A DNA stretch of 64,000 bases from Candidatus Woesearchaeota archaeon. GTDB lineage: Archaea; Nanobdellota; Nanobdellia; Pacearchaeales; GW2011-AR1. The notes below the pieces were generated by a model, which saw only the letters and a list, made by a program, of their open reading frames with translations, made no database searches and was not told where the DNA came from. Position 1 is the stretch's first letter, and each line of letters begins with the position of its first letter. Shown here in pieces: positions 1 to 64,000 of this stretch. Both the position numbers and the translations under genes were made by a program. The stretch spans positions 33,956-97,955 of the forward strand of contig CAYORV010000001.1 in the NCBI GenBank assembly GCA_964406515.1, in the 5' to 3' direction.

Positions 1-266
1 TTATCGCAATTTATCCTATCGCCACCTTGGTCGCACAGATACCTATCACCATTAGTGGATTGGGTACAAGGGAAGCCACCTTGATTGGATTATTTGGATT
101 ATTTGGGATTGAGGCTGTCAAAATCTTTTCAATGTCCATCATAGGTTTATTTATAATGGCTATTATTCCTTCATTGATAATTATCCCTTTTATATTGAAA
201 GAGAGAAATAAAAATGAAATACACAAAATCAAAGAAAGCAGACGAAAAAGTAGAGAAGGATCTTGA
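1..266 (+). CDS. Partial CDS (5' end outside the window). C-terminal piece of a membrane protein with a flippase-like / lysyl-PG-synthase-TM type region.
   Basis: Open frame from the window edge. Hydrophobic segments and an 'ISGLGTREATLIGLFG' (GxGxRE) motif typical of the PF03706-like TM domain. Overlaps the next gene by ~50 nt. Confidence 0.4.
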   Translation, partial: IAIYPIATLVAQIPITISGLGTREATLIGLFGLFGIEAVKIFSMSIIGLFIMAIIPSLIIIPFILKERNKNEIHKIKESRRKSREGS

Positions 267-1416
267 AATAATTAAGAAGATACTTGTTGAAGAATTAAAA
301 CCTATTTCCATTGTACTTTTTGGGGGTTTTGGAAGAGGTGAAGGAAGTTATGAAACTGTTGGTGGAAATATTGTTCCATTAAACGATTATGATCTTTATG
401 TTGTTACAAAGAAAGAAATTTCTGATAAGGAATTAGAAAGGGTTGGGATGTTATGTTCTAAAGCAATTGAAAGGGGTGGGGGGGAATTTGTTGAAAATTT
501 TAGAGATGGAATTTATGATAAGAATAAATTCTTTCATGTGGATTTGAGATGGCTTAATTATTCTAAGCTTGGAAAAATGAGAAGAATCAATCGGACTTAT
601 GAATTAAAACATGGTAGTACGGTTATTTATGGAGAAAATATTAAAGAAAAAATAAATGATATTTCTGTTCCCTTGTCAGAAGCTTTTCGTTATTTGATAA
701 ATCCTGCTTGTCATCTTTTGTTGGTTATGGACGAGCGAAGATTAAAGGGTGAATGGAAAAAAGATGAGGAGTTTTACGCTCAACACCATATTGTCAAAAC
801 ATATTTGGCCATAGCTTCTTCTCTTATTATTTCTGAAAGAAGTTTTAAACCAAATTATACAGAGACTGTAAAAGAATTTTCCAGATTGTATGAGAAGGAA
901 TTTCCCGGATTAGTAAAAAAAGTTGAAGAAGCTTTAAAATTGAAAACAGAATCTCGAAAAGATTTGAAAAATATTGGGAAAAGATGGTTTGATGCTAGGG
1001 ATGATTTGATTTTTGCCTTAAAGTATATTTCAAAGAAACATTTAAACATTAAAGAAACTGAACTTAAGAAATTAATAAAAAAATTATATAAAAAACTTCC
1101 TTATGTTTATTTTGCTCCTTATCTTCCTCTTCCCAGATTTCTTGCAAAGCTTGCTTTTCCTTCGCAATATTTTTTAAATATAATTTATGCTAAAAGGTCT
1201 AAATTTTTTAGAGTTTTATTGAATTGGAAGGACGTTGGTTTAAGGATAGCACTATCTGCTTTTCTTTTACTTTATGCTAAAGATGACGAAAAATTGCTTG
1301 ATGAAAGTTATTCTTATATCAAAACTTTTGCTCCAATTAAGAGTAAAACTTGGGAAAATTTAAGAATGGCTTTATTGTACTCGTTTGATAGATATTATTC
1401 GCAAAAATTAATTTAA
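214..1416 (+). CDS. Pol-beta superfamily nucleotidyltransferase-domain protein
   Basis: ATG at 214. N-terminal 'LFGGFGRGEGS...NDYDLYVV' (G[GS]x9-13Dx[DE] minimal NTase motif). 400 aa, rest of the protein uncharacterised. Confidence 0.5.
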   Translation: MKYTKSKKADEKVEKDLEIIKKILVEELKPISIVLFGGFGRGEGSYETVGGNIVPLNDYDLYVVTKKEISDKELERVGMLCSKAIERGGGEFVENFRDGIYDKNKFFHVDLRWLNYSKLGKMRRINRTYELKHGSTVIYGENIKEKINDISVPLSEAFRYLINPACHLLLVMDERRLKGEWKKDEEFYAQHHIVKTYLAIASSLIISERSFKPNYTETVKEFSRLYEKEFPGLVKKVEEALKLKTESRKDLKNIGKRWFDARDDLIFALKYISKKHLNIKETELKKLIKKLYKKLPYVYFAPYLPLPRFLAKLAFPSQYFLNIIYAKRSKFFRVLLNWKDVGLRIALSAFLLLYAKDDEKLLDESYSYIKTFAPIKSKTWENLRMALLYSFDRYYSQKLI

Positions 1417-1417
1417 A

Positions 1418-2506
1418 ATGTTATGTATTTTTATAGACGCCTTAAATCCATCATACCTTAAGCATATGCCTTTTTTGAATTCCTTGAGGGAAAATTCGTT
1501 GCATGGATTTCTTGAAGTTCCTTTGGGATATACTGGAATTATTGCATCTTTTATGACTGGTGTGTGGCCGGATAAACACAAAATATTTGATTTGTTTGTT
1601 CCAGATAAAGAAATAAAGAAAAAAATAAAGAACAAGTATTTGCTCGCAGCGATGAGATTATTGCAAGATAAGAGACTTTTTTATACGCCTTCAAAACTAA
1701 AAGCAATGGATTATTTTAAACCTAGTTTGAATAAAAATTGGGCTCAGAAGGATTGTCTTTCTTATCCTACTATTTTTGATTTTTTAGAAAAAAGCGGAAA
1801 AAGTTTTGAAGTTATAGATTGGCCAAATCATTTCAAAAATAGAAAAGCAAACATCCTTTTTTCAAAATCTTATCCTTCTGCATTAAAATTAGTAAAAAAA
1901 TCAAAAGCAGATTTTACTTTTGTTCATTTTTTAGATTTAGAAGTAGCTCATAAATTTGGGGTGGAATCTAAGGAAGTGATAAGAACAGCTAGAGAAATCG
2001 ATAATGCAGTTAAACAACTTTATGAAAAAGATGAAGATATTCTTATATTCTCTGACCATGGTATGGAAGATATTAAAAAAGAAGTGAATATTTTATTAGA
2101 AATTAAAAAATTGGGATTGAAATTTGGTGATGATTTTATATATATCATTGGTTCCACAACAGTGGAATTTTGGTTTAAGAACAAATATTCTGAAGAAAAG
2201 ATAATAAATATGTTGGAGAAATTAAATTACGGGAAGATTATAGATAAAAAAGAATTTCATATTGATACTGATTCTAATATTATTTTTTTGGCTAACTTAG
2301 GAATAGGATTTTATCCCAATTTTTTTTCTAGTCAACATTTTAAAGCTATGCACGGTTGGAATCCAAAAATTCAGAGAACCTATTATGTTTTAAAAAATCC
2401 TTTTAAAAAAGGTAGAAAAAATGCTAGGATGGTTGACTTCTTTCCTACAATTCTAAAGATAATGAATATTCCTGGAGCAGAATGTGATGGAAAATCAATC
2501 ATATAA
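1418..2506 (+). CDS. Alkaline-phosphatase-superfamily metalloenzyme (type I phosphodiesterase/NPP-like)
   Basis: 'IFIDALNPSY', 'GIIASFMTGVWPDKHKIF' and 'FSDHGM' motifs, i.e. the AP-superfamily metal-ligand pattern. Starts 2 nt after the upstream stop. Confidence 0.5.
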   Translation: MLCIFIDALNPSYLKHMPFLNSLRENSLHGFLEVPLGYTGIIASFMTGVWPDKHKIFDLFVPDKEIKKKIKNKYLLAAMRLLQDKRLFYTPSKLKAMDYFKPSLNKNWAQKDCLSYPTIFDFLEKSGKSFEVIDWPNHFKNRKANILFSKSYPSALKLVKKSKADFTFVHFLDLEVAHKFGVESKEVIRTAREIDNAVKQLYEKDEDILIFSDHGMEDIKKEVNILLEIKKLGLKFGDDFIYIIGSTTVEFWFKNKYSEEKIINMLEKLNYGKIIDKKEFHIDTDSNIIFLANLGIGFYPNFFSSQHFKAMHGWNPKIQRTYYVLKNPFKKGRKNARMVDFFPTILKIMNIPGAECDGKSII

Positions 2507-2508
2507 AA

Positions 2509-3033
2509 ATGGAAAATAACAAACTAGATGATACCTATAGTAGTGCAAATCCTTTAACTAAAGCTTATTTTAAAACCAAAGTTTGGCTGGCTATCAAAAT
2601 GGCTAAACTTTCAAAAAAAGACATAATTCTAGATTTTGGATGTGGGGGAGGATGGTTAGAAAAAAAATTGCAAAACTACAAAATTTATGGATATGATTCA
2701 AATCCGGAAAAAACATTCATTAAAAATTATAAAATTATAAATCCCACAAAAATTTTTGTTTTGGATGTTTTTGAGCACATCCCTCAAAATGAAATAAAAA
2801 AAATAATAAATGAATTTAAAAAATTAAATTCCAAATTTGAAATTATTGTTTCTATTCCTACTGAAAATTTTATTTCGAGAAAAATACGAAAATTTGTTGG
2901 AAAAGATGAAATTCCAAAAGAACACATTACAAAATATAAAGAAATCTTAGAAATATTGAAAAGTAATTTTAAAATAAAAAGGAAGATTAACTTTTTTACT
3001 GTAAGTCATATATTTTTATTTGAACACTCATGA
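2509..3033 (+). CDS. Class I SAM-dependent methyltransferase
   Basis: 'ILDFGCGGGWL' glycine-rich SAM-binding motif I. Confidence 0.6.
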   Translation: MENNKLDDTYSSANPLTKAYFKTKVWLAIKMAKLSKKDIILDFGCGGGWLEKKLQNYKIYGYDSNPEKTFIKNYKIINPTKIFVLDVFEHIPQNEIKKIINEFKKLNSKFEIIVSIPTENFISRKIRKFVGKDEIPKEHITKYKEILEILKSNFKIKRKINFFTVSHIFLFEHS

Positions 3034-4602
3034 AAAGTTTGATTCAAAAATAATTACTACTGGTTGTTCTCCTTGATTATATACTTGAACTGATTTCCAA
3101 AGGCTATTGTTTTGCAGATAATCTGTTACCCATTCTTCATGAGATTGGAAAACAGACCAAACTAAATATCTTGGTTTCACATCTTCCACATATGCATAAA
3201 ATTCTTCTTCAGAACAAGCAGGTTTATGATCTTCTGGACCATTATAACAATTATTGAACGTCGTTACTTTTCTTTCAGAATAATAAGATATTTGCGGGAA
3301 GGAATTAGTTATAACTCTGTCTCCTGGTTGGGAATTTGCTTTTATCCACTCTCCAGCAGGTTTAAGTTCATAATAAGACATTTTCTTATTTTCTGTTAAT
3401 TGATTTGCCCATAAAAGATTGGGTATAAGGGCTAAAATGAAAATAATCAAGATCAAAATAGCCATAATTTTTTTGTTAATCTTAAGATGTTTTTTGATTA
3501 ATCCTCCTATCTTGAACAAAGATATAATTGCTATTAAAAATAAAAAAGGATGCTGAGCCAGAGTGTATCTTTGTTCTGCAATTCCATTAACTCCGCCAAG
3601 ATATCCTAAAAATAAAAATGGAACAACTATCCATAAAAAAATAAAGAATTTCTTTTGAATTTTTTTATTTTTAAATATTTTATCAAATCCCAAAAAAAGA
3701 TCTGCGAAAAAATAAGGTATTCCGATTAAAAACAAAATTAATATGGGTTTAGTCAAATTATATGATAAATCCTTGAAATAGATTAGAACATTGGAAAAAT
3801 CTCGTTTTGCAACAGTTAATGCTGTTTCAGATTTAACACCAAAGATATATGACATTATATCTACCACCGGATTTCCAAAATGTTGAGAATACATGATAAC
3901 GAGGGGCAATAAAATTAGAGCAAATATGCCAAGTGCTATCCACAATGGCTTATTTTTTAATAATTTTAATTTGTCTTTTATGAACATAAAAAGTAAAAAA
4001 ATTGGAGCAAAAATCCAATTCTGCATTCTTGTTAAAATTGCAAGAGCAAAGAAAATTGCAAAGAGATAAATAAATTTGTTTCCTTGTTTAAGTTCGTATC
4101 CTTTCCAAAAAAATAGTAGACTTAACAGAATAAAAAAAGTTGAGGGAATTGAAGTCATTGGCCTTCCAGTGAAAAAAAGAGATACCCAAGACAAAGATAA
4201 TCCAATGCAGGCATAGAGAGCATATTTTTTGTTAAACATGTTTTTTATTAAGAAATATGAAACTGCTACTATCCCTGTAGAAAATAATACTGTAACAAAT
4301 CGAATGGTTGCGTCTCCTAACCCAATTCTAAAGAAAAGTGAACCTAAAAACGGCCATAAAAACCCCCTACGATAATACCAAATATCGCTCATCTCTCCAA
4401 TCCCTGCCCAATATTTTGCAGTAGACATATATTCTGCAGCGTCAAACCACATTGCTTGATCTTTTGTTGCTATGAAAACTAAAATCCTTATTATAAAAGC
4501 AGCCAATAATACTATAAGAAAAGCTTTGTCATAATTATTTTTTACCCATCCAAAAATATTTTTTTTAATCCAATTTTTTCTTTTTTCTAAAAATTCTTCC
4601 AT
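3028..4602 (-). CDS. GT-C fold polytopic membrane glycosyltransferase (ArnT/PMT-like, GT39/GT83 type)
   Basis: More than 10 predicted TM helices. N-terminal 'RILVFIATKDQAMWFDAAEYM' loop with acidic residues, as in lipid-linked-sugar-dependent GT-C enzymes. Confidence 0.55.
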   Translation of the reverse strand: MEEFLEKRKNWIKKNIFGWVKNNYDKAFLIVLLAAFIIRILVFIATKDQAMWFDAAEYMSTAKYWAGIGEMSDIWYYRRGFLWPFLGSLFFRIGLGDATIRFVTVLFSTGIVAVSYFLIKNMFNKKYALYACIGLSLSWVSLFFTGRPMTSIPSTFFILLSLLFFWKGYELKQGNKFIYLFAIFFALAILTRMQNWIFAPIFLLFMFIKDKLKLLKNKPLWIALGIFALILLPLVIMYSQHFGNPVVDIMSYIFGVKSETALTVAKRDFSNVLIYFKDLSYNLTKPILILFLIGIPYFFADLFLGFDKIFKNKKIQKKFFIFLWIVVPFLFLGYLGGVNGIAEQRYTLAQHPFLFLIAIISLFKIGGLIKKHLKINKKIMAILILIIFILALIPNLLWANQLTENKKMSYYELKPAGEWIKANSQPGDRVITNSFPQISYYSERKVTTFNNCYNGPEDHKPACSEEEFYAYVEDVKPRYLVWSVFQSHEEWVTDYLQNNSLWKSVQVYNQGEQPVVIIFESNFS

Positions 4603-4642
4603 GATTAGTTTTGGGGAAAAGGGTTTTTATTTGTTATTGTGA

Positions 4643-5671
4643 TTATAAATCTATGAACGTCTCTTTATTTGTTCCTGGACAATCTTTACAAAGTGGGATT
4701 TCTTTTTTATTTTTTAGAATCATCTTCCTAAAATTTGTATATTTTTGATTATTCCAAATTTCTTTGATTGGACTTTTGAATGCATTTCCAAAAACAAAAA
4801 GATTGTTCATATCAAAACAACATGGGACTACTGTTCCATCCCAATTTATTACTATTTCTTCCCAAATAAAATCACACCAATTTTTTACCTTAACTTTTGA
4901 TTTCACTCCCTCTTCTTGGATTTCATATCTTGAGTATTTTTTGTTTGTTGGAATGTATTTTTTTATATCCTTTTTAGAAAAATAATCCATAATCCCCACT
5001 GTTTTGAAAACCAATTCATCTATGCCTATTTTTTTTGCAAGAAATTTTATTTTGTTAATCTCATGTTCATTGTGTTTCATAATTATAAATTGTAACTTGA
5101 TATAAGGAGATTTTTTATTCAGTCTCTTTTTTTCTTCTACTAAAAGTTTTATTGATTCTATAATCTTGTTAAAATCCCCTCCTTTTCTATATTTTTTGTA
5201 AGTTTCTTCAGAGGCCCCATCTAAGGAGATTATTAATTCGTCTAAACCAGATTTGATTAAGTTCTTTGCTATTTCATCATTTAAAAAATAACTATTGGTA
5301 CTTAGGTTGGTGAATATTTTCTTTTCTTTAGCATAGGCAATCATTTTGAAAATATCTTTATTCAATAAAGGCTCACCCCAATTCCACATTCTTAGATGGA
5401 TTACATAATCTGCCATTTCATCAATTATTTTCTTAAAATTTGGGAAGGTTAGGAAACCTTTTGCTCGTTTCACTAAACCAGCCCCCGTTGGACACAAAGG
5501 ACATTTAAGATTACAGATGTTTGTTGGTTCAATCATTATTGTCGTGGGATATCCTTTGATTTTAGAAAGTTTTAGATATTTTGAAACATTTATCATAATA
5601 AGATTCATTAATCTTTTCTTACTAAAAAGGACGTATTTTAAAAAATAATTTATTTTTCTTTTTAATTTCAT
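4643..5671 (-). CDS. Radical SAM enzyme with C-terminal SPASM/twitch Cys cluster
   Basis: 'EPTNICNLKCPLCP' CxxxCxxC motif. C-terminal 'CDFIWEEIVINWDGTVVPCCFD...CKDCPG' cysteine cluster. Confidence 0.75.
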   Translation of the reverse strand: MKLKRKINYFLKYVLFSKKRLMNLIMINVSKYLKLSKIKGYPTTIMIEPTNICNLKCPLCPTGAGLVKRAKGFLTFPNFKKIIDEMADYVIHLRMWNWGEPLLNKDIFKMIAYAKEKKIFTNLSTNSYFLNDEIAKNLIKSGLDELIISLDGASEETYKKYRKGGDFNKIIESIKLLVEEKKRLNKKSPYIKLQFIIMKHNEHEINKIKFLAKKIGIDELVFKTVGIMDYFSKKDIKKYIPTNKKYSRYEIQEEGVKSKVKVKNWCDFIWEEIVINWDGTVVPCCFDMNNLFVFGNAFKSPIKEIWNNQKYTNFRKMILKNKKEIPLCKDCPGTNKETFIDL

Positions 5672-6588
5672 TTTTTATAATCCAAGGTTTTTGTTGATTC
5701 TGAACGAGACCATTGTGCAACATATGTGGTTTTTTTAATTTTTATTTCATAAAATGTTTTTAACCAAACATATAATCTTGGAGGATATAATAAAAAAGTC
5801 CAATAAAACTCCTTTATAGTCTTAGGGAAAGAAAGTGCAAAAGAAAATCCGTAGAAAATTTCATTGATTAAGGACTTTTGTTTAATTTCTTTTGAGGTAA
5901 CATACTTGTTCATAGCTTCATGAGATTTTGCAGAACGAACTTTTTGTTTTACCCAATCAGAAAAATTTCGTGGGTACATCACATATACTTTTGCATTTGG
6001 TTGGTAGATATTTTTATAACCTTTTTGTATAATCAAATAAGGGATTATTGCATCTTCTGCAACATCATTTGGGATTTCTTTCAAAAGATTATTTTTCATT
6101 GCTAAAAGGTTCGCACATTGTTCTACAAATTTTCCCTTGTGAAATCGCATTTCCCTTAATTTATGGGCTGCGTTTGTTAGAAGGTGTGCCCAAAATCCAA
6201 AAATATTGTCTCGATTATTTTGTGGACAAGGTTTTCCACCAACACATCCAACAGAGGGGTCTTCAAATTCTTTCAAAATTATTTTAATAGCATCTTTTTC
6301 AACAAATTTATTTCCATCTGTCCAAATTAAAATTTCCCCTTTAGCTAATTTAAGAATTTTGTTCATTAATTTATTTTTGTCAGGGTCGTCTTGTTTAACA
6401 TAACGAATTATAGAAGGATATCTCTTTTTGTAATCCATTATTACTTTTTTTGTGGGTTCATCAGGACAAGCCACGATAAGTTCAAATTTTTCATTGAAAT
6501 CCTCTTGATTAAGAAGTCGTTTAATACACTCGTTTGTTGATTTTGGGTCGTTATATGCTGTAACAATTAGTGAAATCATTTCAGTCAT
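5668..6588 (-). CDS. Family 2 glycosyltransferase
   Basis: 'ISLIVTAYNDP' GT2 N-terminus, 'ILIWTDGNKF' DxD-like region. Paralog of 12545..13462. 4-nt overlap with the downstream radical SAM gene. Confidence 0.7.
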   Translation of the reverse strand: MTEMISLIVTAYNDPKSTNECIKRLLNQEDFNEKFELIVACPDEPTKKVIMDYKKRYPSIIRYVKQDDPDKNKLMNKILKLAKGEILIWTDGNKFVEKDAIKIILKEFEDPSVGCVGGKPCPQNNRDNIFGFWAHLLTNAAHKLREMRFHKGKFVEQCANLLAMKNNLLKEIPNDVAEDAIIPYLIIQKGYKNIYQPNAKVYVMYPRNFSDWVKQKVRSAKSHEAMNKYVTSKEIKQKSLINEIFYGFSFALSFPKTIKEFYWTFLLYPPRLYVWLKTFYEIKIKKTTYVAQWSRSESTKTLDYKK

Positions 6589-6640
6589 AATCAGACTGTT
6601 TTTAAAAGGTTTATGAAGGTTAAACAGATGATATAGAGTT

Positions 6641-6662
6641 TATCTACAAAATTCTTATAAAG
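6641..6662 (+). promoter_or_regulatory. Archaeal-type TATA-like element (cTTATAAAg) ~22 bp upstream of the ATG at 6684
   Basis: Weaker member of the recurrent upstream motif family. Confidence 0.35.
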
Positions 6663-6683
6663 TGAGGTCTATAAATAATAAGA

Positions 6684-7430
6684 ATGAGAGCAATTTTACT
6701 TTCTGCTGGAAGGGGGGAAAGATTAAAACCCTTAACAGATACTATGCCAAAAGTCATGATTCCAATAAATGGTAAGCCACTTCTTCAATATTGGATAGAA
6801 TTTTTGAAGAAATATGGAATTGAAGAGATAGCAATTAATGTATGGTACCTGGGCGAACAAATAATGAATTATTTTGGAGATGGTTCTAAATTTGGTGTAA
6901 AGATAAAATACTCAAAAGAAGAAGCTCTTCTTGGAACAGCTACGCCCATTAAAAGGATTGAAGAATTATATCCTGGGTTTTGTTCAGAAGATAAATTTTT
7001 GGTAATTTATGCAGATAATTTAACAGATATGGATTTGAAAAAAGTTTTTGAATTTCATGAATTACATAAACCTCTTGTTACATTAACTTTGCATAAACAT
7101 GATGAACCTTGGACAAGAGGGATTGTTAGCACAACAGAAGAAGGTAAAGTTACAGGTTTTATAGAAAAACCACAAAAAGAAGATATTTTATCTGGAAAAT
7201 ATCCTGGAGAATCTGCATCATGTGTTTATATTCTTGAGCCAGGCGTATTAAAATATTTGAAAGATGAGAAAGAAGACCTTGGGACAGATTTGTTCCCTCG
7301 ATTATTGGAAAATAATTGCGAATTATATGCTTTTAATCCTCATGCATGTGTAATGGATACTGGAACCTCAGAAAGATATAAAAGAGCAAAAAAAGAAGTT
7401 GCAGAAAATCCTGAGAGGTTTAATTTCTAA
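6684..7430 (+). CDS. Sugar-1-phosphate nucleotidyltransferase, HddC-like (D-glycero-alpha-D-manno-heptose-1-P guanylyltransferase candidate)
   Basis: 'MRAILLSAGRGERLKPLT...PKVMIPINGKPLL' G-x-G-x-R-L pyrophosphorylase motif. ~250 aa and adjacent to HddA/GmhA homologs. Confidence 0.65.
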   Translation: MRAILLSAGRGERLKPLTDTMPKVMIPINGKPLLQYWIEFLKKYGIEEIAINVWYLGEQIMNYFGDGSKFGVKIKYSKEEALLGTATPIKRIEELYPGFCSEDKFLVIYADNLTDMDLKKVFEFHELHKPLVTLTLHKHDEPWTRGIVSTTEEGKVTGFIEKPQKEDILSGKYPGESASCVYILEPGVLKYLKDEKEDLGTDLFPRLLENNCELYAFNPHACVMDTGTSERYKRAKKEVAENPERFNF

Positions 7431-7450
7431 CTATAAAATATATATTTTCT

Positions 7451-7470
7451 CTTCATAATCCTTAAAAAAG
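7451..7470 (+). promoter_or_regulatory. BRE/TATA-like promoter motif (cttcataatcCTTAAAAAAG) upstream of 7493
   Basis: Matches the recurrent motif. ~23 bp to the ATG. Confidence 0.45.
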
Positions 7471-7492
7471 AATTATATTTTATAAAAAAGAG

Positions 7493-9217
7493 ATGATAAT
7501 ATCAAGAACACCTTACAGAGTTGATTTGATTGGAGATGGCACAGATATCGGAAGTTTTTGTAATAAAGAAAGAGGGTGTATTGTTAATGCAACTATTCAA
7601 AAATATATTTATGTTATTGTTCATCCTTCAAAAGATAAAAAGATTAATGTTAGTTGCGGAGGAGAAACAGAAATAGTTGGTAATGTAGAAGAATTAAAAA
7701 ATGGCCGTGTGAAGGAAGCGATGAAAATGGTGGGGGTTTTTGGAGGAATTGAGATTCATTCTATTGCAGATGCGCAAACAGGGACAGGTCTTGGAGGTTC
7801 AAGTTCTTTTACTGTGGGAGTGTTAAATGCTCTCCATAAATACAAGGGAGAAGAAGTAACCCAAGAAGTATTAGCAAAAGAAGCATCTCAAGTAGAAATT
7901 GACATTTTAAAAGAACCAATAGGAAGGCAGGACCAATATGCTGCTGCTTATGGGGGATTTAATCAAATGGAATTTGTTAATGAAAAAGTAGTTGTTTCAA
8001 AATTAATAAATAATTTAGAATTAAAAAAAGAGGTAGAGGAAAAAATGATGATGTTTTCTCTTGGTGAAGATAGGTCGGCCACTTCAATTCTCTCAGAACA
8101 AAATAAAGAAATGCAAACAAATCAGAGAGTTTTTGATGCTATGAGGGATATGAGGAACCTTGCAGATTATTCTTCTTTTGAAATTAAAAGTGGGGAAATT
8201 GAAAATTTTGGGAAATTTTTGCAAAAAAATTGGAATCTTAAAAAAGAACTTATTCAGAATATAAATAATCCTTCTATTGAAGAATATTATAATCTTGCAA
8301 TAGAAAATGGGGCAGAAGGAGCAAAACTCTCTGGTGCAGGGGGAAGTGGTTTTCTTTTAGTTTATGCTCCCTTAGAAAAACAGGAGAGGATAAGATATGC
8401 TCTTCATGATTTAGAAGAACACAAATTTGAACTTGAAGAAAAAGGAAGTTCAATTATTTATTCTAAAGAAGATGATGGAGAACAATTAACTTTAAATAAA
8501 AATTCCGAGAAAGAAATTAATAATATGGTAAAAGGTATAGCATTTGATTTGGAAGGGACTGTAGTTAATTTAGACCCCCTTCATATTTCTGCGCACTTAG
8601 AAGTTTTTAGAAGGGTTGGATTAAATTTATCTAGTGAAGAGGCTATGGAAAAAATTGAACATTTTATTGGAGGCCCAGATAGTGCAATAATGGAAGATGT
8701 TTACAATTTAGGTTATACTAATATGTCAATTGAAGAAATGGTAAAGTTAGATAAACAATTGTATGAAGAACAACTTAATGTGGCTGAAATTTCTCCTCGT
8801 CCAGGATTTTTAGAATTTCTTGAAAAAATAAAAGAATTGGAAATCCCCTATTCTATAGGTTCATTAACTGCAACTGAACAAGCAGATTTCATCTTAGAAA
8901 AATCTGGGCTCTATAATCATTTTAAGAAAGATAAAATTGTTTTAAAAGAAAATGTGAAAAATCTTAAACCCTCTCCGGATGTTTATTTAGAGACCGCGAG
9001 AAAGATGGGAATTCCCCCAGAAAATCAATTAGTATTTGAAGATTCCCACAATGGAGTAAAAGCTGCATTGGCTGCAGGATCAAAAGTAATTGGGATGCCA
9101 GTTTATCAAACTAAATTTATAATCAATAGATTAAATAAAACCGGAGCACATAAAGTTCTTTTAGGATGGGAAGGGGTGAATATTATTCAACTCTCTGAGG
9201 AAATTTTTAAGCATTAA
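7493..9217 (+). CDS. Bifunctional GHMP sugar kinase (HddA-like heptose-7-P kinase) fused to a HAD-superfamily phosphatase (GmhB-like role)
   Basis: N-term 'MIISRTPYRVDLIGDGTD' and 'GTGLGGSSSFTVG' (GHMP motifs). C-term 'IAFDLEGTVVN' (HAD DxD/E motif I) and 'VFEDSHNG' (HAD motif III/IV). Confidence 0.7.
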   Translation: MIISRTPYRVDLIGDGTDIGSFCNKERGCIVNATIQKYIYVIVHPSKDKKINVSCGGETEIVGNVEELKNGRVKEAMKMVGVFGGIEIHSIADAQTGTGLGGSSSFTVGVLNALHKYKGEEVTQEVLAKEASQVEIDILKEPIGRQDQYAAAYGGFNQMEFVNEKVVVSKLINNLELKKEVEEKMMMFSLGEDRSATSILSEQNKEMQTNQRVFDAMRDMRNLADYSSFEIKSGEIENFGKFLQKNWNLKKELIQNINNPSIEEYYNLAIENGAEGAKLSGAGGSGFLLVYAPLEKQERIRYALHDLEEHKFELEEKGSSIIYSKEDDGEQLTLNKNSEKEINNMVKGIAFDLEGTVVNLDPLHISAHLEVFRRVGLNLSSEEAMEKIEHFIGGPDSAIMEDVYNLGYTNMSIEEMVKLDKQLYEEQLNVAEISPRPGFLEFLEKIKELEIPYSIGSLTATEQADFILEKSGLYNHFKKDKIVLKENVKNLKPSPDVYLETARKMGIPPENQLVFEDSHNGVKAALAAGSKVIGMPVYQTKFIINRLNKTGAHKVLLGWEGVNIIQLSEEIFKH

Positions 9218-9240
9218 TAGTAAAAGTAATGTATATAGTA

Positions 9241-9261
9241 TTCCTCAACAATCTTTAAAAG
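9241..9261 (+). promoter_or_regulatory. BRE/TATA-like promoter motif (ttcctcaacaatcTTTAAAAG)
   Basis: ~27-34 bp upstream of the ATG at 9288. Near-identical copies at 11977 and 42262. Confidence 0.55.
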
Positions 9262-9287
9262 AAAAGAGTATCTAAATAATAAAAAGG

Positions 9288-10259
9288 ATGATAATTTCAA
9301 AAACACCATTGAGGATAAATTTTTCTGGAGGAGCGACAGACTTAAAAGATTATAGGCAGGTTCATGGAGGGGCAGTTCTTAATGTTTCTATTAATCAGTA
9401 TGCATATATTATTGCAAAAGAAAGAGTTGATAATGACCTCTGGTTAAAATATTCAAAAAATGAAATTGTGAAAAATGTAGACCAGGTACAAAATGAAGTA
9501 TGGAAAGAATGCTTGATGGCTACAGGAGTCACTAAAGGGGCAGAGATCGTTGCAATGGCAGATATTCCTAAAGGATTTGGACTTGGAGGATCAAGTGCCT
9601 TTACAGTTGGTTCATTAAATGCCCTTCATGCTTTAACTGGAAAACATAAATCTGGAAAAGAGCTTGCTGAAGAAGCTGTAGAAATTGGGAAAAAGATATC
9701 AAAGGCATATGGGTCTCAAGATTATTATGCTTCATCTCATGGAGGCCTTAATCTTATTGAATTTGGAAAAGAAGAGGGGGTTTTTGTTAATCCAATAATC
9801 ATTCCTCCTTCATTGAAGAAAAGTCTTTCTCAGAATTTGTTATTATTTGACATGAGAACGCAAAAGGCAATAGATCCCTTATCAAATTTAAATACAGGAA
9901 TGCAAACAAATGAAGGAACACTTCATAAAATTAAAGAGATTGTTTATGCTACTAGAGATTCATTGCATTCTTTAGATTTAAGGAGGTTTGGAGAATTATT
10001 ACATGAAAATTGGGAGTATAAAAAGACAGTTCTAAAGAATATCTCTAATTCAGAAATTGATAGATATTATAATCTAGCGAGAGAGGCTGGGGCGATAGGT
10101 GGAAAAATGTGTTGCAGTCCAGAATCTGGAGGATTCTTATTAGTTTATGGGGAACCAGAAAAACAAGACCAAATTAGAGCAGCATTAAATCTTAAGGAAG
10201 TTCCATTTGAATTTGAATCTGGACAATCAGGAAGTAAAATTATTTATGTTGGAGAGTAA
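9288..10259 (+). CDS. GHMP kinase, second HddA-like paralog (no phosphatase domain)
   Basis: 'MIISKTPLRINFSGGATD', 'GFGLGGSSAFTVGS' and 'GGKMCCSPESGGFLLVYG' motifs. Paralogous to the N-terminal half of 7493..9217. Confidence 0.7.
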   Translation: MIISKTPLRINFSGGATDLKDYRQVHGGAVLNVSINQYAYIIAKERVDNDLWLKYSKNEIVKNVDQVQNEVWKECLMATGVTKGAEIVAMADIPKGFGLGGSSAFTVGSLNALHALTGKHKSGKELAEEAVEIGKKISKAYGSQDYYASSHGGLNLIEFGKEEGVFVNPIIIPPSLKKSLSQNLLLFDMRTQKAIDPLSNLNTGMQTNEGTLHKIKEIVYATRDSLHSLDLRRFGELLHENWEYKKTVLKNISNSEIDRYYNLAREAGAIGGKMCCSPESGGFLLVYGEPEKQDQIRAALNLKEVPFEFESGQSGSKIIYVGE

Positions 10260-10871
10260 ATGAATTTTGCAAAAGAATATTTCCGGGAATTATATGAGGG
10301 ATTAGACAAAATTGATCCAGACAAAATAGAAAAAGTAACAGATGTTTTGTTAAACGCTTGGAAGAATGGTCAACAGGTTTTTATTTTAGGTAATGGGGGG
10401 AGTGCGGCTACTGCATCTCATATGGCATGTGATTTTGGAAAGGGAACTTTGAAAAAAATGTATGACCCTGTAGAAAAAAGATTTAAAGTTATATCCTTGA
10501 CAGATAATGCTCCTTTATTAACTGCATTGGCAAATGATGTCGGTTATGAAAATATTTTTGCCCAGCAGTTATATAATCAAATTAAGATGGGAGATATAGT
10601 TATAGTTATAACAGGTAGTGGGAACAGTGAAAATGTATTAAGGGCAATTAAAGTAGCTCAAGATAAAAAAGCCACCATCATAGCATTTTTGGGTGCTGAT
10701 GGCGGTAAGGCAAAAGACATGGTGGATTATTGCATAATCTATGAAGAATTACATTATGGGAGAATAGAAGATGCACATAGTATTCTTTCACATTTAATTA
10801 CTAATTGGTTAAAAGAAAAATTAGATAGTCTAAAAGGTTCTGGGGAATTTTTTAAGGAAGAAGCAAAATGA
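10260..10871 (+). CDS. gmhA: Sedoheptulose-7-phosphate isomerase (SIS domain, GmhA)
   Basis: 'FILGNGGSAATASHMACDF' and 'VITGSGNSENVLRAIKVAQDKKATIIAFLGADGG' align colinearly with E. coli GmhA signature blocks. Start abuts the upstream stop. Confidence 0.8.
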   Translation: MNFAKEYFRELYEGLDKIDPDKIEKVTDVLLNAWKNGQQVFILGNGGSAATASHMACDFGKGTLKKMYDPVEKRFKVISLTDNAPLLTALANDVGYENIFAQQLYNQIKMGDIVIVITGSGNSENVLRAIKVAQDKKATIIAFLGADGGKAKDMVDYCIIYEELHYGRIEDAHSILSHLITNWLKEKLDSLKGSGEFFKEEAK

Positions 10872-11965
10872 AAGTGTTAATAACTGGTGGAGCAGGATTT
10901 ATTGGAAGTCATACAGCAGATTTACTTTCATCAAAAGGATATTCAATAAAGATTTTAGATAATCTTAGTCCTCCAGTCCATGATGGAGATTGGCCAGATT
11001 ATGTTAAAAATAAAGGATATGAGCTAATCAGAGGGGATGTTACTGATAAAGAGGTTTTTACTGAAGCAATGAGGGATGTTAATTATATATTTCATCTTGC
11101 TGCATATCAAGATCAAATGCCAGATTTTAGTAAATTTTTTAGAGTAAATACAGTAAGCACGGCTCTTATCTTTGAAATTATTTTAGAAAATAAGTTTCCT
11201 GTTAAAAAGATAGTTTATGCAAGTTCTCAATTTGTATATGGGGATGGAGTTTATATTTCAAGTGATGGAAAAGAATTTTATCCTGAATTAAGATCAGAAG
11301 AACAATTTAAAAATAAAATATGGAATATATTGGATGCAAAAGGGGAGCTTGCAAAATTTATTCCGTTCAAAGAAGAGCAAAAGGTTAATCCGACAAATTG
11401 TTATGGATTATCAAAGATGGCTTCTGAGAATTTATCTATAAGATTGGGAAAAACTTATGGAATTCCTGTTTCAATTGTGAGATATTCTATTGTCCAGGGT
11501 TCAAGACAATCCCCAAAAAATATGTACTCTGGAGCATTAAGAATTTTTGTGACGCAAGCACTTGCTGAACAACCCATCACAGTTACTGAAGATGGAAATC
11601 AAGTGAGGGATTTTGTGAATGTTGAAGATGTTGCAAGAGCAAATGTTTTAATGATAGAGGAACCAAGAACAGATTTTGAAATATATAATGTTGGAGGTGG
11701 ACAGGGGTACAAGATTAAGGATTTTGCAGAGATGGTCAAAAGAATAACAAATTCTAATTCTGAAATTTTAATTGATGGAAGATTTAGAAGAACAGATGCA
11801 AGAGATTCTATATCAAATATATCAAAATTAAGAAATTTGGGTTGGAATCCGATTCATACTCCTGAAAAATCAATTAAAGATTATACTAATTGGATTAAAA
11901 CAGCAGGATTTGATGTTGGAGAAATTGCAAAAGGAGTGAATGAAGGACAGAAAAAATTAGTTTGA
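10868..11965 (+). CDS. NAD-dependent sugar-nucleotide epimerase/dehydratase (extended SDR), possible heptose epimerase
   Basis: 'VLITGGAGFIGSH' Rossmann motif and 'YGLSKMASE' YxxxK. ATGA overlap with gmhA. Confidence 0.7.
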   Translation: MKVLITGGAGFIGSHTADLLSSKGYSIKILDNLSPPVHDGDWPDYVKNKGYELIRGDVTDKEVFTEAMRDVNYIFHLAAYQDQMPDFSKFFRVNTVSTALIFEIILENKFPVKKIVYASSQFVYGDGVYISSDGKEFYPELRSEEQFKNKIWNILDAKGELAKFIPFKEEQKVNPTNCYGLSKMASENLSIRLGKTYGIPVSIVRYSIVQGSRQSPKNMYSGALRIFVTQALAEQPITVTEDGNQVRDFVNVEDVARANVLMIEEPRTDFEIYNVGGGQGYKIKDFAEMVKRITNSNSEILIDGRFRRTDARDSISNISKLRNLGWNPIHTPEKSIKDYTNWIKTAGFDVGEIAKGVNEGQKKLV

Positions 11966-11976
11966 AATATGTATTC

Positions 11977-11997
11977 TTCCTCAACAATATTTAAAAC
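11977..11997 (+). promoter_or_regulatory. BRE/TATA-like promoter motif (ttcctcaacaatATTTAAAAC)
   Basis: ~34 bp upstream of the ATG at 12030. Confidence 0.5.
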
Positions 11998-12029
11998 AAT
12001 TAGATTTTTAAAGAAAATAATAACATAAA

Positions 12030-12593
12030 ATGTTCCCAATAAATAATATTGAAATTTATTCTTCAGGAAAAATCATCAAACCAGAAGAAGTAGCTGTTTT
12101 TGTCTCAAAGTTGAAAAGTTTTGGGAAAAAAGTCGGTCTTTGTCTCGGATGTTTTGACCTGTTACATCCAGGTCATGTGAAACATTTAGAATCTGCTAAA
12201 AAATTATGTGATTATTTGATTGTTGCTGTAACTGCAGACAAATTTATAATCTCAAGAAAAGGTTCAGAAAGACCAATATTTAACGAACAGTTAAGAGCTT
12301 ATATGCTTGCAACCTTAGAAGTTGTAGATTGCGTGGTTATTCAAAATTTTGAAAAAGGAACAGAACTTCTAGAATTGATTAAACCTTCTTTTTATATTAA
12401 AGGACCTGATATAATTAATCTTGATACTCCTGCAATAAATGAAGAACGTGAGATGACTAAAAAAGTTGGTGGAGAGATGAGATATACTCGCGATCCTAAA
12501 TGGGCCACAACAGACATTATAGAATTTATGAGTAATTTAAATAATCAGGAAGGTTCAAGTTCTGGAACATCTCCTCTCCATATGGGAACATAA
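12030..12593 (+). CDS. Cytidylyltransferase-fold nucleotidyltransferase, HldE domain-II-like (heptose-1-P adenylyltransferase candidate)
   Basis: 'LGCFDLLHPGHVKHLESAKKLCDYLIVAVTAD...RP...LEVVDCVV' is colinear with the RfaE/HldE domain II HxGH family. Confidence 0.6.
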   Translation: MFPINNIEIYSSGKIIKPEEVAVFVSKLKSFGKKVGLCLGCFDLLHPGHVKHLESAKKLCDYLIVAVTADKFIISRKGSERPIFNEQLRAYMLATLEVVDCVVIQNFEKGTELLELIKPSFYIKGPDIINLDTPAINEEREMTKKVGGEMRYTRDPKWATTDIIEFMSNLNNQEGSSSGTSPLHMGT

Positions 12594-13435
12594 TGTCTTT
12601 TTCTAATTCTTAGCGAATAATATCCTCTCAATTGAACATATATCAGAAAGAAAATAAATGATAAAGACCAAAAAAATTCTTTAAAAGTATCTTTTATCGT
12701 TGAAAAGATTATTCTATTGTAAAAACTATGATATTTAATCTGGCTATTTTTTGTATATTTCAATAATTCCATATGTGCTTTTGTACTACGGGCTCTTTGT
12801 TTAAACAAATCAATAAAGTTTTTTGGATGCGAGACATAAACCTTTGCTCCTTCAACATAAGAATTTTTGTATCCTTTGTTACTTATTAAAAAAGATATTA
12901 TGGCGCCCTCTGCGACCTCTAAGGGAATTTTTTTAATTATTCCGTTTCTCATTGCAAGTATATTTATTGTGTGTTCTATAAATTCATTTTTATTGAATAG
13001 GTTTTTCCTCATCTTGTGTAATCCTTCTGTTAAAAGATGCGCCCAAAAACCGTATAGGGTGTTTCTATCTCCCATTGGAATAATCCTGCCTCCAACAATT
13101 CCTACTGCCTCATCCTCAAATGGTTCAAGTAGTAATTTAATAGAATTTTTTTCAAAAAATTTATTTCCATCTGTCCAAATCAAGATTCTGCCTTTAGCAA
13201 TTTTGAATATTTCATTCATTAGTTGATTTTTTGAACAAGTATACTCTTGATGTACATATTTTACTATTCTTGGGCATTTCTTTTTACAATCCATTATTGC
13301 TTTTTTTGTTGGTTCATCTGGACAAGCCACAATAATCTCGAATTCTTCATTTAAACCTTCTTGATTAAGAATTCTTTCTATACATTCTTTAGTCAAATCT
13401 GGACATTCAAATGCAGTTACAATTATACTTATCAT
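12545..13435 (-). CDS. Family 2 glycosyltransferase (paralog of 5668..6588)
   Basis: 'MISIIVTAFECPDLTKECIERILNQEGLNEEFEIIVACPDEPTKK' is ~60% identical to the other GT2. The ATG at 13435 is preferred by homology with the paralog; the track ORF extends to 13462. Confidence 0.7.
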   Translation of the reverse strand: MISIIVTAFECPDLTKECIERILNQEGLNEEFEIIVACPDEPTKKAIMDCKKKCPRIVKYVHQEYTCSKNQLMNEIFKIAKGRILIWTDGNKFFEKNSIKLLLEPFEDEAVGIVGGRIIPMGDRNTLYGFWAHLLTEGLHKMRKNLFNKNEFIEHTINILAMRNGIIKKIPLEVAEGAIISFLISNKGYKNSYVEGAKVYVSHPKNFIDLFKQRARSTKAHMELLKYTKNSQIKYHSFYNRIIFSTIKDTFKEFFWSLSFIFFLIYVQLRGYYSLRIRKRHYVPIWRGDVPELEPS

Positions 13436-13483
13436 TTTTGTGTTTATTATGAAGGAGAACACAGATTTAAAAGGATTATCAAT

Positions 13484-15022
13484 CTACACCCTATATCTTG
13501 TTTTGTCATACCAGATTTTGAAATTTACAGGCAAAGAGCGGTAGAGGGGTTTTGCTATTCTTTCTCTTATGATATCCAACAAACGTATTATTCTCAAGAT
13601 TATAAAAGTCGGAAATTGATTTCTTAAATTTTTTCTCACTCTCTCTGGTTTTAATAAATAATTTAGAAGAGAATTGGGCATAACCCCAAATCTTGATTTT
13701 GTAACAGAACCTCTCATGAGGTTTAGAATTAAATTGAGATATCTATTATTCTTTTTTAACAAAATATGTGCACTTCTGTCCCAATAATTAAGATTTTCTG
13801 CTGAATCTTTTTTTGATTTTATCAGGCCTTCTTTCTTTGCTCTGTCGTATAATTTTGTTCCTGGGAAGAAAACTAGATTATTAACAGATAGGTAATATGG
13901 TTTTGGAAGTTTTTGCAAAAGACGAATTAAGTTTATGACATCTTCGGGTTTTTCATAAGGGTTGCAGGTGATTACATCATACATAACTGCAAGCTTGTCT
14001 TTGTATTTGTTCAATATTCTAGCTGCATTTAAAACATCTTTGTCTGTTTGATTTCTATGGTAAATTTCCAGATTTATCCTTTCGCTTCCTTGAATTCCTA
14101 TGATTATATCGGTACATCCTGCATCAATCAATAATTTTATTTTTTCTTCTGAAACTGTGTGAGGATCTGCCAAGCATTTGAAACGCATGTTTACTTTTTC
14201 TTTGTAGAGCTTGCAGAATTTTTCTATGTCTTCTATGGGCCGAAGTGAAAATGTGTCATCCCTTATATCAAAATAACCAAGAGTGTTTGGAAATTTTTCC
14301 TTTAGTTTTAGAATTCCTTCTATGATGTATTCTGGTGAGTGCCATCTGAGAATCTTTTTTCTTTTCCCTTCATAAAGTTTATTGAAAAACGAATTGCTAC
14401 AATAGTCACACCCATAAGGGCAGCCCCTACCAGTTAGAAAAAATATTTGTCCGGCCAAATCATATTCTCTGAATTTCCTTATTTTCCTTTTTTCTAGGAT
14501 GAAGTGATTTTCAATATCATAATCTGGGCGTGGAAGAGAATCAATGTTGTCAATTATGTTTCTAACAGGATTTTTTGTTACATTGTTTTCTTGCTTTATC
14601 CAAAAATTTTTTATCTTGTTGAAGTTTTTGTTTTGTTCTATTGCTTTTGCTAAATCTAGTATTGCTTCTTCACTTTCACCTACGCAAACAATATCTGCAT
14701 ATTTTATGCAATCTTCTGGAGAAATTGTTGCATGCACTCCCCCATAAACTATTGGAATGCCGAGATTTTTTTTTAAAAAAGATATTATTCTTGCTGCTCT
14801 TTGAGAAGTTGAAGCAAAAGAATTTATTCCTATAAGTTGGCTGTCTTTGCAGATATTCAATAATTGCTTTAGTTCTTCTATTGAGTAATTTCTTGAATAG
14901 TCTTCTGTCAAGGTCATGAAAATTAATTGCACTTCGTAACCTGCTCTTTTTAAAACAGAAGAAATTGTTCTGATTCCCTGATCGGAAGGAAAAGTAGATG
15001 TTGAAATGAGAGTTATTTTCAT
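13484..15022 (-). CDS. Cobalamin-binding (class B) radical SAM enzyme
   Basis: N-terminal B12-binding Rossmann ('KITLISTS...YEVQLIF', 'VGESEEAI'). 'GRGCPYGCDYCSNS' CxxxCxxC. Confidence 0.75.
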   Translation of the reverse strand: MKITLISTSTFPSDQGIRTISSVLKRAGYEVQLIFMTLTEDYSRNYSIEELKQLLNICKDSQLIGINSFASTSQRAARIISFLKKNLGIPIVYGGVHATISPEDCIKYADIVCVGESEEAILDLAKAIEQNKNFNKIKNFWIKQENNVTKNPVRNIIDNIDSLPRPDYDIENHFILEKRKIRKFREYDLAGQIFFLTGRGCPYGCDYCSNSFFNKLYEGKRKKILRWHSPEYIIEGILKLKEKFPNTLGYFDIRDDTFSLRPIEDIEKFCKLYKEKVNMRFKCLADPHTVSEEKIKLLIDAGCTDIIIGIQGSERINLEIYHRNQTDKDVLNAARILNKYKDKLAVMYDVITCNPYEKPEDVINLIRLLQKLPKPYYLSVNNLVFFPGTKLYDRAKKEGLIKSKKDSAENLNYWDRSAHILLKKNNRYLNLILNLMRGSVTKSRFGVMPNSLLNYLLKPERVRKNLRNQFPTFIILRIIRLLDIIRERIAKPLYRSLPVNFKIWYDKTRYRV

Positions 15023-15090
15023 AAAAACAACAGAAAGAAGTAATTTTTAAAATTACTCTATTGTAAATATATATTTCAGAAGCATATAGT

Positions 15091-15105
15091 TTTCTTATAT
15101 AAATG
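15091..15105 (+). promoter_or_regulatory. TATA-like element (tttcTTATATAAAtg) upstream of 15135
   Basis: AT-rich box ~31 bp upstream of the ATG. Confidence 0.35.
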
Positions 15106-15134
15106 CTTTAAAGAGTTTAAGCCGAAAGATTTGT

Positions 15135-17015
15135 ATGAAGGCTGTGATAATTGCTGGCGGGAAAGGAACAAGATTAAAAGAATTCTCAGAAGATAAAAAT
15201 AAGGCTATGCTAAAAATATATGACAAAACTATTCTAGAATATAACTTAGATAGAGCAATAGAAGCTAAGGTGATTGAAATAATCCTTGTTCTTTGCTATA
15301 AACCTGAAGAAATTATAAAAAAAATAGGAAAAGATTACAATGGAGTTAGGGTGACTTATGTTATTGAAAAAGAAGGGAAGGGAATTGTAAATGCTATTCA
15401 CAATGCAAGAGATGCTATAGGTAAAAGTGATTTTATTCTTATGCTGGGAGATGAAATCCTAATTAATGCAGATATTGTTGGGATGCTAAAAAAATTTAGA
15501 AGAGAAGACCTATTTGCTATTTGTGGCATAGTTAATGAAAAGGATAAGTCTAGTATCAAAAAAACTTACTCTGTTCTATCTAATGAGGATGGAAGAATTT
15601 TTAGATTAATTGAGAAGCCAAGATTTCCGATTAGTGATATAAAGGGCACAGGACATTGTGTTTTCAGAAATGAAATTTTGGATTACATTGACAAAACTCC
15701 AATTAACATGTATAGAAATCAGAAAGAACTTGTAGACATGATTCAATGTGCTGTTGATGATGGAAAAAATATCAAAATCCACAAGATAGCTGAAGGATAT
15801 GCTAATATAAATGAGTTTGAAGATTTAAATATGGCAAAAGAAATGATAAAAAAAATAAAACCTAAAGTTTTGATAATCCATAATCAGATGAAATATTATG
15901 GTGGAGGAGAATTGCTAATTGTTGAACTTGCAAATGAATTAACAAGAAGGGGCATAAAAAATGATATCCTTGCTTTGTCAAAATCAGAGGAAGTTGAAAA
16001 TGCTCTTTTGAACACTGAAATTATAACTCCAAATAATAATATTGACCTCAGACCTCCAGGATATAAAAATATGGGAGATATTTTTAATGCAATAAAAGTT
16101 TTTAGAAAAAAACTAAAAGAGATAGAAAAGAACTATGATGTTATTAATTTCCATGATTTTCCAGTAACGTGGACTTTGTGGCCCCGAAAAAAACCTTGTG
16201 TTTGGTTTATGAATCTCCCCCCAAATCTTTATAGCAAACCCGATGCAGGATTTTTTTATAAAACTCTGAATAAGGTAAGAATTTGGTTAGATAAGTTTAT
16301 TGTTAGACAAAGTGTAGATATAATAACTGTGGCAGAGAGTTTAAATCTGATTAGAGCAAAAAAAAGATATGGTAAACAGGCTAAATTGATTGATTTTGGA
16401 ATTGATTATAATTTCTTCTCCAAGGGAAATGCACAAAGAGCAATAAAGAAATTTAACCTGAAAAATAAGTTTGTTGTTGTTCAATCAGGAATATTATGCG
16501 ATGTTAAAAATCAATTTGAAAGTGTGAAAGCAATTGAAAAAGTAAAAGATAAAATTCCAAACATATTCTTAATCTTCACTGGAAAAGAAGATGCAGAATA
16601 CAGAAAGAAACTTGATGCTTATATAAAAGAAAAAAAACTCGAAGAACATATTTTATTTGCAGGATTTCTTGAAACAAGGAATGAACTAAGAGACATATAC
16701 AAGGCTGCGGATGTTGGATTATTTCCTATAAAGAAACAAGGAGGAGTTTTGGCTCCATTAGAAGCTTTATGTGCTGGAATTCCAATAATTGTATCTGAGG
16801 ACATGGAAACAGCGCCACTAATTAAAAAAGAAAATCTGGGAATTACAACAAAAGAATATGATAAAGTTTTATTAGATGTCTATAATAATAAAGAATCTCA
16901 TAAACAACTAGCAAAAAAAGCTGTTTTGTTTGTTAAAGAAAATTTAAACTGGAAGGCATTTGCAGATAAAATGGTTCAAGCGTATATTGTAGCTTGGAAA
17001 AAGTATAAAAAATAG
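15135..17015 (+). CDS. Fusion of a sugar-1-phosphate nucleotidyltransferase (N-terminal) and a GT4 glycosyltransferase (C-terminal)
   Basis: 'MKAVIIAGGKGTRLKEF' pyrophosphorylase motif. C-terminal 'FAGFLETRNELRDIYKAADVGLFP...GGVLAPLEALCAGIPII' GT4 E-x7-E region. Confidence 0.65.
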   Translation: MKAVIIAGGKGTRLKEFSEDKNKAMLKIYDKTILEYNLDRAIEAKVIEIILVLCYKPEEIIKKIGKDYNGVRVTYVIEKEGKGIVNAIHNARDAIGKSDFILMLGDEILINADIVGMLKKFRREDLFAICGIVNEKDKSSIKKTYSVLSNEDGRIFRLIEKPRFPISDIKGTGHCVFRNEILDYIDKTPINMYRNQKELVDMIQCAVDDGKNIKIHKIAEGYANINEFEDLNMAKEMIKKIKPKVLIIHNQMKYYGGGELLIVELANELTRRGIKNDILALSKSEEVENALLNTEIITPNNNIDLRPPGYKNMGDIFNAIKVFRKKLKEIEKNYDVINFHDFPVTWTLWPRKKPCVWFMNLPPNLYSKPDAGFFYKTLNKVRIWLDKFIVRQSVDIITVAESLNLIRAKKRYGKQAKLIDFGIDYNFFSKGNAQRAIKKFNLKNKFVVVQSGILCDVKNQFESVKAIEKVKDKIPNIFLIFTGKEDAEYRKKLDAYIKEKKLEEHILFAGFLETRNELRDIYKAADVGLFPIKKQGGVLAPLEALCAGIPIIVSEDMETAPLIKKENLGITTKEYDKVLLDVYNNKESHKQLAKKAVLFVKENLNWKAFADKMVQAYIVAWKKYKK

Positions 17016-17019
17016 TTGG

Positions 17020-18018
17020 TTATCTCTTTGCTAGTGTCTTTAATGGATGCTTCCTCAAATTCCTAACCATTTCACAAAGAAGGTAACAATCTTCATAACA
17101 TTTTAGGTTTTTTATCTTCTTAGTATAATCCTTTTGAAGAATTGTAGTTTGTTTGATATTTCCCAATGGAGCAATCTTCCCAACCAAGTTTTCACAAGGG
17201 AATATATCGCCGGTAAAATCTATGTAAATTGAATTTGTTCCTGCATAGCAAACATTTGTTATTGTTTTGTTTTCATAGAATCTTTTGAAAAATAAAAAAT
17301 AAGTATCATCAAAGAATGGTCTTTTTCTCTCTGCATAAATTTTCTTAAGCTGTTCTAATACTTTTTGTTTTTGAGAGTCTGCTAATGCTCTTCCTTCTTC
17401 GGTGTTTAATCTTCCATAATCCATTTCTGGGGAGAACATTATGTTTATGTCCTGTTCTTTAGCAAAATTCCATGCCCATAACAACTGGTCATAATTTTCT
17501 TTTGTCACAGTAAAAATAAAACTCATGTTTTGTCCTAATTTTTTCAGGTTTTCAATTGTTTCTAATAATTTTTTAAAGTTTCCTTTTACTCCTCTTATTT
17601 CATCGTGAGTTTCTTCTTTTCCATTAAAAGAAAGATTTATCAAAACATCTCTGGGCATATTCTTTACTTTTTCGTATATTAATTCTGGGAGCAAAGCATT
17701 TGTTAAGATAGCTAGGTGTAAATTGGGATTCTTTTGTTTGAACATATTTACAATTTCGTCTATATCTTTTCTCAAAAATGGCTCTCCTCCTGTCAAGGCC
17801 AAAAATCTAGCTTCTTTAAATATGGGAGTTTCAGCAAATTTTTTTAAATCGCCCGTGTTTGGTTCAATCTTCTTTTTGTTTTTCCATAAAAAACAAGTTT
17901 TACACCTTGAATTGCACAAATTGGTTAAAGCCAAGATTATCCTTCTTCGTTTTTTTATTGGAAGAATATTTTCTAGAGCATATAAATAATCAGTTTTCAT
18001 TTTTCCCCTCTTTCTCAT
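17020..18018 (-). CDS. Radical SAM enzyme with SPASM/twitch domain
   Basis: 'LTNLCNSRCKTCF' CxxxCxxC. C-terminal 'CYAGTNSIYIDFTGDIFPCENL...CYEDCYLLCE'. Confidence 0.7.
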   Translation of the reverse strand: MRKRGKMKTDYLYALENILPIKKRRRIILALTNLCNSRCKTCFLWKNKKKIEPNTGDLKKFAETPIFKEARFLALTGGEPFLRKDIDEIVNMFKQKNPNLHLAILTNALLPELIYEKVKNMPRDVLINLSFNGKEETHDEIRGVKGNFKKLLETIENLKKLGQNMSFIFTVTKENYDQLLWAWNFAKEQDINIMFSPEMDYGRLNTEEGRALADSQKQKVLEQLKKIYAERKRPFFDDTYFLFFKRFYENKTITNVCYAGTNSIYIDFTGDIFPCENLVGKIAPLGNIKQTTILQKDYTKKIKNLKCYEDCYLLCEMVRNLRKHPLKTLAKR

Positions 18019-19129
18019 AAGCTGGACACAATTTACACTCTTCAGGACATTTATTTTTCCTTATTGCTTTTCTCATTGCTTTGTATTTTGGAGAATACCA
18101 AATTTCCTTGAATGGTTTTTCTAATGCGTTGCCTAATGCCATTTTTTTCTGCCATTCTCGAGCATTTGCTTCGTTTTGACTACAACAAGGAGTAACATCT
18201 CCTGTAACAAAAATAAACGGCATTATATATTCCTTGCAGTTTTTCATTTTGGGCTTTTTTTCCAAACCTTCTGCTCCTTGTTTCGCAGACATATTAATTG
18301 TTATGGGGATTTTGTATTTTCTTGCTCTTTCTTTTATTAAATTCACATAATTTTCATCTATTTCGACAGCATACTTTTCAGCTTCTTTAAAACTGTGTAA
18401 CAAGGGAGTTACAAGAACTTCTCCAACTTCTGTGTTTAGTGAATGAACAAAATCTAAAAAGTCCAGAACCTCTGGTTTTGATTCACTTGTGATTATATAA
18501 TGAAAATTCAGTAGAGGAAATCTTTTTTTCATTTCTTTTTTTAGTCTAACAAAAGTTTTTATGTTTTTTTCAACTTCATCATAATTGCTTCCAGCACAAA
18601 TTTTTTCAAAACTTTTTTTGCTTGCTCCGTAGGTTGAAACAAATTGGAAATCTGGGCCAATCTCTATTAATTCCCTAATTTGATTATCGTCCTTAAAATG
18701 CGCGAAATGGTCCATCACTTCTATGATTGTTCCTTTTGATTTTGCATACCTCAACATTTTATGGAAATCCTTATTGAGATAAGAAGAGCCAATACCTGTA
18801 AGTCCAAGCCATTTTGGTTTACCATTCCCAAAATTGTCAATTATTCTTTTAAATTGTTCAAAACTCATATTTTTTGGTGGCTCTTTCCAATAAGTATGCT
18901 CGCAACAAACACACTTAAAGTTGCAGATTGTTGTTGGTTCTATTTCAAGGAATGGGGGGAACAAATCAATTCCGATTCTTGGGAAAATTTTATTTAATAA
19001 AAAAGATGCCATTTTTCTATTCCACCAAAATGGATAAACCCAAAACATGTTTAGTATTTCCTTCCATCTCCCAGCTAAAATATAATTAGAAAATAATCTC
19101 ATCTTATGGGTCAAAGGCATAGTTGGCAT
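17990..19129 (-). CDS. Radical SAM enzyme with SPASM domain
   Basis: 'EPTTICNFKCVCCEH' with Cys at 0, 4 and 7. C-terminal 'CCSQNEANA...CPEECKLCPAYE'. Confidence 0.7.
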   Translation of the reverse strand: MPTMPLTHKMRLFSNYILAGRWKEILNMFWVYPFWWNRKMASFLLNKIFPRIGIDLFPPFLEIEPTTICNFKCVCCEHTYWKEPPKNMSFEQFKRIIDNFGNGKPKWLGLTGIGSSYLNKDFHKMLRYAKSKGTIIEVMDHFAHFKDDNQIRELIEIGPDFQFVSTYGASKKSFEKICAGSNYDEVEKNIKTFVRLKKEMKKRFPLLNFHYIITSESKPEVLDFLDFVHSLNTEVGEVLVTPLLHSFKEAEKYAVEIDENYVNLIKERARKYKIPITINMSAKQGAEGLEKKPKMKNCKEYIMPFIFVTGDVTPCCSQNEANAREWQKKMALGNALEKPFKEIWYSPKYKAMRKAIRKNKCPEECKLCPAYEKEGKNEN

Positions 19130-19230
19130 TTTAGAAAATGGGAGTGGAGGTTTTTAAAGATTATCTAGTTTTTATCTTATATCCCACCTTAATTAAATTT
19201 ATAAATCTCGTCTTTTTCAAAGTCCTACTT

Positions 19231-20784
19231 ATGAAAAATAAAATTCTTTTTTTGAAGGCAAGAACGGGGATTGATGATCCTTCCCCCCCATTATCATTTG
19301 GTTATTTGGGTGGAATCGCGAAAGAAAAAGGATTTGAAGTTCTTGTTGAAAATCTTAATGCTCAATATAATAATTTTTCAAACCAAGATATTATAGAACT
19401 AATAAAGAAAGAGAAACCAGATATTGTGGGGGTTCATATTTTTACAAATGCGGCTAGGGATTCTTATAAATTAATAAAAATGATAAGACCGCATAGTAAA
19501 ATGATTATTGCAGGGGGGCCTCATGCAACTGCTTATCCTGAAGAAATATTAGAAAGAGGAGTTGATATTGCTTTTGTAGGAGAGGCAGACATTTCTTTTG
19601 GAAAATTTTTAGATTCTATCTTATCCAAAAAATCTCTTAAAAAAGTAAAGGGGATTGTCTATAAAGAAAAAGGGAAAGTAATAAAAACAAAACCAGCAGA
19701 TTCAGTTGTTAATCTTGATGTCATTCCATTACAGGATAAATCAATTCATAGGAAATCTGATTATGTAAAAGTAAAGGATGAAATAAATAACTTTGGGCAA
19801 ATTTTGTCTACAAGGGGTTGTCCTGGAAGATGCACATATTGTTTTTCTTTGTTTAATAAATGTTATAGATATATGTCTGCTAAAAAAGTATTTGATGAAA
19901 TTCTGCAACTGCATAAGGATTATGACATTAATTTTTTTAATTTTATCGACGACGCATTTACAATAGATAAAAAAAGATTAAATGAACTTTGCGATTTGTT
20001 TATAAATTCTGATTTAAATCTTAAATGGTCTTGTGGGACAAGAGTTGATTTTTTAGATGAGGAGATAATCTCTAAAATGAAGGAAGCTGGATGTGAAATG
20101 ATTACGCTTGGAATTGAAACTTGTCTTCCTAAAACATTAAAAGAGATGGATAAAGTAATTGGAGCAAATGGGATAACAACACCTCAACTTTATACCAAAC
20201 GTGCTGATGATATCTTAAAATGGTGTTATAGAAAAAATATCAGAGTGGGGGTTAATGCCTTAACAGGATTTCCCTGGGAAACAGCAAAGGATATGAGAGA
20301 AATGCAAGATTACATAAACAGGATAAAAAAATATGTGACTCAGGGATTTTATGGAGGGATTTTACAGCCACAACCTGGAACAAAAATGTATAATGAATAT
20401 GCAAAAGAATATGGTTTTGAAGAATGGTGGATACACAAAAAACCGCTTTTTGAAGACACAAGTTACCATCCTTTCTTTATGACATACTATCATCAATATT
20501 GGGACCATCTCCATAATGATTTTTTTAAATTTGATAAGGAGATGTTCAAGGAATTAGATAAATTATACAGATTGATGGGAAGATGGAACATATATATTTT
20601 TTCTAGAAGAAGATTTGGTAAGAATTTTTTATCATATGGAATCTATCAAGGAGTTCTTTTTTTGAGCAAGATTTCTTATTTGATTTTCAAAGTTTCTCCA
20701 AAAATAGAAAGAATACTTATGGAAAGAGTAAAAAAATTTAGTTATCAATTTAAGTTTAGAAAAGGAAATAAAAATCTGAATTAA
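19231..20784 (+). CDS. Cobalamin-binding radical SAM enzyme
   Basis: 'STRGCPGRCTYCFS'. B12-binding N-terminus begins at 'MKNKILFLKARTG'. The internal ATG at 19231 is preferred over the track start at 19138 because it leaves a ~100 bp divergent intergenic region containing 'aaaTTTATAAAtc' 28 bp upstream. Confidence 0.7.
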   Translation: MKNKILFLKARTGIDDPSPPLSFGYLGGIAKEKGFEVLVENLNAQYNNFSNQDIIELIKKEKPDIVGVHIFTNAARDSYKLIKMIRPHSKMIIAGGPHATAYPEEILERGVDIAFVGEADISFGKFLDSILSKKSLKKVKGIVYKEKGKVIKTKPADSVVNLDVIPLQDKSIHRKSDYVKVKDEINNFGQILSTRGCPGRCTYCFSLFNKCYRYMSAKKVFDEILQLHKDYDINFFNFIDDAFTIDKKRLNELCDLFINSDLNLKWSCGTRVDFLDEEIISKMKEAGCEMITLGIETCLPKTLKEMDKVIGANGITTPQLYTKRADDILKWCYRKNIRVGVNALTGFPWETAKDMREMQDYINRIKKYVTQGFYGGILQPQPGTKMYNEYAKEYGFEEWWIHKKPLFEDTSYHPFFMTYYHQYWDHLHNDFFKFDKEMFKELDKLYRLMGRWNIYIFSRRRFGKNFLSYGIYQGVLFLSKISYLIFKVSPKIERILMERVKKFSYQFKFRKGNKNLN

Positions 20785-20785
20785 T

Positions 20786-21958
20786 ATGAAAATCAAAGCT
20801 GTTCTTATTTCGCATGCATCTGTTTCAGTATATATGAAAGGTCAGAAACCACTCAGACAGATGATTCTTGACGATTGGTATTCTTTAACTGCCCAGCAAA
20901 TTAAAAAATTTTATCCTGAAATTGATGTTGAATGTTGGACTCCAGAGAGGGCGTTCAAAAAACCCCAAGAATTCAAAGAAAAAAATATAACCTACAGGCA
21001 ATTTCCTACAACTTTTTCTCCAAAATATGGTCTTGATTTTTCTATTCAAATGTTAAGAGAAATGAAAGAAGAAATGAAAAGAGCGGAGAAAGAGAATTAT
21101 AAAGTTATATTCCATTTACATGAATATCATAATTTACATGGTTTGATGATTGCCACGTTGTTTAAGAAAGGAAATATAATCGGGCAACACCATGGAGGAA
21201 GCTGGCCATTGAAACATCTAAAAGAAAATAAAAAATATCGTTTTTTCTTTCCTTTCTTTTTACTAGCACAAGTTTGGGAGAAGAAGGTCTTAAAGAATAT
21301 CAAATATTTTTATGCTTTGGGAAAAGAAGAAATAAATTATTTAGAAAAAATTGCTCCGAATTCTAAAACAAGATTTCAGACAATGGGAATTGAAGATTAT
21401 TATTATGAAAATATGGAAAAAGATGTTGCAAGAAAAAAGTTGAAATGGCCTCTTAATAAAAAAATACTCCTTTTTTTAGGGAGGCTTATTCCTGTAAAAG
21501 GTATTACCTATTTAATGGATGCTATGAAAGATTTGAAAGACGTTGAGTTAAAGGTTATTGGATGGGGAGATCAGGAACAAGAATACAAAGATTATGCTAA
21601 AATTAGAAAATTAGAAAATGTGGAATTTTTGGGTTCTTTTTTTTATAAGGAAAAGCTTCCCTACCTAAGTGGTGCTGATATTTTTATACTTCCCTCATCT
21701 AAGGAGGGAGCATCTGTGTCTGTTATGGAAGCTATGGCAAGAAATCTTCCGATTATCACGACAGACATTGGGGGAATGCCATTAATGGTGAAAAATGATA
21801 GAGAAGGTATAGTAATAGAGCAAAGAAATCCAAAAGATATTGTTAAAGCGGTTAGAAAAATATTAAATTGGAAAATAAAAAATGTTAAAAAATATGCGGA
21901 AAGGTATCGATGGAAAAAGATTATTGATGATACTGTGAAAGATTATGAAAATATATAA
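20786..21958 (+). CDS. GT4 family glycosyltransferase
   Basis: 'PSSKEGASVSVMEAMARNLPIITTDIGG' E-x7-E motif. A truncated paralog copy lies at 24927..25428. Confidence 0.7.
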   Translation: MKIKAVLISHASVSVYMKGQKPLRQMILDDWYSLTAQQIKKFYPEIDVECWTPERAFKKPQEFKEKNITYRQFPTTFSPKYGLDFSIQMLREMKEEMKRAEKENYKVIFHLHEYHNLHGLMIATLFKKGNIIGQHHGGSWPLKHLKENKKYRFFFPFFLLAQVWEKKVLKNIKYFYALGKEEINYLEKIAPNSKTRFQTMGIEDYYYENMEKDVARKKLKWPLNKKILLFLGRLIPVKGITYLMDAMKDLKDVELKVIGWGDQEQEYKDYAKIRKLENVEFLGSFFYKEKLPYLSGADIFILPSSKEGASVSVMEAMARNLPIITTDIGGMPLMVKNDREGIVIEQRNPKDIVKAVRKILNWKIKNVKKYAERYRWKKIIDDTVKDYENI

Positions 21959-21996
21959 TCTTGGATAGAAATTCTTAAAAACTTTTTATTTTTAAG

Positions 21997-22968
21997 ATGA
22001 AAATGAGAATAGGCCTTATTGGGATTGGGGATATTGCAAATGAACATATTTATGCAATCGAAAAAGTAGATGGACTAGAATTAAAAGCATTATCTGATTT
22101 AGATGAAAAAAGAAATCCAAATATTTCGGGGGTTAAATTTTACAGAGATTATAAAGAAATGCTAAAAGATTCTGATTTAGGGGCTGTTACCATAGCAACT
22201 CCAAATTACCTTCATGAGCAGATGACTATAGACTCCTTAGATTCAGGAAAGCATGTTTTAGTGGAAAAGCCTATGGCTGCAACAATAGAACAGGCAGAAA
22301 GGATGACTGAAGCCGCAAAAAAATCAGACAAGAGTTTAATTGTTTCTTATCATTTTCAATTCAAACCAGAGATTCTTCATTTCCTTGGATCAATAAAAGA
22401 ATATGGAAAAATAAATGGGTTTAAAGTGCATATCAGCACTCCTCCACCTACATATAGACAATGGCTTTTAAAAAAAGAGCAATCGGGTGGCGGGCCTTGG
22501 ATCGATAATGGAACAAATTGTATAAGCATGATAAGATTATTTGTTAATGATTTGAAAGTTACTAAAGCTGAATTTGGTTATGAACAACAAGATGTTATCT
22601 GTAACAAAAAGATTGAAGATTATGCAAGAGTTGAGCTTTCTGGGAAGGGAGTTCAGGGAACAGCAGTATCTGATTGGAGAATGAATAGTAATCAACTAAA
22701 ACTAATCTCTCACTATGAAACATCAAAAGGTTCTGTTGTTCTAGATCATTTAGATAATACTGTTTCCTTTAATGGAAAAGAAGTTTTTAGAGGTATGAAT
22801 AGAAAAACAAAGGGGGGTGCTCTTGAGAAAGATCGGAGATATGAAATGGTTTATCAAGATTTTTTAAATAGAATTAGTAACAGAACAGGCAACATTGATG
22901 ATTCACTAAAATGTATGCGACTTGTTGTCGAAGCATATGAGTTGGGAAATAAAAATATTATTCTGTAA
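21997..22968 (+). CDS. Gfo/Idh/MocA-family NAD(P)-dependent oxidoreductase (sugar or sugar-nucleotide dehydrogenase type)
   Basis: 'MRIGLIGIGDIANEHI' N-terminal Rossmann, 'EKPMAAT' motif. Confidence 0.65.
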   Translation: MKMRIGLIGIGDIANEHIYAIEKVDGLELKALSDLDEKRNPNISGVKFYRDYKEMLKDSDLGAVTIATPNYLHEQMTIDSLDSGKHVLVEKPMAATIEQAERMTEAAKKSDKSLIVSYHFQFKPEILHFLGSIKEYGKINGFKVHISTPPPTYRQWLLKKEQSGGGPWIDNGTNCISMIRLFVNDLKVTKAEFGYEQQDVICNKKIEDYARVELSGKGVQGTAVSDWRMNSNQLKLISHYETSKGSVVLDHLDNTVSFNGKEVFRGMNRKTKGGALEKDRRYEMVYQDFLNRISNRTGNIDDSLKCMRLVVEAYELGNKNIIL

Positions 22969-22994
22969 ATCTTATCAGTTTTTATTCTATCTCA

Positions 22995-23022
22995 AGATTA
23001 TACCTCAATAATCTTTATAAAT
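22995..23022 (+). promoter_or_regulatory. BRE/TATA-like promoter (agattatacctcaataatcTTTATAAAt)
   Basis: 28-bp element identical to 23839..23866. ~21 bp to the ATG at 23043. Confidence 0.55.
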
Positions 23023-23042
23023 AATATTTTTGATTTAAGTTA

Positions 23043-23810
23043 ATGTTAGGGAATTATACACCCATAGATTATCGGAAATGGGTTCTTGGAGATAAAACAA
23101 GAGAAGGAGTTAATATAAAGAGGCTAAATTTGTTGACCCCCAATGAATTAAAAGTTTGGAAAGAAGCAGTTCCTTATCAAGATCAGAGAAATGATCCTGG
23201 GCATGGAGAGCTTGCTACTTATTTTGCAATAAAATCTCTTGATTATCTTCCTGGAAAAAGAGAGATTGCTATTCCTGCTGTAATTTGCCATGATACTGGT
23301 TGGCATGGAAATGATCCTGAAGCATGGAAAAGATTAACTGAAGCAAATAAAGATAACCCTCAAGCTCTTGATAGTGAAGAAAATCGAAGACCTCACCAAA
23401 ATAGAGGGATTTTATTAGCAGGAAGAATTTTAGAAAGAGCAGGATATTTTGAAAATTATCCTGTTGAAAACTGGTTGGAAATCGCAGATGCTATTGGAGA
23501 CCATGATACAAGAAAACTTCCAGTAACAGAAAATGGAAAAATTCTTAGAACAGGGGATTTTTTATGGAGAGTTACTTATCCTTGCATAGAAATGTATCTG
23601 AGCGATTTGAATTCTGAGGAATTGTTTGAAAGGGTGAAAAAAACGTGCTTAAATGATCCCACATCTCCATTAGAAGGAATTAGTTTTGAAATAGCCAAAT
23701 TTGAATTAGCAAATACAATGTATTTTAAGTTTGGAGAAGAACAAGCAAGACAAACTCTTGGTGAGGAATATAGTGAAGAATTAATGCAAGTTAAAGATTT
23801 TTACAAATAA
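23043..23810 (+). CDS. Hypothetical protein, possible HD-domain metal-dependent phosphohydrolase
   Basis: Spaced 'PGHGE ... VICHDTGWHG ... IGDHDTRK' His/Asp pattern reminiscent of the HD domain. Weak. Confidence 0.35.
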   Translation: MLGNYTPIDYRKWVLGDKTREGVNIKRLNLLTPNELKVWKEAVPYQDQRNDPGHGELATYFAIKSLDYLPGKREIAIPAVICHDTGWHGNDPEAWKRLTEANKDNPQALDSEENRRPHQNRGILLAGRILERAGYFENYPVENWLEIADAIGDHDTRKLPVTENGKILRTGDFLWRVTYPCIEMYLSDLNSEELFERVKKTCLNDPTSPLEGISFEIAKFELANTMYFKFGEEQARQTLGEEYSEELMQVKDFYK

Positions 23811-23838
23811 CTAACCTCAAAAGATAAAATTGTTATAA

Positions 23839-23866
23839 AGATTATACCTCAATAATCTTTATAAAT
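23839..23866 (+). promoter_or_regulatory. BRE/TATA-like promoter, second copy of the 28-bp element
   Basis: Identical to 22995..23022. ~21 bp to the ATG at 23886. Confidence 0.55.
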
Positions 23867-23885
23867 TAAGTTAATAAAAAATTTC

Positions 23886-24863
23886 ATGAGTGTAATTAAT
23901 TTAGAACAAGCGAGTAAGGGTTTGTTAGATTTTCACAATCATTCAACTTATTCTGATGGAGGAGATACTCCCTCACAACTTGTAGAAAGAGCAAAAGAAT
24001 ATGGAGTTAGTGCTATGGCATTAACAGACCATCATGTTATAGGTGGCTTACCTGAATTTAGAAATGCTTGTGAAGAATTAGATATTTTGGGTATTCCTTT
24101 TGGAACAGAAATTGGGGTAGAACTTCCTCAAGAGATTTTAGAGGAAGGAGATAATGATTCTCCAGACATGGTTATTTTAGGGAGAAATCCAAGAAATGTG
24201 GAAGCAAAAATACAAGAGTATCAAGCCATTTTACAAGAAGACAGAGCAAATAGATTTTTACCAGAAACTTTTGAAAGAATGATAGAAAGGGGGTTTGATA
24301 TTCCCAGATTACCTTCAGATATAAAAACTGCTAATCCTGAAAGGCTAAACGAGTTAACAGAAGATTTGAAAAGAAATATGGCCAAAGGAGAGAATCTTGG
24401 AAAATTAATTGATTATATTCATAGCGTTGATTCTTCTATTAGGAGAGAAGATATTGAAGAACAACCAGGGAAATATGCAAATAAATTTTTTGCCATAGGT
24501 CAACCAGGATATGTAAAAAGATTGGAAGGATTTAGTTTAAGTGACGCAAAGACTTTATCAGAGGCGATGAATTGTAAATTGGGCATCGCACATCCAGGAG
24601 GAGAATACGGATTCCTATCAGATTCAGTATTATATCATATGATTGAAAAAGGAACCCACATAATAGAAACCCGAAATTATTTTAACACTCCTGAGCAAAA
24701 TGTCAGGTTTGATAAGATAGCAGGCGAACATAATTTAACCAGGTCTGGTGGTTCAGATTGTCATGGGGATAATAGCCCATTTAAAATTGGCATGTATGAT
24801 CGTCCTCAAAATCAGGTTCCTAAAGAGGTTCTAGAAGAATTGTGGGAAAGTTTGCCTGAATAA
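23886..24863 (+). CDS. PHP-domain metal-dependent phosphoesterase
   Basis: 'LDFHNHSTYSDGGDTP...MALTDHH' PHP signature. Confidence 0.6.
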   Translation: MSVINLEQASKGLLDFHNHSTYSDGGDTPSQLVERAKEYGVSAMALTDHHVIGGLPEFRNACEELDILGIPFGTEIGVELPQEILEEGDNDSPDMVILGRNPRNVEAKIQEYQAILQEDRANRFLPETFERMIERGFDIPRLPSDIKTANPERLNELTEDLKRNMAKGENLGKLIDYIHSVDSSIRREDIEEQPGKYANKFFAIGQPGYVKRLEGFSLSDAKTLSEAMNCKLGIAHPGGEYGFLSDSVLYHMIEKGTHIIETRNYFNTPEQNVRFDKIAGEHNLTRSGGSDCHGDNSPFKIGMYDRPQNQVPKEVLEELWESLPE

Positions 24864-24869
24864 TTGGTT

Positions 24870-24925
24870 AAATAAAATTCACATCGCCACCATAACAATC
24901 TATTGTTGAATTGATTAAAATGGCC
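24870..24925. repeat. Displaced ~55-bp copy (2-3 mismatches) of the 3' end of the radical SAM gene at 26934..28016
   Basis: 'aaataaaattcacatcgccaccataacaatctattgttgaattgattaaaat' here versus 'aaataaaattcacatcatcaccataacaatctattgttgaattgattagaat' at 26936..26988. Confidence 0.7.
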
Positions 24926-24926
24926 A

Positions 24927-25428
24927 ATGGATAAAAAGATTATCATTTATTTGGGTAGGGTTGGTTATCTTAAAGGTACTAATTATTTAATAGAAGCTAT
25001 GAAAAAATTAAAAGATGTTGATTTAAAATTAATAGGGTGGCTTCAAGATGCAAATTTCAAAGAACTTGAATTATCTAAAGAAATGAAAAATGTTGAGTAT
25101 TTTGGAGCAATTTTTGGAAAAAAGAAACTTGTTTATACAAGTGCATGTGATGCTTTTGTTTTGCCTTCAACAAAAGAAGGAGCTTCAATTGTTGTAATGG
25201 AAGCTCTTGCAAGAAATTTGCCAGTTGTTTCAACAGATGTTGGAGTAATAAAATTAGTAATAGAAGGTGGTTTAAATGGTAAAATAATTCCCCGGAGATA
25301 GTGATGCCATTGTCAAAGCTGTAAAAGAAATTTTGATATGGAAGAAAAAAATGTGAAACAATATGCAGAAAAATATAGGTGGGAAAAAATAATTGATGAT
25401 ACTATAGAAGATTATGAAAATATTTAAT
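24927..25428 (+). pseudogene. N-terminally truncated and frameshifted GT4 glycosyltransferase fragment (paralog of 20786..21958)
   Basis: The 124-aa ORF matches only the C-terminal third of the GT4 ('LGRVGYLKGTNYLIEAMKKLKDVDLKLIGW...PSTKEGASIVVMEALARNLPVVSTDVG'). The remainder ('...AIVKAVKEILIWKKKNVKQYAEKYRWEKIIDDTIEDYENI*') continues in another frame to 25428. Confidence 0.65.
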
Positions 25429-25432
25429 ATGT

Positions 25433-25460
25433 GAGATTATAACTCAATAAATTTTATAAA
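25433..25460 (+). promoter_or_regulatory. BRE/TATA-like promoter (gagattataactcaataaatTTTATAAA)
   Basis: ~22 bp upstream of the ATG at 25482. Confidence 0.5.
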
Positions 25461-25481
25461 CTAAGTTATGTCTTTCTTTTT

Positions 25482-26909
25482 ATGGTGCAAAGAAAAAAAG
25501 TTATATTGATGTATCCTAATTTTGAATGGGCAGAATTTATGGAGAGAACAAAATGGATTACACATCCTTATAATATTGGGATTCTTGCAGCAATGATTGA
25601 AGATAAATATGATGTGAGTATAATTGATGCAAATATGGATAATTTATCTAAAAACGAATTTGCTGAATTAATAAAAAATTCACAACCAGATGTTCTTGGA
25701 ATATCTGTAGCTACAAACGAATATACCAAATCTGGATTAATTGCAGCTGAGATAGCAAAAAAAAATAATCCGAACACAAAGATCATCATGGGGGGTGTTG
25801 CAGTAACATCTAATCATAAACCTTTCATTGAAAACCCTCATGTAGATGGTGTAATTATTGGGGAAGGAGAATATGCTTTCAAAAAGTTTTGTAGTTTTTT
25901 ATGTGGGAAAGACGATTTTCCAGAAAAAGGAATTTTGTATAAAAAAGATGGTGAGATCATGGGAAGTGGCAGGGTAGATTTTATTCAAGATTTAGATAAA
26001 CTCCCTCTACCTGCATATCATCTAGTTGATTTTAAGAAATATACTACCCAAACACCAAGGGAGGGTATTGATAGACCAAGAGACAGACCTTATGCACGAA
26101 TTCTCACTTCTAGAGGTTGCCCACATAATTGCTGTTTTTGTGAAGTCGGTTCTATATCTGGAAAAAAAGTAAGATTTAGAAGTGTGGAAAATATTATCAA
26201 GGAGATTGAATGGTTAATCAAGGAATATGGTATAAAGGCGTTGATTTTTGATGATGATAATCTTACTATTGATAAAGAGAGAGCTAAGAAATTATTTAGA
26301 ACAATGATTGATAGAAAGTATAATTTAAAATGGCATGATTCTGCGATAGCCATAGGCACTTTGGATGATGAAATGCTCAGTCTGATGAAAGAAAGCGGTT
26401 GTGAATTTATAAATGTAGCAATTGAAAGTGGGAATCCAAGAGTGTCTAAAGAAATTGTACACAAACCTATTAATTTAGGATCTGTCAAAGAAATGATAAA
26501 GAAAATAAAGGATCCTGGGATTGATGTGGGTGCTAATTTTATAATAGGGTTTCCTGGAGAAACCTGGGAAGAGATAAGAGAAACTATTAAGTTTGCTGAA
26601 GACATAGATGTTGATTATGTAAGAATATTTATTGCAACTCCTCTCCCCAACACAGAACTCTATAGAATGGCAAGAGAAGGTGGATATTTAAAAGAAGGTT
26701 TTGATTTTAACAGGCATTTATGGACAGATGGGTGGATTGAAACCAATGAATTTCGTGCGCAGGATTTGAAAATTTTAAGAGCCTATGAATGGGACAGAAT
26801 TAATTTCTCAGACCCAGAGAAGAGGAAAAAGATAGCAAGAATGATGGGAATGAATGAAGAAAGGCTAAATGAAATTAGAAAAGATACCTTAAAGAGAGCT
26901 AATCCTTAG
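25482..26909 (+). CDS. Cobalamin-binding radical SAM enzyme
   Basis: 'KVILMYPNFEW...' B12-binding N-terminus. 'TSRGCPHNCCFCEVG' CxxxCxxC. Confidence 0.75.
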   Translation: MVQRKKVILMYPNFEWAEFMERTKWITHPYNIGILAAMIEDKYDVSIIDANMDNLSKNEFAELIKNSQPDVLGISVATNEYTKSGLIAAEIAKKNNPNTKIIMGGVAVTSNHKPFIENPHVDGVIIGEGEYAFKKFCSFLCGKDDFPEKGILYKKDGEIMGSGRVDFIQDLDKLPLPAYHLVDFKKYTTQTPREGIDRPRDRPYARILTSRGCPHNCCFCEVGSISGKKVRFRSVENIIKEIEWLIKEYGIKALIFDDDNLTIDKERAKKLFRTMIDRKYNLKWHDSAIAIGTLDDEMLSLMKESGCEFINVAIESGNPRVSKEIVHKPINLGSVKEMIKKIKDPGIDVGANFIIGFPGETWEEIRETIKFAEDIDVDYVRIFIATPLPNTELYRMAREGGYLKEGFDFNRHLWTDGWIETNEFRAQDLKILRAYEWDRINFSDPEKRKKIARMMGMNEERLNEIRKDTLKRANP

Positions 26910-26933
26910 TTTAAGAATTGTTTTGGAAAAATA

Positions 26934-28016
26934 TCAAATAAAATTCACATCATCACCATAACAATCTATTGTTGAATTGATTAGAATATTTTTTGCATTA
27001 TTTGCACAATGATGCTTGCATTGTTCTTGAGGATTAAATGTTTCAAATATCTTTTTTGCTTCTTCGCTAAACCATAGCTCTTTGAAAGATTTATCTTTTA
27101 TTGAACCAAGAATTCCTGTTGATGAATAAGCTTTGTCATGACAAAAATAAACATTGCAATCAGCGCCAATCACAGGAACAGTCTGCATTATCCAACATCG
27201 ATTATAATTTCTTTCAGAAACACTTGCTCCTGAGAAGTCTCCTTCATATGTATCATAAACATTAAAACTTTCATCTTGGAATTCTTTTTTTGCTCTTTCA
27301 ATTTGTTCTAAAACTTGAGAATTTATTGGTGCATGATATTCTTTGAAATTCTGTATCCACATTGGAGTAATTTTTATATGGTTGCATCCCAAATCTTTAA
27401 AGTGTTTCACACTTCGATAAACTTGGTCAGCATTATCTTTATGGACGACAAAGTTTATTCCTAGTTCGCAGTTAGGGTCTTTTATTTGAGCAAATTTTCT
27501 TATGTTTTCTGTTAGCTTGTGAAACCATTCCTCAGGAACTCGTCTTATTTTTGAAAAAGATGCTGCATCACTTGCATCTGAAGATATTCTGACCCAATGC
27601 GCACGAGAAAGAATTTCTGCTTTTTTTCCTTCTAAACCTTGCCCGTTTGTTATAATTGATAGATTAATACCTGCATCAAGAATTTTCTGCATTGCTTCTT
27701 CAATATATGGATAAATCAAAGGTTCTCCTCCTCCAGAAAAAGTTACAGATTTAACTCCCATTTCTTTAAAGTCATTTATTATTTCCATTGTTTTTTCACG
27801 GGGAATTTCATCTAATCTATCTTTCATTTTATCCCTAACTTCTGTGTCCCCAGTATCAGGGGCATAAGAACAAAAAGCGCAATGATGATTACATCTATTG
27901 GTTGGTTTAAATCTAACATAAATTGGAGGAGTAATCTTTCCATCTACAAAAGATTTAAGTTTTTCATGATGCCAGAGAATCTTAAGCCCACCGTATCTTT
28001 GTTTTATTTCAGTCAT
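26934..28016 (-). CDS. Radical SAM enzyme with C-terminal SPASM/twitch-like Cys cluster
   Basis: 'KPTNRCNHHCAFCSY'. C-terminal 'CWIMQTVPVIGADCNVYFCHDK...CKHHCAN'. The ATG at 28016 (MTEIKQ) is preferred: it removes the overlap with the aminotransferase and sits ~25 bp downstream of a 'TTTATAAAtt' box. The track start is at 28079. Confidence 0.7.
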   Translation of the reverse strand: MTEIKQRYGGLKILWHHEKLKSFVDGKITPPIYVRFKPTNRCNHHCAFCSYAPDTGDTEVRDKMKDRLDEIPREKTMEIINDFKEMGVKSVTFSGGGEPLIYPYIEEAMQKILDAGINLSIITNGQGLEGKKAEILSRAHWVRISSDASDAASFSKIRRVPEEWFHKLTENIRKFAQIKDPNCELGINFVVHKDNADQVYRSVKHFKDLGCNHIKITPMWIQNFKEYHAPINSQVLEQIERAKKEFQDESFNVYDTYEGDFSGASVSERNYNRCWIMQTVPVIGADCNVYFCHDKAYSSTGILGSIKDKSFKELWFSEEAKKIFETFNPQEQCKHHCANNAKNILINSTIDCYGDDVNFI

Positions 28017-28050
28017 CTTATAAAAGGATAATTTTAATTTATAAATATTA

Positions 28051-29235
28051 TTATCTTTTTTCCCTATCTTCAAGAACATTCCTCATTCTTTCTATTCCTT
28101 TCTCAATATTCTTAATAGAATTAGCGTAACATAATCTAACATAACCTTCACCTTGTTCTCCAAAAAAATTCCCCGGGCATATAGCAACTCCTGCTTTTTC
28201 AAGCATAAGATCAGAAAATTCTCCACTTGTAAGTCCGGTCTCCTTTATATTTGGGAAAACATAAAACGCTCCTTTTGGATTTAAACAACTAATGCCGGGT
28301 AAACTATTTAATTTTTCAACAATAACATCTCTCCTTTTTCTAAATTCATCTATCATATCACTAATCGGTTCTTGACTGCCTTTCATAGCTTCTATTCCTG
28401 CCCTTTGTATGAATGGTGAAACGCATGAACTTGTTGTTTCAAGCAACAACCCCATTTTTTCAATTAAATCCGAAGGTCCTGTCACAGCTCCAAGACGCCA
28501 ACCAGTCATAGCATAAGTTTTGCTAAAAGCATGAACCACAATTGTTCTTTTTTTACATTGGTCATATTTGCTTGGAGAACAAAAATGAGTTTCTGAATCA
28601 GGATAAACCATTCTGCCATAAACTTCATCACTTAATAAGTATAAATCATATTTTTCAGCGATATTATAAATTCTTTCCATTTCTTTTTCTGTCATAACAG
28701 AACCTGTAGGATTGTGCGGGGAATTAATTATAATCATCCTTGTTTTATCTGTTATCATTTTTTCAACATCATCAGGATTTAATCTAAATTCATTTTTTTC
28801 ATAAAGAGGAATCTTTACTGGCTTAACTCCTAGAACTTTAAGTATTGAATTATATGAAACAAAACTGGGATCAGGAATAATAACTTCTTCCCCGGGATTT
28901 ACTGCACATGATACAGCATAATAAATTTGTATATTTGCTCCTGCAGTAACTAAAATTTGATTTAATTCAGGTTTAAATTTTCTAGACCTTTCTGTCATCT
29001 CTACTGCAATTTTTTTAAATTCTAATAACCCAGAAGAATTTGTATAATGGGTATCTCCTTTTTTTAAGGCTTCACAAGCAGCTTCAACAATACTTTTTGG
29101 AGTATCAAAATCAGGGTCCCCTATTTCAAAATGAATAATTTCCTTTCCTTGCCTTTCAAGCTCTTGAGCCTTGGCAAGTATTTGAAACATTTTTTGCCCT
29201 TCTATTTTATGTGCAACATCGGATAATCTTCTCAT
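28051..29235 (-). CDS. PLP-dependent aminotransferase, class I/II fold (AspAT family)
   Basis: 'AFSKTYAMTGWRLG' Lys motif, 'INSPHNPTG'. Confidence 0.75.
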   Translation of the reverse strand: MRRLSDVAHKIEGQKMFQILAKAQELERQGKEIIHFEIGDPDFDTPKSIVEAACEALKKGDTHYTNSSGLLEFKKIAVEMTERSRKFKPELNQILVTAGANIQIYYAVSCAVNPGEEVIIPDPSFVSYNSILKVLGVKPVKIPLYEKNEFRLNPDDVEKMITDKTRMIIINSPHNPTGSVMTEKEMERIYNIAEKYDLYLLSDEVYGRMVYPDSETHFCSPSKYDQCKKRTIVVHAFSKTYAMTGWRLGAVTGPSDLIEKMGLLLETTSSCVSPFIQRAGIEAMKGSQEPISDMIDEFRKRRDVIVEKLNSLPGISCLNPKGAFYVFPNIKETGLTSGEFSDLMLEKAGVAICPGNFFGEQGEGYVRLCYANSIKNIEKGIERMRNVLEDREKR

Positions 29236-29368
29236 TTTAATATAAAAGTTTAATGAAATTTGTATATAAATATTCCCTAAGATACCTCTTCATAATTTAG
29301 GTTATTGTAAGAAATAGCTATTAAAGATATATAAATTTTAAAAAGCTAGTAATTTTTATTATATTTCA

Positions 29369-30154
29369 ATGGATTTAGAGATAAAAAATAAAAAAGCCCT
29401 TGTGACTGGTGCAGGAAGAGGGCTTGGAAAATCAATAGCAATTAATTTAGCAAAAGAAGGGGTAAAAGTTGTAGTTGTATCTAGAACAGAATCTTATTTA
29501 AAAGAAGTTCTAGAAGAAATGGGTGGAGAAAACGAAGGGCATTATATGATTGTATGTGATTTAATGGGAGAAGGAGCACCACAAAAAGTTTTTGAAGAAA
29601 TTAAAGAAAAATTTGGAGAACCAGATATTTTAGTAAATAATTTAGGTGGAGTATTAGATATCAGAGACCCTTTTTGTTCATTAGATGATTGGAAGAAGAC
29701 CTATAGAATTAATTTGGAAGTTGCTATTGAGTTAAATAATTTAGTTATACCTTATATGGAAAGTAAAGGGTGGGGACGAATTGTTAATGTTTCTTCAACT
29801 GCAGGAATGGAAAATAATGGTCCAATAACTTACTGCACAATGAAAGCGGCTCTTACAGCATATACTCGATCTTTAGGAAGAGTTTTAGCAAAATCAGGGA
29901 TTGTGATGTCGGCTATTATGCCAGGAGCAGTCCTCACAAAAGGGGGCGATTGGGATAAAGTGTTGAAGGAAAGACCAGAACATGCAGAAAAATATCTAGC
30001 TGAAAGATGTCCTATGGGAAAATTTGGAGAACCCGATGATATAGGAACTATGGTAACCATATTATGCTCAAAACAAGCAAAATTTTGTCAGGGATCGATT
30101 TTTCCAGTAGATGGAGGACAAAGTAGACATTATTTTTGGACACGAGATGACTGA
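29369..30154 (+). CDS. Short-chain dehydrogenase/reductase (classical SDR)
   Basis: 'VTGAGRGLGKSIA', 'NVSSTAG', 'YCTMKAAL' (YxxxK). Confidence 0.75.
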   Translation: MDLEIKNKKALVTGAGRGLGKSIAINLAKEGVKVVVVSRTESYLKEVLEEMGGENEGHYMIVCDLMGEGAPQKVFEEIKEKFGEPDILVNNLGGVLDIRDPFCSLDDWKKTYRINLEVAIELNNLVIPYMESKGWGRIVNVSSTAGMENNGPITYCTMKAALTAYTRSLGRVLAKSGIVMSAIMPGAVLTKGGDWDKVLKERPEHAEKYLAERCPMGKFGEPDDIGTMVTILCSKQAKFCQGSIFPVDGGQSRHYFWTRDD

Positions 30155-30178
30155 AATTAAAAAACAAAACTAAACAAA

Positions 30179-31969
30179 ATGAAATTATCAGATTATGTTG
30201 CAGAATTTTTAGCTAAACAAGAAGTGAAACATGTATTTGGAATAACCGGAGGAGCAATAGTACATATTTTTGATTCTTTAGGAAAAAGAGAGGACATTTC
30301 ATATATTTGTCCACAGCATGAACAAGCAGCTGCAATGGCTGCAGATGCATATGCAAGAATTACAGGAAATTTAGGGGTGGCAATAGCTACAACAGGCCCA
30401 GGAGCAACAAATTTAATCACGGGAGTTGCTTGTGCTTATTTTGATTCTATCCCAACACTTTTCATAACAGGGCAAGTAGCAAGATTTAGATTAAATAAAG
30501 ATAAAAAAGCAAGACAAATCGGGTTTCAAGAAATTGATGTGGTAAGTATGTTTAAACCAATAACAAAATATGCTGTTCTTGTTGAAGATCCAAAAAAAAT
30601 AAGATATGAATTAGAAAAAGCAGTTTATTTGGCAAAATCTGGAAGGCCTGGTTCTGTATTAGTGGATATTCCAGATGATGTGCAAAGAGAAGAAATTAAT
30701 CCAGATGAATTATCCTCTTATGTTCCGGAAAAAGAAATTAGAAGTGATAAAGAATTAGATAGGCAAATTGAGGAATGTATCTCTTTAATTAAAAAAGCAA
30801 AAAGACCAATAATCATCCCGGGAGCAGGAGTTAAATTAGGGAAGGTTCAAGAAGAAACAAAAAAATTTATTGAGAAACTTAATTTTCCAGTTGCACTAAC
30901 CTGGGCAACACTAGATATGTATTCATATGATGACCCCATTAATGCTGGGGGTTTTGGAATAACTTCTCCAAGAACAGGAAATTTCGCTGTACAGAATTCA
31001 GATTTAATTATTGCACTTGGTTCAAAATTAGATACGCACCATACAGGAACTCCAATAAATACTTTTGCACGAGAAGCCAAAAAAATAGTTTTAGACATTG
31101 ATAAAAGTGAATTAGATAAATTTGAAAAGTATGGTGTGGAAGTTGATATTTTAATTAACTCGGATATTAAACCTTTCATAAATAAAATAAATGAAAAAAT
31201 AGAAAATATAGAAACACAAGATGTTTCTGAATGGATTAAAAAAATAGGAGAATGGAAAGAAAAATACAAGGCATACCAAAAAAAAGACTTTGATATAGAA
31301 GATTCTCTCGATGCTTATATTTTCTTAGATGAACTATCAGAACAATCTTCTGAAGGAGATATAATTATCCCTGATGCTGGGGGGAATTTAACTCAAACTT
31401 TTGCAGGATATAGACCAAAACAAAACCAAACAATCTTCAGCGCTTTTAATAATTCTCCAATGGGTTATTCACTTCCTGCAAGTATTGGGGCTTGTTTTGC
31501 AAATGAGAAGAAACAAGTAATTTGTATAATTGGTGATGGAGGAATCCAAATGAATATACAAGAATTAGCAACTATTGTCAAACATAAATTGCCAATAAAA
31601 ATCTTTGTTTTTAACAATAAAGGGTATGGTATGATAAAACAAACCCAAGATGATTGGCTTAGTTCAAATTATCAAGCATCTTCTACTGAAGGGGGAGTAG
31701 CAATACCTAATTTTGTAGAAATTGCAAACGCTTATGGATTAAAAACAGAAAAAATATCTAATTATCAAGAATTAAAATCAAAGATGAGGGCTATTTTAGA
31801 TAGTGAAGAAGCTATCCTTTGCGACGTCAATATTTCGAAAGATCAAAGAACAATACCAATGCTAAAATTTGGGAGACCTATAGAAGATTCAAAACCCCTA
31901 TTAGATAGAAAAGAATTTCTTGAAAACATGATTGTTAAACCTTTAGATGCTTCTTTAGAAGAAGAGTAA
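30179..31969 (+). CDS. Thiamine-diphosphate enzyme of the acetolactate-synthase/YerE-like family
   Basis: N-terminal 'HVFGITGGAI...AAAMAADAYAR' pyrimidine domain. 'IGDGGIQMNIQELATIV...FVFNNKGYGMI' GDG-x(24-27)-NN TPP motif. Confidence 0.75.
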   Translation: MKLSDYVAEFLAKQEVKHVFGITGGAIVHIFDSLGKREDISYICPQHEQAAAMAADAYARITGNLGVAIATTGPGATNLITGVACAYFDSIPTLFITGQVARFRLNKDKKARQIGFQEIDVVSMFKPITKYAVLVEDPKKIRYELEKAVYLAKSGRPGSVLVDIPDDVQREEINPDELSSYVPEKEIRSDKELDRQIEECISLIKKAKRPIIIPGAGVKLGKVQEETKKFIEKLNFPVALTWATLDMYSYDDPINAGGFGITSPRTGNFAVQNSDLIIALGSKLDTHHTGTPINTFAREAKKIVLDIDKSELDKFEKYGVEVDILINSDIKPFINKINEKIENIETQDVSEWIKKIGEWKEKYKAYQKKDFDIEDSLDAYIFLDELSEQSSEGDIIIPDAGGNLTQTFAGYRPKQNQTIFSAFNNSPMGYSLPASIGACFANEKKQVICIIGDGGIQMNIQELATIVKHKLPIKIFVFNNKGYGMIKQTQDDWLSSNYQASSTEGGVAIPNFVEIANAYGLKTEKISNYQELKSKMRAILDSEEAILCDVNISKDQRTIPMLKFGRPIEDSKPLLDRKEFLENMIVKPLDASLEEE

Positions 31970-31980
31970 GTTAATTCAAA

Positions 31981-32637
31981 ATGACAGAAATAAACTTGAT
32001 GGAGAGATATCCTCAAACTAAAAGAAATTTGAGTGAAAGGAGTCAAGAAAAAACAGAAGAAGACAGGGTTATTGCAGGGAAATTTGGGAAAGAATACTTT
32101 GATGGCGATAGAAAATATGGTTATGGGGGCTATAGTTATCATCCAAGATTTTTTTCTGAAGTTGTGGAGGATATGGTAAGACATTATGGACTTTCTGAGG
32201 GAAGCAAAATTCTTGATGTGGGATGTGCTAAAGGATTTATGTTACATGATTTTAAGAGATTGCATCCTGAAATAATTGTGAGAGGTATTGATATTTCTGA
32301 GTATTCTATTGAAAATTCTAAGCCAGAAGTTAGAGAATTTTTAAGTGTCGGAAATGCAAGAGATTTGAGTGAATTTGGAGATGATGAATTTAATTTAGTA
32401 ATCTCAATAAATACTATTCATAATCTTCCTTTAGAAGAATGTAAGCAAGCACTTAAAGAAATTCAAAGAGTTGGAAAAAATTCATTCATTACAGTTGATG
32501 CGTGGAGGGATGATGCTGGAAAAGAAGACATGAATACTTGGAATTTGACAGCAAAAACATTCATGCAAGTAGATGATTGGAAAAATTTATTTGATGGGGT
32601 AGGATATACTGGAGATTATTATTGGTTTATTCCCTGA
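31981..32637 (+). CDS. Class I SAM-dependent methyltransferase
   Basis: 'KILDVGCAKGFMLHD' motif I. Confidence 0.6.
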   Translation: MTEINLMERYPQTKRNLSERSQEKTEEDRVIAGKFGKEYFDGDRKYGYGGYSYHPRFFSEVVEDMVRHYGLSEGSKILDVGCAKGFMLHDFKRLHPEIIVRGIDISEYSIENSKPEVREFLSVGNARDLSEFGDDEFNLVISINTIHNLPLEECKQALKEIQRVGKNSFITVDAWRDDAGKEDMNTWNLTAKTFMQVDDWKNLFDGVGYTGDYYWFIP

Positions 32638-32677
32638 TTTTCATAAGGAATGACAAAAAATAATTTTACTAGTCTTA

Positions 32678-32697
32678 CTACATAAATCTTTATAAAT
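32678..32697 (+). promoter_or_regulatory. BRE/TATA-like promoter (ctacataaatcTTTATAAAt)
   Basis: ~21 bp upstream of the ATG at 32717. Confidence 0.5.
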
Positions 32698-32716
32698 TAA
32701 ATTAATAATAAAATTT

Positions 32717-33331
32717 ATGGAAAAAGAAGAGTTAATCAGCTTTACAAAAGAGATAGAAGAATTGTGGAATCAAGCAAAAATAAGAGCCCCTATTCATCTT
32801 TCTGGAGGAAACGAGGAACAATTAATTGAACTTTTTAGAGAAATAAAAAAGGGGGATTATATTTTTTCAACTTGGCGTTCTCATTACCATTATCTTTTAG
32901 CTGGAGGCTCTAAAGAAAAACTTAAACAAATGATTTTAGATGGGCATAGCATGCATATTAATGATAAAGAATTAAATTTTATTACTTCTTCAATTGTCGC
33001 AGGAACTCCGCCAATAGCTGCAGGAGTTGCCCTTGCTTTGAAAAAGAAAGGGAGCGACAAGCATGTTTGGTGCTTTATAGGGGATGGTGCAGAAGATGAA
33101 GGACATGTATATGAAGCAATACGATATGTGGATGGGCATAATTTACCTTGTACTTTTGTAATAGAGGATAATAATCGGGCTGTTGAAACACCCAAAAATG
33201 AAAGATATGGGAGTTCAGAAATGCCTTGGCCCAAATGTGTAAAAAGATATCATTATGTTCCAACTTATCCTCATTTAGATAATGGAGCATGGGTTAATTT
33301 TTCAGGTCAAAAAGCAGGAGGCTTATTATGA
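32717..33331 (+). CDS. TPP-binding alpha subunit of a split E1/transketolase-like enzyme
   Basis: 'CFIGDGAEDEGHVYEAIRYVDGHNLPCTFVIEDNNRAVETP' GDG-x(25)-NN motif. Only 204 aa. Confidence 0.55.
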   Translation: MEKEELISFTKEIEELWNQAKIRAPIHLSGGNEEQLIELFREIKKGDYIFSTWRSHYHYLLAGGSKEKLKQMILDGHSMHINDKELNFITSSIVAGTPPIAAGVALALKKKGSDKHVWCFIGDGAEDEGHVYEAIRYVDGHNLPCTFVIEDNNRAVETPKNERYGSSEMPWPKCVKRYHYVPTYPHLDNGAWVNFSGQKAGGLL

Positions 33332-34872
33332 AATATAAAGATGCTTTAATAAAATCTATGAATATGCTTGCAGAAGATAAAAATACAATTTTTTTAGGAT
33401 ATAATCTTAATTTTGGTACAAAATGTTATGGTACCTTGGAAGGAATTTCTAATGAACAAAGGTTGGAAACACCTTTGGCAGAAAATTTAATGACAGGCCT
33501 ATGTACAGGATTAGCATTAGAAGGATTTAGACCAGTTTTATTTTTTGAAAGGCATGATTATATTTTACTGGCCCTTGATGCCATAGTAAATCATTTAGGC
33601 AAATTAAAGGAAATGACTAATGGACAATTCAAAGCTCCAGTTATAATTAGAGCAACAGTAGGTTCTTCAAAACCAATTCATCCAGGCCCTCAACATATAC
33701 AAGATTTTTCAGAAGAATTAAAGAAAATGATATCTTTTCCAGTTTATGAACCAAAAAATTCACAAGAAGTATTAGACGTTTATGAAAAAATAAAAAACAT
33801 TGAAACTCCTGTATTAATTCTAGAAAGAAAAGAACTGTATGGGCAAGATACATCTGTATCTGGTGAAGAAAAAGAAATTAAACAAAAAGTTTTAGTTACA
33901 GGAGGAGCAGGTTATGTTGGAAGTGTTTTAGTTCCAAATCTTTTAGAAAAAGGCTATGAAGTCAGGGTTTTAGATTCTATGCTTTTTAGCTCACAAGGTT
34001 TAGATTCTGTAAAAGATAAATGTGAAATTGTGGAAGGAGATATAAGAGATTATAATTTGGTAGAAAAATGTTTAGAAGATATAGATTTTGTTATTCATCT
34101 TGCAGCAATTTCTAATGACCCTTGTTCTGATTTAGATCCAGAACTAACAAAGCAAGTTAATTTTGAAGCCACTAAAAATTTAGTTAAATTATCAAAAGAA
34201 AAAAAGGTTAAAAGATTTATTTATGCGTCAAGTAGCAGTGTTTATGGAATCAAACAAGATCCAAATGTTACAGAAGATCTACCTTTAGATCCCTTGACAA
34301 TTTATTCTAAAACAAAAGAATGGTCAGAACAGGTTGTAAGGCAAAGCAATGATAATGACTTTACAGCAGTAGTTCTAAGACCTGCTACAGTTTGTGGATA
34401 TTCTCCAAGAATGCGTTTGGATTTAACAGTAAATATTCTAACAGACCATGCAATTAACAAGGGAAAAATAACAGTTTTTGGAGGATCTCAAAAAAGGCCA
34501 AATATCCATATAGAAGATATAACTAATTATTACATAGAATTATTAAAAATTCCTAAAGAGAAAATAGCTGGAGAAACATTTAATGCAGGCTATGAAAACC
34601 ACACAGTTATTGAAATTGCAGAAATGATAAAAGAAATTATTGGAAACAACGTGACAATTGAGAGAACAGAATCAGATGATTTAAGATCTTATCATATTTC
34701 CTCTGAAAAAATAAAAAAGATGTTAGGTTTAGCTCCAAAAAAGACAATAAAAGATGCGGTAAGTGATTTGAAAATTGCTTTTGAAAAAGGACTTATCCCA
34801 AACCCCTTAGACTCTAATTATAAAAATATTGAAAAAATGAAAGAGATTGGGATAGAAAATTTAACAGAATAA
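33328..34872 (+). CDS. Fusion of an E1-beta/transketolase pyrimidine-binding domain (N-terminal) with an NAD-dependent sugar epimerase/dehydratase (C-terminal)
   Basis: 'ETPLAENLMTGLCTGLALEGFRPVL' (E1beta-like), then 'VLVTGGAGYVGSVLVPNLLEKGYEVRVLD' and 'YSKTKEWSE' (YxxxK). ATGA overlap with the alpha gene. Confidence 0.6.
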   Translation: MKYKDALIKSMNMLAEDKNTIFLGYNLNFGTKCYGTLEGISNEQRLETPLAENLMTGLCTGLALEGFRPVLFFERHDYILLALDAIVNHLGKLKEMTNGQFKAPVIIRATVGSSKPIHPGPQHIQDFSEELKKMISFPVYEPKNSQEVLDVYEKIKNIETPVLILERKELYGQDTSVSGEEKEIKQKVLVTGGAGYVGSVLVPNLLEKGYEVRVLDSMLFSSQGLDSVKDKCEIVEGDIRDYNLVEKCLEDIDFVIHLAAISNDPCSDLDPELTKQVNFEATKNLVKLSKEKKVKRFIYASSSSVYGIKQDPNVTEDLPLDPLTIYSKTKEWSEQVVRQSNDNDFTAVVLRPATVCGYSPRMRLDLTVNILTDHAINKGKITVFGGSQKRPNIHIEDITNYYIELLKIPKEKIAGETFNAGYENHTVIEIAEMIKEIIGNNVTIERTESDDLRSYHISSEKIKKMLGLAPKKTIKDAVSDLKIAFEKGLIPNPLDSNYKNIEKMKEIGIENLTE

Positions 34873-34890
34873 CACCATAATTTTTATAAA
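34871..34890 (+). promoter_or_regulatory. TATA-like promoter (aacaccataaTTTTTATAAAt)
   Basis: ~23 bp upstream of the ATG at 34913. Confidence 0.45.
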
Positions 34891-34912
34891 TTAAAATAAG
34901 TAAAGCCATTAT

Positions 34913-35311
34913 ATGGAAAAAGATCTTTTAAACCAAGAATTAGATAAAAATGCTGTAAAGACTTGTTTAGATACTATCAAACTTGTAACAACATGGCAGG
35001 TAAATCCTTCTCCTGCAGAAGAATTAAAAGAAGGACAAGCAATTTTAGCTTACTCTTTTGGAATAGGTAAAAGAAGGGATGGGCAAGAAGAGAGAGAAGA
35101 TCCTTCAAAGATACGATACTCTCATAAAGTTTATTCTCCGGGCTTAAGTAATATTAAATTGGCAAGAAGTATTTCAAATCTTCATCATAAGGGGGGATTG
35201 AATGTCCCAACATTTGTTCAATGGGAAATTGGAGAAGCCCTACAAGAAATAGCTTCAAGGATCCACAATGTTTTTTTTAAAAAAACTCTGGCAGTAAAAG
35301 ATTTTGATTAA
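34913..35311 (+). CDS. Hypothetical protein
   Basis: ORF with a promoter-like box upstream. No recognisable motif. Confidence 0.3.
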   Translation: MEKDLLNQELDKNAVKTCLDTIKLVTTWQVNPSPAEELKEGQAILAYSFGIGKRRDGQEEREDPSKIRYSHKVYSPGLSNIKLARSISNLHHKGGLNVPTFVQWEIGEALQEIASRIHNVFFKKTLAVKDFD

Positions 35312-35314
35312 AAA

Positions 35315-36505
35315 ATGAAAGAGGAGTTAAATAAGAAACAAATTGTGTTCATTGAACCAAAACCAACTGTGACTATGTATCGTGTAGCGAGGAGCTTAAA
35401 ACAAACAGGAAAATATGAAACGATTCTTTTTTCTTTTTCTGAACTTGATAGAGAATTTTATGAAAAAGCTTATGATAAAATTTTTATTTTAGATTTAAGT
35501 CATAAAATTAAAACCAAAGATTTATTTGATTTTTCTAAAAGGATATTAAATGGGAAAGTTAAATCATTTCTTGAAAAAATAAAGAAAATGAGGCCATATC
35601 TTTTTAATATTACTGGACCAGATTTATTCGTTTTTATGGCAATGTCTTCTTTGATAAAAAATCCGAGTCCAAAGATTTATTATCCTAATGATATTTGGGG
35701 GGCACTTAAAAAAAATTACTTTTTTACAAAAGAATTTTGGATAAAGGGGGAATTTCAAAAATTCTTTGAAAAGATTTGTTTTAAAATGGCTGATGGAGTT
35801 CTAAATAAAGGAGCTCCACAACACTTAGATTTGTTGAATTATAGTATAAGTGTTCCAAGGATGGCCCTTCCTTCTTATTGCCTTGATGCTTGGATGTTTC
35901 CTCCAAGAAAAAAGAAAAATAAAGAGATTCATGTTGCTTTTGGGGCGAGCCCAGCACATCCATTATTCTTGGGTGAATTGTCCCACATAGAAATTATAAA
36001 AACCATCACTTCACAGAAGATTCACCTTCATACATATGGGCCTTGTTTTGATGAAAAAGAAAATAAAATCTTTGTTAAAGAATCAAAAAAGAACAAATAT
36101 TATCATTTTCATGGGCTAGTAAAACCTGGTGTGTTAAATAAAGAAATGTCAAAATACAATTATGGTATTTTTTTATTCTTTATGGATCCTGTAAAGGGAA
36201 TCCCATTCACAAAATTAGCAAAACCCATGCTTAATTCAAAGATGATAAACTATCTTGAATCAGGATTGCCAATAATTATAAACAAACAATATGAATATAT
36301 GGCTGGAATAATTGAAAAACATGGTCTAGGGTTGGCAATAGATGCTGAAGATTTAAAAAATCTCAGGAAGATTCTGGAACAAAAAGATTATTCTCAATTT
36401 CAAAAAAATATTAAAAAGTTTCAAAAAGAATTTTGCTTGAGTAAAAAAATAAAAGAAATAGAAGCATTTTATGATAAGATTGTGAAAATTAAAACTCCTT
36501 CTTGA
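35315..36505 (+). CDS. Hypothetical protein, possible GT-B-fold glycosyltransferase-like
   Basis: C-terminal 'KMINYLESGLPIIINK...GLGLAID' resembles the GT-B nucleotide-sugar-binding half. Weak. Confidence 0.3.
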   Translation: MKEELNKKQIVFIEPKPTVTMYRVARSLKQTGKYETILFSFSELDREFYEKAYDKIFILDLSHKIKTKDLFDFSKRILNGKVKSFLEKIKKMRPYLFNITGPDLFVFMAMSSLIKNPSPKIYYPNDIWGALKKNYFFTKEFWIKGEFQKFFEKICFKMADGVLNKGAPQHLDLLNYSISVPRMALPSYCLDAWMFPPRKKKNKEIHVAFGASPAHPLFLGELSHIEIIKTITSQKIHLHTYGPCFDEKENKIFVKESKKNKYYHFHGLVKPGVLNKEMSKYNYGIFLFFMDPVKGIPFTKLAKPMLNSKMINYLESGLPIIINKQYEYMAGIIEKHGLGLAIDAEDLKNLRKILEQKDYSQFQKNIKKFQKEFCLSKKIKEIEAFYDKIVKIKTPS

Positions 36506-36518
36506 GATTTATATACTT

Positions 36519-36540
36519 CACCTAATAAATCTTTAAAAAC
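36519..36540 (+). promoter_or_regulatory. BRE/TATA-like promoter (cacctaataaatcTTTAAAAAC)
   Basis: ~21 bp upstream of the ATG at 36561. Confidence 0.5.
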
Positions 36541-36560
36541 TATCTTCAAAATAAAACTTC

Positions 36561-38771
36561 ATGGAAATCTTGGATAATTTCTCCGACAAAAATTATACAA
36601 CTAGGGAAACATGTAGGGTTTGTGGTTCAGAAAATTTAACTCCTCTTTTTTCATTAGGAGATTTATATATTTCTACTTTTGTTAAAAATCCTTACGAGAG
36701 CATTGGAAAGGCTCCTCTTGAATTAGTATGGTGTGAAAATTGTACATTAGTACAGCTTAAGCATACTGCACCCCAAGAACTTATGTATTCAAAGCATTAT
36801 TGGTATCATTCTAAATTAAATAAGGTTATTGTAGAGGATTTAAGAGAAATAACAGAGATTGCTAATAAAATGGTTGACCTAAAAGAAGGAGATGTTATTC
36901 TTGACATTGGAGCGAATGACGGAACATTGTTGAGTTTTTATCCTTCAAGATACCTTCGAGTTGGATGTGAACCTGCAACAAATTTAATTGAAGATATGAG
37001 AAAACATTGTAATATTGCGATGAATGACTTCTGGACTTATGAGAATTACAAAAATGCTGTTGGAGAAAGAAAAGCAAAAATAATTACTGCTATTGGAATG
37101 TTTTATGATATGGAGGATCCAAATCAGTTTATCCGTGATTCTGCCGAGGCACTTGAAGAAGATGGTGTTTTTATTGCTCAATTGATGACTTCAAAAAAAA
37201 TGTTAGAACAAAATGATATAGGGAATATTTGCCATGAGCATATTGAATATTATTCTTACGAGTCTCTTAAATATCTTTTTGAAAAAAATGGTTTAGAAAT
37301 ATTTAAGGTTGAAGAAAATGCGATTAATGGAGGAAGTTATAGATTGTTTGCAAGAAAATACAAAACAGGAAGTGTTCATTATCCTGAAAACATAACTAAA
37401 GAAAATTATTTAGATTTTGCCAAGAAAATAGAAGAAAACAGACAAAATTGTTTGAATTTACTCAATGAACTCAATAAGCAAGGTAAAAAAATCTATGGTT
37501 ATGGAGCCTCTACAAAAGGGAATACAATTCTCCAATATTATGGTATAGGTACTGGTTTGATTAAAGGAATTGCAGAAATAAGTGAAGAAAAATTTGGCAA
37601 ATATACTGTTGGATCAGGAATTCCAATAATTGAGGAAAAAGAAGCAAAAAAAGATGCAGATTATTTTTTAATCTTGCCTTATGCATTTAGAGATTCTTTT
37701 ATTGAAAAAGAGCAGGAATGGATTAAGAATGGAGGAAAATTTATTTTTGCTTTGCCAGAAGTAGAAATTTATCCTAAGGAAGATTTTGAAAAAAAGAAAA
37801 AAGCTTTAATTTTGGGAATTACTGGGCAGGATGGAAGTTATCTTGCAGAATTTCTTTTAGAAAAAGGATATGAAGTTCATGGGATGATAAGAAAATCTGC
37901 TACAGGAAATACAAAAAATATAAAGCATATTATGGGCAAGATTGTTCTGCATAAGGGGAACTTAACAGACCCTGTTTCAATTTATAAAATCATTGATGAC
38001 GTTAGACCTGAAGAGATTTATAATGAAGCCGATCAAGATCACGTAAGTTGGAGTTTTGATATGGCAGGTTATAGTTATGATGTTACAGGGGCTGCTGTTG
38101 GGAGAATTCTTGAAATAATAAAACAAATTAATCCTAAAATAAAATATTTTCAACCTTTATCATCAAATATTTTTGGAATTCCTGAAGAGACACCCCAGAC
38201 AGAAGAAACTAATGTAAGGCCTCAGAGCCCATATGCTTGTGGAAAAGTGTTAGCCCAAGTTTTGTGTAAATATTATCGGGATGTTTATGGTATGTTTATT
38301 TCTACTGCAATTTTCTACAATCACGAATCTCCAAGAAGAACAGAAGATTATGTGACACATAAAATTACTAAAGCTGCTGTTAAAATCTCAAAAGGATTGC
38401 AAAAAAAATTATCTTTGGGAGATTTATCGACAAGGGTTGATTTTGGTTATGCTCCAGAATACATGGAAGCTGCATGGAATATGATGCAATTAGATAAACC
38501 AGATGATTTTATTATATGTACTGGCGAGACCCATACTGTTCAAGAATTTTTGCAAGAAGCATTTAAAGAAGTGGGATTAAATGCGGATGATTATGTTGAG
38601 TATGACAAACAATTTGAAAGGCCTGGAAAAACAGGAGATCTGATTGGAGATTATTCTAAAGCAAATAGGGCTTTTGGATTTACTCCACGAACTAAATTTA
38701 AAGAGATTGTAAGGATGTTAATTAAAAATGATTTAAAGGAAGTTGAGAGGGAAATGCAGGAAAATGATTGA
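36561..38771 (+). CDS. Fusion of an NDP-hexose C-methyltransferase (TylC3/TcaB9-like, N-terminal Zn ribbon) with a GDP-mannose 4,6-dehydratase
   Basis: N-term 'CRVCGS...CENCTLVQL' Cys4 ribbon plus 'LDIGANDGTLL' MTase. C-term '[31 protein letters not shown]', 'YNEADQDHV', 'PYACGK' (GMD/SDR). Confidence 0.7.
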   Translation: MEILDNFSDKNYTTRETCRVCGSENLTPLFSLGDLYISTFVKNPYESIGKAPLELVWCENCTLVQLKHTAPQELMYSKHYWYHSKLNKVIVEDLREITEIANKMVDLKEGDVILDIGANDGTLLSFYPSRYLRVGCEPATNLIEDMRKHCNIAMNDFWTYENYKNAVGERKAKIITAIGMFYDMEDPNQFIRDSAEALEEDGVFIAQLMTSKKMLEQNDIGNICHEHIEYYSYESLKYLFEKNGLEIFKVEENAINGGSYRLFARKYKTGSVHYPENITKENYLDFAKKIEENRQNCLNLLNELNKQGKKIYGYGASTKGNTILQYYGIGTGLIKGIAEISEEKFGKYTVGSGIPIIEEKEAKKDADYFLILPYAFRDSFIEKEQEWIKNGGKFIFALPEVEIYPKEDFEKKKKALILGITGQDGSYLAEFLLEKGYEVHGMIRKSATGNTKNIKHIMGKIVLHKGNLTDPVSIYKIIDDVRPEEIYNEADQDHVSWSFDMAGYSYDVTGAAVGRILEIIKQINPKIKYFQPLSSNIFGIPEETPQTEETNVRPQSPYACGKVLAQVLCKYYRDVYGMFISTAIFYNHESPRRTEDYVTHKITKAAVKISKGLQKKLSLGDLSTRVDFGYAPEYMEAAWNMMQLDKPDDFIICTGETHTVQEFLQEAFKEVGLNADDYVEYDKQFERPGKTGDLIGDYSKANRAFGFTPRTKFKEIVRMLIKNDLKEVEREMQEND

Positions 38772-39240
38772 GTTAAATGGGAAAAAAGAAAAAATAGTTA
38801 TGGTTAGTGGGGGATTTGATCCATTGCATTTGGGACACTTGCTTTCTTTTCAAGCAGCTAAAAGATTAGGTGATAAGCTTGTAGTAGTTATTGATGGAGA
38901 TGAATATTTAATAAAAAAGAGAGGGCATGTTTTTATGCCGATTGAAGATAGAATTGCCATAATAAGGGAGTTGGAGTGTGTAGATGATGTAATTACTATG
39001 GGTGATGGGGATCTTAGTGAAACAATCTTGCATATGAAACCAGATATCTTTGCAAACGGAGGAGATAAAAATCTTTTAGAAAAAATTCCTTCCTCTGAAA
39101 TAGAGGCCTGTGAAAAAGTAGGATGTAAAATTATTTTTAATGTTGGTGGAGGAAACAAATTGAGATCAAGTTCTGAATTATTAGATAGGTGGGTGACATT
39201 AAATAAAAATAAACTAATTAAAAATGAAGAAAGATTTTGA
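38764..39240 (+). CDS. Cytidylyltransferase-fold nucleotidyltransferase (HxGH)
   Basis: 'IVMVSGGFDPLHLGHLLSFQAAKRLGDKLVVVI'. The ATG at 38764 gives an ATGA-type 8-nt overlap with the upstream gene. The track start is at 38743. Confidence 0.6.
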   Translation: MIELNGKKEKIVMVSGGFDPLHLGHLLSFQAAKRLGDKLVVVIDGDEYLIKKRGHVFMPIEDRIAIIRELECVDDVITMGDGDLSETILHMKPDIFANGGDKNLLEKIPSSEIEACEKVGCKIIFNVGGGNKLRSSSELLDRWVTLNKNKLIKNEERF

Positions 39241-40102
39241 AATTGAGAAAACACAAGAGAGTATTCCTCTTATTAGAAAGAATATTGAAAATACAAAGAT
39301 TGTGTATTGTTTTGGATTAAGTGCAGCAGATCCTGAAAATCTTGATAGACTAAGAGAAAGTAAAAAATATTTAGAACATGTTCTTAATCCTATGATTGAG
39401 AAAGGAGAGGTTGGAGATGGCGTTAAAAGTAAATGGGATGATAGAAAGTTTAGGTTTCATTCAGCTAATTTAAAAGATAGCAAATTAGAATTAAATTTAG
39501 GGATAACACATTATCAAGAATGTGCTAATTGTAGATGTTGGGATGAAGAAAAAAGAATTAAAATGATTAAAGAGGGTGAAAAGATATTTAGTGACCCCAA
39601 CGCATTTTTTACAAGAGGATGTGGGATAGGAGTCACACCTATAACCTCTGAAGGTTCTATTTTTGTAGGAAAAAGACAAACTGAAGATAGTTCATATTCT
39701 GGAGAATTGGGTGCGATTAATGGATGGGTTGATTATGTGGAAAGAGTAGATGAGATTGATTTTACATTAGATGTTTTAAGAGAGATGAAAGAAGAATATG
39801 GTATACTTGAAAAAGATATTGATAAATTAATTTTTTCAGCAATAATCTCTCCACCTTCAAGGGCCGACACTGATTTTAGTTATCTTGCTTTATTGAGAAT
39901 TAATGATGAAAAATTCTTAGAAAGATTTCAAACAAGGCAAGATAGAGAACATGGTGAACTTGTTCAAATAGCAAATTATAGTGACATGCAAATATTATTA
40001 CAAACAGGAAGGTTGCCTAAAATTGAAGAAAAATTTAATCTTCTTTATTGCTTAAGAGCTTCTTTAGAACAAATAAAACCTAATGAAATGGTTCTAAATT
40101 AG
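39224..40102 (+). CDS. Hypothetical protein (degenerate Nudix-like segment at best)
   Basis: 'GWVDYVERVDEIDFTLDVLREMKEEYGI' loosely resembles a Nudix box but is not canonical. Confidence 0.3.
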   Translation: MKKDFEIEKTQESIPLIRKNIENTKIVYCFGLSAADPENLDRLRESKKYLEHVLNPMIEKGEVGDGVKSKWDDRKFRFHSANLKDSKLELNLGITHYQECANCRCWDEEKRIKMIKEGEKIFSDPNAFFTRGCGIGVTPITSEGSIFVGKRQTEDSSYSGELGAINGWVDYVERVDEIDFTLDVLREMKEEYGILEKDIDKLIFSAIISPPSRADTDFSYLALLRINDEKFLERFQTRQDREHGELVQIANYSDMQILLQTGRLPKIEEKFNLLYCLRASLEQIKPNEMVLN

Positions 40103-40155
40103 AATATATTCCCTACCTTCTAAAAACTTATAAAACAATTCTCTTTATTCTCCAA

Positions 40156-41301
40156 ATGGTAAAAGAAAAGGACTTATACAAAATACGAGCGGAAATTTCT
40201 CCTGGTTTTAATTACTATTTTGATAAGTTTACTTCTCTTTTTGTAAAAAGTAAGACACATCCAATAAAGAATCCTAAAAAGATTTTGTTTATACGAAATG
40301 ATCATATCGGAGACATGGTTTATTCTACTCAAATTTTTAGAGAAATTAAGAAAATTTTTCCAAATACTAAAATTAGTGTTTTAGCTACAAGGAGCAATAG
40401 AGAAATAATAGAAAAAGATCCTTATGTTGATGAAATTTTGGAGATAGATCTTTTTTGGAGAAGAGGATTAAGGGGGTTTTTAGATTATTTTAAGATACTT
40501 AAAAAAATAAAAAAAGAGAAATTCGACGTAGGTGTTGATCTTAGAAGAAGTAAATTGAATATTATTTTTTTCTTATGGATTCCTAAGATTAAAGCACGAG
40601 CAAGTTTCTATAATTTAAATGGTGGAAAAGCATTTTTGACCCATCCTATTTTGTATGACAAAAAAGCGAATTATGCTCAAGAAAATATTAGATTAATCAA
40701 CAAAGTTTTTGGATTAGATATTAAAAATTATTTGCCGCATGTTATAGCTGATAAAGAAGATGAAAAAGAAGTGGAAAAGTTATTAAAGAAAAATGATTTG
40801 AAAAAATATGTTGTTTTTGCTCCAGGAGCAACTGCAAATTCTAAAAGATGGCCTGAAGAAAAATTCAAAGAGTTAATTGAACGATTTCATGATAAATATC
40901 CCAATCATAAGATTATCTTATCTGGAGCAGGAAGTGACACAAATCTGATAAGGAGATTAGGTGATGATAGAGATTTTTGTGTTCCACTTATTAATTTTAA
41001 TTTAAGATTGATGTCAGTTATTTTCAAAAAGGCAGGAGCTGTTGTTGCTAATGACGGATGCGCAACAGATATATGCTGGGTTGCGGGAGGAAATTTGGTT
41101 GCACTTGTTGGACCAGTCGATTTGGAACTTTGCAAACCTTTAAAGAAAAGTAAAATAATTCATCACAAGGTAGATTGTTATCCTTGTTTTTGGGCAAGAG
41201 AATGTGAAAAGCCTAAAAAAGAATGGTGTATGAATTTAATCACTACTGACGAAGTTATAAAAGCTATTCATGAATTTATGGGAGAAAATAAATTATCTTA
41301 G
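40156..41301 (+). CDS. GT9-family glycosyltransferase (ADP-heptose:acceptor heptosyltransferase-like)
   Basis: 'KKILFIRNDHIGDMVYSTQIFREIKKIFPNTKISVLA' and 'VVFAPGATANSKRWPEEKFKELIERF' match RfaC/RfaF/WaaQ conserved blocks. Confidence 0.65.
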   Translation: MVKEKDLYKIRAEISPGFNYYFDKFTSLFVKSKTHPIKNPKKILFIRNDHIGDMVYSTQIFREIKKIFPNTKISVLATRSNREIIEKDPYVDEILEIDLFWRRGLRGFLDYFKILKKIKKEKFDVGVDLRRSKLNIIFFLWIPKIKARASFYNLNGGKAFLTHPILYDKKANYAQENIRLINKVFGLDIKNYLPHVIADKEDEKEVEKLLKKNDLKKYVVFAPGATANSKRWPEEKFKELIERFHDKYPNHKIILSGAGSDTNLIRRLGDDRDFCVPLINFNLRLMSVIFKKAGAVVANDGCATDICWVAGGNLVALVGPVDLELCKPLKKSKIIHHKVDCYPCFWARECEKPKKEWCMNLITTDEVIKAIHEFMGENKLS

Positions 41302-42159
41302 ACATAACACATTTTTTGCGAAGGGGTTTAAATTAATTATTTCTTTTCCTTCCATTAATATTAAATCTTTTTTGTCTTCGTCAAGATAATAAAAATTAAA
41401 ATTAAGTTTCTTTAAAAGTTTCAGATATTTTTCTTGCCCAAATTTAGAACGTTCAAGTCCTCCAGGAAATAATTCAGTAATTAGTTTAATCTTAGGGTTC
41501 TCTTTTAGTAAATTTTCTCCCCCCATAACAACATAGGGTTCAGCACCTTCTACATCCATCTTAATGAAATTTATTTTCTTATCCAAATTCTTAAAATAAT
41601 CATCTAAACTTATGGCTTCAACTTCAACAGAAGAATGAAAAGATTTGGATTCGAATAAACTACTTGATGCGGAATGTATATTATCTGAATGTAACTTCTT
41701 TTTTTCAAATTTATCTGAAACTGCTTTTTGTTCAAGAATAACATTCTGGTATTTATTTATTTCAACATTTTTCTTCAATAAAGAAAAATTGCTTGGGTCT
41801 GGTTCAAAAGCATAAACTTTACCCTCGTCCCCAACTAACTTTGCAAGAAGCAGAGTATAAAAACCAATATTAGCGCCCAGATCAATAACAATATCTCCTT
41901 TTTTAACAAGGCTTTTTATTGTTTCTGCTTCTAATTCCTCTCTTTCCCAATTAGTATGAACACTTAAATGTAATGCATCATATTTATCTAAGAATAATTT
42001 ATGCCCTTCGGAAGTAATAATAAATTCTGGTTTTAATTTCTTGCGGATATTATCATTTAACTTCATAATCTTTTTTGATTTAGTTAAGAAAGTATTGTTA
42101 AACATATTTACTAATTTTTTATAACTTTTTGCTAATAATTCTTTAGTTTTGATACCCAT
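41293..42159 (-). CDS. FkbM-family SAM-dependent methyltransferase
   Basis: 'IVIDLGANIGFYTLLLAK' FkbM motif. Confidence 0.6.
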   Translation of the reverse strand: MGIKTKELLAKSYKKLVNMFNNTFLTKSKKIMKLNDNIRKKLKPEFIITSEGHKLFLDKYDALHLSVHTNWEREELEAETIKSLVKKGDIVIDLGANIGFYTLLLAKLVGDEGKVYAFEPDPSNFSLLKKNVEINKYQNVILEQKAVSDKFEKKKLHSDNIHSASSSLFESKSFHSSVEVEAISLDDYFKNLDKKINFIKMDVEGAEPYVVMGGENLLKENPKIKLITELFPGGLERSKFGQEKYLKLLKKLNFNFYYLDEDKKDLILMEGKEIINLNPFAKNVLCLR

Positions 42160-42260
42160 TATATTATTTAATTAATGTCCCTTATAAATTTTTATATAAA
42201 ACATAATAAAAAATTAATAAATGCTAATGAATTTATGAGTAAAAAATAGTAATATATATT

Positions 42261-42282
42261 TTCCCTCAATAATCTTTAAAAG
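42261..42282 (+). promoter_or_regulatory. BRE/TATA-like promoter (ttccctcaataatcTTTAAAAG)
   Basis: ~22 bp upstream of the ATG at 42304. Confidence 0.55.
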
Positions 42283-42303
42283 ACATCATCTTCTTTTGCA
42301 TTA

Positions 42304-43377
42304 ATGAAAAGAGCGTTAATAACTGGAATTACAGGACAGGATGGAAGTTATCTTGCTGAATTTTTAATCAATTTAGGTTATGAGGTTCATGGAATTGTTA
42401 GAAGAAGCAGTTCACATAATCGTGGGAGGATAGATCATCTCACAAGTGCAGACAAACACACTTCTATAGCGCAAGAAAATCCAATTTTGCATCACGGAGA
42501 TTTGACGGATTCTTCTTCTGTTGAAAATATTATAAGAGAAGTTAAACCTGACGAAGTTTATAATCTCGGTGCGCAAAGCCATGTTCGGATTAGTTTTGAT
42601 ATCCCCGAAAACACTGCGAATATTGTGGCTTTAGGAACACAGAGAGTTCTAGAAGCTATTAGAAAATTCTGCCCTGATGCAAAATTTTACCAAGCTAGCT
42701 CTTCTGAAATGTTCGGAAAAGTCACAGAAACTCCCCAAACAGAAGAAACTCCCTTTCATCCTAGGAGCCCTTATGGATGCGCCAAAGTCCATGCCCATTA
42801 TATTACTATAAACTACAGGGAAGCTTATGGAATTCACGCATCAAATGGAATTTTATTTAATCATGAAAGTGAAAGACGAGGAGAAAATTTTGTTACAAGA
42901 AAAATTACAAGAAATCTTTCCAGAATTAAAGTAGGAATCCAAAAAAATTTCTCTCTTGGAAATCTTAATGCTGAGAGAGATTGGGGACATGCTCAAGATT
43001 ATGTAAGAGCCATGTGGATGATGCTCCAACAAGAAAATCCAGATGATTATGTTATTGGTACAGGAGAAAAACATTCTGTGAGGGAATTTATTAAAGAAAC
43101 AGCGAAATGTCTTGGAATGGACCTCAAATCAAATGGAGAGGAAGGAGTAAATGAAAAATATATCGATGAGAAAGGAAATGTTGTCATAGAAATTAACCCA
43201 TTATATTTTAGACCGTCAGAAGTAGATTTACTTTTTTCTAATCCTTCTAAAGCAAAAAATGTGTTAGGCTGGGAACCCAAAATTAGATTTAAGGAACTTG
43301 TTAAAAAGATGGTGGATGCTGATTTGACTCTTGCTGAAAAAGAAGCGCAAATAAATCAAAGAATTAAAACATTTTAA
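42304..43377 (+). CDS. gmd: GDP-mannose 4,6-dehydratase
   Basis: '[37 protein letters not shown]', 'YNLGAQSHV', 'SPYGCAKV...Y' and 'NHESERRG' are all GMD hallmark blocks. Confidence 0.8.
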
Positions 43378-44448
43378 ATGGAATATAAATATCCTATAGC
43401 AAAACCCTGCTTAAAGGGAAACGAATTGGAATATGTCACAAATGCCGTTAAAACCGGATGGATTTCTTCTCAAGGAGATTATGTGAAAAGATTTGAAGAA
43501 AAATTTGCTGAATGGAACAGCACTAAATATGGGGTTTCATGTTCTTCAGGAACAGCAGCACTTCTCATAGCATTAAGGGCATTAGGGATCAAACAAGGAG
43601 ATGAGGTTATTGTTCCAGAATTTACAATGATTGCTTCTGCTTGGGCGGTTAGTTATACTGGAGCAACTCCTGTTTTTGTGGATTGTAAGGATGACTTGAA
43701 CATCAATGAAAAACTTATAGAAGAAAAGATAACTGAAAAAACAAAAGCTATAATGCCTGTTCATATTTATGGGAGAAGGTGCAACATGGAAAAGATTATG
43801 GATCTTGCTTATAACTACAATTTGTTTGTTGTTGAAGATTCTGCAGAAGGCCATGGAATAAAACCTGTTGGAGATATTGCTTGCTTTTCTCTTTTTGCTA
43901 ATAAAATCATAACTTCGGGAGAAGGGGGAATTTGCGTAACAAATAACAAACGATTAGCAGAACAAATGGTTCATTTGAGAGGTATGGCTTTTACTCCAGA
44001 ACATGATTTTATACATAAAAAACTTGCTTATAATTTTAGGATAACTAATTTACAAGCAGCGGTTGCACTTGCTCAGACAGAAAAGATAAATGAATTTCTG
44101 CAAAAGAGAAAACAAATAGAATTTTGGTATGATGAAAATTTAAGGAATATCCCTCAAATTCAATTAATGCCCAATCGCGAGGTCTTATGGATGTATGATG
44201 TTTTAGTTAAAGATAGAGATAAATTAATGGAATATTTAAAGGAAAATGGAATTGAAACAAGGAAATTTTTTAGACCAATGAGTCAACAACCAATGTATTT
44301 TGATGAAAATTGGAAGAACCTCAATGCTGTTAAATTTAGTGATAGTGGAATTTATCTTCCAACTTATTTTGAACTAAAAGAGGAGGATATAAGATTTATT
44401 GCTAATAAAATAAGGGAATTTTATTCTGGAGTAGAAAATGTCCAATAA
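43378..44448 (+). CDS. DegT/DnrJ/EryC1-family PLP sugar aminotransferase (GDP-perosamine synthase-like)
   Basis: 'KAIMPVHIYGRRCNMEKIMDLAYNYNLFVVEDSAEGHG', 'SLFANKIITSGEGG'. Immediately follows gmd. Confidence 0.75.
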   Translation: MEYKYPIAKPCLKGNELEYVTNAVKTGWISSQGDYVKRFEEKFAEWNSTKYGVSCSSGTAALLIALRALGIKQGDEVIVPEFTMIASAWAVSYTGATPVFVDCKDDLNINEKLIEEKITEKTKAIMPVHIYGRRCNMEKIMDLAYNYNLFVVEDSAEGHGIKPVGDIACFSLFANKIITSGEGGICVTNNKRLAEQMVHLRGMAFTPEHDFIHKKLAYNFRITNLQAAVALAQTEKINEFLQKRKQIEFWYDENLRNIPQIQLMPNREVLWMYDVLVKDRDKLMEYLKENGIETRKFFRPMSQQPMYFDENWKNLNAVKFSDSGIYLPTYFELKEEDIRFIANKIREFYSGVENVQ

Positions 44449-44893
44449 GATATCTAATGAATTGTACGATCAGATTTTAGAGAACATTCCTATTTGTTGT
44501 GTTGATATTATAGTATCTCATAATGGCAAAGTTTTACTAATACATCGTAAAGAAGAACCTGCTAAGGATAAATGGTGGGTTGTTGGAGGAAGAATTTTGA
44601 AAGGAGAAAAATTTATAGAGGCGGTCAAACGAAAAGTAAAAGAAGAGGTTGGATTAGAAATTGAGGTCGAAAAAAGGGTTGGTGTTTACGAACTTATTTT
44701 TGAACAGGGGGATTCTTTAGAGGTAAGAGATGGCACTCATGCTGTAACAATTGTGTATTTGGTTAAACCTTCTAAAGAACAAGATATAAAAATTGATGCA
44801 ACAAGTTCAGACCATAAATGGATTAATGGTATTGAAGAAGACTTAGATCCTTATATTAAACAAATTTTAAAAGATTCAGAGGTTTTTGATTAA
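44438..44893 (+). CDS. Nudix hydrolase (GDP-mannose mannosyl hydrolase Gmm/NudD-like)
   Basis: 'GGRILKGEKFIEAVKRKVKEEVGLEI' canonical Nudix box Gx5Ex7REUxEExGU. Confidence 0.6.
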   Translation: MSNKISNELYDQILENIPICCVDIIVSHNGKVLLIHRKEEPAKDKWWVVGGRILKGEKFIEAVKRKVKEEVGLEIEVEKRVGVYELIFEQGDSLEVRDGTHAVTIVYLVKPSKEQDIKIDATSSDHKWINGIEEDLDPYIKQILKDSEVFD

Positions 44894-47083
44894 ATGGAAG
44901 TATCTCCTGCAGAAATAATCGATAGAATGAGCATTGTTCGATTAAAAATAGAACGAATAGGAAATCCTGAATTAAATTTAGAGATGACTGCGCTGAAACA
45001 AGCACTTGAAGAATTTAGAGAGGGAGAGATTCATATTGAAGATGGGTGGCTTGATGAACTTTATGATATAAATTCAAAAGAATGGGATTTATTAGATAAG
45101 ATGAATGAAGAGAAAAACAAAGGGAATTATGAGGAGGTTGGAAAATTATACTTGGAAACAGAGATGTTGAATAAAAAGAGAAGCAATGTTAAAAATAAAA
45201 TTGTCGAAAAAACAGAAAAGGGATTTAGGGAAATTAAAAAAGGTCATATTTCTGATATGGATAATAAGGAACTAGAAGAAGAAAATAAAAAAGTTCTTCA
45301 AGAAGAGTGTGTAAAAGTTTCTCTTGAAACAGCTAGGGGGGGAATTAAAGAATCCTGTGTGCTTCCAGAACATTTAAGTCAATATGAGGTGGATATTAGT
45401 CCGGAGACTAAAGCCGTGCTTATTACTCCAGACATGGGAAAAGTGAGTAATAAAGATGAAATCATAATTCCAAATCTTCATAATGGTCTCTTTCGGATTC
45501 ATGCATTTCTTCATGAAAAAAATATCTCCTCAGTTACATTGGATACTAGCCTTGATAATGTAAAAAGAGCGTGGGAGTTAATTGGTCGGCACAAGCCCCC
45601 TTTTATTGCATTTAGTCCTTATTATGATAGCATACGTAATGATTTAAACAACGTTGTAAAGGTTCTTGAACTTTCTCCCAATTCTATTATTGTAGCTGGA
45701 GGATTTGAAGCATCACTTAACCCTCAATGGGAAACTCTCGGGGGATTGATAGATATTCTTGTCAAAGGCGAAGGAGAATGGGCTTTAACAGAATTGATTC
45801 AAAGGCATCAAAAGTTTTTTCAGGATAATCCTTATGCAGACAAATTAAAATTTTTAGAGTATTTAAAAAAAGACTTTGAAATTCATCCAATTCCAGGAGT
45901 TTCTATTTTGAGTGCAGATGGCACAATACAAACATCTCCTGTAAAAAAGAGAATTGACCCTAATTTGTATCAGGAAATAAATCTCAATGCATTTCAAAAG
46001 TATCTATCTCTTTCACCAATCGAAAAATATTGGAAGATTAATCGGTGGTTATTTGGGGGTAAAAAGGATGCGTATTTTCGTTTTGTTTCTAGTGATCACT
46101 GCCCCTATAAGTGTGTTTTTTGCCAAAGTTCTGTTTATTATTCAAAAATTATGGGGAAAAAATTTTCTCCTGTTCGTTATATCAATCCTGAAAATATATT
46201 AAAAATAATCAAAGCTGTTTCAGACCAACTTCCATTTATTAATGGTATGTATATAGATGATGAGAATTTTATAATCAATCGTGAGCGTGCAATTGAAGCA
46301 TTAAATTTGATCATTGATGGACGGGAAACTGGAGAAATACGAAAGGACATAGTATTTCAGTGTAGAACAAGAACAGATAATATTGATTCGGAGATTTGCA
46401 GACTCTTGAAACAAGCAGGTTTTGAAACAGTATCTGTAGGATCCGAAAGTTATTCTTCTAAGGAATTGGAATATTTAAATAAAAATACTTCTCCCGAACA
46501 AAATTTGAAAGCAATTAAAATTATACTGGATAGTGGACTCAATGTAGCGGAGAATTATATTTTGTTTACTCCTGCCACAACTGCAGATACATTTTATGAT
46601 AATGCTTTGAGAATTTGTCAGAATATTGGGGAATTGGGTGTTGATGGAACTGCTACATTATTTTTAACTCCTCTTCCCGGGACTAAATTGTGGGGGGATG
46701 GAAATTATGAAATAGTGAGAGATTTTCCTTACAAACAAGAATTATTTAAAAATAAAGTGATGTTTTATAATCCAAAAACAGGATATGATTATATCGGAGA
46801 AGAAATTAAAGTTCCGGGAACAAATAGTATTCTTCCTCACCCTGAAATTATGTTGGTAAATAATCCTTTAATGCGTAAAGTTTCCTTGGAATTTCTCCAG
46901 CATCTCCCAAAAACTATTAATTATTTTAGAGAACTTGCAGGTGGAGAACATTCTCTTTCTAGAGAATTTATTACCTTGGCCAATCTCTCGGCAGCTTCAG
47001 AAATCTTATATGGATTAACAAAAGAACAACGTTGGAAGGATTTAAACAATAGAATTGAAGAGATTGTGAGAAAGAAATCCTAA
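44894..47083 (+). CDS. Cobalamin-binding radical SAM enzyme with a ~250-aa N-terminal extension
   Basis: 'SSDHCPYKCVFCQSS'. B12-binding segment 'VLELSPNSIIVAGGFEAS'. N-terminal charged / coiled-coil-like region has no known motif. Confidence 0.65.
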   Translation: MEVSPAEIIDRMSIVRLKIERIGNPELNLEMTALKQALEEFREGEIHIEDGWLDELYDINSKEWDLLDKMNEEKNKGNYEEVGKLYLETEMLNKKRSNVKNKIVEKTEKGFREIKKGHISDMDNKELEEENKKVLQEECVKVSLETARGGIKESCVLPEHLSQYEVDISPETKAVLITPDMGKVSNKDEIIIPNLHNGLFRIHAFLHEKNISSVTLDTSLDNVKRAWELIGRHKPPFIAFSPYYDSIRNDLNNVVKVLELSPNSIIVAGGFEASLNPQWETLGGLIDILVKGEGEWALTELIQRHQKFFQDNPYADKLKFLEYLKKDFEIHPIPGVSILSADGTIQTSPVKKRIDPNLYQEINLNAFQKYLSLSPIEKYWKINRWLFGGKKDAYFRFVSSDHCPYKCVFCQSSVYYSKIMGKKFSPVRYINPENILKIIKAVSDQLPFINGMYIDDENFIINRERAIEALNLIIDGRETGEIRKDIVFQCRTRTDNIDSEICRLLKQAGFETVSVGSESYSSKELEYLNKNTSPEQNLKAIKIILDSGLNVAENYILFTPATTADTFYDNALRICQNIGELGVDGTATLFLTPLPGTKLWGDGNYEIVRDFPYKQELFKNKVMFYNPKTGYDYIGEEIKVPGTNSILPHPEIMLVNNPLMRKVSLEFLQHLPKTINYFRELAGGEHSLSREFITLANLSAASEILYGLTKEQRWKDLNNRIEEIVRKKS

Positions 47084-47388
47084 ATATACCCTCTATCTCC
47101 AAGATGTTTTTTTAACTTCGCCTCTTCCCGCTCAGTATACGGATCCACTTCTTCTTCCTCGGCGTCTATTTTTTGTATTTGATTTCCTATAGCAGTTGCA
47201 AATTCTGCCTCTTCATCTTTAGTATATATTTCCTTTCTTTCATCTTCTTCATTTTCAAAAACTACTTGTTCTAAAACAAAAGTGATATATTGTTGAATAG
47301 ATTCAAAACTTGTTTCTTTTGTTTTCTTTTCTAATTTTTGTTTTAATTCCTTAGAAATTGAAAGATTTATTTTATTTGCCATCTTCAC
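47080..47388 (-). CDS. Small acidic protein with an RHH (CopG/Arc)-like N-terminus (family member 1 of 3)
   Basis: 'INLSISKELKQKLEKK...SIQQYITFVLEQ' beta-alpha-alpha pattern. Acidic tail with two 'YTxEEA' repeats, ending '...LKKHLGDRGYI'. 4-nt overlap with the upstream sulfatase-family gene. Confidence 0.4.
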   Translation of the reverse strand: MKMANKINLSISKELKQKLEKKTKETSFESIQQYITFVLEQVVFENEEDERKEIYTKDEEAEFATAIGNQIQKIDAEEEEVDPYTEREEAKLKKHLGDRGYI

Positions 47389-48815
47389 AATAATTTATTT
47401 TGCTTTATAAGAATTTGTATTCTTCTTTTTTCATTTAGTGTTTTCAGATCTCTTAAGGTTTTGTCTAATTTTGATTTCATTTCTCTTGTAATCTCTTTAT
47501 TTTTTTCAGCTAAATTTATATTTTCGTCCGGATCTTTTTCTAAATCATATAATGCGGTAATTGGTCCGTGCGTTGTATTACAGAGACAACACACAGAATT
47601 CTCTTTTTCAGGAGATTCCATATATTTATATTTTTTTGTTCTAATCGCTCTTCTTTTTATTCCTGCTGCATTTCCCTCTAAAATGATAGATTCTCTAATC
47701 TCTTCATCTTTTCCAAATAAGAGTGGAAATAAACTTTTACCATCAAATAATAAGGGGTCATATTTTATGCCGATTAAATCTAAAACTGTTGGAGCAAGAT
47801 CTTTTGATTGAATTAATGCTTCAACTTTTTTATTTTTTGGAATTTCTCCCCCAAAAATTATTAAGGGTATGCTAAAATTTGCATCGTATACTCCAGTATT
47901 ACTCAAACACAACACATGCTCACAAGGATCCATTCCATGATCTGCAAACAAGAAAACTATTGTGTCTTTTAGCAAGTTTTCATTTTTTAAGGTGTCAATT
48001 ATTTTTTCTATTAAAAAATCATCATAAAAAATGGCTGTATCATATTTTGCTATTAATCCTTCAAAAGTTTCATCAGACTTAAAACTATTCTTAGTCATCT
48101 CTATCGCTTTTTTATTATAACCTTCTGCAGAGTTTAATGCTTCAAATATCTTTTTACCTTCTTTAGTTGAAGTAAATTTATTATTCAACCAATGAGGAAA
48201 CATGTATGGGCCATGAGTCTCTTGATAATGTAAACAAAGAAAAAAATTATTTTCTTTATTTTGTTTTATTATCTCTATTGCATTGTTTGTGATTATTTCT
48301 CCATTATTATTGAATCGAATTTTGCTTTCCAATTTTTTTGGAACAATGTGGGTGTTGTGCAAAATAGATTTAAATAAATTGTACATCAATGGTTTTTTTT
48401 TGATAGATCTAATTAAACCCCATTTTTTTGATATGTCTAAATTATTTTGCTCAAAATAATAATCAAACCCCATTTTTTGCCAACCCCACAATTTTCTTGG
48501 AAAATGTGTTTTATAACCATTTTTTTGAAGTATTTCTGATAAGAAAACCCCTCCTGTCTCGAAAAAATAATCCATTTCCCTTTGTGTTGGATAATGCATA
48601 AAATCTTGTAATAAAAGATGTCTTCCACTGAGAATTGAGAAAAAAGATTTATGGGTGCCATTAGATACTGAGAAAAAATTTTTGAATAATACTCCTTGAC
48701 TTGCATAAGAATCTATATTTGGAGAAGTATTTCTTTCATATCCATAACAACCTAAGTTTTTTGGTCTTAAACCATCTATTGATAAAAAGATTATGTTTGG
48801 TTTTTTATTTTCCAT
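47385..48815 (-). CDS. Sulfatase-family (PF00884-type, AP superfamily) enzyme with Gly-Thr at the FGly position (Thr-nucleophile phosphotransferase/hydrolase type)
   Basis: 'PNIIFLSIDGLRPKNLGCYG...SVSNGTHKSFFSILSGRH' aligns with the sulfatase 'C-T-P-S-R' block but reads G-T-H-K-S. 'FADHGM'. Start taken at ATG 48815 (MENKKPN, matches the paralog); the track start at 48830 is a TTG. Confidence 0.65.
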   Translation of the reverse strand: MENKKPNIIFLSIDGLRPKNLGCYGYERNTSPNIDSYASQGVLFKNFFSVSNGTHKSFFSILSGRHLLLQDFMHYPTQREMDYFFETGGVFLSEILQKNGYKTHFPRKLWGWQKMGFDYYFEQNNLDISKKWGLIRSIKKKPLMYNLFKSILHNTHIVPKKLESKIRFNNNGEIITNNAIEIIKQNKENNFFLCLHYQETHGPYMFPHWLNNKFTSTKEGKKIFEALNSAEGYNKKAIEMTKNSFKSDETFEGLIAKYDTAIFYDDFLIEKIIDTLKNENLLKDTIVFLFADHGMDPCEHVLCLSNTGVYDANFSIPLIIFGGEIPKNKKVEALIQSKDLAPTVLDLIGIKYDPLLFDGKSLFPLLFGKDEEIRESIILEGNAAGIKRRAIRTKKYKYMESPEKENSVCCLCNTTHGPITALYDLEKDPDENINLAEKNKEITREMKSKLDKTLRDLKTLNEKRRIQILIKQNKLL

Positions 48816-48816
48816 T

Positions 48817-49104
48817 TCACATATATCCAAGATCTTCTAAACTTTCCTTCAAATCTGCTTCTTCCTCTCCGCTGTACCCCTTTCTCTTCTTATCTTCTTC
48901 ATCCCACCGAACATTTCCCTTAATGCCTGCTTCCTCTTCTTTTGTATATCCTTTTCTTTCTGTTTCCCTTCCAGAAAACATCTGTTCTAAAATAAAAAGC
49001 AAGTAATCTTGAATTGATTTAAAATTTGTTTGTTTTATCCTCTCGTCTAATTTTTGTTTTAATTCTTCGGGGATTGAAATAATTATTTCAGCTGTCATCT
49101 TCAC
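48817..49104 (-). CDS. Small acidic RHH-like protein (family member 2)
   Basis: 'IIISIPEELKQKLDERIKQTNFKSIQDYLLFILEQ'. 'GYTKEEEA...GYSGEEEADLKESLEDLGYM' repeats. Confidence 0.4.
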   Translation of the reverse strand: MKMTAEIIISIPEELKQKLDERIKQTNFKSIQDYLLFILEQMFSGRETERKGYTKEEEAGIKGNVRWDEEDKKRKGYSGEEEADLKESLEDLGYM

Positions 49105-50531
49105 AATAATTTATTTTTCTTTATAAGAATTTGTATTCTTCTTTTTTCATTTAATTTTTTCAAATCTCCTAAAGTTTTATCTAATTTTGATTTCATTTCT
49201 CTTGTAACTTTTTTATTTTTTTCAGCTAAATTTATATTTTCGTCCGGATCTTTTTCTAAATCATATAATGCGGTAATTGGTCCGTGCGTTGTATTACAGA
49301 TTCCACATACAGTGTGCTCTTTTTCAGGGGATTCCATATATTTATATTTTTTTGTTCTAATTGCTCTTCTTTTTATTCCTGCATTTTGTTCTTCCATAAT
49401 GATAGAATCTCTAATCTCTTTATCCCGACCAAATAAAAGCGGGAATAAACTTTTACCATCAAATGATAAAGAATCGTACTTTATTCCAATTAAATCAAGA
49501 ACTGTTGGAGCAAGATCTTCTAACTGGGTCAGTGCTTTAACATTTTTGTTTTGGGGAATTCCACTGCCAAAAATTATTAGGGGGATATTAAAAGAGACAT
49601 CATACACCCCCTCATTGTTGAAATAAACTTCATGTTCTCCAAGGCTTATCCCATGATCAGCGAATAAAAAAATGATAGTATCCTTTAGTAAATTCTCTTT
49701 TTTCAAAGTCTCAATTATTCTTCCTATCAATAAATCATCATAAAAAATGGCTGTATCATATTTTGTGGTTAATCCTTCGATGGTCTCATCAAATTTCCAA
49801 CAACCCCTTGAAAAATCTATATCTTTTTTATTATACCCTTCCATAGAATTTAATACCTCAAAGATTTTTTTACCCCCCGAGGGGATAGTGAATTTTTTAC
49901 TAAGAGCATAGGGAAACATATGGGGAACATGAGCATCATCATAATGTAACCATAAAAAAAAGTTGTTGTTTTTATTTTGTTTTATTATTTCTATTGCTTC
50001 ATTTGTCATTCTTTCTCCATTATTATTAAATCTTATTTTGCTTTCCAACCTTTTTGGGGTAAGATGAGTATTATGCAAAATAAATTTGAAGAAATTGTAT
50101 ATTAATGGTTTTTTTTGGAGAGATTTTATTAAATTCCATTTTTTTGATGCTTCTAAACTATCTTGTTCAAAAAAATAATCAAATCCTTTTTTTTGCCAAC
50201 CGAATAATTTTTCTAAAAAATGTGTTTTATAACCATGTTTTTGGAGTATTTCTGATAAGAGAACCCCCCCTGTATCAAAAAAAGAATTCATTTCTCTTTT
50301 AGAGGCATAATTCCCAAAATCTCTTGCTAAAATATGCCTTCCTCCGAGAATAGAGGAGAAAGATTTGTGAGTAACTGAGTAATACGAAAAAAAATTTTCG
50401 AATAATACTCCTTGGCTTGCATAAGAATCTATATTTGGGGAAGTATCTCTTTTATATCCATAACAACCAAGATTCCTTGGCCTTAAACCATCTACAGATA
50501 AAAAAATTATATTTGGTTTTTTATTTTCCAT
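49101..50531 (-). CDS. Sulfatase-family enzyme, tandem paralog of 47385..48815
   Basis: 'MENKKPNIIFLSVDGLRPRNLGCYG...' ~70% aa identity to the paralog, including long identical nucleotide runs. Confidence 0.65.
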   Translation of the reverse strand: MENKKPNIIFLSVDGLRPRNLGCYGYKRDTSPNIDSYASQGVLFENFFSYYSVTHKSFSSILGGRHILARDFGNYASKREMNSFFDTGGVLLSEILQKHGYKTHFLEKLFGWQKKGFDYFFEQDSLEASKKWNLIKSLQKKPLIYNFFKFILHNTHLTPKRLESKIRFNNNGERMTNEAIEIIKQNKNNNFFLWLHYDDAHVPHMFPYALSKKFTIPSGGKKIFEVLNSMEGYNKKDIDFSRGCWKFDETIEGLTTKYDTAIFYDDLLIGRIIETLKKENLLKDTIIFLFADHGISLGEHEVYFNNEGVYDVSFNIPLIIFGSGIPQNKNVKALTQLEDLAPTVLDLIGIKYDSLSFDGKSLFPLLFGRDKEIRDSIIMEEQNAGIKRRAIRTKKYKYMESPEKEHTVCGICNTTHGPITALYDLEKDPDENINLAEKNKKVTREMKSKLDKTLGDLKKLNEKRRIQILIKKNKLL

Positions 50532-50616
50532 TCATCTTAATATTTTAATCTATTTTTAAATTTTATGGACCTGGAATAGTAGAAATGTTTTAATACCTTA
50601 ATTTCATTTGTGAAGC

Positions 50617-50835
50617 ATGGATAAAAAAAGAGAATATGGAACAGTATCATTACCCTTGCCACTAATAACTTCTATTAAAGATAAGATTGAAGGAACAGGA
50701 ATACATTCTGTTTCTGCTTATATTTGTTTTATTCTTAGACAGATTCTTTCTTCTCCAGAAGAGAGTGATACTCCTTTAGACCGAAAAACAGAAGAAGAGA
50801 TTAAAAAGAGATTAAAAAAATTAGGCTATATCTAA
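50617..50835 (+). CDS. Small RHH-like protein (family member 3, single C-terminal repeat)
   Basis: 'VSAYICFILRQILSSPEES...KTEEEIKKRLKKLGYI' shares the helix and the C-terminal 'EEE.xK.L.xLGYI' with the other two. Confidence 0.35.
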   Translation: MDKKREYGTVSLPLPLITSIKDKIEGTGIHSVSAYICFILRQILSSPEESDTPLDRKTEEEIKKRLKKLGYI

Positions 50836-50898
50836 TAAAATTTATTACCGAGGAATACTAAATAAGATTTAAAAAGTAATTATATATAATTATATACA

Positions 50899-52317
50899 AT
50901 GGCAGAGGTTTCAAAAAAGAACGTGAGTAAAATAATGTTTCTAACTCCTAGATATACTTTGTTTAAAAATGATGTTAGAAGATGTGTGACTCCTCTTGGA
51001 TTAGCTTATTTAGGAGCATACTTGGAAAGAGAAGGTTATGAAGTAAAAATTCTTGATGTTGCTAATGAAGGGTATAATAATATTAAACCCAATTGTGAGT
51101 TTATTACTTTTGGTTTAAATGATGAAGAAATTAAAGAAAAAATCAAAGAATTTCAACCAGATATTGTTGGAGTTTCTTGTATATTTTCGACACAAGCAGA
51201 GAATGCAAAAGAGATTCTTAAGCTTGTTAAAGAAATTGATTCTGAAATTTTTACGATGATTGGGGGTTCTCATCCAACTTATGATTTATTAAATATTTTA
51301 GATAAAAATTATGTTGATTTTGTGGTGATGGGAGAAGGAGAATTGCCTGTTTCCCAATTACTGCTTGCATTAAATGAAGGAAAAGACCTATCTAAAATTG
51401 GGGGTCTTGCATACAAGTCAAACGGAAATAAAATAATAAACACCAACAAACAATATGTTGAAAACTTAGATGAATTAGCCTTTCCTGCGAGACATCTCTT
51501 AAATATGGATATGTATTTTAAGATTAATGCTCCACAAAACCCATATCCACAGGGAAAAAGGGTTGCTCAAATAATTACATCAAGGGGTTGCTCAGCGAAA
51601 TGTGTTTTTTGTACAACTACTAATTTTTGGGGGAATCGCCATAGAGGAAGAAGTGCTGAAAAAGTAATTGAAGAAATAAAGGAAATGAAGGAAAAATATA
51701 ATATAGATGAAATTCAAATCACAGATGATAATTTTACATTGAACAAAGAAAGAGCTATGCAAATTTTAGAAGGTATTAAGAATTTGAATTTATATTGGTG
51801 TGCTCCCCAAGGGATTGCTGTTTGGGCCCTAGACGAAGAATTATTGGAAAAGATGAAGGAAAGTGGTTGTTATCAATTGACTTTTGCTGTTGAAAGTGGT
51901 AATCAAAAAGTGCTGAATGAAATTGTGAAAAAGCCATTAAATCTTCAAAAAGTTAAACCTCTTGTCAAAAAAGCCAAGGAACTTGGAATTAAAGTTCATT
52001 CTTTTGCTATTTGTGGCTTACCTGGAGAAACAATAGAAAATATGCAAGAAACCTATGATTTTGTAAAAAATTGTAATTTTGATAGTGCTTCTTTTTTTGT
52101 TGCTACTCCCCTAATTGGTTCTGAATTATTGGAAACTTGTAAAAGAGAAGGTTGCTTAAGAAAAGAAATGACTTGTAAGGACCAATTGTTTAAGATTGGG
52201 AATATCTCAACTAAAGAATTTACTGCTAAACAAGTTCAGGAAATTTGTGCTAAGTTTAACAAGGAATATAATAAAAATGATACCAGGGAGAAAAAATTTG
52301 AAGATGAAAAATATTGA
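50899..52317 (+). CDS. Cobalamin-binding radical SAM enzyme (Fom3/PhpK-like position in a phosphonate operon)
   Basis: 'KIMFLTPRY...' B12-binding N-terminus. '[15 protein letters not shown]'. Overlaps the cytidylyltransferase-PEP mutase fusion gene by 14 nt. Confidence 0.7.
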
Positions 52318-53638
52318 AAATAAAAAAAGTGAAGATAAACCAAAAAAGATTTATGTGGCTATGTGTGCAGATTTGTTGCATCATGGACATATTAACATTA
52401 TAAAAGAAAGTAGGAAATTGGGAGAAGTTGTAGTTGGTTTGCTTACAGATGAGGCCATTGCGAGTTATAAAAGAGTTCCTCTTATCCCTTATGAACAAAG
52501 GAAAATAATTGTTGAGAATATAAAAGGTGTAAAAGAAGTTGTGGCTCAGGAAAATTTTGATTATGTTCCTACACTTAAAAAAGTGAGACCAGATTATGTT
52601 GTTCACGGAGATGATTGGAAAACAGGAATTCAAAGGAAGGTTCGGCAAAGAATTATAGATGTGCTTAATGAATGGGGAGGTAAAATTGTAGAAATACCTT
52701 ATACCAAAGGCATGTCCTCCACAGGACTACAAGGAAATGTAAAAGAAATAGGAATCACTCGAGAAATGAGAACGAAAAGATTAAGGAGGTTGCTTGAATT
52801 TAAACCACTGGTAAAAATTTTAGAATCCCATAATGGGTTGACAGCTATGATCGTAGAAAATACATTCATTGAAGAAAATAATGTAAAAAAAGAATTTGAT
52901 GGTGTATGGGTAAGTAGTTTAACTGACTCTGTCTCCAAAGGAAAGCCAGACACAGGAATTGTAGATTTGACTTCTAGATTGAGTACAATAAATCATATTT
53001 TAGAAGTGACTACAAAACCAATAATTCTTGATGGAGACAATGGGGGGGAAATTGAACATTTTTCATCCATGGTAAGAACATTGGAAAGATTGGGAGTTTC
53101 TGCAGTAATAATTGAAGATAAAATTGGATTCAAAAGAAATTCTTTATTTGGAACAGAAGCAAACCAATCACAAGAAGAGGTTTCAAAATTTGCAGAGAAA
53201 ATTTCTGCAGGGAAAAAAGTACAATTAGAAGATGATTTTATGATTATCTCGAGGATTGAAAGTTTAATTTTAGGAAAAGGAATTTATGATGCTCTTATTA
53301 GGGCAAAAGCATATATTGAAGCTGGAGCAGATGCCATAATGATTCACAGTAAAGAAAGAGATGGGAAAGAAATTTTAGAATTTTGTAAACAATATTCTCA
53401 AATTGAAAATAAAGTGCCCTTGGTCGTTGTGCCCTCTACATATAGCCATATTAAGGAAGAAGAATTAATCAATGCTGGAGTAAATATGGTTATCTATGCC
53501 AACCATTTATTAAGAAGTGCATATCCTGCAATGAAAAAAACAGCTGAAAAAATTTTATTGAATGAGAGAGCGTATGAGTGTGAAGAAGATTGCATGCCTA
53601 TCAAAGATCTTCTAAATTTAATTTCTGAAGGAAGATGA
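52304..53638 (+). CDS. Bifunctional cytidylyltransferase (HxGH) / phosphoenolpyruvate phosphomutase (Fom1-like architecture)
   Basis: N-term '[35 protein letters not shown]'. C-term '[15 protein letters not shown]', '[11 protein letters not shown]', '[18 protein letters not shown]', '[15 protein letters not shown]' and '[14 protein letters not shown]' match PepM/ICL-superfamily blocks. The ATG at 52304 is preferred; the track start at 52196 would lie inside the upstream gene. Confidence 0.8.
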
Positions 53639-54756
53639 TATCCTGCTCTGATTTAGCACACGTGTTTAAGGAAAATGATTTGACTTATTTTGCCGGTGTG
53701 CCTGATTCTACTTTTAAGGACTGGATGAGTTTTTTAGCAGATAGAAATAATTTAACAAACCGAATTGCATGTAATGAATGTGAGGCTATTGCTCTTGCAA
53801 CGGGATATCATCTTTCAACAAAAAATGTTGGAGTTGTTTATATGCAAAATTCTGGTTTAGGAAAAACAGTGAATCCTTTGACATCTTTAGCATCAAAAGA
53901 AGTTTATGGAATTCCTCTTATTTTAATGATTGGTTGGAGAGGAGAACCTGGAAAAAAGGATGAACCCCAACATAAAATGATGGGGAGAATTATGGAATCT
54001 CAACTTAAAACACTAGAAATTCCTTATTCAGTTCTCCCAGATAATATTGAAGATGTAGAAGAAACAATACGATGGGCTAAACAGACTGCAAAACAAAACA
54101 ACTATGCTTCAGCAATAATTATTAAAAAAAATACCTTGGAAAAATATGTCTCTGAGAATTCTACTGAAACAAATTATGAAATGTCAAGGGAAGAGGCAAT
54201 AAAAACTGTGATTGATAATTTGGAAGGAAATGAGGCAATTGTTTCAACAACAGGAAAAACTTCAAGAGAATTATTTGAATATCGGATTGCTCAAGGAGAA
54301 AAAGTCAGAGATTTTTTGACTCTTGGAAGCATGGGATGTTCTGCTTCAATTGTAGCAGAAGTGGCTTTGCAAAAACCTGATAAAAAGATTTATTGTTTTG
54401 ATGGAGATGGAGCCGTGTTGATGCAAATGGGGGCATTGTCCACTATTGGAAAATATAAACCAAAAAACTTTACTCATGTGATTTTTGATAATGCTTCTTA
54501 TGATTCAACAGGAGGGCAACCAACGAATTCAAGGAATGTTGATTTTGCACAGGTGGCAGAATCTTGTGGATATGTTAATACAAGAGTTGTTAAGACAAAA
54601 AGTGATTTAGGAAGAGTTGTTGAGAAATTAAGAAATTTAGAAGGGCCTAACATAGTTGTTGTTAATATTAATAAAGGATCGAGGAAGAATCTTGGAAGAC
54701 CCACAACAACACCCGAAGAAGATAAAACATCATTTATGGAATTTTTAGAAAAATGA
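53635..54756 (+). CDS. ppd: Phosphonopyruvate decarboxylase (TPP-dependent)
   Basis: '[16 protein letters not shown]' (Ppd N-terminal block). '[18 protein letters not shown]...[16 protein letters not shown]' TPP motif. ATGA overlap with the PepM fusion gene. Confidence 0.8.
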
Positions 54757-55856
54757 AACAACAAGAGTATTTTGACTTTGGAAGTTTAGAGAATCTTAGA
54801 GATATTTTGGAATATGAAAAATCAAGGAATGTTTTTCTTGTTACTGGAAGAGATTCTTATGAAAAATGTGGAGCTAAAGAAAAAATAGAAACGATCTTAG
54901 GAAATTCAGAAATTGGTTTTACAAGATTTTGTGATTTTTTTTCTAATCCTAACATAAAAGATATACAAAAAGGGTGTGATTCATTTAAGAAGAAAAACTA
55001 TGATCTTATTATGGGTGTTGGTGGTGGAAGTGTTATTGATACTGCAAAAGCCATTAAATTATTCAATTGCCCAAAAGCAGAGAAAATTCCTTTGATCGCG
55101 ATACCAACGACTGCCGGAAGCGGAAGTGAAGCTACGTGGTTTGTTGTTTTTTACAAAGGAAAAGAAAAACAATCTTGGGGAAATGAAACAATTACATTGC
55201 CCAATTATTCAGTCATTGACCCAAAATTAACAATGTCTCTGTCAAGAAAGGTTGCTGCGAGTACTGGTATGGATGCATTGGCTCAAGCAGTTGAATCATA
55301 TTGGTGCATTAATTCAACAGATGAATCAAAAAGAATTGCAAGACAATCGATAAAATTAACCTTAAAAAATTTGGAAAGAGCTGTTAATGGGAAAGGTAAG
55401 AGAGCAAGAGGAAATATGGCGTTATCTTCGAATCTTGCAGGAAAGGCCATTAACCTCACAAGGACTACTGCTTGTCATTCAATAGCTTATCCCATTACTT
55501 CTTATTTTGATGTTGCCCATGGGCATGCTGTTGGTTTAACTTTAGGAGAAATGCTGACTTATAATTCTAAAGTAACTGAAGGAGATTGTAATGATGGTAG
55601 GGGATTTGAGTATGCTAGAAAAACGATTAATGAATTAGTTGAGATATTTGAAGTAGGGTGTGTTGATGGAACTTCTCGTAGAATTAAAAATTTGATGGAT
55701 TCAATTGGATTAGAGACACGATTATCTGAAATAGAAATTGGCGAACAAGGAAGGGAGATTATAATCGACAAAGGATTTAAACCAGAAAGGGTTAAAAACA
55801 ATCCAAGGATATTAACAAGGAATGGATTGAGGAAAATTTTGGAGAAGATTGCTTAA
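54753..55856 (+). CDS. Iron-containing (group III) alcohol dehydrogenase (phosphonoacetaldehyde reductase, PhpC/FomC-like)
   Basis: 'DLIMGVGGGSVIDTAKAI' Fe-ADH glycine motif plus His-rich C-terminus ('CHSIAYP...HGHAVG'). ATGA overlap with ppd. Confidence 0.75.
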   Translation: MKQQEYFDFGSLENLRDILEYEKSRNVFLVTGRDSYEKCGAKEKIETILGNSEIGFTRFCDFFSNPNIKDIQKGCDSFKKKNYDLIMGVGGGSVIDTAKAIKLFNCPKAEKIPLIAIPTTAGSGSEATWFVVFYKGKEKQSWGNETITLPNYSVIDPKLTMSLSRKVAASTGMDALAQAVESYWCINSTDESKRIARQSIKLTLKNLERAVNGKGKRARGNMALSSNLAGKAINLTRTTACHSIAYPITSYFDVAHGHAVGLTLGEMLTYNSKVTEGDCNDGRGFEYARKTINELVEIFEVGCVDGTSRRIKNLMDSIGLETRLSEIEIGEQGREIIIDKGFKPERVKNNPRILTRNGLRKILEKIA

Positions 55857-57235
55857 TGAAAAAAGTATTTGTGTTTGGAATTGATGGTGCAATGCCTGAA
55901 AAGATTTTTGGCGAGTGGTTAGATGAGTTGCCAACCATCAAAAAACTTATGGGAGAAGGATGTTATGCTAAATTGAATTCGACTATTCCTCCTTTAACTG
56001 CTGTGGCTTGGACCTCTATGAGAACAGGTAAACCACCTGCTGAACATGGTCTTTTTGAATATATCTTTAGAAAAAAGAACTCTTACACAGATATGGGAGT
56101 TATATCTGCAAATAATATCCAAGAAAAATCTATTTGGCATATTGTATCTGAACACAATAAAAAATCAATAGTTTGTCTTGTTCCAATAACTTGGCCAATT
56201 AAACCTTTCACTGGAACAATTGTATCTGGATTTCTCACTCCAGATATTGAATCTGAATATACTTTTCCACGGGAATTCAAAAAAGAAATAAAATCTCTTT
56301 TTGACGAACCATTTATTATAGATCTCTATGATCATAGAAAACTATCTAAAAAAGAACTCTTAGAAAAATGTATTAAAATTACTGAAATGCATTTTAAATT
56401 AATGAAATATTTAATTCGAAAAAAGGAATGGGATTTATTTTTTGGAATAATTGCCGCGAGTGATTGGGTAAATCATAGTTTTTTCAAATATATGGATAAA
56501 GAACATAGAAATTATGAACCAGATTCTGAATTTAAAAATACTTTAAAAAATTATTATAAATTTGTAGATAAGAATCTTGGAGAATTGATAGAACTACTTC
56601 CAAAAGATACTACTATCATTATTGTTTCTGATCATGGTATAAAAAGGATGCATAATAGATTTAACTTGAGTGATTGGCTTTTGAAAAAAGGTTATTTGGT
56701 TTTAAAAGAAAAATTTGAAACAAAACTCCCTCTCAACTTAGAAATGATTGATTGGGAAAAAACAAGGGCTTGGGCGATTGGAGCATATGAAGGGCAGATA
56801 TTTATTAATTTAAAGAATCGAGAACCTGGAGGAATTGTAGACGAAAAAGATTATGATGAATTGGTGGAAGAGATTCAAGAAGGATTGTCTCAAATAAAAG
56901 GAGATCGAGGAGAGGAATTAGATACAAAATTCTTCAAGAAGAAAAAAGATTTTGTTGGGAAAAATAACCAACACGCTCCAGATCTGATGGTTTATTTTGA
57001 TGATTTGCAATATGGATGTAATAATTCTTTTGTCCACAATGAAACAATGTGGAATATTGAGACTCTGAAGGGGAAGGATGATGCGGGACATTCGAGACAA
57101 GGAATGTTTATAATGAACAAGTCTAATCAAAAGGGGTATATTGGAGAAATTGATATTTTAGATGTTGCTCCTACAATATTAAACCTATTAAAAGTAACAA
57201 TGCCCAGAGATCTTAAAGGAAAAATCATAAAATGA
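55856..57235 (+). CDS. Nucleotide pyrophosphatase/phosphodiesterase (NPP, PF01663-type) AP-superfamily enzyme
   Basis: 'VFGIDGAMPE', 'NSTIPPLTAVAWTSMRTGKPPAEHGLF' (T-x-P...TG..P..HG NPP block), 'VSDHGI'. TAATG overlap with the Fe-ADH. Confidence 0.6.
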   Translation: MKKVFVFGIDGAMPEKIFGEWLDELPTIKKLMGEGCYAKLNSTIPPLTAVAWTSMRTGKPPAEHGLFEYIFRKKNSYTDMGVISANNIQEKSIWHIVSEHNKKSIVCLVPITWPIKPFTGTIVSGFLTPDIESEYTFPREFKKEIKSLFDEPFIIDLYDHRKLSKKELLEKCIKITEMHFKLMKYLIRKKEWDLFFGIIAASDWVNHSFFKYMDKEHRNYEPDSEFKNTLKNYYKFVDKNLGELIELLPKDTTIIIVSDHGIKRMHNRFNLSDWLLKKGYLVLKEKFETKLPLNLEMIDWEKTRAWAIGAYEGQIFINLKNREPGGIVDEKDYDELVEEIQEGLSQIKGDRGEELDTKFFKKKKDFVGKNNQHAPDLMVYFDDLQYGCNNSFVHNETMWNIETLKGKDDAGHSRQGMFIMNKSNQKGYIGEIDILDVAPTILNLLKVTMPRDLKGKIIK

Positions 57236-57310
57236 TTTCTAAGCCTCCAAAATTTCATTGCCTATGAATACTCAATAAACTTTAAATAGTATTCCTAAAT
57301 AATTATTTTT

Positions 57311-58687
57311 ATGAGAAATAAAAAGGTGTTTGTTTTAGGGATTGATGGTGCTCCTCCCGAACTAATCTTCAATGAATGGTTGGATGATTTACCCGTAATT
57401 AAAAAATTAATGCTAGAAGGAACTTATGCAAAATTAAATAGCACCATTCCTCCTGTGTCTGCGGTTGCTTGGATATCGATGTGTACTGGAAAGTTGCCTT
57501 CTGATCATGGGGTTTTTGATTATATATGTAGAAAAAATAATTCCTATGAGGACATAAGTGTAGTTTCAACTAATAATGTTCAGGAAGAATCTGTTTGGGA
57601 AATTCTTTCTAGATATAATAAAAAATCAATTTTTTGTTTAATTCCAGTAACTTGGCCAATTAAACCCTTTGATGGCATTGGGGTTAGCGGATTTCTCACT
57701 CCGAGAGTTAAAAGAGATTATGTTTATCCTTCGCACCTACAACAAGAAGTTGAATCTCTTTTTGATGAACCTTTTATAATAGACATAGAAAAACATAGAG
57801 ATTTATCAAAAGAAGATTTGCTTGAAAAAATTTATAAAATGACTGAAATGCATTTTAAATTGATGAAGCATATGATAAAAAATAAACAATGGGATTTGTT
57901 CTGGGGAGTGATTATGGGAAGCGATAGAATGAATCATAACTTTTGGAGGTTCTTTGATAAGGGGCATAGAAGATATGAAAATAATCTTGAATTTGAAACT
58001 GCATTAAAAGATTATTATAAATTCCTGGATAAAAATCTTGGAGAATTAATTCAATTACTTGATGATGATACAACAATCATTGTAGTCTCGGACCATGGAA
58101 TACAGAAAATGGATACTAGGGTGAATTTAAGTGATTGGCTTATTAAAGAAGGATACTTGGTCCTTAAAGAACCTGTTAAAGAAAAAATGAAATTTACTAT
58201 GGATATGGTTAATTGGGACGAAACAAGGGTTTTTGCAAGGGGTGCATGGGATGGACAAATTTTTCTTAATTTAAAAGGCAGAGAAGAAAAAGGAATTGTG
58301 AATGAGGACGAATATGAAAATCTTATTGAAGAGTTAGAAATGAAATTAAAACAAATAAAAGGGGATGATGAAAAAGTTTTGGATACAAAGATTTTCAAGA
58401 AAAAAGATTATAGCGGGAAATTTGATAACATTGCGCCAGACATGATTATTTATTTTGATAATTTGAATTATGGATGTAATACAACTTTAATAGGAAATCC
58501 TACTTTTTGGTCTCCTCAAACAGCAATTGGTAGTGATGATGTCACTCATTCGAAAAAAGGGATATTTATTACTAATAATTCTCAGAAAGGAAACATTGGA
58601 GAAATTGGAATTATAGACATTGCTCCAACAATCCTAAATGAATTAGAAGTGCCAATCCCCAAAGATATGAAGGGGGAGATCTTATGA
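57311..58687 (+). CDS. NPP-family AP-superfamily enzyme, tandem paralog
   Basis: 'VLGIDGAPPE...NSTIPPVSAVAWISMCTGKLPSDHGVF...VSDHGI'. ~50% identical to 55856..57235. Confidence 0.6.
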   Translation: MRNKKVFVLGIDGAPPELIFNEWLDDLPVIKKLMLEGTYAKLNSTIPPVSAVAWISMCTGKLPSDHGVFDYICRKNNSYEDISVVSTNNVQEESVWEILSRYNKKSIFCLIPVTWPIKPFDGIGVSGFLTPRVKRDYVYPSHLQQEVESLFDEPFIIDIEKHRDLSKEDLLEKIYKMTEMHFKLMKHMIKNKQWDLFWGVIMGSDRMNHNFWRFFDKGHRRYENNLEFETALKDYYKFLDKNLGELIQLLDDDTTIIVVSDHGIQKMDTRVNLSDWLIKEGYLVLKEPVKEKMKFTMDMVNWDETRVFARGAWDGQIFLNLKGREEKGIVNEDEYENLIEELEMKLKQIKGDDEKVLDTKIFKKKDYSGKFDNIAPDMIIYFDNLNYGCNTTLIGNPTFWSPQTAIGSDDVTHSKKGIFITNNSQKGNIGEIGIIDIAPTILNELEVPIPKDMKGEIL

Positions 58688-59139
58688 AAGTTGTTTATAC
58701 ATATGTTGTTGCAGATTTATTGCATATGGGGCATGTTCTTTATTTAGAAAATGCTAGAACCTTCGGAGATAAATTAATTGTGGGGGTTTTAACAGACAAA
58801 GCTGCAATGGAAAAAAAACCAAAACCTGCCTTGGCTTTTAGTGAAAGAATGAGATTAGTAAAGGCACTTAAGTGTGTTGATTGTGTTGTTGCTCAAGATG
58901 ATTATTCTCCAATAAATAACATAAAATCAATTAAACCCGATGTCTTAATTGAGAGTTCTAGTCATTCTGAAGAAAATTTGCTGAAAGTAAAAGAACTTGC
59001 GAATGCAATTTCATGTAAGGTTATTGTAATGCCTTATTATCCTGGTCAAAGTTCAACTCAGATTAAGGAAGGTATAAGAAACAATATTGCAGATTCAGGA
59101 AATCAAGATAGTTTGAATAAGGAACCAAGAAGGGAGTGA
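58684..59139 (+). CDS. Cytidylyltransferase (TagD/LicC-like, HxGH)
   Basis: 'VVYTYVVADLLHMGHVLYLENARTFGDKLIVGVLTD'. ATGA overlap with the upstream NPP gene. Confidence 0.65.
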   Translation: MKVVYTYVVADLLHMGHVLYLENARTFGDKLIVGVLTDKAAMEKKPKPALAFSERMRLVKALKCVDCVVAQDDYSPINNIKSIKPDVLIESSSHSEENLLKVKELANAISCKVIVMPYYPGQSSTQIKEGIRNNIADSGNQDSLNKEPRRE

Positions 59140-59140
59140 A

Positions 59141-60340
59141 ATGGGAAAAGATAAATTCTGGCAGATTTGGAGTTCTTATGCAACCTATTATTTTGGCAGA
59201 GTTAATTTATCTATTGTAATTCCTGTTTTACTTGCTACTTATGGTTTAACGAAATATCATCTTGGACTTGTGGCAAGTGGTTTCTTTTTTGCATATGCTA
59301 TAGGGCAATTTTTACATGGCCAATTATCTGAAAGATTTAATCCCTATACTTATTTGGCAATTGGTTTAATTGGTTCTGCTATAATGAATTTATTTTTGGG
59401 ATTTTCCATGGGATTTTTTTGGATATTATTTATTGGAGAAATAATGGATGGAAGTTTTCAGTCTATGGGTTGGAGTTCTGCTGTAAGGGCTAATGCGGAA
59501 AATTCAAGGAAATTGGGAAAGAATATAGAAAAAAGATCTTGTGCTCTTGGGACTTCTTATCAAATTGGAAATTCAATAACTTGGTTGGTCTCTTCATTAG
59601 TTGTTGGGTTATTTGGATGGCAATGGGGATTCTTGACAGCGAGCGGATTTATGTTCTTGAGAGGTATAACATTATTGATAAATAGGCCAAGAATGAAATT
59701 TGAAAAACAGAAAGTTCAAAAACAATTAAAGAAAACTATTCAACCACCCATAGTCATTGCTGGATTTGCAATGATGCTATTGAATATTGTGAGATATGGT
59801 ATTATTGTGTGGATTCCAACCTATTTAATTGAAGTTCAGGGCTCAAGTATTATTGGTGCAGGATTGAAGATTTTCTTAATCCCTGTCGCAGGGGTTTTTG
59901 GAACCCTTATTTATAATAAATCGAAGATGAACAGGGATTTTTTAACAATTATCTTTTTAGCTGTTTTAAGCTCCATATTCATATTTTATGGCTATTTATC
60001 TAACTTAATGTCTGTTGTTGTATTAATCCTAAGTGGATTTTTCTTATATGGTCCCCATGTTTTTTTAGTTTCAACCTTTCCAAGCAAATTTTTAAAGGAT
60101 AATGTTGTTGGAGCTTCTACTGGATTCATAGATGGTATGGCTTATGTTGGGGCTATTATTGTTGGATTGCTTGTTCCTTTTTTGCTGGATATTAGTAATT
60201 GGGCATTAGTATTCTTATCTTGGTCAACTTGCTGTTTAATGATTATCTTATTAGTCATGTTCTTATATGTTGATGCACAAGTAGATGGGAAAAAAGCAAA
60301 AGAAAGAGATATATTGAATCTTAAAGAAGCCATAGAATAA
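59141..60340 (+). CDS. Major facilitator superfamily transporter
   Basis: ~12 TM segments. 'GQLSERFNPY' MFS motif A-like loop. Confidence 0.55.
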   Translation: MGKDKFWQIWSSYATYYFGRVNLSIVIPVLLATYGLTKYHLGLVASGFFFAYAIGQFLHGQLSERFNPYTYLAIGLIGSAIMNLFLGFSMGFFWILFIGEIMDGSFQSMGWSSAVRANAENSRKLGKNIEKRSCALGTSYQIGNSITWLVSSLVVGLFGWQWGFLTASGFMFLRGITLLINRPRMKFEKQKVQKQLKKTIQPPIVIAGFAMMLLNIVRYGIIVWIPTYLIEVQGSSIIGAGLKIFLIPVAGVFGTLIYNKSKMNRDFLTIIFLAVLSSIFIFYGYLSNLMSVVVLILSGFFLYGPHVFLVSTFPSKFLKDNVVGASTGFIDGMAYVGAIIVGLLVPFLLDISNWALVFLSWSTCCLMIILLVMFLYVDAQVDGKKAKERDILNLKEAIE

Positions 60341-60341
60341 T

Positions 60342-61895
60342 CTATTTTAAGTGTTTGTTTCTTTTGAATTTTTTAAAAATAGTTTTTATTATATACAAAT
60401 CATGTTCATCTAAACATTTTGTTGTTAAGAGTAAAAGAGTATAAACCGCTAGGAAAAAAATACCGCAAAGGATTAGAGATAGCAAGTTTGTTTCCATAAA
60501 AGATTTAACAATCAGGAGTAATATCGCAGACACGATTGTTATTAATGTTATTCTAACCATCTTTTTTCTTAATGGAATAATTGAAAGATATTTTTTAGCT
60601 TGTATTAGGAACAATACATTTAGGATTACTAAAGAGGTCATTGTGGCAAAACCTGCTCCTGTAATTCCATACAATGGTACTAATACGAAATTAAGGATTG
60701 CGTTTAGAATCCCTGCGAAAATTAAATCTATCAAAAGAAGTTTAGATTTTCCTTTCATAGAGAGGAGTTCTTGCGAAATTCCGAAAAGTGTTGAGAATAA
60801 AACTCCAATAGATAAAAATCTTAGAGCATTTACTGCTACAAGATACTCCTGACCAAAAAGGAGATTAATAACTGCTCCGGGAAAAATAATAAAAAGAACA
60901 AAAATTGGCAGAACCATCATAAAAACCCATTTACCAACCTGTTGACTTAATTGTTTTACTATTTCAAGTCTTCCTTTAGAGAATTCTTTTGTTACAAGAG
61001 GGAAAAAAAGTTGGGAAAAAAACATCATTGGCAAAGACAATAACATGGCTATTGGGATAGCAGCATTATAAAAACCAACATCTTTTGCAGTTTGGAATAT
61101 TCCAATCATAAAAGAATCAACCCAATAAAAAATGAATGTGACAACGCCATAAAAAACTAATGGCCAAGAATAAGAAAACATTTCTTTAAAGGCTTTTTTA
61201 GTTTCTAAGTTTTTTATTTTCTTCTTTGAACTAAAGATTTCAGAAAGTGTAATCTTACAAACAAAATAAGAGGCGATGAATATTGAGAGGGTTCCAATTA
61301 AATAAGATATTGGAACAGATTTTGAATTTATCCCAAAAAAGATTAACAGAATTAAAATTGCTAGTTTGATAAAATTTCCTAAAATATTTGCGATAAAAGA
61401 GAACCACCCTATTTTTTCATAAGCTCTTAAAACAGATAATAAAGTTTCTCCTAAAACCGCTAGAGGAACAGTAATACTAAAAATTTTTAGAAAAATAATT
61501 AAATTAGGATCAGAGAATATTTTCAATGCAATAAATTCGGAAAAAAAGAATAATAAAATACCTGCTATGATACTTGTAATGATTAAGATAATAAAGGAGA
61601 TTTTTATTAAACCTCGAATTTTCCCTTTTTCTCCTTTCCCCCTTAGTAGAGAGACATGTCTTAGAAGTCCTTGTTTAATTCCCAAATTAGAAATGACTCT
61701 AAACCAACTAAATAGCATAACTGATAAGGCAAATAAACCATAGATTTCTGGACCATAATGCCGAGCAATTACTATCCTATATCCATAAAAAATTATCTTT
61801 GATAAAAAAAGTCCAATAAAAACTATTATTGAAGATTTGGCCAGTAATTTTAATCCGGTTTTTATCCCTGCTTCATTGTCTTTCTCTAAGTTCAT
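60342..61895 (-). CDS. Wzx-like polysaccharide/oligosaccharide flippase (MOP superfamily)
   Basis: 517 aa, 12-14 TM helices. N-terminal 'LLAKSSIIVFIGLFLSKIIFYGYRIVIARHYGPEIYGLF', typical of polysaccharide-biosynthesis (Wzx) proteins. Confidence 0.65.
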   Translation of the reverse strand: MNLEKDNEAGIKTGLKLLAKSSIIVFIGLFLSKIIFYGYRIVIARHYGPEIYGLFALSVMLFSWFRVISNLGIKQGLLRHVSLLRGKGEKGKIRGLIKISFIILIITSIIAGILLFFFSEFIALKIFSDPNLIIFLKIFSITVPLAVLGETLLSVLRAYEKIGWFSFIANILGNFIKLAILILLIFFGINSKSVPISYLIGTLSIFIASYFVCKITLSEIFSSKKKIKNLETKKAFKEMFSYSWPLVFYGVVTFIFYWVDSFMIGIFQTAKDVGFYNAAIPIAMLLSLPMMFFSQLFFPLVTKEFSKGRLEIVKQLSQQVGKWVFMMVLPIFVLFIIFPGAVINLLFGQEYLVAVNALRFLSIGVLFSTLFGISQELLSMKGKSKLLLIDLIFAGILNAILNFVLVPLYGITGAGFATMTSLVILNVLFLIQAKKYLSIIPLRKKMVRITLITIVSAILLLIVKSFMETNLLSLILCGIFFLAVYTLLLLTTKCLDEHDLYIIKTIFKKFKRNKHLK

Positions 61896-61960
61896 ATGGA
61901 AAACAGAAAAAATTAGCTTTTAATCTTTATGTAACAAATGTATATTTGAAAACCATAGTT

Positions 61961-61982
61961 ATAATAAATAAATCTTTATAAG
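61961..61982 (+). promoter_or_regulatory. TATA-like promoter (ataataaataaatcTTTATAAG)
   Basis: ~22 bp upstream of the ATG at 62004. Confidence 0.5.
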
Positions 61983-62003
61983 AAGATTCACGATAGGAAT
62001 TAA

Positions 62004-63809
62004 ATGGATGAAGAGGAAATAGAATTATTTGTTCCTGGGAGATTATGTCTATTTGGAGAACATTCTGATTGGGCTGGAGGACATAGAAGGCAGAATCCAG
62101 CTATTGAAAAAGGTTATACCATTGTGGCTCCGACTAATCAAGGAAATTATGCTAGAGTTAAGAAAATTGATGAGCCAATTTTTCGTTTTAAGAGCTCTTT
62201 ATCTGATGAGAAGATGGAGGTTCGATTAGAACCACAAGCATTATTGAAAATTGCGGAAGAGGGTGGGTTGTTTAGTTATGTTGCAGGTGTTGTGCATGAA
62301 ATAATTTGTAGTTATCATGGTTTTATGGAACAAGGAATTGAAATAGATAATTACAAAACCGATTTGCCAACCAAAAAGGGAATTTCAAGTTCTGCTTCTA
62401 TTTGTGTTTTAGTGGCTAAAGCATTTAATGAAATTTACAATTTAGGATTTACTAACAAAAGGATTATGGAACTTGCATATTTTGGAGAAATAACAACTCC
62501 TTCAAGATGTGGAAAGATGGATCAAGCTTGTGCTTATAATAAACCTATTTTGATGACTTTTGATGGAGATAAATTAAATGTTGAAGAGTTGAAATTAGAG
62601 AAGGAGATTAATATTTTGGTAGTTGATTTAAACAGGGGGAAAGATACTGTGAAGATTCTTGCTGATTTAAATGAGGGGTTTCCTTGGCCGAATAGTGAAG
62701 TGGAGAGGAGTATTCACCAATATCTCGGAAAAATGAATAAGAGCATTGTTATTTCGGCAAAAAAGGCATTAGAAAAAGGAGATGCTGTTAAGGTTGGTTG
62801 TATGATGGAATTGGCCCAAAACTTTTTTGATGAATATTTAATTCCTGCTTCTGGTGAACTTGAAGCTCCAACACTTCATTCTGTTTTAGGGATGCAAGAA
62901 ATAAAAGAATTTATTTATGGTGGGAAATGTGTTGGGAGTGGGGGAGATGGAAGTGCTCAATTAATCTGTAAATCTATTAGAGTTAGAGAGAAGGTTAAAG
63001 AAATTTTGACAATGAAAGGGTTTAATTGTTTTGATTTAGATTTAAAGAGTTCGATAGAACCCCCTAATAATAAAATCACTGCTGTAATCCCTGCAGGAGG
63101 TTTTGGATTAAGATTATACCCTTTGACTGAAAATCAACCGAAATCATTATTAGAAATTCAAGGAAAACCATTAATAGATTATACGATTGATAAGATAAAT
63201 GAAATTGAAAACATTGATAAGATAATTATAACAACAAACAATAAGTTTTATGAGAAATTTAAAGAATGGGGCAAAGAAAAAGGAGAAAAAATAAAAATAA
63301 TTAATAATGGTGTGAACAATGAACAGGAAGCCCTAAGTGGATTTGGAGACTTAATGCTTGCCATAAATAATGAAAAAGTTGAAGGGGATATCTTAGTCCT
63401 TGGCGGGGATAATCTTTTTGACTGTTCTCTAAAAGAGATTTATAAAATTTTTAGGGGCGAGGAAAAAGATCTCGCGGTTTGCTATGATGTAATGAATATT
63501 GAAAAAGCAAAAAGTTTGGGTGTTGCAGAAATTAAAGATAACTTAATCAGAAATTTTAAAGAAAAACCAGAAAATCCAAAATCCACCATATGTTCTACAA
63601 GCGCTTACTTCTACAAAAAAGAAACCCTACAATTGATTAAAGAGTTTGCAGAAAAACATCCTCGTGGACATTTAGGCACTATTTTAGAATATCTTTTCCA
63701 AAGAGTTCCAATTTATGCATATATCATAAAAGATAAATGGATAGATATAAATGATAAGACTGCTTTGAAATTAGCTGATTCCATTACTTATCGGGATTTA
63801 TCTTTTTGA
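62004..63809 (+). CDS. Bifunctional GHMP sugar-1-kinase (N-terminal) / sugar-1-phosphate nucleotidyltransferase (C-terminal)
   Basis: 'LFVPGRLCLFGEHSDWAGG' and 'LPTKKGISSSASICVLVAKA' (galactokinase-like GHMP motifs). C-term 'AVIPAGGFGLRLYPLTENQPKSLLEIQGKPLI'. Confidence 0.65.
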   Translation: MDEEEIELFVPGRLCLFGEHSDWAGGHRRQNPAIEKGYTIVAPTNQGNYARVKKIDEPIFRFKSSLSDEKMEVRLEPQALLKIAEEGGLFSYVAGVVHEIICSYHGFMEQGIEIDNYKTDLPTKKGISSSASICVLVAKAFNEIYNLGFTNKRIMELAYFGEITTPSRCGKMDQACAYNKPILMTFDGDKLNVEELKLEKEINILVVDLNRGKDTVKILADLNEGFPWPNSEVERSIHQYLGKMNKSIVISAKKALEKGDAVKVGCMMELAQNFFDEYLIPASGELEAPTLHSVLGMQEIKEFIYGGKCVGSGGDGSAQLICKSIRVREKVKEILTMKGFNCFDLDLKSSIEPPNNKITAVIPAGGFGLRLYPLTENQPKSLLEIQGKPLIDYTIDKINEIENIDKIIITTNNKFYEKFKEWGKEKGEKIKIINNGVNNEQEALSGFGDLMLAINNEKVEGDILVLGGDNLFDCSLKEIYKIFRGEEKDLAVCYDVMNIEKAKSLGVAEIKDNLIRNFKEKPENPKSTICSTSAYFYKKETLQLIKEFAEKHPRGHLGTILEYLFQRVPIYAYIIKDKWIDINDKTALKLADSITYRDLSF

Positions 63810-63810
63810 G

Positions 63811-63828
63811 CATATAACTTTATAAAAT
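63811..63828 (+). promoter_or_regulatory. TATA-like promoter (catataacTTTATAAAat)
   Basis: ~21 bp upstream of the ATG at 63848. Confidence 0.45.
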
Positions 63829-63847
63829 TGTTTTTCAAATAAATTTC

Positions 63848-64000
63848 ATGTCAGATGAAAAAGTGTCGATAATTATTCCGTGTAAGGAAATTGATTCTTT
63901 GACTGAAAAATGTCTTGAAGAATGTCTAAAATTAGATTATGATGATTTTGAAATCTTGGTTCTACCAGATGAATCGAATCAAGAAAATCAAAAAAGGTTT
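63848..64000 (+). CDS. Partial family 2 glycosyltransferase (3' end outside the window)
   Basis: 'VSIIIPCKEIDSLTEKCLEECLKLDYDDFEILVLPDE' GT2 N-terminus. Confidence 0.5.
   Translation, partial: MSDEKVSIIIPCKEIDSLTEKCLEECLKLDYDDFEILVLPDESNQENQKRF

What the first reader, a model, noticed from the sequence alone, without database searches (positions are those of the whole stretch)
47080..50531. Recent tandem duplication of a two-gene cassette: Thr-type sulfatase-family enzyme plus a small acidic RHH-like protein
The minus strand carries [sulfatase-family 49101..50531][small 48817..49104][sulfatase-family 47385..48815][small 47080..47388], with 4-nt overlaps or 1-nt spacers, which indicates translational coupling. 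The two large genes share long identical nucleotide runs (for example 'aatgcggtaattggtccgtgcgttgtattaca' in both). Both enzymes have G-T-H-K-S where true sulfatases have C/S-T-P-S-R. They are therefore not FGly-dependent sulfatases; they look like Thr-nucleophile phospho(no)transferases or hydrolases of the LtaS/EptA/phosphonate-monoesterase type. Sulfatase-family genes are also a noted feature of the archaeal methylphosphonate locus.
Basis: partly seen in the sequence, partly recalled or inferred. Interest (0 to 1): 0.6.

Follow-up and report, generated by a model that had tools for sequence, protein, structure and literature searches.

The report
Threonine "sulfatase" pair with detachable partner
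Two old tandem copies of a sulfatase-shaped enzyme that has threonine where true sulfatases have formylglycine, each followed by a small ribbon-helix-helix-like protein that in some bacteria is fused to the enzyme itself, sit beside an archaeal phosphonate (2-hydroxyethylphosphonate) pathway and are good candidates for the unknown step that processes or attaches phosphonates to cell-surface glycans.

Summary
The minus strand carries [enzyme A][small A][enzyme B][small B] as a 1716-nt tandem repeat.

The duplication is not recent. The enzymes are 75% identical in protein and 80% in DNA, with dS about 0.75 and dN/dS 0.20. Each copy has its own orthologues on other contigs. The long identical runs lie in the 3' quarter and look like local gene conversion.

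Thr54 aligns exactly with the formylglycine Cys/Ser of type I sulfatases. The C/S-x-P-x-R motif and three sulfate-binding residues are gone, so these are not FGly sulfatases. By sequence and by fold they belong to the soluble arylsulfatase/phosphonate-monoester-hydrolase branch, not to LtaS/EptA.

The locus faces a Fom1-like cytidylyltransferase-PEP mutase, Ppd, Fe-ADH, a B12 radical-SAM enzyme and two PF01663 enzymes. This is a hydroxyethylphosphonate pathway with no MpnS.

New here:
- A third small paralogue (50617-50835) heads the phosphonate operon.
- All three small proteins end in a conserved tail, ...LKxLGY(I/L/M)-COOH.
- In relatives this tail, or the whole small protein, is fused to the C-terminus of the enzyme (hhalign 96.8%, E 3e-10). 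True sulfatase loci never have it.

The small protein is therefore best read as a detachable module of the enzyme. The enzyme's substrate and any DNA binding by the small protein remain inferred.

The parts
49101..50531 (-). [quoted passage not shown]
   Evidence: Pfam PF00884 E 2e-46. Thr54 aligns with the FGly Cys/Ser of PDB sulfatases. AF2 pLDDT 92.7. Foldseek top hits are S1 sulfatases and PMH. No TM segment.
48817..49104 (-). Small protein A (long type; 95 aa from the GTG, 93 aa from the ATG at 49098): RHH-like N-terminus, acidic linker, C-terminal tail ...LEDLGYM.
   Evidence: AF2 topology is extended strand-helix-helix, then a disordered stretch, then a C-terminal helix. 100% identical to P0122, which is seen on 14 contigs.
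47385..48815 (-). Enzyme B: paralogue of A (75% aa identity), also with Thr54.
   Evidence: It falls in a separate clade with its own orthologues P0004, P0009, P0010, P0011 and P0013.
47080..47388 (-). Small protein B (long type; 102 aa from the GTG, 100 aa from the ATG at 47382), tail ...LGDRGYI.
50617..50835 (+). Small protein C (short type, 72 aa): third paralogue and first gene of the divergent phosphonate operon, tail ...LKKLGYI.
   Evidence: Orthologues sit at the same position in L001, L090 and L093.
50532..50616 (.). Divergent intergenic region with two conserved A/T-rich motifs (ATATTAAAACATTTC and CATAAAATTTAAAAAT). These are probably TATA-like promoter elements, and possibly operator sites.
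   Evidence: Alignment with the orthologous spacers of L001, L002, L090 and L093. The function is inferred only.
50899..52317 (+). B12-binding radical-SAM methyltransferase, related to the P-/C-methyltransferases of phosphonate pathways.
   Evidence: Pfam PF02310 + PF04055. Best NCBIfam match is NF038361 at 353 bits, below its cutoff of 575.
52277..53638 (+). Cytidylyltransferase-PEP mutase fusion (Fom1-like architecture).
   Evidence: PF01467 + PF13714. TIGR02320 at 398 bits, above its cutoff. [10 protein letters not shown] motif present.
53635..54756 (+). Phosphonopyruvate decarboxylase.
   Evidence: TIGR03297 at 448 bits, above its cutoff.
54753..55856 (+). Fe-dependent alcohol dehydrogenase, the probable phosphonoacetaldehyde reductase that makes 2-hydroxyethylphosphonate.
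   Evidence: PF00465. Best NCBIfam match is TIGR03405 Phn_Fe-ADH at 167 bits, below its cutoff.
55856..58687 (+). Two tandem PF01663 (NPP-type) enzymes of the alkaline-phosphatase superfamily (55856-57235 and 57311-58687, 60% identical).
   Evidence: Relatives are fused to nucleotidyltransferase or HD domains.
58684..59139 (+). Stand-alone cytidylyltransferase-like protein.
   Evidence: PF01467.

Best explanation
The cassette encodes two long-diverged paralogues of a cytoplasmic, metal-dependent enzyme of the alkaline-phosphatase superfamily. The enzyme keeps the two-domain arylsulfatase/PMH fold but uses a Thr (Ser in some relatives) hydroxyl as nucleophile in place of formylglycine.

Shown:
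- The fold.
- Thr at the nucleophile position.
- Retention of the metal tetrad D14/T54/D292/H293 and of H201.
- Loss of the sulfatase residues equivalent to EfAS R65, H112 and K324.
- No signal peptide and no TM segment.
- Conserved linkage to a cytidylyltransferase-PepM / Ppd / Fe-ADH / PF01663 operon.

Inferred: the enzymes act on the cytidylyl-activated phosphonate made next door (CMP-2-hydroxyethylphosphonate or a radical-SAM-methylated derivative). They would do so through a covalent phosphonyl-Thr (or CMP-Thr) intermediate and pass the phosphonyl group to a sugar or lipid-linked glycan that the surrounding 64-kb glycan island builds and a Wzx-type flippase exports. The two paralogues would differ in donor or acceptor, because their divergence peaks in the three active-site segments.

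Each enzyme gene is coupled to a small protein made of an RHH-like dimerising or DNA-binding domain, an acidic linker and a conserved C-terminal helix ending in LGY(I/L/M)-COOH.

Shown: in relatives this tail alone, or the entire small protein, is fused to the C-terminus of the enzyme. It is absent from loci of true sulfatases.

Inferred: the small protein is a detachable subunit that docks on the enzyme through its tail. Through its RHH domain it would dimerise the enzyme, tie the enzyme to the divergent promoter of the cluster in the manner of PutA, or both.
For: Duplication and its age.

Nucleophile and active site:
- Alignments to PDB sulfatases place T54 on the FGly Cys/Ser, F58 on the CxPxR arginine, G15 on the second Asp, H201 on the conserved His, D292/H293 on D-N/H, and N306 on the sulfate-binding Lys.
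- Of 122 aligned family sequences (the two window enzymes plus 120 homologues), 100 have T and 20 have S at this column. None has CxPxR.
- Invariant residues: D14, H201, D292, H293.

Fold: pLDDT 92.7. Best PDB matches are EfAS 9koq, choline sulfatase and PMH 4uph, at TM about 0.68. The roles of the EfAS residues are taken from PMC12421950.

Cytoplasmic location: no TM segment, and the metal-binding Asp is at residue 14.

Linkage to the HEP pathway:
- The window itself.
- L001, L002, L090 and L093.
- L010, where Ppd-FeADH-Thr-sulfatase form one operon at only 35% identity.
- Fusion of a family member to a cytidylyltransferase-like domain (P0078).
- No LicD, CDP-alcohol transferase or MpnS in the window.
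- CyTase-Ppm fusions make CMP-HEP (PMC6697681).

Small protein:
- Adjacent to the enzyme in every locus with enough flank.
- The tail was found only on small proteins beside Thr-type enzymes, on such enzymes themselves, and on one PF01663 enzyme, in a 1.54-Mb six-frame scan. One weak 293-aa match (L012) looks like chance. None was found at about 48 true-sulfatase loci.
- 16 of 120 enzyme homologues end in the tail.
- The 565-aa Aminicenantes proteins carry RHH-like domain plus tail. hhalign against the small-protein profile gives 96.8% probability and E 3e-10.
- The two tail-bearing enzymes whose gene calls were inspected have no small gene next door.
- RHH support.
Against: - No biochemical data exist for any member of the family.
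- The enzyme could be a hydrolase rather than a transferase.
- The co-conserved PF01663 enzyme, which has its own nucleotidyltransferase fusions, is an equally good or better candidate for the step that consumes the CMP-phosphonate.
- More distant members keep the enzyme + small-protein module in glycan clusters without PepM: L092, L094 and L106, next to PAPS-reductase-like genes, and L103, near an arylsulfotransferase. The family is therefore not phosphonate-specific.
- The RHH assignment does not reach Pfam's threshold for the window proteins (11.9 bits against 20.5), and the Foldseek hits are not significant (E about 6).
- Docking of the tail on the enzyme was not tested, because no complex prediction was available. 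The tail could instead bind a third partner.
- L002 pairs an A-type enzyme with a B-type small protein, so the pairing is not strictly cognate.
Confidence: 0.5

Rival explanations
1. The enzymes are hydrolases, not transferases. They would release free phosphonate and CMP from the CMP-phosphonate after radical-SAM methylation (the role FomD plays in fosfomycin biosynthesis), or trim or recycle phosphonate esters. The PF01663 enzymes or an unidentified protein would do the transfer.
For: The nearest folds are hydrolases (S1 sulfatases and PMH). EfAS and PMH hydrolyse phosphonate monoesters (PMC12421950). The cluster has the same architecture as Fom1 plus a B12 radical-SAM enzyme, and in that pathway cytidylylation is transient (PMC6697681). 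PF01663 relatives are fused to nucleotidyltransferases.
Against: The cluster is embedded in a large glycan-assembly island with a flippase and has no other candidate transferase such as LicD. The known Thr-type PF00884 enzymes are transferases (established knowledge of LtaS and EptA). The family also occurs in glycan clusters next to GT and AglB genes.
Confidence: 0.22
2. The small proteins are ordinary RHH transcription repressors of the cluster that never touch the enzyme. Adjacency would reflect co-regulation only, and the C-terminal tail would be a dimerisation or oligomerisation helix.
For: The N-terminus is RHH-like, with a CopG-like K/T/S strand pattern. 13 of 56 relatives hit Pfam RHH_1, with a best E of 2.7e-4. 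Some source databases name relatives CopG or Arc/MetJ regulators. The short paralogue sits at the divergent promoter.
Against: The same tail, with no RHH domain, ends many enzyme homologues. The whole module is fused to the enzyme in Aminicenantes. In a Vicinamibacterales locus the motif follows the sulfatase domain inside secreted sulfatase-TPR proteins, where DNA binding is impossible. The module persists when all other neighbours change.
Confidence: 0.15
3. They are genuine sulfate-handling enzymes (a sulfatase or sulfotransferase for sulfated glycans) that use Thr/Ser in place of FGly.
For: Pfam and NCBIfam best hits are sulfatases. Distant members sit beside PAPS-reductase/CysD-like genes (L092, L094, L106) or near an arylsulfotransferase (L103).
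Against: The C/S-x-P-x-R motif is absent in every homologue inspected. The equivalents of the EfAS residues R65, H112 and K324, which are needed for sulfate and phosphate ester hydrolysis, are F, F and N. No NCBIfam sulfatase model comes near its cutoff (138 bits against 481). In this window and at least five related loci the partners are phosphonate genes.
Confidence: 0.07
4. The cassette is a very recent duplication or an assembly artefact, with one copy redundant or decaying.
For: Long identical runs, up to 89 nt.
Against: dS is 0.75 and dN/dS 0.20 over 476 gap-free codons. Each copy clusters with orthologues from other contigs. The arrangement was recovered in six independent assemblies. 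The identical runs are confined to the 3' quarter, where dS is 0.19-0.30, which fits gene conversion.
Confidence: 0.02

Closest known systems
Type I (S1) formylglycine sulfatases and the PMH/EfAS branch (for example E. faecium Mn-arylsulfatase 9KOQ and phosphonate monoester hydrolases 2VQR and 4UPH)
   Same: The two-domain fold (PF00884 + SGSH_C-like C-terminal subdomain), a soluble protein, the metal ligands Asp...Asp-His with His as fourth ligand as in PMH and EfAS, and the conserved His201 equivalent. These are the best sequence and structure matches.
   Different: The nucleophile is Thr/Ser, not FGly, and there is no C/S-x-P-x-R. The second Asp is Gly. The Arg, His and Lys that bind the sulfate or phosphate ester are replaced by Phe, Phe and Asn. 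There is an extra conserved CxxCxxxHG motif and a long basic C-terminal helix. The enzyme is partnered with an RHH-tail protein.
LtaS / EptA (LptA) / MCR-1 / OpgB: the Thr-nucleophile PF00884 transferases
   Same: A Thr nucleophile on a one-metal D/E-T-D-H site. These enzymes transfer a phospho-alcohol to a glycan or lipid acceptor through a covalent phospho-Thr intermediate, which is the chemistry proposed here.
   Different: Those enzymes have an N-terminal membrane domain, work outside the cytoplasm and use phospholipid donors. Here there is no TM segment or signal peptide, and only about 55-100-residue local matches to the EptA, MCR and CptA models (at most 51 bits against cutoffs of 400-1250). 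None appears among the top 50 fold matches.
NPP / PF01663 nucleotide pyrophosphatase-phosphodiesterases
   Same: The same superfamily, a Thr nucleophile, and action on nucleotide-linked phosphoryl groups. PF01663 enzymes are co-conserved in the same operons.
   Different: A different family. The Pfam match of the finding's enzymes to PF01663 covers only about 40 residues around the D-H metal motif.
Phosphonyl-tailoring (Pnt) and fosfomycin early steps: Fom1 CyTase-Ppm, Fom2/Ppd, FomC/PhpC, Fom3; LicD-type transferases
   Same: Neighbouring genes reproduce the CyTase-PepM fusion, Ppd, Fe-ADH and a B12 radical-SAM enzyme, so a CMP-activated HEP is expected (PMC6697681).
   Different: No LicD, FomD, Fom4 or MpnS. 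The host is archaeal (DPANN-type). Two families of the alkaline-phosphatase superfamily occupy the place where a transferase or hydrolase is expected.
PutA (an RHH domain fused to an enzyme) and RHH type II antitoxins (ParD, VapB, RelB-like)
   Same: The architecture of an N-terminal RHH, a flexible linker and a C-terminal partner-binding segment. An RHH physically joined to an enzyme is seen here in the 565-aa fusions. The top (non-significant) fold hits are ParD, PrpA, NikR and VapB.
   Different: No toxin gene is present. The gene order is enzyme first. The conserved extreme C-terminal LGY(I/L/M) tail has no counterpart that I know of (own knowledge). DNA binding is untested.

Membership tests
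FGly-dependent type I sulfatase (SulfAtlas S1) | C/S-x-P/A-x-R signature that supplies formylglycine | tested here: not met
   T-H-K-S-F aligns with C-x-P-x-R. None of the 120 homologues has the motif. The control loci with true sulfatases all show C/S-x-[PA]-x-R.
FGly-dependent type I sulfatase (SulfAtlas S1) | Sulfatase fold, N-terminal alpha/beta domain plus C-terminal subdomain | tested here: met
   PF00884 E 2e-46 and SGSH_C E 1e-13. Foldseek E 1e-26 and TM 0.68 to S1 sulfatases.
FGly-dependent type I sulfatase (SulfAtlas S1) | Sulfate-binding residues (equivalents of EfAS R65, K110, H112, H220 and K324) | tested here: not met
   The equivalents are F58, K108, F110, H201 and N306 by HMMER alignment, so three of five are lost. 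Residue roles are from PMC12421950.
Phosphonate monoester hydrolase (S1_0) | FGly nucleophile | tested here: not met
   Thr54. PMH carries FGly (PMC5066984).
Phosphonate monoester hydrolase (S1_0) | His as fourth metal ligand (D...D-H) and close fold | tested here: met
   D292-H293 is invariant. 4uph has TM 0.69. NF045661 PehA scores only 77 bits against a cutoff of 900, so this is a resemblance, not membership.
LtaS/EptA-type phospho-alcohol transferases | Thr nucleophile on a D/E-T-D-H metal site | tested here: met
   D14, T54, D292 and H293.
LtaS/EptA-type phospho-alcohol transferases | N-terminal multi-pass membrane domain and an extracytoplasmic catalytic domain | tested here: not met
   The protein starts 13 residues before the metal-binding Asp. 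The maximum 19-residue hydropathy is 1.13.
LtaS/EptA-type phospho-alcohol transferases | Family-level sequence or structure similarity | tested here: not met
   The EptA, MCR and CptA models match only about 55-100 residues at no more than 51 bits, against cutoffs of 400-1250. None is among the top 50 fold matches.
Ribbon-helix-helix (CopG/Arc/MetJ) superfamily (small proteins) | Beta-strand, helix, helix topology | tested here: inconclusive
   The AF2 monomer has an extended 1-10, H11-22 and H29-41. The top Foldseek hits are all RHH proteins but at E about 6. hhalign to CopG is in register, with pairwise E 0.0036 and probability 9%.
Ribbon-helix-helix (CopG/Arc/MetJ) superfamily (small proteins) | Pfam RHH_1 gathering score | tested here: not met
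   11.9 bits against 20.5 for small A. 13 of 56 relatives hit at E <= 1, with a best E of 2.7e-4.
Ribbon-helix-helix (CopG/Arc/MetJ) superfamily (small proteins) | Sequence-specific DNA binding as a dimer | not testable with these tools
   Needs EMSA or footprinting on 50532-50616.
Phosphonate biosynthetic gene cluster (PepM-dependent) | PEP mutase with the EDKxxxxxNS motif, plus phosphonopyruvate decarboxylase | tested here: met
   TIGR02320 at 398 bits and TIGR03297 at 448 bits, both above their cutoffs. The motif [10 protein letters not shown] is present.
Methylphosphonate (MpnS) locus | MpnS/HEPD-type oxygenase | tested here: not met
   No such domain in any ORF of at least 100 aa in the window.

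The most novel reading that the evidence does not exclude
The Thr-type sulfatase-fold enzymes, possibly together with the PF01663 enzymes, are a new class of cytoplasmic transferases. They would move nucleotide-activated anionic groups (here CMP-hydroxyethylphosphonate; in other loci perhaps adenylyl-activated groups) onto glycans through a covalent Thr intermediate. Their activity or expression would be governed by a dedicated RHH protein that plugs into the enzyme through an LGY(I/L/M)-COOH tail. This would be an enzyme-tethered transcription factor (a 'trigger enzyme') that exists in split, tail-only and fully fused forms across archaea and bacteria.
Probability: 0.3. Interest if true: 0.75.

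Novelty: new variant of a known kind. Interest (0 to 1): 0.6.

Why it matters
How phosphonates are attached to cell-surface glycans is an open step in phosphonate biology. Outside the LicD-type cases, Rice et al. 2019 call the tailoring steps after cytidylyl activation 'enigmatic' (PMC6697681).

This locus and its relatives nominate two co-conserved families of the alkaline-phosphatase superfamily as the missing enzymes for HEP-type clusters in DPANN archaea. That makes the question directly testable with CMP-HEP.

The enzyme is also a clean natural example of a nucleophile switch (FGly to Thr) inside the arylsulfatase/PMH fold, which bears on how the superfamily evolved.

The small-protein family has no Pfam model. 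It has at least 1098 clusters at 50% identity, a near-universal LGY(I/L/M) C-terminus, and occurs in split and fused forms with the enzyme. It looks like an undescribed enzyme-partner module.

In practical terms, 'sulfatase' annotations of these genes are wrong and inflate sulfatase counts in archaeal and candidate-phylum genomes.

Tried and rejected
1. The genome-contig scan with the enzyme alignment used the generic sulfatase motif LYDLxxDPxE and mostly returned ordinary bacterial sulfatases. It was useless for close synteny, but I reused it as a negative control.
3. Profile search of the small protein against PDB sequences: no hit at E <= 10.
4. Pfam and NCBIfam give no family for the small proteins.
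5. The Metcalf 2012 paper on the N. maritimus MPn cluster could not be retrieved.
6. Literature searches found nothing on a characterised phosphonyl transferase of this type, or on an RHH-sulfatase association.
7. HbYX-like proteasome motif, membrane-targeting amphipathic helix, and RiPP-like precursor for the tail: considered and not adopted. The invariant Gly at -3 does not fit HbYX. The tail also occurs on, or internally in, secreted bacterial enzymes. It also occurs on large enzymes with no radical-SAM neighbours.
8. Pseudoenzyme: rejected, because the metal ligands and the nucleophile are invariant or nearly so, and dN/dS is 0.20.
9. Taxonomic placement could only be inferred from the labels on homologues' records: Nanoarchaeota, Pacearchaeota and Woesearchaeota.

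Full report
**Observation**

A direct repeat of period 1716 nt covers 47243-48816 against 48959-50532. Identity drops to background on both sides.

The two large proteins align over all 476 residues without a gap, at 75% amino-acid identity and 80% nucleotide identity. The small proteins are about 48% identical.

The quoted 32-mer is present at 47551 and 49267, and the longest perfect run is 89 nt.

The junctions are tight. TGA overlaps a GTG start, or an ATG lies 2 nt after the stop. One nucleotide separates the small A stop from the enzyme B ATG.

The same arrangement is found on six independently assembled metagenome contigs, one of them 213 kb (L004-L009). One small correction: only copy B has G-T-H-K-S, and copy A has V-T-H-K-S.

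**Age of the duplication**

Nei-Gojobori estimates over the gap-free alignment give dS 0.75, dN 0.148 and dN/dS 0.20.

In a neighbour-joining tree of homologues, copy A groups with P0001, P0002, P0003, P0006 and P0005. Copy B groups with P0004, P0009, P0010, P0011, P0013 and P0017. Each paralogue therefore has orthologues in other organisms, and the duplication predates their divergence.

dS falls to 0.19-0.30 in the last 75 or so codons, where the 89-nt identical run lies. The simplest reading is local gene conversion. dN peaks in codons 41-80, 201-240 and 281-320, which are the segments holding the nucleophile loop, His201 and the D292-H293/N306 loop. That pattern suggests the two copies differ in specificity.

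A related contig (L002) has a single A-type enzyme followed by a B-type small protein, 74/100 identical to small B against 44/98 to small A. This is what a deletion by recombination within the near-identical 3' ends would produce.

**What the enzymes are**

Pfam gives PF00884 (E 2e-46) plus the SGSH_C subdomain. HMMER alignments to solved sulfatases map the residues as follows:

| This enzyme | Sulfatase equivalent |
|---|---|
| Thr54 | the FGly Cys/Ser |
| Phe58 | the Arg of C-x-P-x-R |
| Gly15 | the second metal-binding Asp |
| His201 | the conserved His |
| Asp292-His293 | the D-N/H metal pair |
| Asn306 | the sulfate-binding Lys |

At the nucleophile column of the 122-sequence alignment (the two window enzymes plus 120 homologues), 100 sequences have Thr and 20 have Ser, and none has a C/S-x-P-x-R context. 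D14, H201, D292 and H293 are invariant in a 44-sequence alignment.

The AlphaFold model is confident (pLDDT 92.7). Its best PDB neighbours are all soluble S1 sulfatases or PMH: E. faecium Mn-arylsulfatase 9KOQ, choline sulfatase and PMH 4UPH, at TM about 0.68. No LtaS or EptA appears in the top 50.

In EfAS the ligands are D20, C61, D311 and H312. R65, K110, H112, H220 and K324 are all needed for activity (PMC12421950). Here the equivalents of R65, H112 and K324 are Phe, Phe and Asn.

No NCBIfam model comes near its cutoff. The protein begins 13 residues before the metal Asp and has no hydrophobic segment, so it is cytoplasmic.

The family assignment to LtaS/EptA does not. The same paper notes that half of the PF00884 seed has Thr and should not be called sulfatase.

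**Context**

The cassette is transcribed divergently from an operon made of:
- a 72-aa protein;
- a B12 radical-SAM methyltransferase (best NCBIfam match is a P-methyltransferase family, below its cutoff);
- a cytidylyltransferase-PEP mutase fusion (TIGR02320 above its cutoff, motif [10 protein letters not shown]);
- phosphonopyruvate decarboxylase (TIGR03297 above its cutoff);
- an Fe-alcohol dehydrogenase;
- two tandem PF01663 enzymes;
- a further cytidylyltransferase and an MFS transporter.

A Wzx-type flippase follows.

The whole 64-kb window is a glycan-assembly island with about ten radical-SAM genes. It has no LicD, no CDP-alcohol transferase and no MpnS/HEPD-type gene.

The CyTase-Ppm fusion is the Fom1 architecture that makes CMP-HEP (PMC6697681). 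The expected product is therefore a CMP-activated 2-hydroxyethylphosphonate, possibly methylated, and not methylphosphonate.

Labels on homologues point to DPANN archaea: Nanoarchaeota, Pacearchaeota and Woesearchaeota.

**Conservation of the linkage**

The Thr-enzyme and the CyTase-PepM/Ppd/Fe-ADH/PF01663 operon are neighbours in these loci:

| Locus | Enzyme identity to copy A |
|---|---|
| L001 | 72% and 67% (two copies) |
| L002 | 84% |
| L093 | 67% |
| L090 | 52% |
| L010 | 35% |

In L010, Ppd, Fe-ADH and the Thr-enzyme form one operon. One family member (P0078) is fused to a cytidylyltransferase-like domain. PF01663 relatives are fused to NTP-transferase or HD domains.

More distant members of the family (about 43% identity and below) lie in glycan clusters without PepM, often next to a second, roughly 400-aa sulfatase-like gene and a PAPS-reductase/CysD-like gene (L092, L094, L106). 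The family as a whole is therefore glycan-associated rather than phosphonate-specific.

**The small proteins**

There are three in the window, not two. The 72-aa ORF at 50617-50835 shares the N-terminal pattern and the C-terminus.

Homologues fall into two types:
- a long type (83-102 aa), which follows the enzyme;
- a short type (71-78 aa), which is the first gene of the phosphonate operon.

About 100 of 120 end in LGY(I/L/M). A full HMMER scan finds 1098 clusters at 50% identity, and 122 of 145 new top hits end in GY(I/L/V/M/F). No Pfam or NCBIfam model covers them.

The RHH reading is plausible but not proven:
- The AF2 topology is extended strand, helix, helix, disordered acidic linker, then a confident C-terminal helix.
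- All top Foldseek hits are RHH proteins (ParD, PrpA, NikR, VapB) but are not significant.
- 13 of 56 relatives touch Pfam RHH_1, with a best E of 2.7e-4.

**The key new result**

The tail is not confined to the small proteins. I ran a six-frame scan of 1.54 Mb of fetched loci for ORFs ending in L-x-x-x-G-Y-(I/L/V/M/F). Apart from one weak 293-aa match in L012 that looks like chance, it found only three kinds of ORF:
- the small proteins beside Thr-type enzymes;
- Thr-type sulfatase-like enzymes themselves (L019, L021, L025, L029 twice, L039, L045, L078, L103-L105);
- one PF01663 enzyme (L102).

None of the roughly 48 loci with true C/S-x-P/A-x-R sulfatases has such an ORF. In the window only the three small ORFs have it. 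Sixteen of the 120 enzyme homologues end in EEKxIxxRLRxLGY(F/I/M).

The 565-aa Aminicenantes proteins (P0101, P0104-P0108, P0110, P0113) carry, after the sulfatase domain, a linker, an RHH-like segment and the tail. The last 77 residues of P0104 match the small-protein profile over its full length, with hhalign probability 96.8% and E 3e-10.

The two tail-bearing enzymes whose gene calls were inspected have no small gene beside them (L103, L105). In a Vicinamibacterales locus the motif follows the sulfatase domain inside secreted sulfatase-TPR proteins.

The long-type small gene touches a Thr-enzyme gene in every locus with enough flank: the window twice, L001, L002, L090, L092, L094, L096-L100 and L106, with one methyltransferase gene intervening in L093.

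There are thus three architectures (split, tail-only and fully fused). This is the classic signature of a physically interacting module.

**Mechanism, with status**

Shown:
- The fold, the Thr nucleophile position, the retained one-metal site and the lost sulfate-binding residues.
- The cytoplasmic location.
- Purifying selection on both copies.
- Conserved linkage to a CMP-HEP-type pathway.
- The modular relation of the small protein to the enzyme.

Inferred:
- The enzymes attack the CMP-phosphonate, form a phosphonyl-Thr (or CMP-Thr) intermediate and transfer the phosphonyl group to a glycan acceptor before flipping.
- The small protein docks through its tail and dimerises through its RHH domain. 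It may bind the conserved A/T-rich motifs of the divergent promoter, coupling enzyme state to expression as PutA does.

I put about 0.5 on this package. The main rivals are a hydrolase role (0.22), a purely transcriptional role for the small proteins (0.15) and sulfate chemistry (0.07).

**Novelty**

Thr-type PF00884 proteins are known as a class and are annotated 'sulfatase-like hydrolase/transferase'. I found no characterised member of this soluble S1-fold clade, no description of its association with HEP-type phosphonate clusters in archaea, and no description of the RHH-tail partner family or its fusions.

I rate it a new variant of a known kind, with interest 0.6.

Noticed in passing
window 55856-57235 and 57311-58687; also 1418-2506: A second tandem duplication of an alkaline-phosphatase-superfamily gene. 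Two PF01663 enzymes, 60% identical, lie in the phosphonate operon, and a third, shorter PF01663 gene lies 50 kb away. Relatives are fused to NTP-transferase (P0341, P0343), to HD domains (P0355, P0359), or to a pyruvate-kinase-like barrel ending in the same LGY tail (P0344).
   Followed up: partly
window 44894-47083 (+): A 729-aa ORF. Its first 120 or so residues are a stand-alone 121-123-aa gene in L001 and L002 (MEL/ISPAEIIDR...). Here that domain is fused to a B12-binding radical-SAM enzyme that ends 4 nt inside small gene B.
   Followed up: partly
window 50899-52317 (+): This B12 radical-SAM enzyme best matches the Sden_1168/PhpK-type P-methyltransferase models (353 bits, cutoff 575). It overlaps the PepM gene by 41 nt. 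It could methylate the CMP-phosphonate as Fom3 does, or create a C-P-C phosphinate.
   Followed up: partly
whole window 1-64000: The whole 64 kb is one glycan-biosynthesis island with about ten radical-SAM genes (B12-binding and SPASM types). It also holds GT1, GT2, GT4 and GT9 genes, GHMP kinases, SIS and cytidylyltransferase (heptose-like) genes, C-methyltransferase-dehydratase fusions and a Wzx flippase.
   Followed up: partly
enzyme A residues C23, C409, C412, H416 (window 49101-50531); the same in enzyme B: A C-x-x-C-x3-H-G motif, together with Cys23 (LGCYGY), is nearly invariant across the Thr-type family, including bacterial members. It is absent from the aligned true sulfatases. It may be a structural Zn site, but I could not measure distances in the model.
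   Followed up: no
L092 11518-13745; L094 20057-21425 and 11448-11914; L106 6418-10337: A triad recurs in Nano/Woesearchaeota glycan clusters that lack PepM: a small RHH-tail protein, a roughly 400-aa Thr-type sulfatase-like gene and a PAPS-reductase/CysD-like gene. This hints at a different nucleotide-activated anionic group.
   Followed up: partly
window 50532-50616 and orthologous spacers in L001, L002, L090, L093: Two conserved A/T-rich motifs (ATATTAAAACATTTC and CATAAAATTTAAAAAT) lie about 25-30 nt upstream of the two divergent start codons. They look like TATA/BRE elements for near-leaderless transcripts.
   Followed up: partly
L002 8042-9768: A single-copy relative pairs an A-type enzyme with a B-type small protein. 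This is as expected from deletion of small A plus enzyme B by recombination in the near-identical 3' ends.
   Followed up: yes
P0362, P0399, P0438, P0463, P0502 (small-protein family): Some family members have a conventional N-terminal RHH followed by one or two copies of the RHH-like + tail module, or have two tails in series. The module therefore behaves as a mobile, repeatable unit.
   Followed up: no
L022 8815-14295 (Vicinamibacterales): A bacterial locus carries two PF01663 genes, a 63-aa RHH-tail protein and two secreted Thr-type sulfatase-TPR fusions. In those fusions the KLRALGYV motif is internal, directly after the sulfatase domain.
   Followed up: partly

Follow-up and report, generated by a model that had tools for sequence, protein, structure and literature searches.

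A putative archaeal family of ribbon-helix-helix repressors with a conserved C-terminal tail helix in sulfation and phosphonate gene clusters

Three small acidic proteins, A, B and C, are encoded beside two sulfatase-family genes and a phosphonate operon in a 64,000-nucleotide (64-kb) stretch of DNA from a Candidatus Woesearchaeota archaeon (hereafter the window), and they raise the question of what proteins with a ribbon-helix-helix (RHH)-like N-terminus and a repeated acidic C-terminal motif do in such a setting: they could be CopG/Arc-type regulators, or they could be carriers or substrate peptides for the enzymes encoded next to them. An ORF check confirmed all three genes (Table 1), and profile-profile comparison showed that the proteins are homologous, the tail included. 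A and B are 45% identical end to end (E 1e-22), and both match the N-terminal 40 residues of C (E 1e-6 and 5e-8). Using hhalign, the A/B family aligned end to end, including the tail, with the family of C (97.7%, E 1.7e-12), and also including the tail with the core family of relatives (98.6%, E 1.3e-15). Relative to these two families A and B carry an insertion of 28-31 residues, which contains a first copy of the motif 'Y-T-K-[DE]-E-E-A'; both copies fall at the same positions of the tail HMM, in line with the internal repeat noted earlier.

Table 1. Positions in the window of the genes, protein segments and regulatory elements discussed in the text.
Feature	Coordinates	Strand	Description
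Protein A	47080-47382	-	100 aa from ATG; 102 aa if GTG at 47388; RHH-like domain, first repeat, tail (ending YTEREEAKLKKHLGDRGYI)
Tail of A	47083-47139	-	Residues 82-100; homologue alignment, AF2, hhalign
First repeat of A	47191-47226	-	YTKDEEAEFATA; predicted helix 55-64
Sulfatase-family gene 1 (SULF1)	47385-48830	-	75% identical to gene 2
Protein B	48817-49098	-	93 aa from ATG; 95 aa if GTG at 49104; RHH-like domain, first partial tail repeat, tail (ending EEEADLKESLEDLGYM)
Tail of B	48820-48882	-	Residues 73-93; tail-HMM positions 3-22; hhalign to core-family tail
First repeat of B	48919-48954	-	KGYTKEEEAGIK; tail-HMM positions 3-14, as the start of the true tail
Sulfatase-family gene 2 (SULF2)	49101-50531	-	Alkaline-phosphatase superfamily; Pfam Sulfatase 2.3e-46
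Protein C	50617-50835	+	72 aa; putative repressor; ribbon-helix-helix domain, short acidic linker, tail helix (ending TEEEIKKRLKKLGYI)
Tail of C	50782-50832	+	Residues 56-72, capped amphipathic helix; AF2 helix 56-69
TATA-like box	50868-50876	+	TTTAAAAAG; directly 5' of operator; putative promoter element
Putative operator	50877-50892	.	TAATTATATATAATTA; two palindromic hexamers, 10 bp apart
B12-binding radical-SAM gene (B12-rSAM)	50899-52317	+	Pfam B12-binding + Radical_SAM; presumed target of C

Clustering at 50% identity divides the family to which these proteins belong into 909 clusters, and clustering at 90% identity into at least 2,547; the family extends over Thermococcus, Methanocaldococcus, Aciduliprofundum, Thermoplasmata, Altiarchaeales, Halomarina and DPANN archaea. 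All 127 C-type homologues are from DPANN archaea, and only eight homologues of A were found. The sole database label for the family is "CopG family regulator", and no model in Pfam or NCBIfam, no solved structure and no paper deals with it. The original prediction had recognised no known-family motif, and in agreement with this no Pfam or NCBIfam model matched A, B or C; matches to RHH models were all below threshold, Pfam RHH_1 giving E 0.24 for B, none for A or C, and E 0.01-0.08 for distant relatives (all below the curated cutoffs), while the best PDB profile match was the RHH domain of NikR (E 0.1, sub-threshold). We consider it likely that A, B and C are three paralogues within a pan-archaeal family of DNA-binding regulators, a judgement that applies jointly to the explanation as a whole: RHH repressors with an acidic flexible linker and a docking tail, among which C would repress the phosphonate operon.

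The assignment of the N-terminal domain draws on predicted structure and on residue conservation. AF2 placed a strand-helix-helix of ~45 residues, the arrangement of an RHH domain, at the N-terminus of A and C, with a pLDDT of 75-82 there and moderate confidence over the whole monomers (pLDDT 65-68). C was modelled as extended at 1-13 with helices at 14-24, 32-45 and 56-69, and A as extended at 1-10 with helices at 11-23, 29-49, 55-64 and 84-96 and a disordered stretch at 65-79; a fold search with these monomer models returned no match. In the C family the turn residues G26, T27, G28, S31, V32 and S33 are invariant or nearly so, the core family has GTGFTSVS at the equivalent turn, and both families show the Gly-x-Ser/Thr signature at the start of helix B and the alternating polar/hydrophobic strand typical of RHH proteins, the turn being degenerate in A and B (ETSFES and QTNFKS). 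Furthermore, the predicted DNA-facing strand residues Y-x-T-x-S are invariant in the C and core families (Y7, T9 and S11 among C-type proteins), whereas they vary in A/B. Together with the operator evidence given below, these observations lend good support to a DNA-binding RHH domain in C and across the family.

The genomic context of the core family suggests what such a domain would bind. Core-family genes are the first genes of sulfate-activation and sulfation operons: the gene directly downstream, at a median gap of 20 nt, encodes ATP sulfurylase at 41 of the 66 loci and a sulfotransferase at five; among the other neighbours, those scanned proved to be CysD or CysN. Core members have arrays of 2-7 TAATTA hexamers with a 10-bp phase in the interval from TATA box to start codon. 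A match to TAATTA-N4-TAATTA (at most one mismatch) was present at -130 to -10 in 48/66 core loci, at a density of 12.75/kb compared to 0.04/kb elsewhere in those loci, an enrichment of about 320-fold; two or more hexamers phased at 10 bp occurred in 50/65 core loci, with peaks at 10 and 20 in the spacing histogram, and the arrays were absent from about a quarter of core loci. Comparison across loci indicates that such arrays adjoin family genes across archaeal phyla, a co-occurrence from which the hexamers are read as putative operator half-sites. In the examined loci the family genes are always part of clusters for the biosynthesis of glycans or phosphonates or for sulfation. A CopG gene adjoining sat in Palaeococcus pacificus is induced together with it (PMC6981617).

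The same element recurs beside C. As predicted, C adjoins the B12-rSAM gene that heads the phosphonate operon, 63 nt upstream of it, and the genes for PEP mutase, phosphonopyruvate decarboxylase and Fe-ADH follow in the operon. TAATTA-N4-TAATTA has a single exact copy in the window (0.09 expected by chance), and this copy, which matches the arrays upstream of core-family genes, has a TATA-like box on its 5' side and the operon's ATG on its 3' side; the position of the box points to a leaderless transcript from about 50899. The layout TTTAAAnA, operator, ATG is kept in about ten DPANN loci, the operator holding the same position 3' of C-type genes in L006, L011, L012, L015-L018, L021 and L022. 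The promoter of C itself has no operator in the window, L006 and L022. Because C keeps Y-x-T-x-S and the unique exact operator lies at the promoter of the operon, C is probably a repressor of the B12-rSAM/phosphonate operon. We propose that C dimers would bind the two hexamers, which follow the TATA-like box and precede the leaderless start of the B12-rSAM/PEP-mutase operon, and that binding there would block the recruitment of RNA-polymerase; C would therefore repress phosphonate synthesis for cell-surface decoration.

The position of the C gene is already accounted for by the operator evidence, which speaks against the proposal that A, B and C are substrates or carriers whose Tyr, Thr or Ser residues are covalently modified by adjacent radical-SAM or phosphotransferase-like enzymes. 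A/B proteins always have Y53, Y82 and Y99, the tail Tyr is invariant throughout the family, the acidic surroundings look like Tyr-sulfation sites, and alkaline-phosphatase-superfamily transferases (PptA, EptC) modify protein Ser/Thr, all of which would suit such a role. However, the pre-helix residue is Phe or Leu, not Tyr, in most relatives, and the Ser/Thr suits a helix N-cap; conservation is highest at the C-terminus, not in a leader followed by a variable core beside a dedicated maturase; the radical-SAM neighbour is closer to P-methyltransferases (353 bits against NCBIfam Sden_1168, below the cutoff of 575) than to the RiPP maturase ApyD (151 bits); and no SPASM gene was found in the window. 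We regard modification of a substrate peptide as very improbable, and the earlier suggestion of a RiPP-like or carrier peptide gained no positive support. Radical-SAM/SPASM genes are found two genes away from the small gene in L001 and L002.

Returning to the proposed repressor family, its best-conserved segment is the tail, with the consensus [FY][ST]xE[DE]EExVKxRLRxLGY[LIM], in which a 14-residue helix has a Ser/Thr N-cap and a Gly C-cap; conservation of the tail in orthologues, one of the checks set by the original prediction, was thus found. Its 'LGY' ending held less generally, as '[RK]GY' takes its place in most A-type proteins. Across nine A/B homologues the residues Y53, E57, E58, Y82, E87, L90, K91, L94, G98 and Y99 do not vary. 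The tail HMM scored 37 bits on C, compared to a maximum of 12 for reversed-sequence controls, and just 4-7 bits on the window's own A and B tails after composition correction, so the family membership of A and B rests on the full-length profile alignment. The tail also occurs at the end of a PF01663 enzyme and of an ABC ATPase, and in seven mini-ORFs of 32-45 aa with no DNA-binding domain (16-42 bits, against the same control maximum), four of which either overlap the start codon of a sulfatase-family gene or are 1 nt away from it. Since it is found without a DNA-binding domain in enzyme-coupled mini-proteins, the tail looks like an autonomous protein-docking helix, although this putative role is less certain than that of the N-terminal domain. 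At 14 residues the helix is short for a coiled-coil oligomerisation domain.

A and B had been described as each coupled to a sulfatase-family gene, and this was borne out: the spacer is 2 nt with the ATG starts and becomes a 4-nt overlap with the GTG starts. The operon order is SULF2-B-SULF1-A, with SULF2 as the first gene, the ATG of B lying 2 nt past the stop of SULF2 and the true start of SULF1 being likely the ATG at 48815, 1 nt past the stop of B. Both enzymes have the PF00884 fold family, and neither shows the C/S-x-P-x-R signature of type I sulfatases. T-H-K-S-F of SULF2 aligns with S-T-P-S-R and S-G-P-S-R of solved sulfatases, Thr replacing the formylglycine Cys/Ser; rather than true sulfatases, these Thr-type enzymes are probably transferases or esterases of phospho or phosphono groups. 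A search for an operator of A or B found none, and with their variable DNA-facing residues the CopG/Arc-type reading applies less surely to them than to C and the family overall, where fold and operator arrays support it. The suggested link to neighbouring enzymes holds in so far as the genes of A, B and the mini-proteins sit in tight coupling with those of the sulfatase family; the SPASM part of it was not seen in the window.

Tight gene pairs, likely autoregulation and an RHH domain followed by a flexible C-terminal tail also recall the make-up of CopG-, ParD- and RelB-type antitoxins, and A and B might by this token be antitoxins of a type II toxin-antitoxin or defence module with the sulfatase-family enzymes as toxins. 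PADLOC, however, matched none of the five proteins, Pfam and NCBIfam showed no toxin family, the neighbours being Sulfatase/Phosphodiest-family enzymes and biosynthetic genes, and the family's genes sit in biosynthesis clusters with a putative operator that would control biosynthetic operons; we find this reading scarcely credible. A more serious alternative, though still a doubtful one, is that A, B and the mini-proteins serve the Thr-type enzymes as stoichiometric small subunits, inhibitors or chaperones, in which case an enzyme-repressor complex could relay metabolic state back to transcription. It would fit the translational coupling of A and B to the enzyme genes, the joint duplication of the pair (enzymes 75% identical, A/B 45%), the mini-ORFs at four sulfatase-family starts elsewhere in a gene order unlike that of the window, and the shortness of the capped helices, which is typical of docking peptides. 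A tail ORF moreover lies within 120 nt of 18 of the 20 sulfatase-type genes in DPANN loci, an adjacency count that is biased because these loci were the ones fetched around C-type genes. On the other hand, L006 has one tail protein for two enzyme genes, and many core loci, L064, L077 and L080 among them, have a sulfotransferase but lack any alkaline-phosphatase-superfamily gene within 16 kb, and yet their tail is near-invariant; that enzyme family therefore cannot be the partner in general.

Within the favoured explanation, of RHH repressors with a docking tail, A and B would be diverged copies co-translated with two Thr-type alkaline-phosphatase-superfamily enzymes, and the tail helix may either join adjacent dimers on the DNA, in the manner of Mnt's C-terminal helix, or dock on a partner protein. 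A, B, the mini-proteins and the tail-tagged enzymes could share this helix, which would tie enzyme expression to repressor activity. A bolder and unlikely extension is that the tail is a portable tag wiring enzymes to transcription: mini-proteins, A, B, the PF01663 enzyme and the ABC ATPase would compete for the dock of the repressor tail as anti-repressors, and the expression or state of group-transfer enzymes would thereby set the output of sulfate- or phosphonate-donor operons. Alternatively, the pathway might itself sulfate or phosphonylate the invariant tail Tyr, which would then serve as a feedback signal. If true, either would be an undescribed regulatory logic common to archaeal phyla.

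Several characterised systems offer points of comparison. NikR, the closest solved structure, has an ACT-like metal-binding C-terminal domain of ~90 residues, whereas A, B and C, at 72-100 aa, have just a linker and one helix. CdrS of Halobacteria, which reportedly regulates ftsZ2, and aCcr1 of Sulfolobales are likewise short RHH transcription factors of archaea that recognise a defined promoter motif, but neither is known to be tied to operons for sulfation or phosphonates. The motif bound by aCcr1, a regulator of cell-cycle genes whose C-terminus is unstructured, is AGTATTA (PMC9976892). The antitoxins ParD, RelB, CcdA and FitA and the tails of TnrA and GlnR, the last two binding glutamine synthetase, may be likened to the family in that a DNA-binding domain carries a short C-terminal stretch which folds onto an enzyme encoded close by, and such systems might serve as a model for how A, B and the mini-proteins relate to the sulfatase-family enzymes; unlike RHH antitoxins, the archaeal proteins have a tail far better conserved than antitoxin tails usually are, and no toxin or defence match. 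MetJ, omega and CopG place several RHH dimers cooperatively on short in-phase repeats along one DNA face, as the archaeal arrays may do by analogy, but the family belongs to archaea, which have TATA/TFB promoters, it has no known co-repressor, and its repeat unit is the palindrome TAATTA with a 10-bp period, while MetJ uses 8-bp boxes and omega 7-bp heptads. Mnt of phage P22, grouped with Arc as an RHH repressor binding as a dimer of dimers, showed no detectable sequence similarity to the family in PDB profile searches, yet it resembles it in its ~80 aa, in placing an RHH domain ahead of a C-terminal helix, and in two half-sites about one helical turn apart, positioned to occlude the promoter. 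Unlike in Mnt, the archaeal tail helix has only ~14 residues, sits on an acidic linker and also occurs stand-alone and on enzymes, and the putative archaeal operators reach seven phased hexamers.

Gene calls for the three small genes A, B and C were confirmed as ORFs, and pairwise and profile alignments agreed that their products, picked out in the original prediction for an RHH (ribbon-helix-helix)-like N-terminus and a repeated acidic tail, form a real family. A and B shared 45% identity (E 1e-22) and matched the first ~40 residues of C (E 1e-6 and 5e-8). In profile-profile comparisons, the A/B family scored 97.7% (E 1.7e-12) against the C family and 98.6% (E 1.3e-15) against the core family, a highly conserved subfamily that heads sulfate-activation operons. 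These alignments ran end to end, tail included, and A/B were set apart by an insertion of 28-31 residues that contains the first 'Y-T-K-[DE]-E-E-A' copy. The first repeat copy and the start of the true tail fell on identical positions of the tail HMM; both copies were kept in nine A/B homologues, across which Y53, E57, E58, Y82, E87, L90, K91, L94, G98 and Y99 were invariant. The predicted gene arrangement was also found: SULF2-B-SULF1-A is a row of four minus-strand genes with spacers of 1-2 nt or overlaps of 4 nt, coupling each two-repeat member to a sulfatase-family gene, and the single-repeat member C lies just upstream of the B12-binding radical-SAM gene heading the phosphonate operon, with a gap of 63 nt. 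As had been anticipated, scans of A, B and C against Pfam, NCBIfam and PADLOC gave no significant family match.

Coordinates of the features discussed, in the window and in other archaeal loci compared (L001 etc.)
Feature	Locus	Position	Strand	Remark
A	window	47080-47382 from one start, 47388 from the other	-	ORF confirmed
B	window	48817-49098 from one start, 49104 from the other	-	ORF confirmed
C	window	50617-50835	+	ORF confirmed
SULF1	window	47385-48830	-	
SULF2	window	49101-50531	-	
729-aa B12-radical-SAM gene	window	44894-47083	+	
Candidate operator TAATTATATATAATTA	window	50877-50892		sole perfect match; 0.09 expected by chance
B12-binding radical-SAM gene	window	50899-52317	+	
Cytidylyltransferase-PEP mutase fusion	window	52196-53638	+	listed TTG start
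PF01663 gene	window	55856-57235		
PF01663 gene	window	57311-58687		
121-123-aa ORF	L001	9862-10233		
121-123-aa ORF	L006	6388-6753		
121-123-aa ORF	L020	423-791		
PEP-mutase/enzyme intergenic region	L001	7944-8041		
Stand-alone CysD/PAPS-reductase-family gene	L009	2460-3221		behind operator
Stand-alone CysD/PAPS-reductase-family gene	L015	10251-11039		behind operator
Stand-alone CysD/PAPS-reductase-family gene	L019	10209-11024		behind operator
Stand-alone CysD/PAPS-reductase-family gene	L021	10253-11053		behind operator
Mini-ORF	L004	4504-4632		overlapping or 1 nt from sulfatase-type start; called gene
Mini-ORF	L008	9559-9696	-	overlapping or 1 nt from sulfatase-type start
Mini-ORF	L011	6887-7060		overlapping or 1 nt from sulfatase-type start
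Mini-ORF	L012	8643-8762		overlapping or 1 nt from sulfatase-type start
Mini-ORF	L010	9821-9937		just upstream of C-type gene
Mini-ORF	L013	9853-9951		just upstream of C-type gene
Mini-ORF	L016	9814-9942		just upstream of C-type gene
Example core operon	L025	6001-11037		among core-family loci L023-L105

A, B and C are members of a very large archaeal regulator family that has so far been annotated only generically. C had 127 close relatives, every one from DPANN archaea (Woese-, Pace- and Nanoarchaeota MAGs), and some carry the label 'CopG family transcriptional regulator'. An exhaustive profile search returned 909 clusters at 50% identity; among the best 149 of these, ~120 are 56-214 aa long (mostly 60-100) and terminate in ..RL[RK]xLGY[LIM] plus 0-3 residues, while the rest are mostly truncated- or frameshifted-looking. 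At least 2,547 clusters were reached with a profile built from distant members; they represent Aciduliprofundum, Thermococcus, Methanocaldococcus, Thermoplasmata, Altiarchaeales and Hydrothermarchaeota, and family members also occur in Halomarina. The core subfamily showed 73-99% identity across phyla. Conservation of the tail in relatives, a check named at the outset, was evident in a diverse alignment, where the only invariant columns were the L, L, G and Y of the tail; one tail Glu and, in the turn between the helices, F and S came close to invariance.

In the AF2 monomer models, two helices follow an extended N-terminus, and a linker of low confidence joins them to a separate C-terminal helix, as expected of an RHH monomer; in A, a further helix covers the first repeat. 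The closest solved structure by profile search was the NikR RHH domain, at a sub-threshold E of 0.1. A 'LNDLGY' match in the RNA polymerase alpha C-terminal domain, from the PDB profile search, was also sub-threshold and judged to be chance. No family member has a solved structure, and no publication on these proteins emerged from literature searches. That they belong to the RHH superfamily is supported by the predicted fold, the turn motif and the operator logic described below; no model match was significant. Other relatives bear extra RHH domains or unrelated domains. Among the multi-domain relatives (P0131, P0144, P0155, P0185, P0192 and P0179), some carry an extra tail-less RHH domain and a ~100-aa unknown middle domain ahead of the RHH-tail unit, one consists of three RHH units, and P0179 pairs a single RHH domain with two complete tails.

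We surveyed the context of 80 metagenome core-family loci together with the Aciduliprofundum and Methanocaldococcus genomes. The small RHH gene came first in a conserved operon; the further genes encoded ATP sulfurylase (or CysD/CysN) and a DHH phosphatase, either a PF01663 enzyme or a sulfotransferase, and also APS kinase and a sulfate/sulfite transporter. Of 66 loci, 41 had ATP sulfurylase directly 3' of the small gene and 5 had a sulfotransferase there; the other neighbours, where Pfam-scanned, proved to be CysD or CysN. The median gap to the downstream gene was 20 nt. From one core locus to another, the corresponding slot tends to be filled by either the PF01663 enzyme or the sulfotransferase, suggesting a possible role of the PF01663 enzyme in sulfo-group transfer. 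The two PF01663 genes of the window are 37-39% identical to the PF01663 enzyme of the Methanocaldococcus operon. For Palaeococcus pacificus, a joint rise of sat (PAP_09885) and the adjoining CopG gene PAP_09880 has been reported (PMC6981617); we infer from gene position only that PAP_09880 is a family member.

Upstream of the core genes we found arrays of the palindromic hexamer TAATTA, 4 bp apart (unit TAATTA-wATa), located downstream of a TATA box and ahead of the ribosome-binding site or ATG. The candidate operator TAATTA-N4-TAATTA was counted, allowing at most one mismatch, in the -130..-10 region and in the rest of the same loci. It was present in that region in 48 of 66 core loci, at a density of 12.75 per kb compared to 0.04 per kb elsewhere. 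Furthermore, 50 of 65 core loci had 2-7 hexamers in 10-bp phase, and the histogram of hexamer spacing peaked at 10 and 20 bp. The strand residues predicted to face DNA were invariant: the core family has [YF]-x-T-x-S and the C family Y-x-T-x-S, in keeping with a common operator. Consistently ordered as TTTAAAnA, 2-3 hexamers and ATG, the element occurred downstream of the C-type gene (the DPANN relative of C) in L006, L011, L012, L015-L018, L021 and L022; in L004, L005, L007, L010, L013, L019 and L020 it stood in front of the C-type gene.

A core-like subgroup (MGKEFTTVSIPTSLYKK..; L095, L097-L100 and L105) has no TAATTA arrays upstream of the small gene and still has unchanged DNA-facing residues; L095 and L098 carry a GC-rich near-palindrome before the start codon instead (GCGCATTTGCGC and GCGCATTTGCGT). 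A stand-alone CysD/PAPS-reductase-family gene lies directly 3' of the C-type gene in several DPANN loci, with the operator in front of it. These proteins terminate in ..LRALGY[TM], and no CysN was seen in the four loci tabulated. In L001, the only locus where 20 kb included an A-type gene but no C-type gene, the region between the PEP-mutase and enzyme genes offers no more than a degenerate, operator-like sequence (CTGTTATATATAATTT).

The 64-kb window (69% A+T) contains exactly one perfect TAATTA-N4-TAATTA. Directly preceded by TTTAAAAAG, it stops 6 nt short of the ATG of the B12-binding radical-SAM gene, which is followed in the operon by PEP mutase, phosphonopyruvate decarboxylase and Fe-alcohol dehydrogenase. 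The TATA-to-ATG distance implies leaderless transcripts, which would place the operator at about -22 to -6, the position of archaeal repressors that block polymerase recruitment. We conclude that C is most likely a repressor of the window's phosphonate operon. An acidic activation domain was set aside as the main idea, as an operator between TATA and start site occupies a repressor position. The promoter of the C-type gene itself carried no operator in the window, L006 or L022, so autoregulation is not indicated here. Across DPANN loci, sulfatase-type (PF00884) or PF01663 genes adjoin the C-type gene, and phosphonate genes or a CysD-like gene often follow it; no sulfate-activation genes were found in the window, whose module is the phosphonate version.

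The B12-binding radical-SAM protein best matched the Sden_1168 P-methyltransferase family (353 bits, below the cutoff of 575), a hint that the phosphonate product is P- or C-methylated. Downstream of C in the window, no MpnS/HEPD-like cupin gene was found; L004, unlike the window, has a 456-aa cupin-like gene downstream of its C-type gene. As listed, the cytidylyltransferase-PEP mutase fusion begins ~120 nt before the end of the radical-SAM gene, and the true start is probably an internal ATG because homologues align from ~52316.

In A/B, the DNA-facing strand positions vary among close homologues (K/E/D, N/I/T/R, S) and the turn between the helices is degenerate. In a search for an A/B-specific operator, six enzyme-A/B operon promoters yielded no repeat or palindrome, only a shared BRE/TATA-like block. 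The original prediction of CopG/Arc-type regulators is supported for C, with its candidate operator and DNA-facing residues; A and B, for which no operator was found, are at most putative DNA binders. The constant trait of A/B is instead coupling to an enzyme gene, seen twice in the window and in L001, L006, L007 and L022. SULF1 and SULF2 (75% identity) have no C/S-x-P-x-R formylglycine motif, and their T-H-K-S-F aligns to the C/S-x-P-S-R formylglycine motif of solved sulfatases. On this alignment they are alkaline-phosphatase-superfamily enzymes with Thr at the nucleophile position rather than classical sulfatases, and probably act as phospho-, phosphono- or sulfo-group transferases or esterases. 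By eye, neither has an obvious N-terminal signal sequence. The 729-aa B12-radical-SAM gene converges on gene A; its first ~120 residues form a separate ORF in related loci (48-68% identity), a domain fusion or fission adjoining the A/B-type gene.

By its consensus, [FY]-[ST]-x-E-[DE]-E-E-x-V-K-x-R-L-R-x-L-G-Y-[LI], the tail can be read as a helix that stands on its own, and AF2 placed a helix over it. We interpret it as having a Ser/Thr N-cap, a Glu three residues on and a Gly C-cap, with an acidic N-terminal end, a basic C-terminal end and a hydrophobic stripe (I/V, L, L, Y). Such a capped helix would explain the 'Y-T/S-x-EEE' motif, whose aromatic residue is Phe in most relatives and sometimes Leu, without modification. 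A 22-position tail HMM was scored against all stop-to-stop ORFs of the fetched loci (best reversed-sequence control, 12 bits). It revealed seven tail-only mini-ORFs without an RHH domain (32-45 aa, 16-42 bits; for example ..SKEDEEIVKERLKKLGYL), none of them in the window, as well as tails at the end of a PF01663 enzyme (L019, 28 bits) and of an ABC ATPase (L012, 15 bits). As the tail is found outside RHH proteins, we infer that it is an autonomous module for protein-protein contact. The C-termini of CysD and APS kinase scored mostly below the reversed-sequence control and were treated as convergent; E. coli CysD has a similar ending. Weak Pfam matches of the tail to PG_binding, POTRA and UFL1_C were read as convergent 'helix-L-G-Y' capping motifs, and an HbYX proteasome-docking motif was ruled out, as 0 to 3 residues follow the Tyr.

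One possibility is that the tail docks on an adjacent member of the family and might, for instance, bridge dimers along the 10-bp arrays like the Mnt C-terminal helix; A, B, the mini-proteins and the tagged enzymes would then modulate repression. Alternatively, the tail may dock on an enzyme, which fits its tight coupling to 18 of 20 sulfatase-type genes in the DPANN loci, a biased sample. However, enzyme docking cannot hold family-wide: the long core loci L064, L077 and L080 have no alkaline-phosphatase-superfamily gene and yet their tails are almost invariant. The tail, also found as stand-alone micro-proteins, may prove to be a new kind of regulator-enzyme coupling.

To our knowledge, the control of transcription for archaeal cell-surface decoration (sulfation, phosphonylation) is essentially unknown. 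A generically annotated pan-archaeal family of at least 2,500 clusters is now tied to TAATTA in 10-bp phase as its candidate operator. Its candidate regulon consists of sat/cysDN-cysC-sulfotransferase operons; in DPANN archaea it comprises operons for phosphonate and for alkaline-phosphatase-superfamily enzymes. This prediction is open to test in cultivable Thermococcales and Methanococcales. It would also help to tell when uncultured DPANN archaea produce phosphonates, compounds that enter the marine phosphorus and methane cycles.

Among known systems, A, B and C differ from NikR in lacking its metal domain, and from RHH antitoxins in having no toxin and no PADLOC match. They also differ from RiPP precursors, and the carrier or RiPP-like role once proposed for them is not supported: the C-terminus is the conserved part, the neighbouring radical-SAM protein is P-methyltransferase-like, and no SPASM gene was found in the window. 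aCcr1 of the Sulfolobales belongs to another RHH clade, with the motif AGTATTA and cell-cycle targets (PMC9976892). The closest likenesses are to Arc and Mnt, small RHH repressors that bind two half-sites as a dimer of dimers, and to MetJ and omega in their phased arrays.

What the first reader, a model, noticed from the sequence alone, without database searches (positions are those of the whole stretch)
50532..59139. The phosphonate cassette lacks every known tailoring enzyme (no aminotransferase, HppE, HepD or MpnS): a hydroxy-alkylphosphonate glycan modification is implied
The plus-strand block 50617..59139 contains no cupin or 2-His-1-carboxylate oxygenase candidate and no AEP-transaminase. 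The only other PLP enzymes in the window belong to sugar-type modules. The chemically simplest product is therefore 2-HEP, or its C-methylated derivative if the B12-rSAM acts like Fom3, kept as a CMP-diester and transferred to a sugar. This is analogous to the phosphonoglycan logic proposed for the Nitrosopumilus mpn cluster, which also carries sulfatase and nucleotidyltransferase genes, but with a different head group.
Basis: inference. Interest (0 to 1): 0.7.

Follow-up and report, generated by a model that had tools for sequence, protein, structure and literature searches.

The report
Fosfomycin-type early pathway without its finishing enzymes
A tiny symbiotic-type archaeon (Pacearchaeota-like) carries the first four enzymes of the fosfomycin antibiotic pathway but none of the finishing enzymes, inside its cell-surface sugar island. 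It therefore probably makes CMP-activated 2-hydroxypropylphosphonate and uses it to decorate its surface rather than to make an antibiotic.

Summary
No cupin, HD oxygenase or AEP-transaminase gene lies in the cassette, in the rest of the window, or within 10 kb on either side.

It is an operon of orthologues of Streptomyces Fom3, Fom1, Fom2 and FomC:
- Fom3 (B12 radical-SAM enzyme): 41.8% identity.
- Fom1 (cytidylyltransferase fused to PEP mutase): 58.5% identity over both domains.
- Fom2 (phosphonopyruvate decarboxylase): 40% identity.
- FomC (Fe-alcohol dehydrogenase): 32% identity.

FomD, HppE and FomA/B are absent. The predicted end product is cytidylyl-2-hydroxypropylphosphonate (HPP-CMP).

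The host is a Pacearchaeota-like DPANN archaeon. The cassette sits in an island of sugar-modification genes that begins beside the oligosaccharyltransferase gene AglB.

In 16 related archaeal cassettes the same core is joined to one of two kinds of partner, never both:
- CDP-alcohol phosphotransferase (5 loci) or LicD (1 locus).
- NPP-fold PF01663 enzymes, usually with Thr-type "sulfatase-like" proteins (10 loci, this window included).

This argues that the CMP-phosphonate is a donor for surface decoration. The transferase role of the PF01663 and sulfatase-like proteins, and the acceptor (glycan or lipid), are inferred, not shown.

I found no description of 2-HPP as a surface head group, or of DPANN phosphonate synthesis, in the held literature. 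Verdict: a new variant of a known kind, of moderately high interest.

The parts
50899..52317 (+). Fom3-like B12-binding radical-SAM methyltransferase (472 aa). Predicted to C-methylate HEP-CMP to HPP-CMP.
   Evidence: Pfam B12-binding plus Radical_SAM. CX3CX2C motif at residue 231. 41.8% identity and 413 bits to S. wedmorensis Fom3, against 181 bits for the next best rSAM in the window. Best NCBIfam hit is NF038361, the Sden_1168 family, at 353 bits, below its cut-off of 575. Belongs to the PepM-linked clade.
52277..53638 (+). Fom1-like bifunctional enzyme: N-terminal PF01467 cytidylyltransferase (HEP to HEP-CMP) fused to PEP mutase. The start is uncertain (ATG at 52277 or 52304) and overlaps the end of the rSAM gene.
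   Evidence: 58.5% identity over 427 aa to Fom1. The cytidylyltransferase domain matches PDB 5x3d at E = 1.5e-54. TIGR02320 PEP_mutase scores 398 bits, above its cut-off. Motifs [10 protein letters not shown] and HHGH are present.
53635..54756 (+). Phosphonopyruvate decarboxylase (Fom2/Ppd).
   Evidence: TIGR03297 scores 448 bits, above its cut-off of 312. 40% identity to Fom2.
54753..55856 (+). Fe-dependent alcohol dehydrogenase, a probable phosphonoacetaldehyde reductase (FomC/PhpC-like) that makes 2-HEP.
   Evidence: Pfam Fe-ADH. Best NCBIfam hit is TIGR03405 Phn_Fe-ADH at 167 bits, below its cut-off. 31.7% identity and 200 bits to FomC. Always adjacent to Ppd in relatives.
55856..57235 (+). 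PDE1: soluble NPP-fold alkaline-phosphatase-superfamily enzyme (PF01663). Proposed CMP-phosphonate:acceptor phosphonyl transferase. The alternative is a CMP-phosphonate hydrolase.
   Evidence: Pfam hit. No TM segment or signal peptide. AF2 model with pLDDT 86 matches ENPP/NPP/PhnA folds at TM 0.55-0.68. Follows the ADH gene directly in 9 of the related archaeal cassettes. Never co-occurs with LicD or CDP-OH_P_transf in these cassettes.
57311..58687 (+). PDE2: paralogue of PDE1 (60% identity). Forms a conserved pair with the small cytidylyltransferase that follows it.
   Evidence: PDE2-type followed by CyT2-type is seen in L106, L109 and L158. In L106 the pair sits next to a sulfatase-like gene with no PepM cassette.
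58684..59139 (+). CyT2: stand-alone PF01467 cytidylyl/adenylyl-transferase (151 aa), substrate unknown.
   Evidence: Pfam hit. NCBIfam RfaE domain II at 93 bits and TagD at 57 bits, both below their cut-offs. Its start overlaps the PDE2 stop codon by 4 nt.
59141..60340 (+). MFS transporter of the organophosphate:phosphate antiporter type (PgtP/GlpT/UhpC-like). Last gene of the operon. Not conserved in relatives.
   Evidence: Pfam MFS_1. TIGR00881 scores 137 bits. No homologue in the 79 PDE loci.
50617..50835 (+). 72-aa ribbon-helix-helix-like ORF at the head of the operon. One of three paralogues ending in LGY[IM].
   Evidence: Sequence. Called as a gene in the source contig. A 77-aa counterpart lies at the same place in L092.
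49101..50531 (-). Sulfatase-family protein 1 (476 aa), divergently transcribed. Soluble, with Thr at the formylglycine position, so not a true sulfatase.
   Evidence: Pfam Sulfatase. Alignment to solved sulfatases shows 'V-T-H-K-S-F' where C/S-x-P-x-R should be. No TM segment. Conserved in the same position in L092, L102, L115 and L129.
47385..48815 (-). Sulfatase-family protein 2, 75% identical to protein 1.
48817..49104 (-). Small RHH-like paralogue lying between the two sulfatase-like genes.
47080..47388 (-). Small RHH-like paralogue downstream of sulfatase-like gene 2.
60342..61895 (-). Wzx/MATE-type polysaccharide flippase, convergent with the operon. It marks the glycan context.
   Evidence: Pfam Polysacc_synt_3, Polysacc_synt and MatE. 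A flippase also lies next to the cassette in L092, L096 and L097.

Best explanation
The operon 50899-55856 encodes the first five catalytic activities of the Streptomyces fosfomycin pathway and stops there.

**Predicted pathway.**
1. PEP is converted to phosphonopyruvate by the PepM domain.
2. Phosphonopyruvate is converted to phosphonoacetaldehyde by Ppd.
3. Phosphonoacetaldehyde is reduced to 2-hydroxyethylphosphonate (2-HEP) by the Fe-ADH.
4. 2-HEP is converted to HEP-CMP by the Fom1-type cytidylyltransferase domain.
5. HEP-CMP is converted to 2-hydroxypropylphosphonyl-CMP (HPP-CMP) by the Fom3-type B12 radical-SAM methyltransferase.

**What follows.** No FomD is present to remove CMP and no HppE to make the epoxide. 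The CMP-phosphonate is therefore the end product, and it acts as an activated donor. The phosphonyl group is transferred on the cytoplasmic side to a hydroxyl of a nascent glycan. The acceptor is probably a lipid-linked N-glycan precursor, which would later be flipped and attached by AglB. The transfer is most likely done by the soluble NPP-fold enzyme PDE1, possibly together with the Thr-type sulfatase-like proteins.

PDE2, CyT2 and the MFS transporter look like a second, neighbouring module. It would install a different CMP-activated phospho-group.

**Level of evidence.** Steps 1-5 rest on strong homology. The donor role rests on comparative gene context. The identity of the transferase and of the acceptor is inference.
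For: **Orthology to the fom genes.**
- Fom1 58.5%, Fom2 40%, Fom3 41.8% and FomC 31.7% identity, all over full length.
- The cytidylyltransferase domain scores 189 bits against the Fom1 CyTase crystal structure.
- PepM and Ppd score above their NCBIfam equivalog cut-offs.

**Fom3 clade.**
- When the rSAM homologues from the 94 loci held at that point are ranked against Fom3, the top 11 (397 bits or more) all have a cytidylyltransferase and PepM beside them. Those at 325 bits or less lack them, apart from a more distant rSAM in L026.
- NJ tree support: PepM-linked clade 70%; Fom3 plus archaeal clade 66%.

**Absence of finishing enzymes.** FomD, HppE and FomA/B occur only in the two Streptomyces loci among the roughly 180 loci fetched.

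**Published biochemistry.** Fom1 CyTase makes CMP-HEP, Fom3 uses it, and FomD is needed to free HPP (PMC6697681; PMC9204698 ref 39; PMC9088020).

**Donor role.**
- Of 8 archaeal cassettes sampled through the rSAM, 5 carry CDP-OH_P_transf, 1 carries LicD and 2 carry PF01663. None carries two kinds or none.
- Over all 16 cassettes, 10 have PDE and 6 have CDP-OH_P_transf or LicD, with no overlap.
- L115 has CyT~PepM-Ppd-ADH-PDE and no rSAM. There, cytidylylation followed by hydrolysis would be futile.
- Each PDE type has its own cytidylyltransferase partner.

**Cell-surface context.**
- A flippase lies next to the operon.
- AglB/STT3 and a GT4-family gene lie at the island's upstream edge.
- PDE1 and the sulfatase-like proteins have no signal peptide or TM segment.
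Against: - No product chemistry is available.
- The Fom3-like rSAM and the ADH score below their NCBIfam equivalog cut-offs.
- rSAM relatives at about 45% identity, such as L094, occur without PepM. Identity alone therefore does not fix the substrate.
- Bootstrap support is only moderate.
- PF01663/NPP enzymes are known as hydrolases. Their structural matches are ENPPs and PhnA, and none is known to transfer from a CMP donor.
- About 40% of close PDE homologues in long contigs have no phosphonate genes within 10 kb, so the family is not phosphonate-specific.
- The 10 PDE-type cassettes include 8 that were found by searching with PDE itself. This biases that half of the complementarity count.
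- Relatives with CDP-alcohol phosphotransferases could be making phosphonolipids rather than glycans.
Confidence: 0.55

Rival explanations
1. The product is a free small molecule. PDE1 and/or PDE2 act as nucleotide pyrophosphatases, non-homologous analogues of FomD. They hydrolyse HPP-CMP to free 2-HPP plus CMP, and the MFS transporter exports the 2-HPP as a diffusible metabolite.
For: - PDE1 has the NPP/ENPP hydrolase fold.
- The window holds no LicD or CDP-alcohol transferase.
- An MFS transporter closes the operon.
Against: - The cassette is embedded in a glycan island next to a flippase.
- The MFS is of the organophosphate:Pi antiporter type and is absent from all relatives.
- Cassettes with no rSAM (L115) would cytidylylate and then hydrolyse for nothing.
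- PDE is replaced by genuine CMP-donor transferases in sister cassettes.
Confidence: 0.15
2. The head group is plain 2-HEP. The adjacent B12-rSAM methylates a sugar or another substrate, as the many other rSAMs in the island presumably do.
For: - The island has at least 5 B12-rSAMs.
- Relatives of this rSAM at about 45% identity occur without PepM.
- The match to any curated rSAM family falls below the cut-off.
Against: - It is the only rSAM in the window close to Fom3: 413 bits against 181 or less for the others.
- It lies in the clade whose members are all linked to PepM and a cytidylyltransferase.
- Its stop codon overlaps the start of the Fom1-like gene.
- HEP-only cassettes simply lack this rSAM (L115).
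Confidence: 0.1
3. The phosphonate goes onto a lipid, not a glycan. HPP-CMP would be condensed with archaeol, diacylglycerol or dolichol to give a phosphonolipid head group.
For: - Five of eight rSAM-sampled relatives carry a CDP-alcohol phosphatidyltransferase (PF01066) next to the cassette. That family typically builds lipid head groups.
- By general knowledge, not tested here, DPANN archaea scavenge and could remodel host lipids.
Against: - This window and L092 have no PF01066 gene.
- Their candidate transferases are soluble.
- L090 uses LicD, which is a glycan or teichoic-acid modifier.
- Flippase and GT genes surround the cassette.
Confidence: 0.12
4. Further tailoring does occur, by enzymes that are not recognisable. 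Candidates are the Thr-type sulfatase-like proteins, PDE2, or one of the unannotated ORFs. The final head group would then be more elaborate than 2-HPP.
For: - Several ORFs have no family assignment.
- Relatives add a second B12-rSAM directly after the ADH.
- Vitreimonas L013 adds a PhyH dioxygenase and a class-III aminotransferase.
Against: - None of these extra genes is present in this window's operon.
- The alkaline-phosphatase-superfamily fold predicts phosphoryl or phosphonyl transfer, not redox chemistry.
Confidence: 0.08

Closest known systems
Streptomyces fosfomycin pathway (fom1-4, fomA-D; S. wedmorensis NRRL 3426, locus L027)
   Same: The first five activities have orthologues here: Fom1 (CyTase-PepM fusion, 58.5% identity), Fom2 (40%), FomC (32%) and Fom3 (42%). 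The fusion architecture and the CMP-activated intermediate are the same.
   Different: FomD (CMP removal), Fom4/HppE (epoxidation) and the FomA/B resistance kinases are missing. The host is archaeal, the setting is a glycan island, and alkaline-phosphatase-superfamily genes replace the late genes.
Phosphonyl-tailoring (Pnt) pathways of bacteria: PepM-Ppd-AEPT plus PntC (LicC-like PF12804) plus LicD-type transferase (Rice et al. 2019, PMC6697681)
   Same: The logic is the same: make a phosphonate, cytidylylate it, then transfer it to a cell-surface polymer. The cytidylyltransferase is fused to PepM.
   Different: The head group is HEP/HPP, not AEP. The cytidylyltransferase is PF01467 (Fom1-type), not PF12804. 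There is no aminotransferase and no LicD in this window, although a relative (L090) has LicD.
Nitrosopumilus maritimus methylphosphonate (mpn) cluster
   Same: It is an archaeal PepM-Ppd-ADH core making 2-HEP. According to the literature, sulfatase-family and nucleotidyltransferase genes are its neighbours, and its product is an ester on an exopolysaccharide (PMC9381506; PMC8942020).
   Different: No MpnS is present here. A Fom3-type rSAM takes its place, so a carbon is added rather than removed. I could not fetch the Nitrosopumilus locus for a direct comparison.
2-HEP phosphonoglycans of Stackebrandtia and Glycomyces
   Same: A hydroxyalkylphosphonate ester on a polysaccharide, made by a PepM-Ppd-ADH branch (PMC8942020).
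   Different: Those carry HEP and its hydroxylated forms. No Fom3-type methylation is reported for them, and they are bacterial.
NPP/ENPP nucleotide pyrophosphatase-phosphodiesterases and PhnA (alkaline phosphatase superfamily)
   Same: PDE1 and PDE2 share the fold. By alignment they also share the metal-ligand pattern and the Thr/Ser nucleophile.
   Different: Identity is only 13-16%. The proteins are cytoplasmic, are encoded in glycan or phosphonate operons, and are each paired with a cytidylyltransferase. A transferase role is proposed, and it has no precedent in this family.

Membership tests
Fosfomycin biosynthetic gene cluster (Streptomyces type) | Fom1: PEP mutase (EDKxxxxxNS motif) with an N-terminal PF01467 HEP cytidylyltransferase domain | tested here: met
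   58.5% identity over 427 aa. PDB 5x3d at E = 1.5e-54. Motifs present.
Fosfomycin biosynthetic gene cluster (Streptomyces type) | Fom2 phosphonopyruvate decarboxylase and FomC phosphonoacetaldehyde reductase | tested here: met
   TIGR03297 at 448 bits, above its cut-off. Fom2 40% and FomC 31.7% identity. The ADH scores below its NCBIfam equivalog cut-off.
Fosfomycin biosynthetic gene cluster (Streptomyces type) | Fom3: B12 rSAM that methylates HEP-CMP | tested here: inconclusive
   41.8% identity, membership of the PepM-linked Fom3 clade, and overlap with the Fom1-like gene. Activity was not tested and bootstrap support is 66-70%.
Fosfomycin biosynthetic gene cluster (Streptomyces type) | FomD (HPP-CMP hydrolase, DUF402) | tested here: not met
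   No tblastn hit in the window plus or minus 10 kb, or in any non-Streptomyces locus.
Fosfomycin biosynthetic gene cluster (Streptomyces type) | Fom4/HppE epoxidase (cupin) | tested here: not met
   No cupin Pfam hit in any ORF.
Fosfomycin biosynthetic gene cluster (Streptomyces type) | FomA/FomB self-resistance kinases | tested here: not met
Methylphosphonate (mpn) cluster | MpnS, the cupin-type methylphosphonate synthase | tested here: not met
   No Pfam cupin hit. Unannotated ORFs searched against the PDB, which includes 6b9s and 6b9r, gave no hit at E <= 5. All ORFs of 300 aa or more have other assignments, except two that have no PDB relative.
AEP-type phosphonyl tailoring (Pnt) | AEP transaminase (PhnW-like, class V) and PntC (PF12804) | tested here: not met
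   The only aminotransferases are DegT (43378-44448) and an AspAT-like class-I enzyme (28051-29235). The cytidylyltransferase fused to PepM is PF01467.
AEP-type phosphonyl tailoring (Pnt) | LicD-family or CDP-alcohol phosphotransferase to deliver the CMP-activated group | tested here: not met
   Absent from the window by Pfam and by tblastn. Present in the sister cassettes L088, L090, L093, L095, L096 and L097.
Formylglycine-dependent sulfatases (PF00884) | C/S-x-P-x-R motif that is converted to formylglycine | tested here: not met
   Alignment to solved sulfatases puts 'T-H-K-S-F' at that site in 49101-50531. The paralogue 47385-48815 is 75% identical and, by eye, has the same stretch in its sequence.
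NPP-type alkaline-phosphatase-superfamily enzymes (PF01663) | NPP fold with a bimetal site and a Thr/Ser nucleophile at a helix N-terminus | tested here: met
   - Pfam E = 1e-42.
- AF2 model with pLDDT 86 matches ENPP1/3/5/6, Xac NPP and PhnA.
- D10, D259, H260, D408 and H412 are invariant.
- T/S48 lies at the start of helix 48-57.
Archaeal N-glycosylation island | AglB/STT3, an AglH-like GT4-family gene, a flippase and nucleotide-sugar genes lying together | tested here: met
   STT3 (947 aa) and PF00953 lie just upstream of the window. The flippase is at 60342-61895, and many GT and sugar-nucleotide genes are present.

The most novel reading that the evidence does not exclude
**New transferase class.** Soluble alkaline-phosphatase-superfamily enzymes are a previously unrecognised class of cytoplasmic transferases. 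These are the NPP-fold PF01663 proteins, perhaps working with the Thr-type "sulfatase-like" proteins. They would move CMP-activated phosphonyl or phospho-alcohol groups onto nascent archaeal glycans, doing the job that LicD and CDP-alcohol phosphotransferases do elsewhere.

**Origin of fosfomycin.** The Fom1-Fom3 module is primarily a widespread cell-surface "2-hydroxypropylphosphonylation" pathway, found in DPANN archaea, Omnitrophota and Alphaproteobacteria. Streptomyces would have derived fosfomycin from it by adding FomD and HppE. That would explain the otherwise odd transient cytidylylation in fosfomycin biosynthesis.
Probability: 0.3. Interest if true: 0.8.

Novelty: new variant of a known kind. 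Interest (0 to 1): 0.62.

Why it matters
**A new head group and a new producer.** 2-Hydroxypropylphosphonate is known only as a fleeting fosfomycin intermediate. Here its CMP-activated form appears to be the end product of a conserved operon in DPANN archaea and some bacteria. That would add a new phosphonate head group to cell-surface chemistry. It would also add an abundant, uncultured, ultra-small archaeal group to the list of C-P bond producers in aquatic systems.

**A rationale for a puzzling step.** It suggests why fosfomycin biosynthesis cytidylylates HEP only to remove the CMP again: the step may be inherited from a pathway in which CMP activation was the point.

**Testable enzymes.** The NPP-fold and Thr-type sulfatase-like proteins are testable candidates for a new kind of phospho(no)transferase.

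**Cofactor dependence.** A genome-reduced symbiont invests in at least five B12-dependent radical-SAM enzymes in its glycan island. This implies a strong dependence on scavenged cobalamin.

Tried and rejected
- **Cupin regular expressions.** A search over all six-frame ORFs found nothing. The test is too crude to count alone.
- **Bacterial promoter and terminator scan of the operon.** The counts equalled those of shuffled sequence, and the tool does not suit an archaeon.
- **Sequence search of PDE1 against the PDB.** No hits. An AF2 model was needed.
- **Looking for the Fom3 sequence in paper supplements.** It was not there. It came instead from the genome-contig scan, which returned the S. 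wedmorensis fom locus.
- **Metcalf 2012 and McLaughlin 2018.** Neither paper is held. The Nitrosopumilus locus could not be compared directly.
- **One wasted context look-up.** P0144 turned out to be the window's own PDE2.
- **Cluster-member look-up.** It returned no organism names. Taxonomy came from RpoD homologues.
- **P-methyltransferase reading of the rSAM.** This was suggested by the NCBIfam name of the Sden_1168 family. I rejected it because nothing in the operon makes a phosphinate precursor. The physiological role of SD_1168 is also stated to be unknown, C- or P-methylation (PMC9204698).
- **AspAT-like gene 28051-29235 as a PalB-like phosphonoalanine branch.** I rejected this. The gene is 22 kb away, on the other strand, and paired with a SPASM rSAM (the two are fused in L090). 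Ppd also sits directly after PepM.

Full report
**1. What is there**

The window has about 31% G+C and is densely coded. It matches a 213-kb JGI metagenome contig exactly.

Downstream of the window lie SecDF and archaeal ribosomal and RNA polymerase genes (L21e, S13, S4, S11, Rpb4, RpoD). Upstream lie AglB/STT3 and an AglH-like PF00953 gene.

The RpoD protein is 76% identical to one named "Candidatus Pacearchaeota archaeon". Homologues of the cassette proteins are named Nanoarchaeota or Pacearchaeota. The host is therefore a Pacearchaeota-like DPANN archaeon.

Almost the whole window is a glycan-biosynthesis island. It holds:
- glycosyltransferases
- nucleotide-sugar dehydratases and epimerases
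- GHMP kinase-nucleotidyltransferase fusions
- a flippase
- five B12 radical-SAM genes
- four SPASM radical-SAM genes

**2. The observation**

Pfam scans of every sizeable ORF found no cupin, HD, 2OG-dioxygenase, class-V or class-III aminotransferase.

The plus-strand operon is tightly packed. Neighbouring genes overlap or abut, and the one 75-nt gap lies between the two PF01663 genes. The genes are:

| Coordinates | Gene |
|---|---|
| 50617-50835 | 72-aa RHH-like ORF |
| 50899-52317 | B12-rSAM |
| 52277-53638 | cytidylyltransferase-PEP mutase fusion |
| 53635-54756 | Ppd |
| 54753-55856 | Fe-ADH |
| 55856-57235 | PF01663 protein (PDE1) |
| 57311-58687 | PF01663 protein (PDE2) |
| 58684-59139 | small cytidylyltransferase (CyT2) |
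| 59141-60340 | MFS transporter |

A genome scan seeded with the rSAM alignment returned the Streptomyces wedmorensis NRRL 3426 fom locus (L027). I extracted authentic Fom1-4 and FomA-D from it. Fom4 was confirmed as HppE (PDB 1zz6) and FomD as PDB 5zdm.

tblastn of these proteins against the window and 10 kb on each side gave strong hits for Fom1, Fom2, Fom3 and FomC. It gave only noise for Fom4, FomD, FomA and FomB.

The ten ORFs with no Pfam family, searched together against all PDB sequences, showed no relation to MpnS, HEPD, HppE or PhnZ.

One correction applies. An AspAT-like class-I aminotransferase (28051-29235) is not a classical sugar aminotransferase. It belongs to a distant operon with a SPASM rSAM and is fused to such an rSAM in a relative.

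**3. What it is**

The fusion protein is 58.5% identical to Fom1 over both domains. Its N-terminal domain scores 189 bits against the crystal structure of the Fom1 cytidylyltransferase domain. The PepM motif EDKxxxxxNS and the HxGH motif are present. PepM and Ppd exceed their NCBIfam equivalog cut-offs.

The rSAM is 41.8% identical to Fom3 (413 bits). The other B12-rSAMs of the window reach 181 bits at most.

Similarity alone is not enough here, because relatives at about 45% identity exist without PepM (L094). I therefore ranked the rSAM homologues from the 94 loci then in hand against Fom3. The 11 best (397 bits or more) all have a cytidylyltransferase and PepM beside them. These are two Streptomyces, an Omnitrophota MAG, a Vitreimonas MAG and the archaeal set that includes this window. 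Those at 325 bits or less lack them, apart from a more distant rSAM in L026.

An NJ tree recovers one PepM-linked clade with 70% bootstrap support. Fom3 and the archaeal group sit together at 66%.

Published work establishes three points:
- The Fom1 cytidylyltransferase makes CMP-HEP (PMC6697681).
- Fom3 acts on cytidylyl-HEP (PMC9204698 ref 39).
- CMP must be removed by FomD before HppE can act (PMC9088020).

The operon thus encodes PEP → PnPy → PnAA → HEP → HEP-CMP → HPP-CMP and then stops.

**4. What happens to HPP-CMP**

FomD and HppE occur only in the two Streptomyces loci among the roughly 180 loci fetched.

In eight archaeal cassettes sampled through the rSAM, the conserved core is joined to different partner genes:

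| Partner next to the core | Loci |
|---|---|
| CDP-alcohol phosphatidyltransferase | L088, L093, L095, L096, L097 |
| LicD | L090 |
| PF01663 enzyme plus a sulfatase-family protein | this window, L092 |

A metagenome scan seeded with the PF01663 protein gave 79 loci. Among the 17 loci of at least 12 kb with a homologue of at least 54% identity, 10 carry PepM, or Ppd plus ADH, within 10 kb. The usual order is CyT~PepM-Ppd-ADH-PDE.

Over 16 archaeal cassettes, 10 have PF01663 and 6 have CDP-alcohol transferase or LicD. None has both. This count has a bias, because eight of the ten PF01663 cassettes were found by searching with PF01663.

LicD and CDP-alcohol phosphotransferases both use CMP-linked donors. 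The pattern therefore suggests that the CMP-phosphonate is a donor and that PF01663 fills the transferase slot.

Two further observations speak against a simple hydrolase role:
- L115 has the cytidylyltransferase and PF01663 but no rSAM. Activation followed by hydrolysis would be futile there.
- Each PF01663 type has its own cytidylyltransferase partner. PDE2-type is always followed by CyT2-type (L106, L109, L158). In L106 that pair lies next to the sulfatase-like gene with no PepM cassette at all.

The window's cluster is therefore composite. A phosphonate module (RHH, rSAM, Fom1-like, Ppd, ADH, PDE1) sits between a sulfatase-like gene and a PDE2-CyT2(-MFS) module. The second module probably handles another CMP-activated phospho-group.

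**5. The candidate transferases**

PDE1 and PDE2 are 60% identical, and the two sulfatase-like proteins are 75% identical. None has a signal peptide or a TM segment.

An AF2 model of PDE1 (pLDDT 86) matches ENPP1/3/5/6, Xanthomonas NPP and PhnA at TM 0.55-0.68 and 13-16% identity. Residues D10, D259, H260, D408 and H412 are invariant, and T/S48 lies at a helix N-terminus.

The sulfatase-like proteins carry Thr where true sulfatases have the Cys or Ser that becomes formylglycine, and they lack the C/S-x-P-x-R motif. They are not sulfatases. They resemble the phosphotransferase/phosphatase branch of the superfamily.

Transfer would have to take place on the cytoplasmic face, on a nucleotide sugar or a lipid-linked oligosaccharide. 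Flipping (Wzx-like gene at 60342-61895) and AglB-dependent attachment would follow. This last part is inference.

**6. Comparison with known systems**

- **Fosfomycin cluster.** This is not one: three defining features (FomD, HppE, FomA/B) were tested and not met.
- **Bacterial AEP "Pnt" pathways.** It works like them (make, cytidylylate, transfer). It differs in having a PF01467 cytidylyltransferase, no aminotransferase and a different head group.
- **Nitrosopumilus mpn cluster.** It resembles that cluster in core and neighbours according to the literature. A carbon-adding rSAM stands where MpnS would be.
- **Literature search.** The held literature gave no report of 2-HPP as a glycan or lipid head group, or of phosphonate synthesis in DPANN. 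One 2019 review even states that the CyTase-fused Fom1 is found only in fosfomycin clusters.

**7. Verdict**

- Well supported by homology: the pathway to HPP-CMP.
- Supported by comparative context: the donor role of HPP-CMP.
- Hypotheses: the transferase identity and the acceptor.

This is a new variant of a known kind. Interest is about 0.6. It rises if the alkaline-phosphatase-superfamily proteins prove to be a new transferase class, or if the fosfomycin pathway is shown to descend from this surface-decoration module.

Noticed in passing
window 47080-47388(-), 48817-49104(-), 50617-50835(+): Three small paralogous ORFs (102, 95 and 72 aa). Each has an N-terminal ribbon-helix-helix-like 'IS(I/L)P..L...L' segment, an acidic middle and a conserved C-terminal LGY[I/M]. 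They are interleaved with the sulfatase-like genes and head the phosphonate operon. Similar 95-aa and 77-aa ORFs lie at the same places in L092. They may be regulators. No Pfam or PDB match.
   Followed up: partly
window 13484-15022(-), 19138-20784, 25482-26909, 44894-47083, 50899-52317; SPASM rSAMs 4643-5671(-), 17020-18018(-), 17990-19129(-), 26934-28079(-); two more B12-rSAMs in L005: The density of B12-dependent and SPASM radical-SAM genes is unusually high for one glycan island of a genome-reduced DPANN archaeon. It implies extensive radical modification of sugars and dependence on scavenged cobalamin.
   Followed up: no
window 26934-28079(-) and 28051-29235(-); L090 18553-20769; L098 15774-19046: An AspAT-like class-I aminotransferase is paired with a SPASM rSAM here. 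The same pair is fused into one 738-aa protein in L090. In L098 it forms part of a 1090-aa fusion of NTP-transferase, aminotransferase and B12-rSAM. This is a conserved module of unknown function.
   Followed up: partly
L088, L092, L093, L096, L102, L103, L129 (gene directly after the Fe-ADH): Many sister cassettes carry a second, different B12-rSAM (526-538 aa, about 24% identical to the Fom3-like one). This window lacks it. It suggests that further radical methylation gives a family of different alkylphosphonate head groups.
   Followed up: partly
protein hits P0221, P0223, P0224, P0235; L098: The PF01663 family occurs fused to NTP-transferase domains, to a pyruvate-kinase-barrel domain and to an HD domain. 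The NTP-transferase fusion sits in an AEP-type PepM cluster that also has LicD, a class-V aminotransferase and a CyTase-PPDK_N fusion.
   Followed up: partly
window 23043-23810 and 23886-24863: A 255-aa ORF carries H...HD...D-type motifs, so it may be a divergent HD-domain protein. It has no Pfam or PDB match and lies next to a PHP-domain protein, 27 kb from the cassette.
   Followed up: partly
window 24927-25301: A 124-aa ORF matches only the C-terminal part of the GT1 family domain. It is probably a gene fragment or pseudogene.
   Followed up: no
window 59141-60340: The MFS transporter at the end of the operon belongs to the organophosphate:phosphate antiporter group (PgtP/GlpT/UhpC-like), whose members import PEP, phosphoglycerate or glycerol-3-phosphate. 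It could supply a precursor to a metabolically reduced host. It is absent from all related loci.
   Followed up: partly
L013 (Vitreimonas MAG) 7959-15771; L022 (Omnitrophota MAG): Bacterial members of the Fom3 clade (56-64% identical to Fom3) also lack HppE and FomD. L013 adds a CDP-alcohol transferase, a PhyH dioxygenase and a class-III aminotransferase. L022 has PepM fused to PF12804, a separate Fom1-like CyTase, and GT and GDP-mannose dehydratase genes.
   Followed up: partly
window 214-2506: A 400-aa ORF with a weak Pol-beta-type nucleotidyltransferase signature is followed by a third, shorter PF01663 protein (362 aa). The pair lies at the other end of the island, next to an LPG_synthase_TM gene in the flank.
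   Followed up: no
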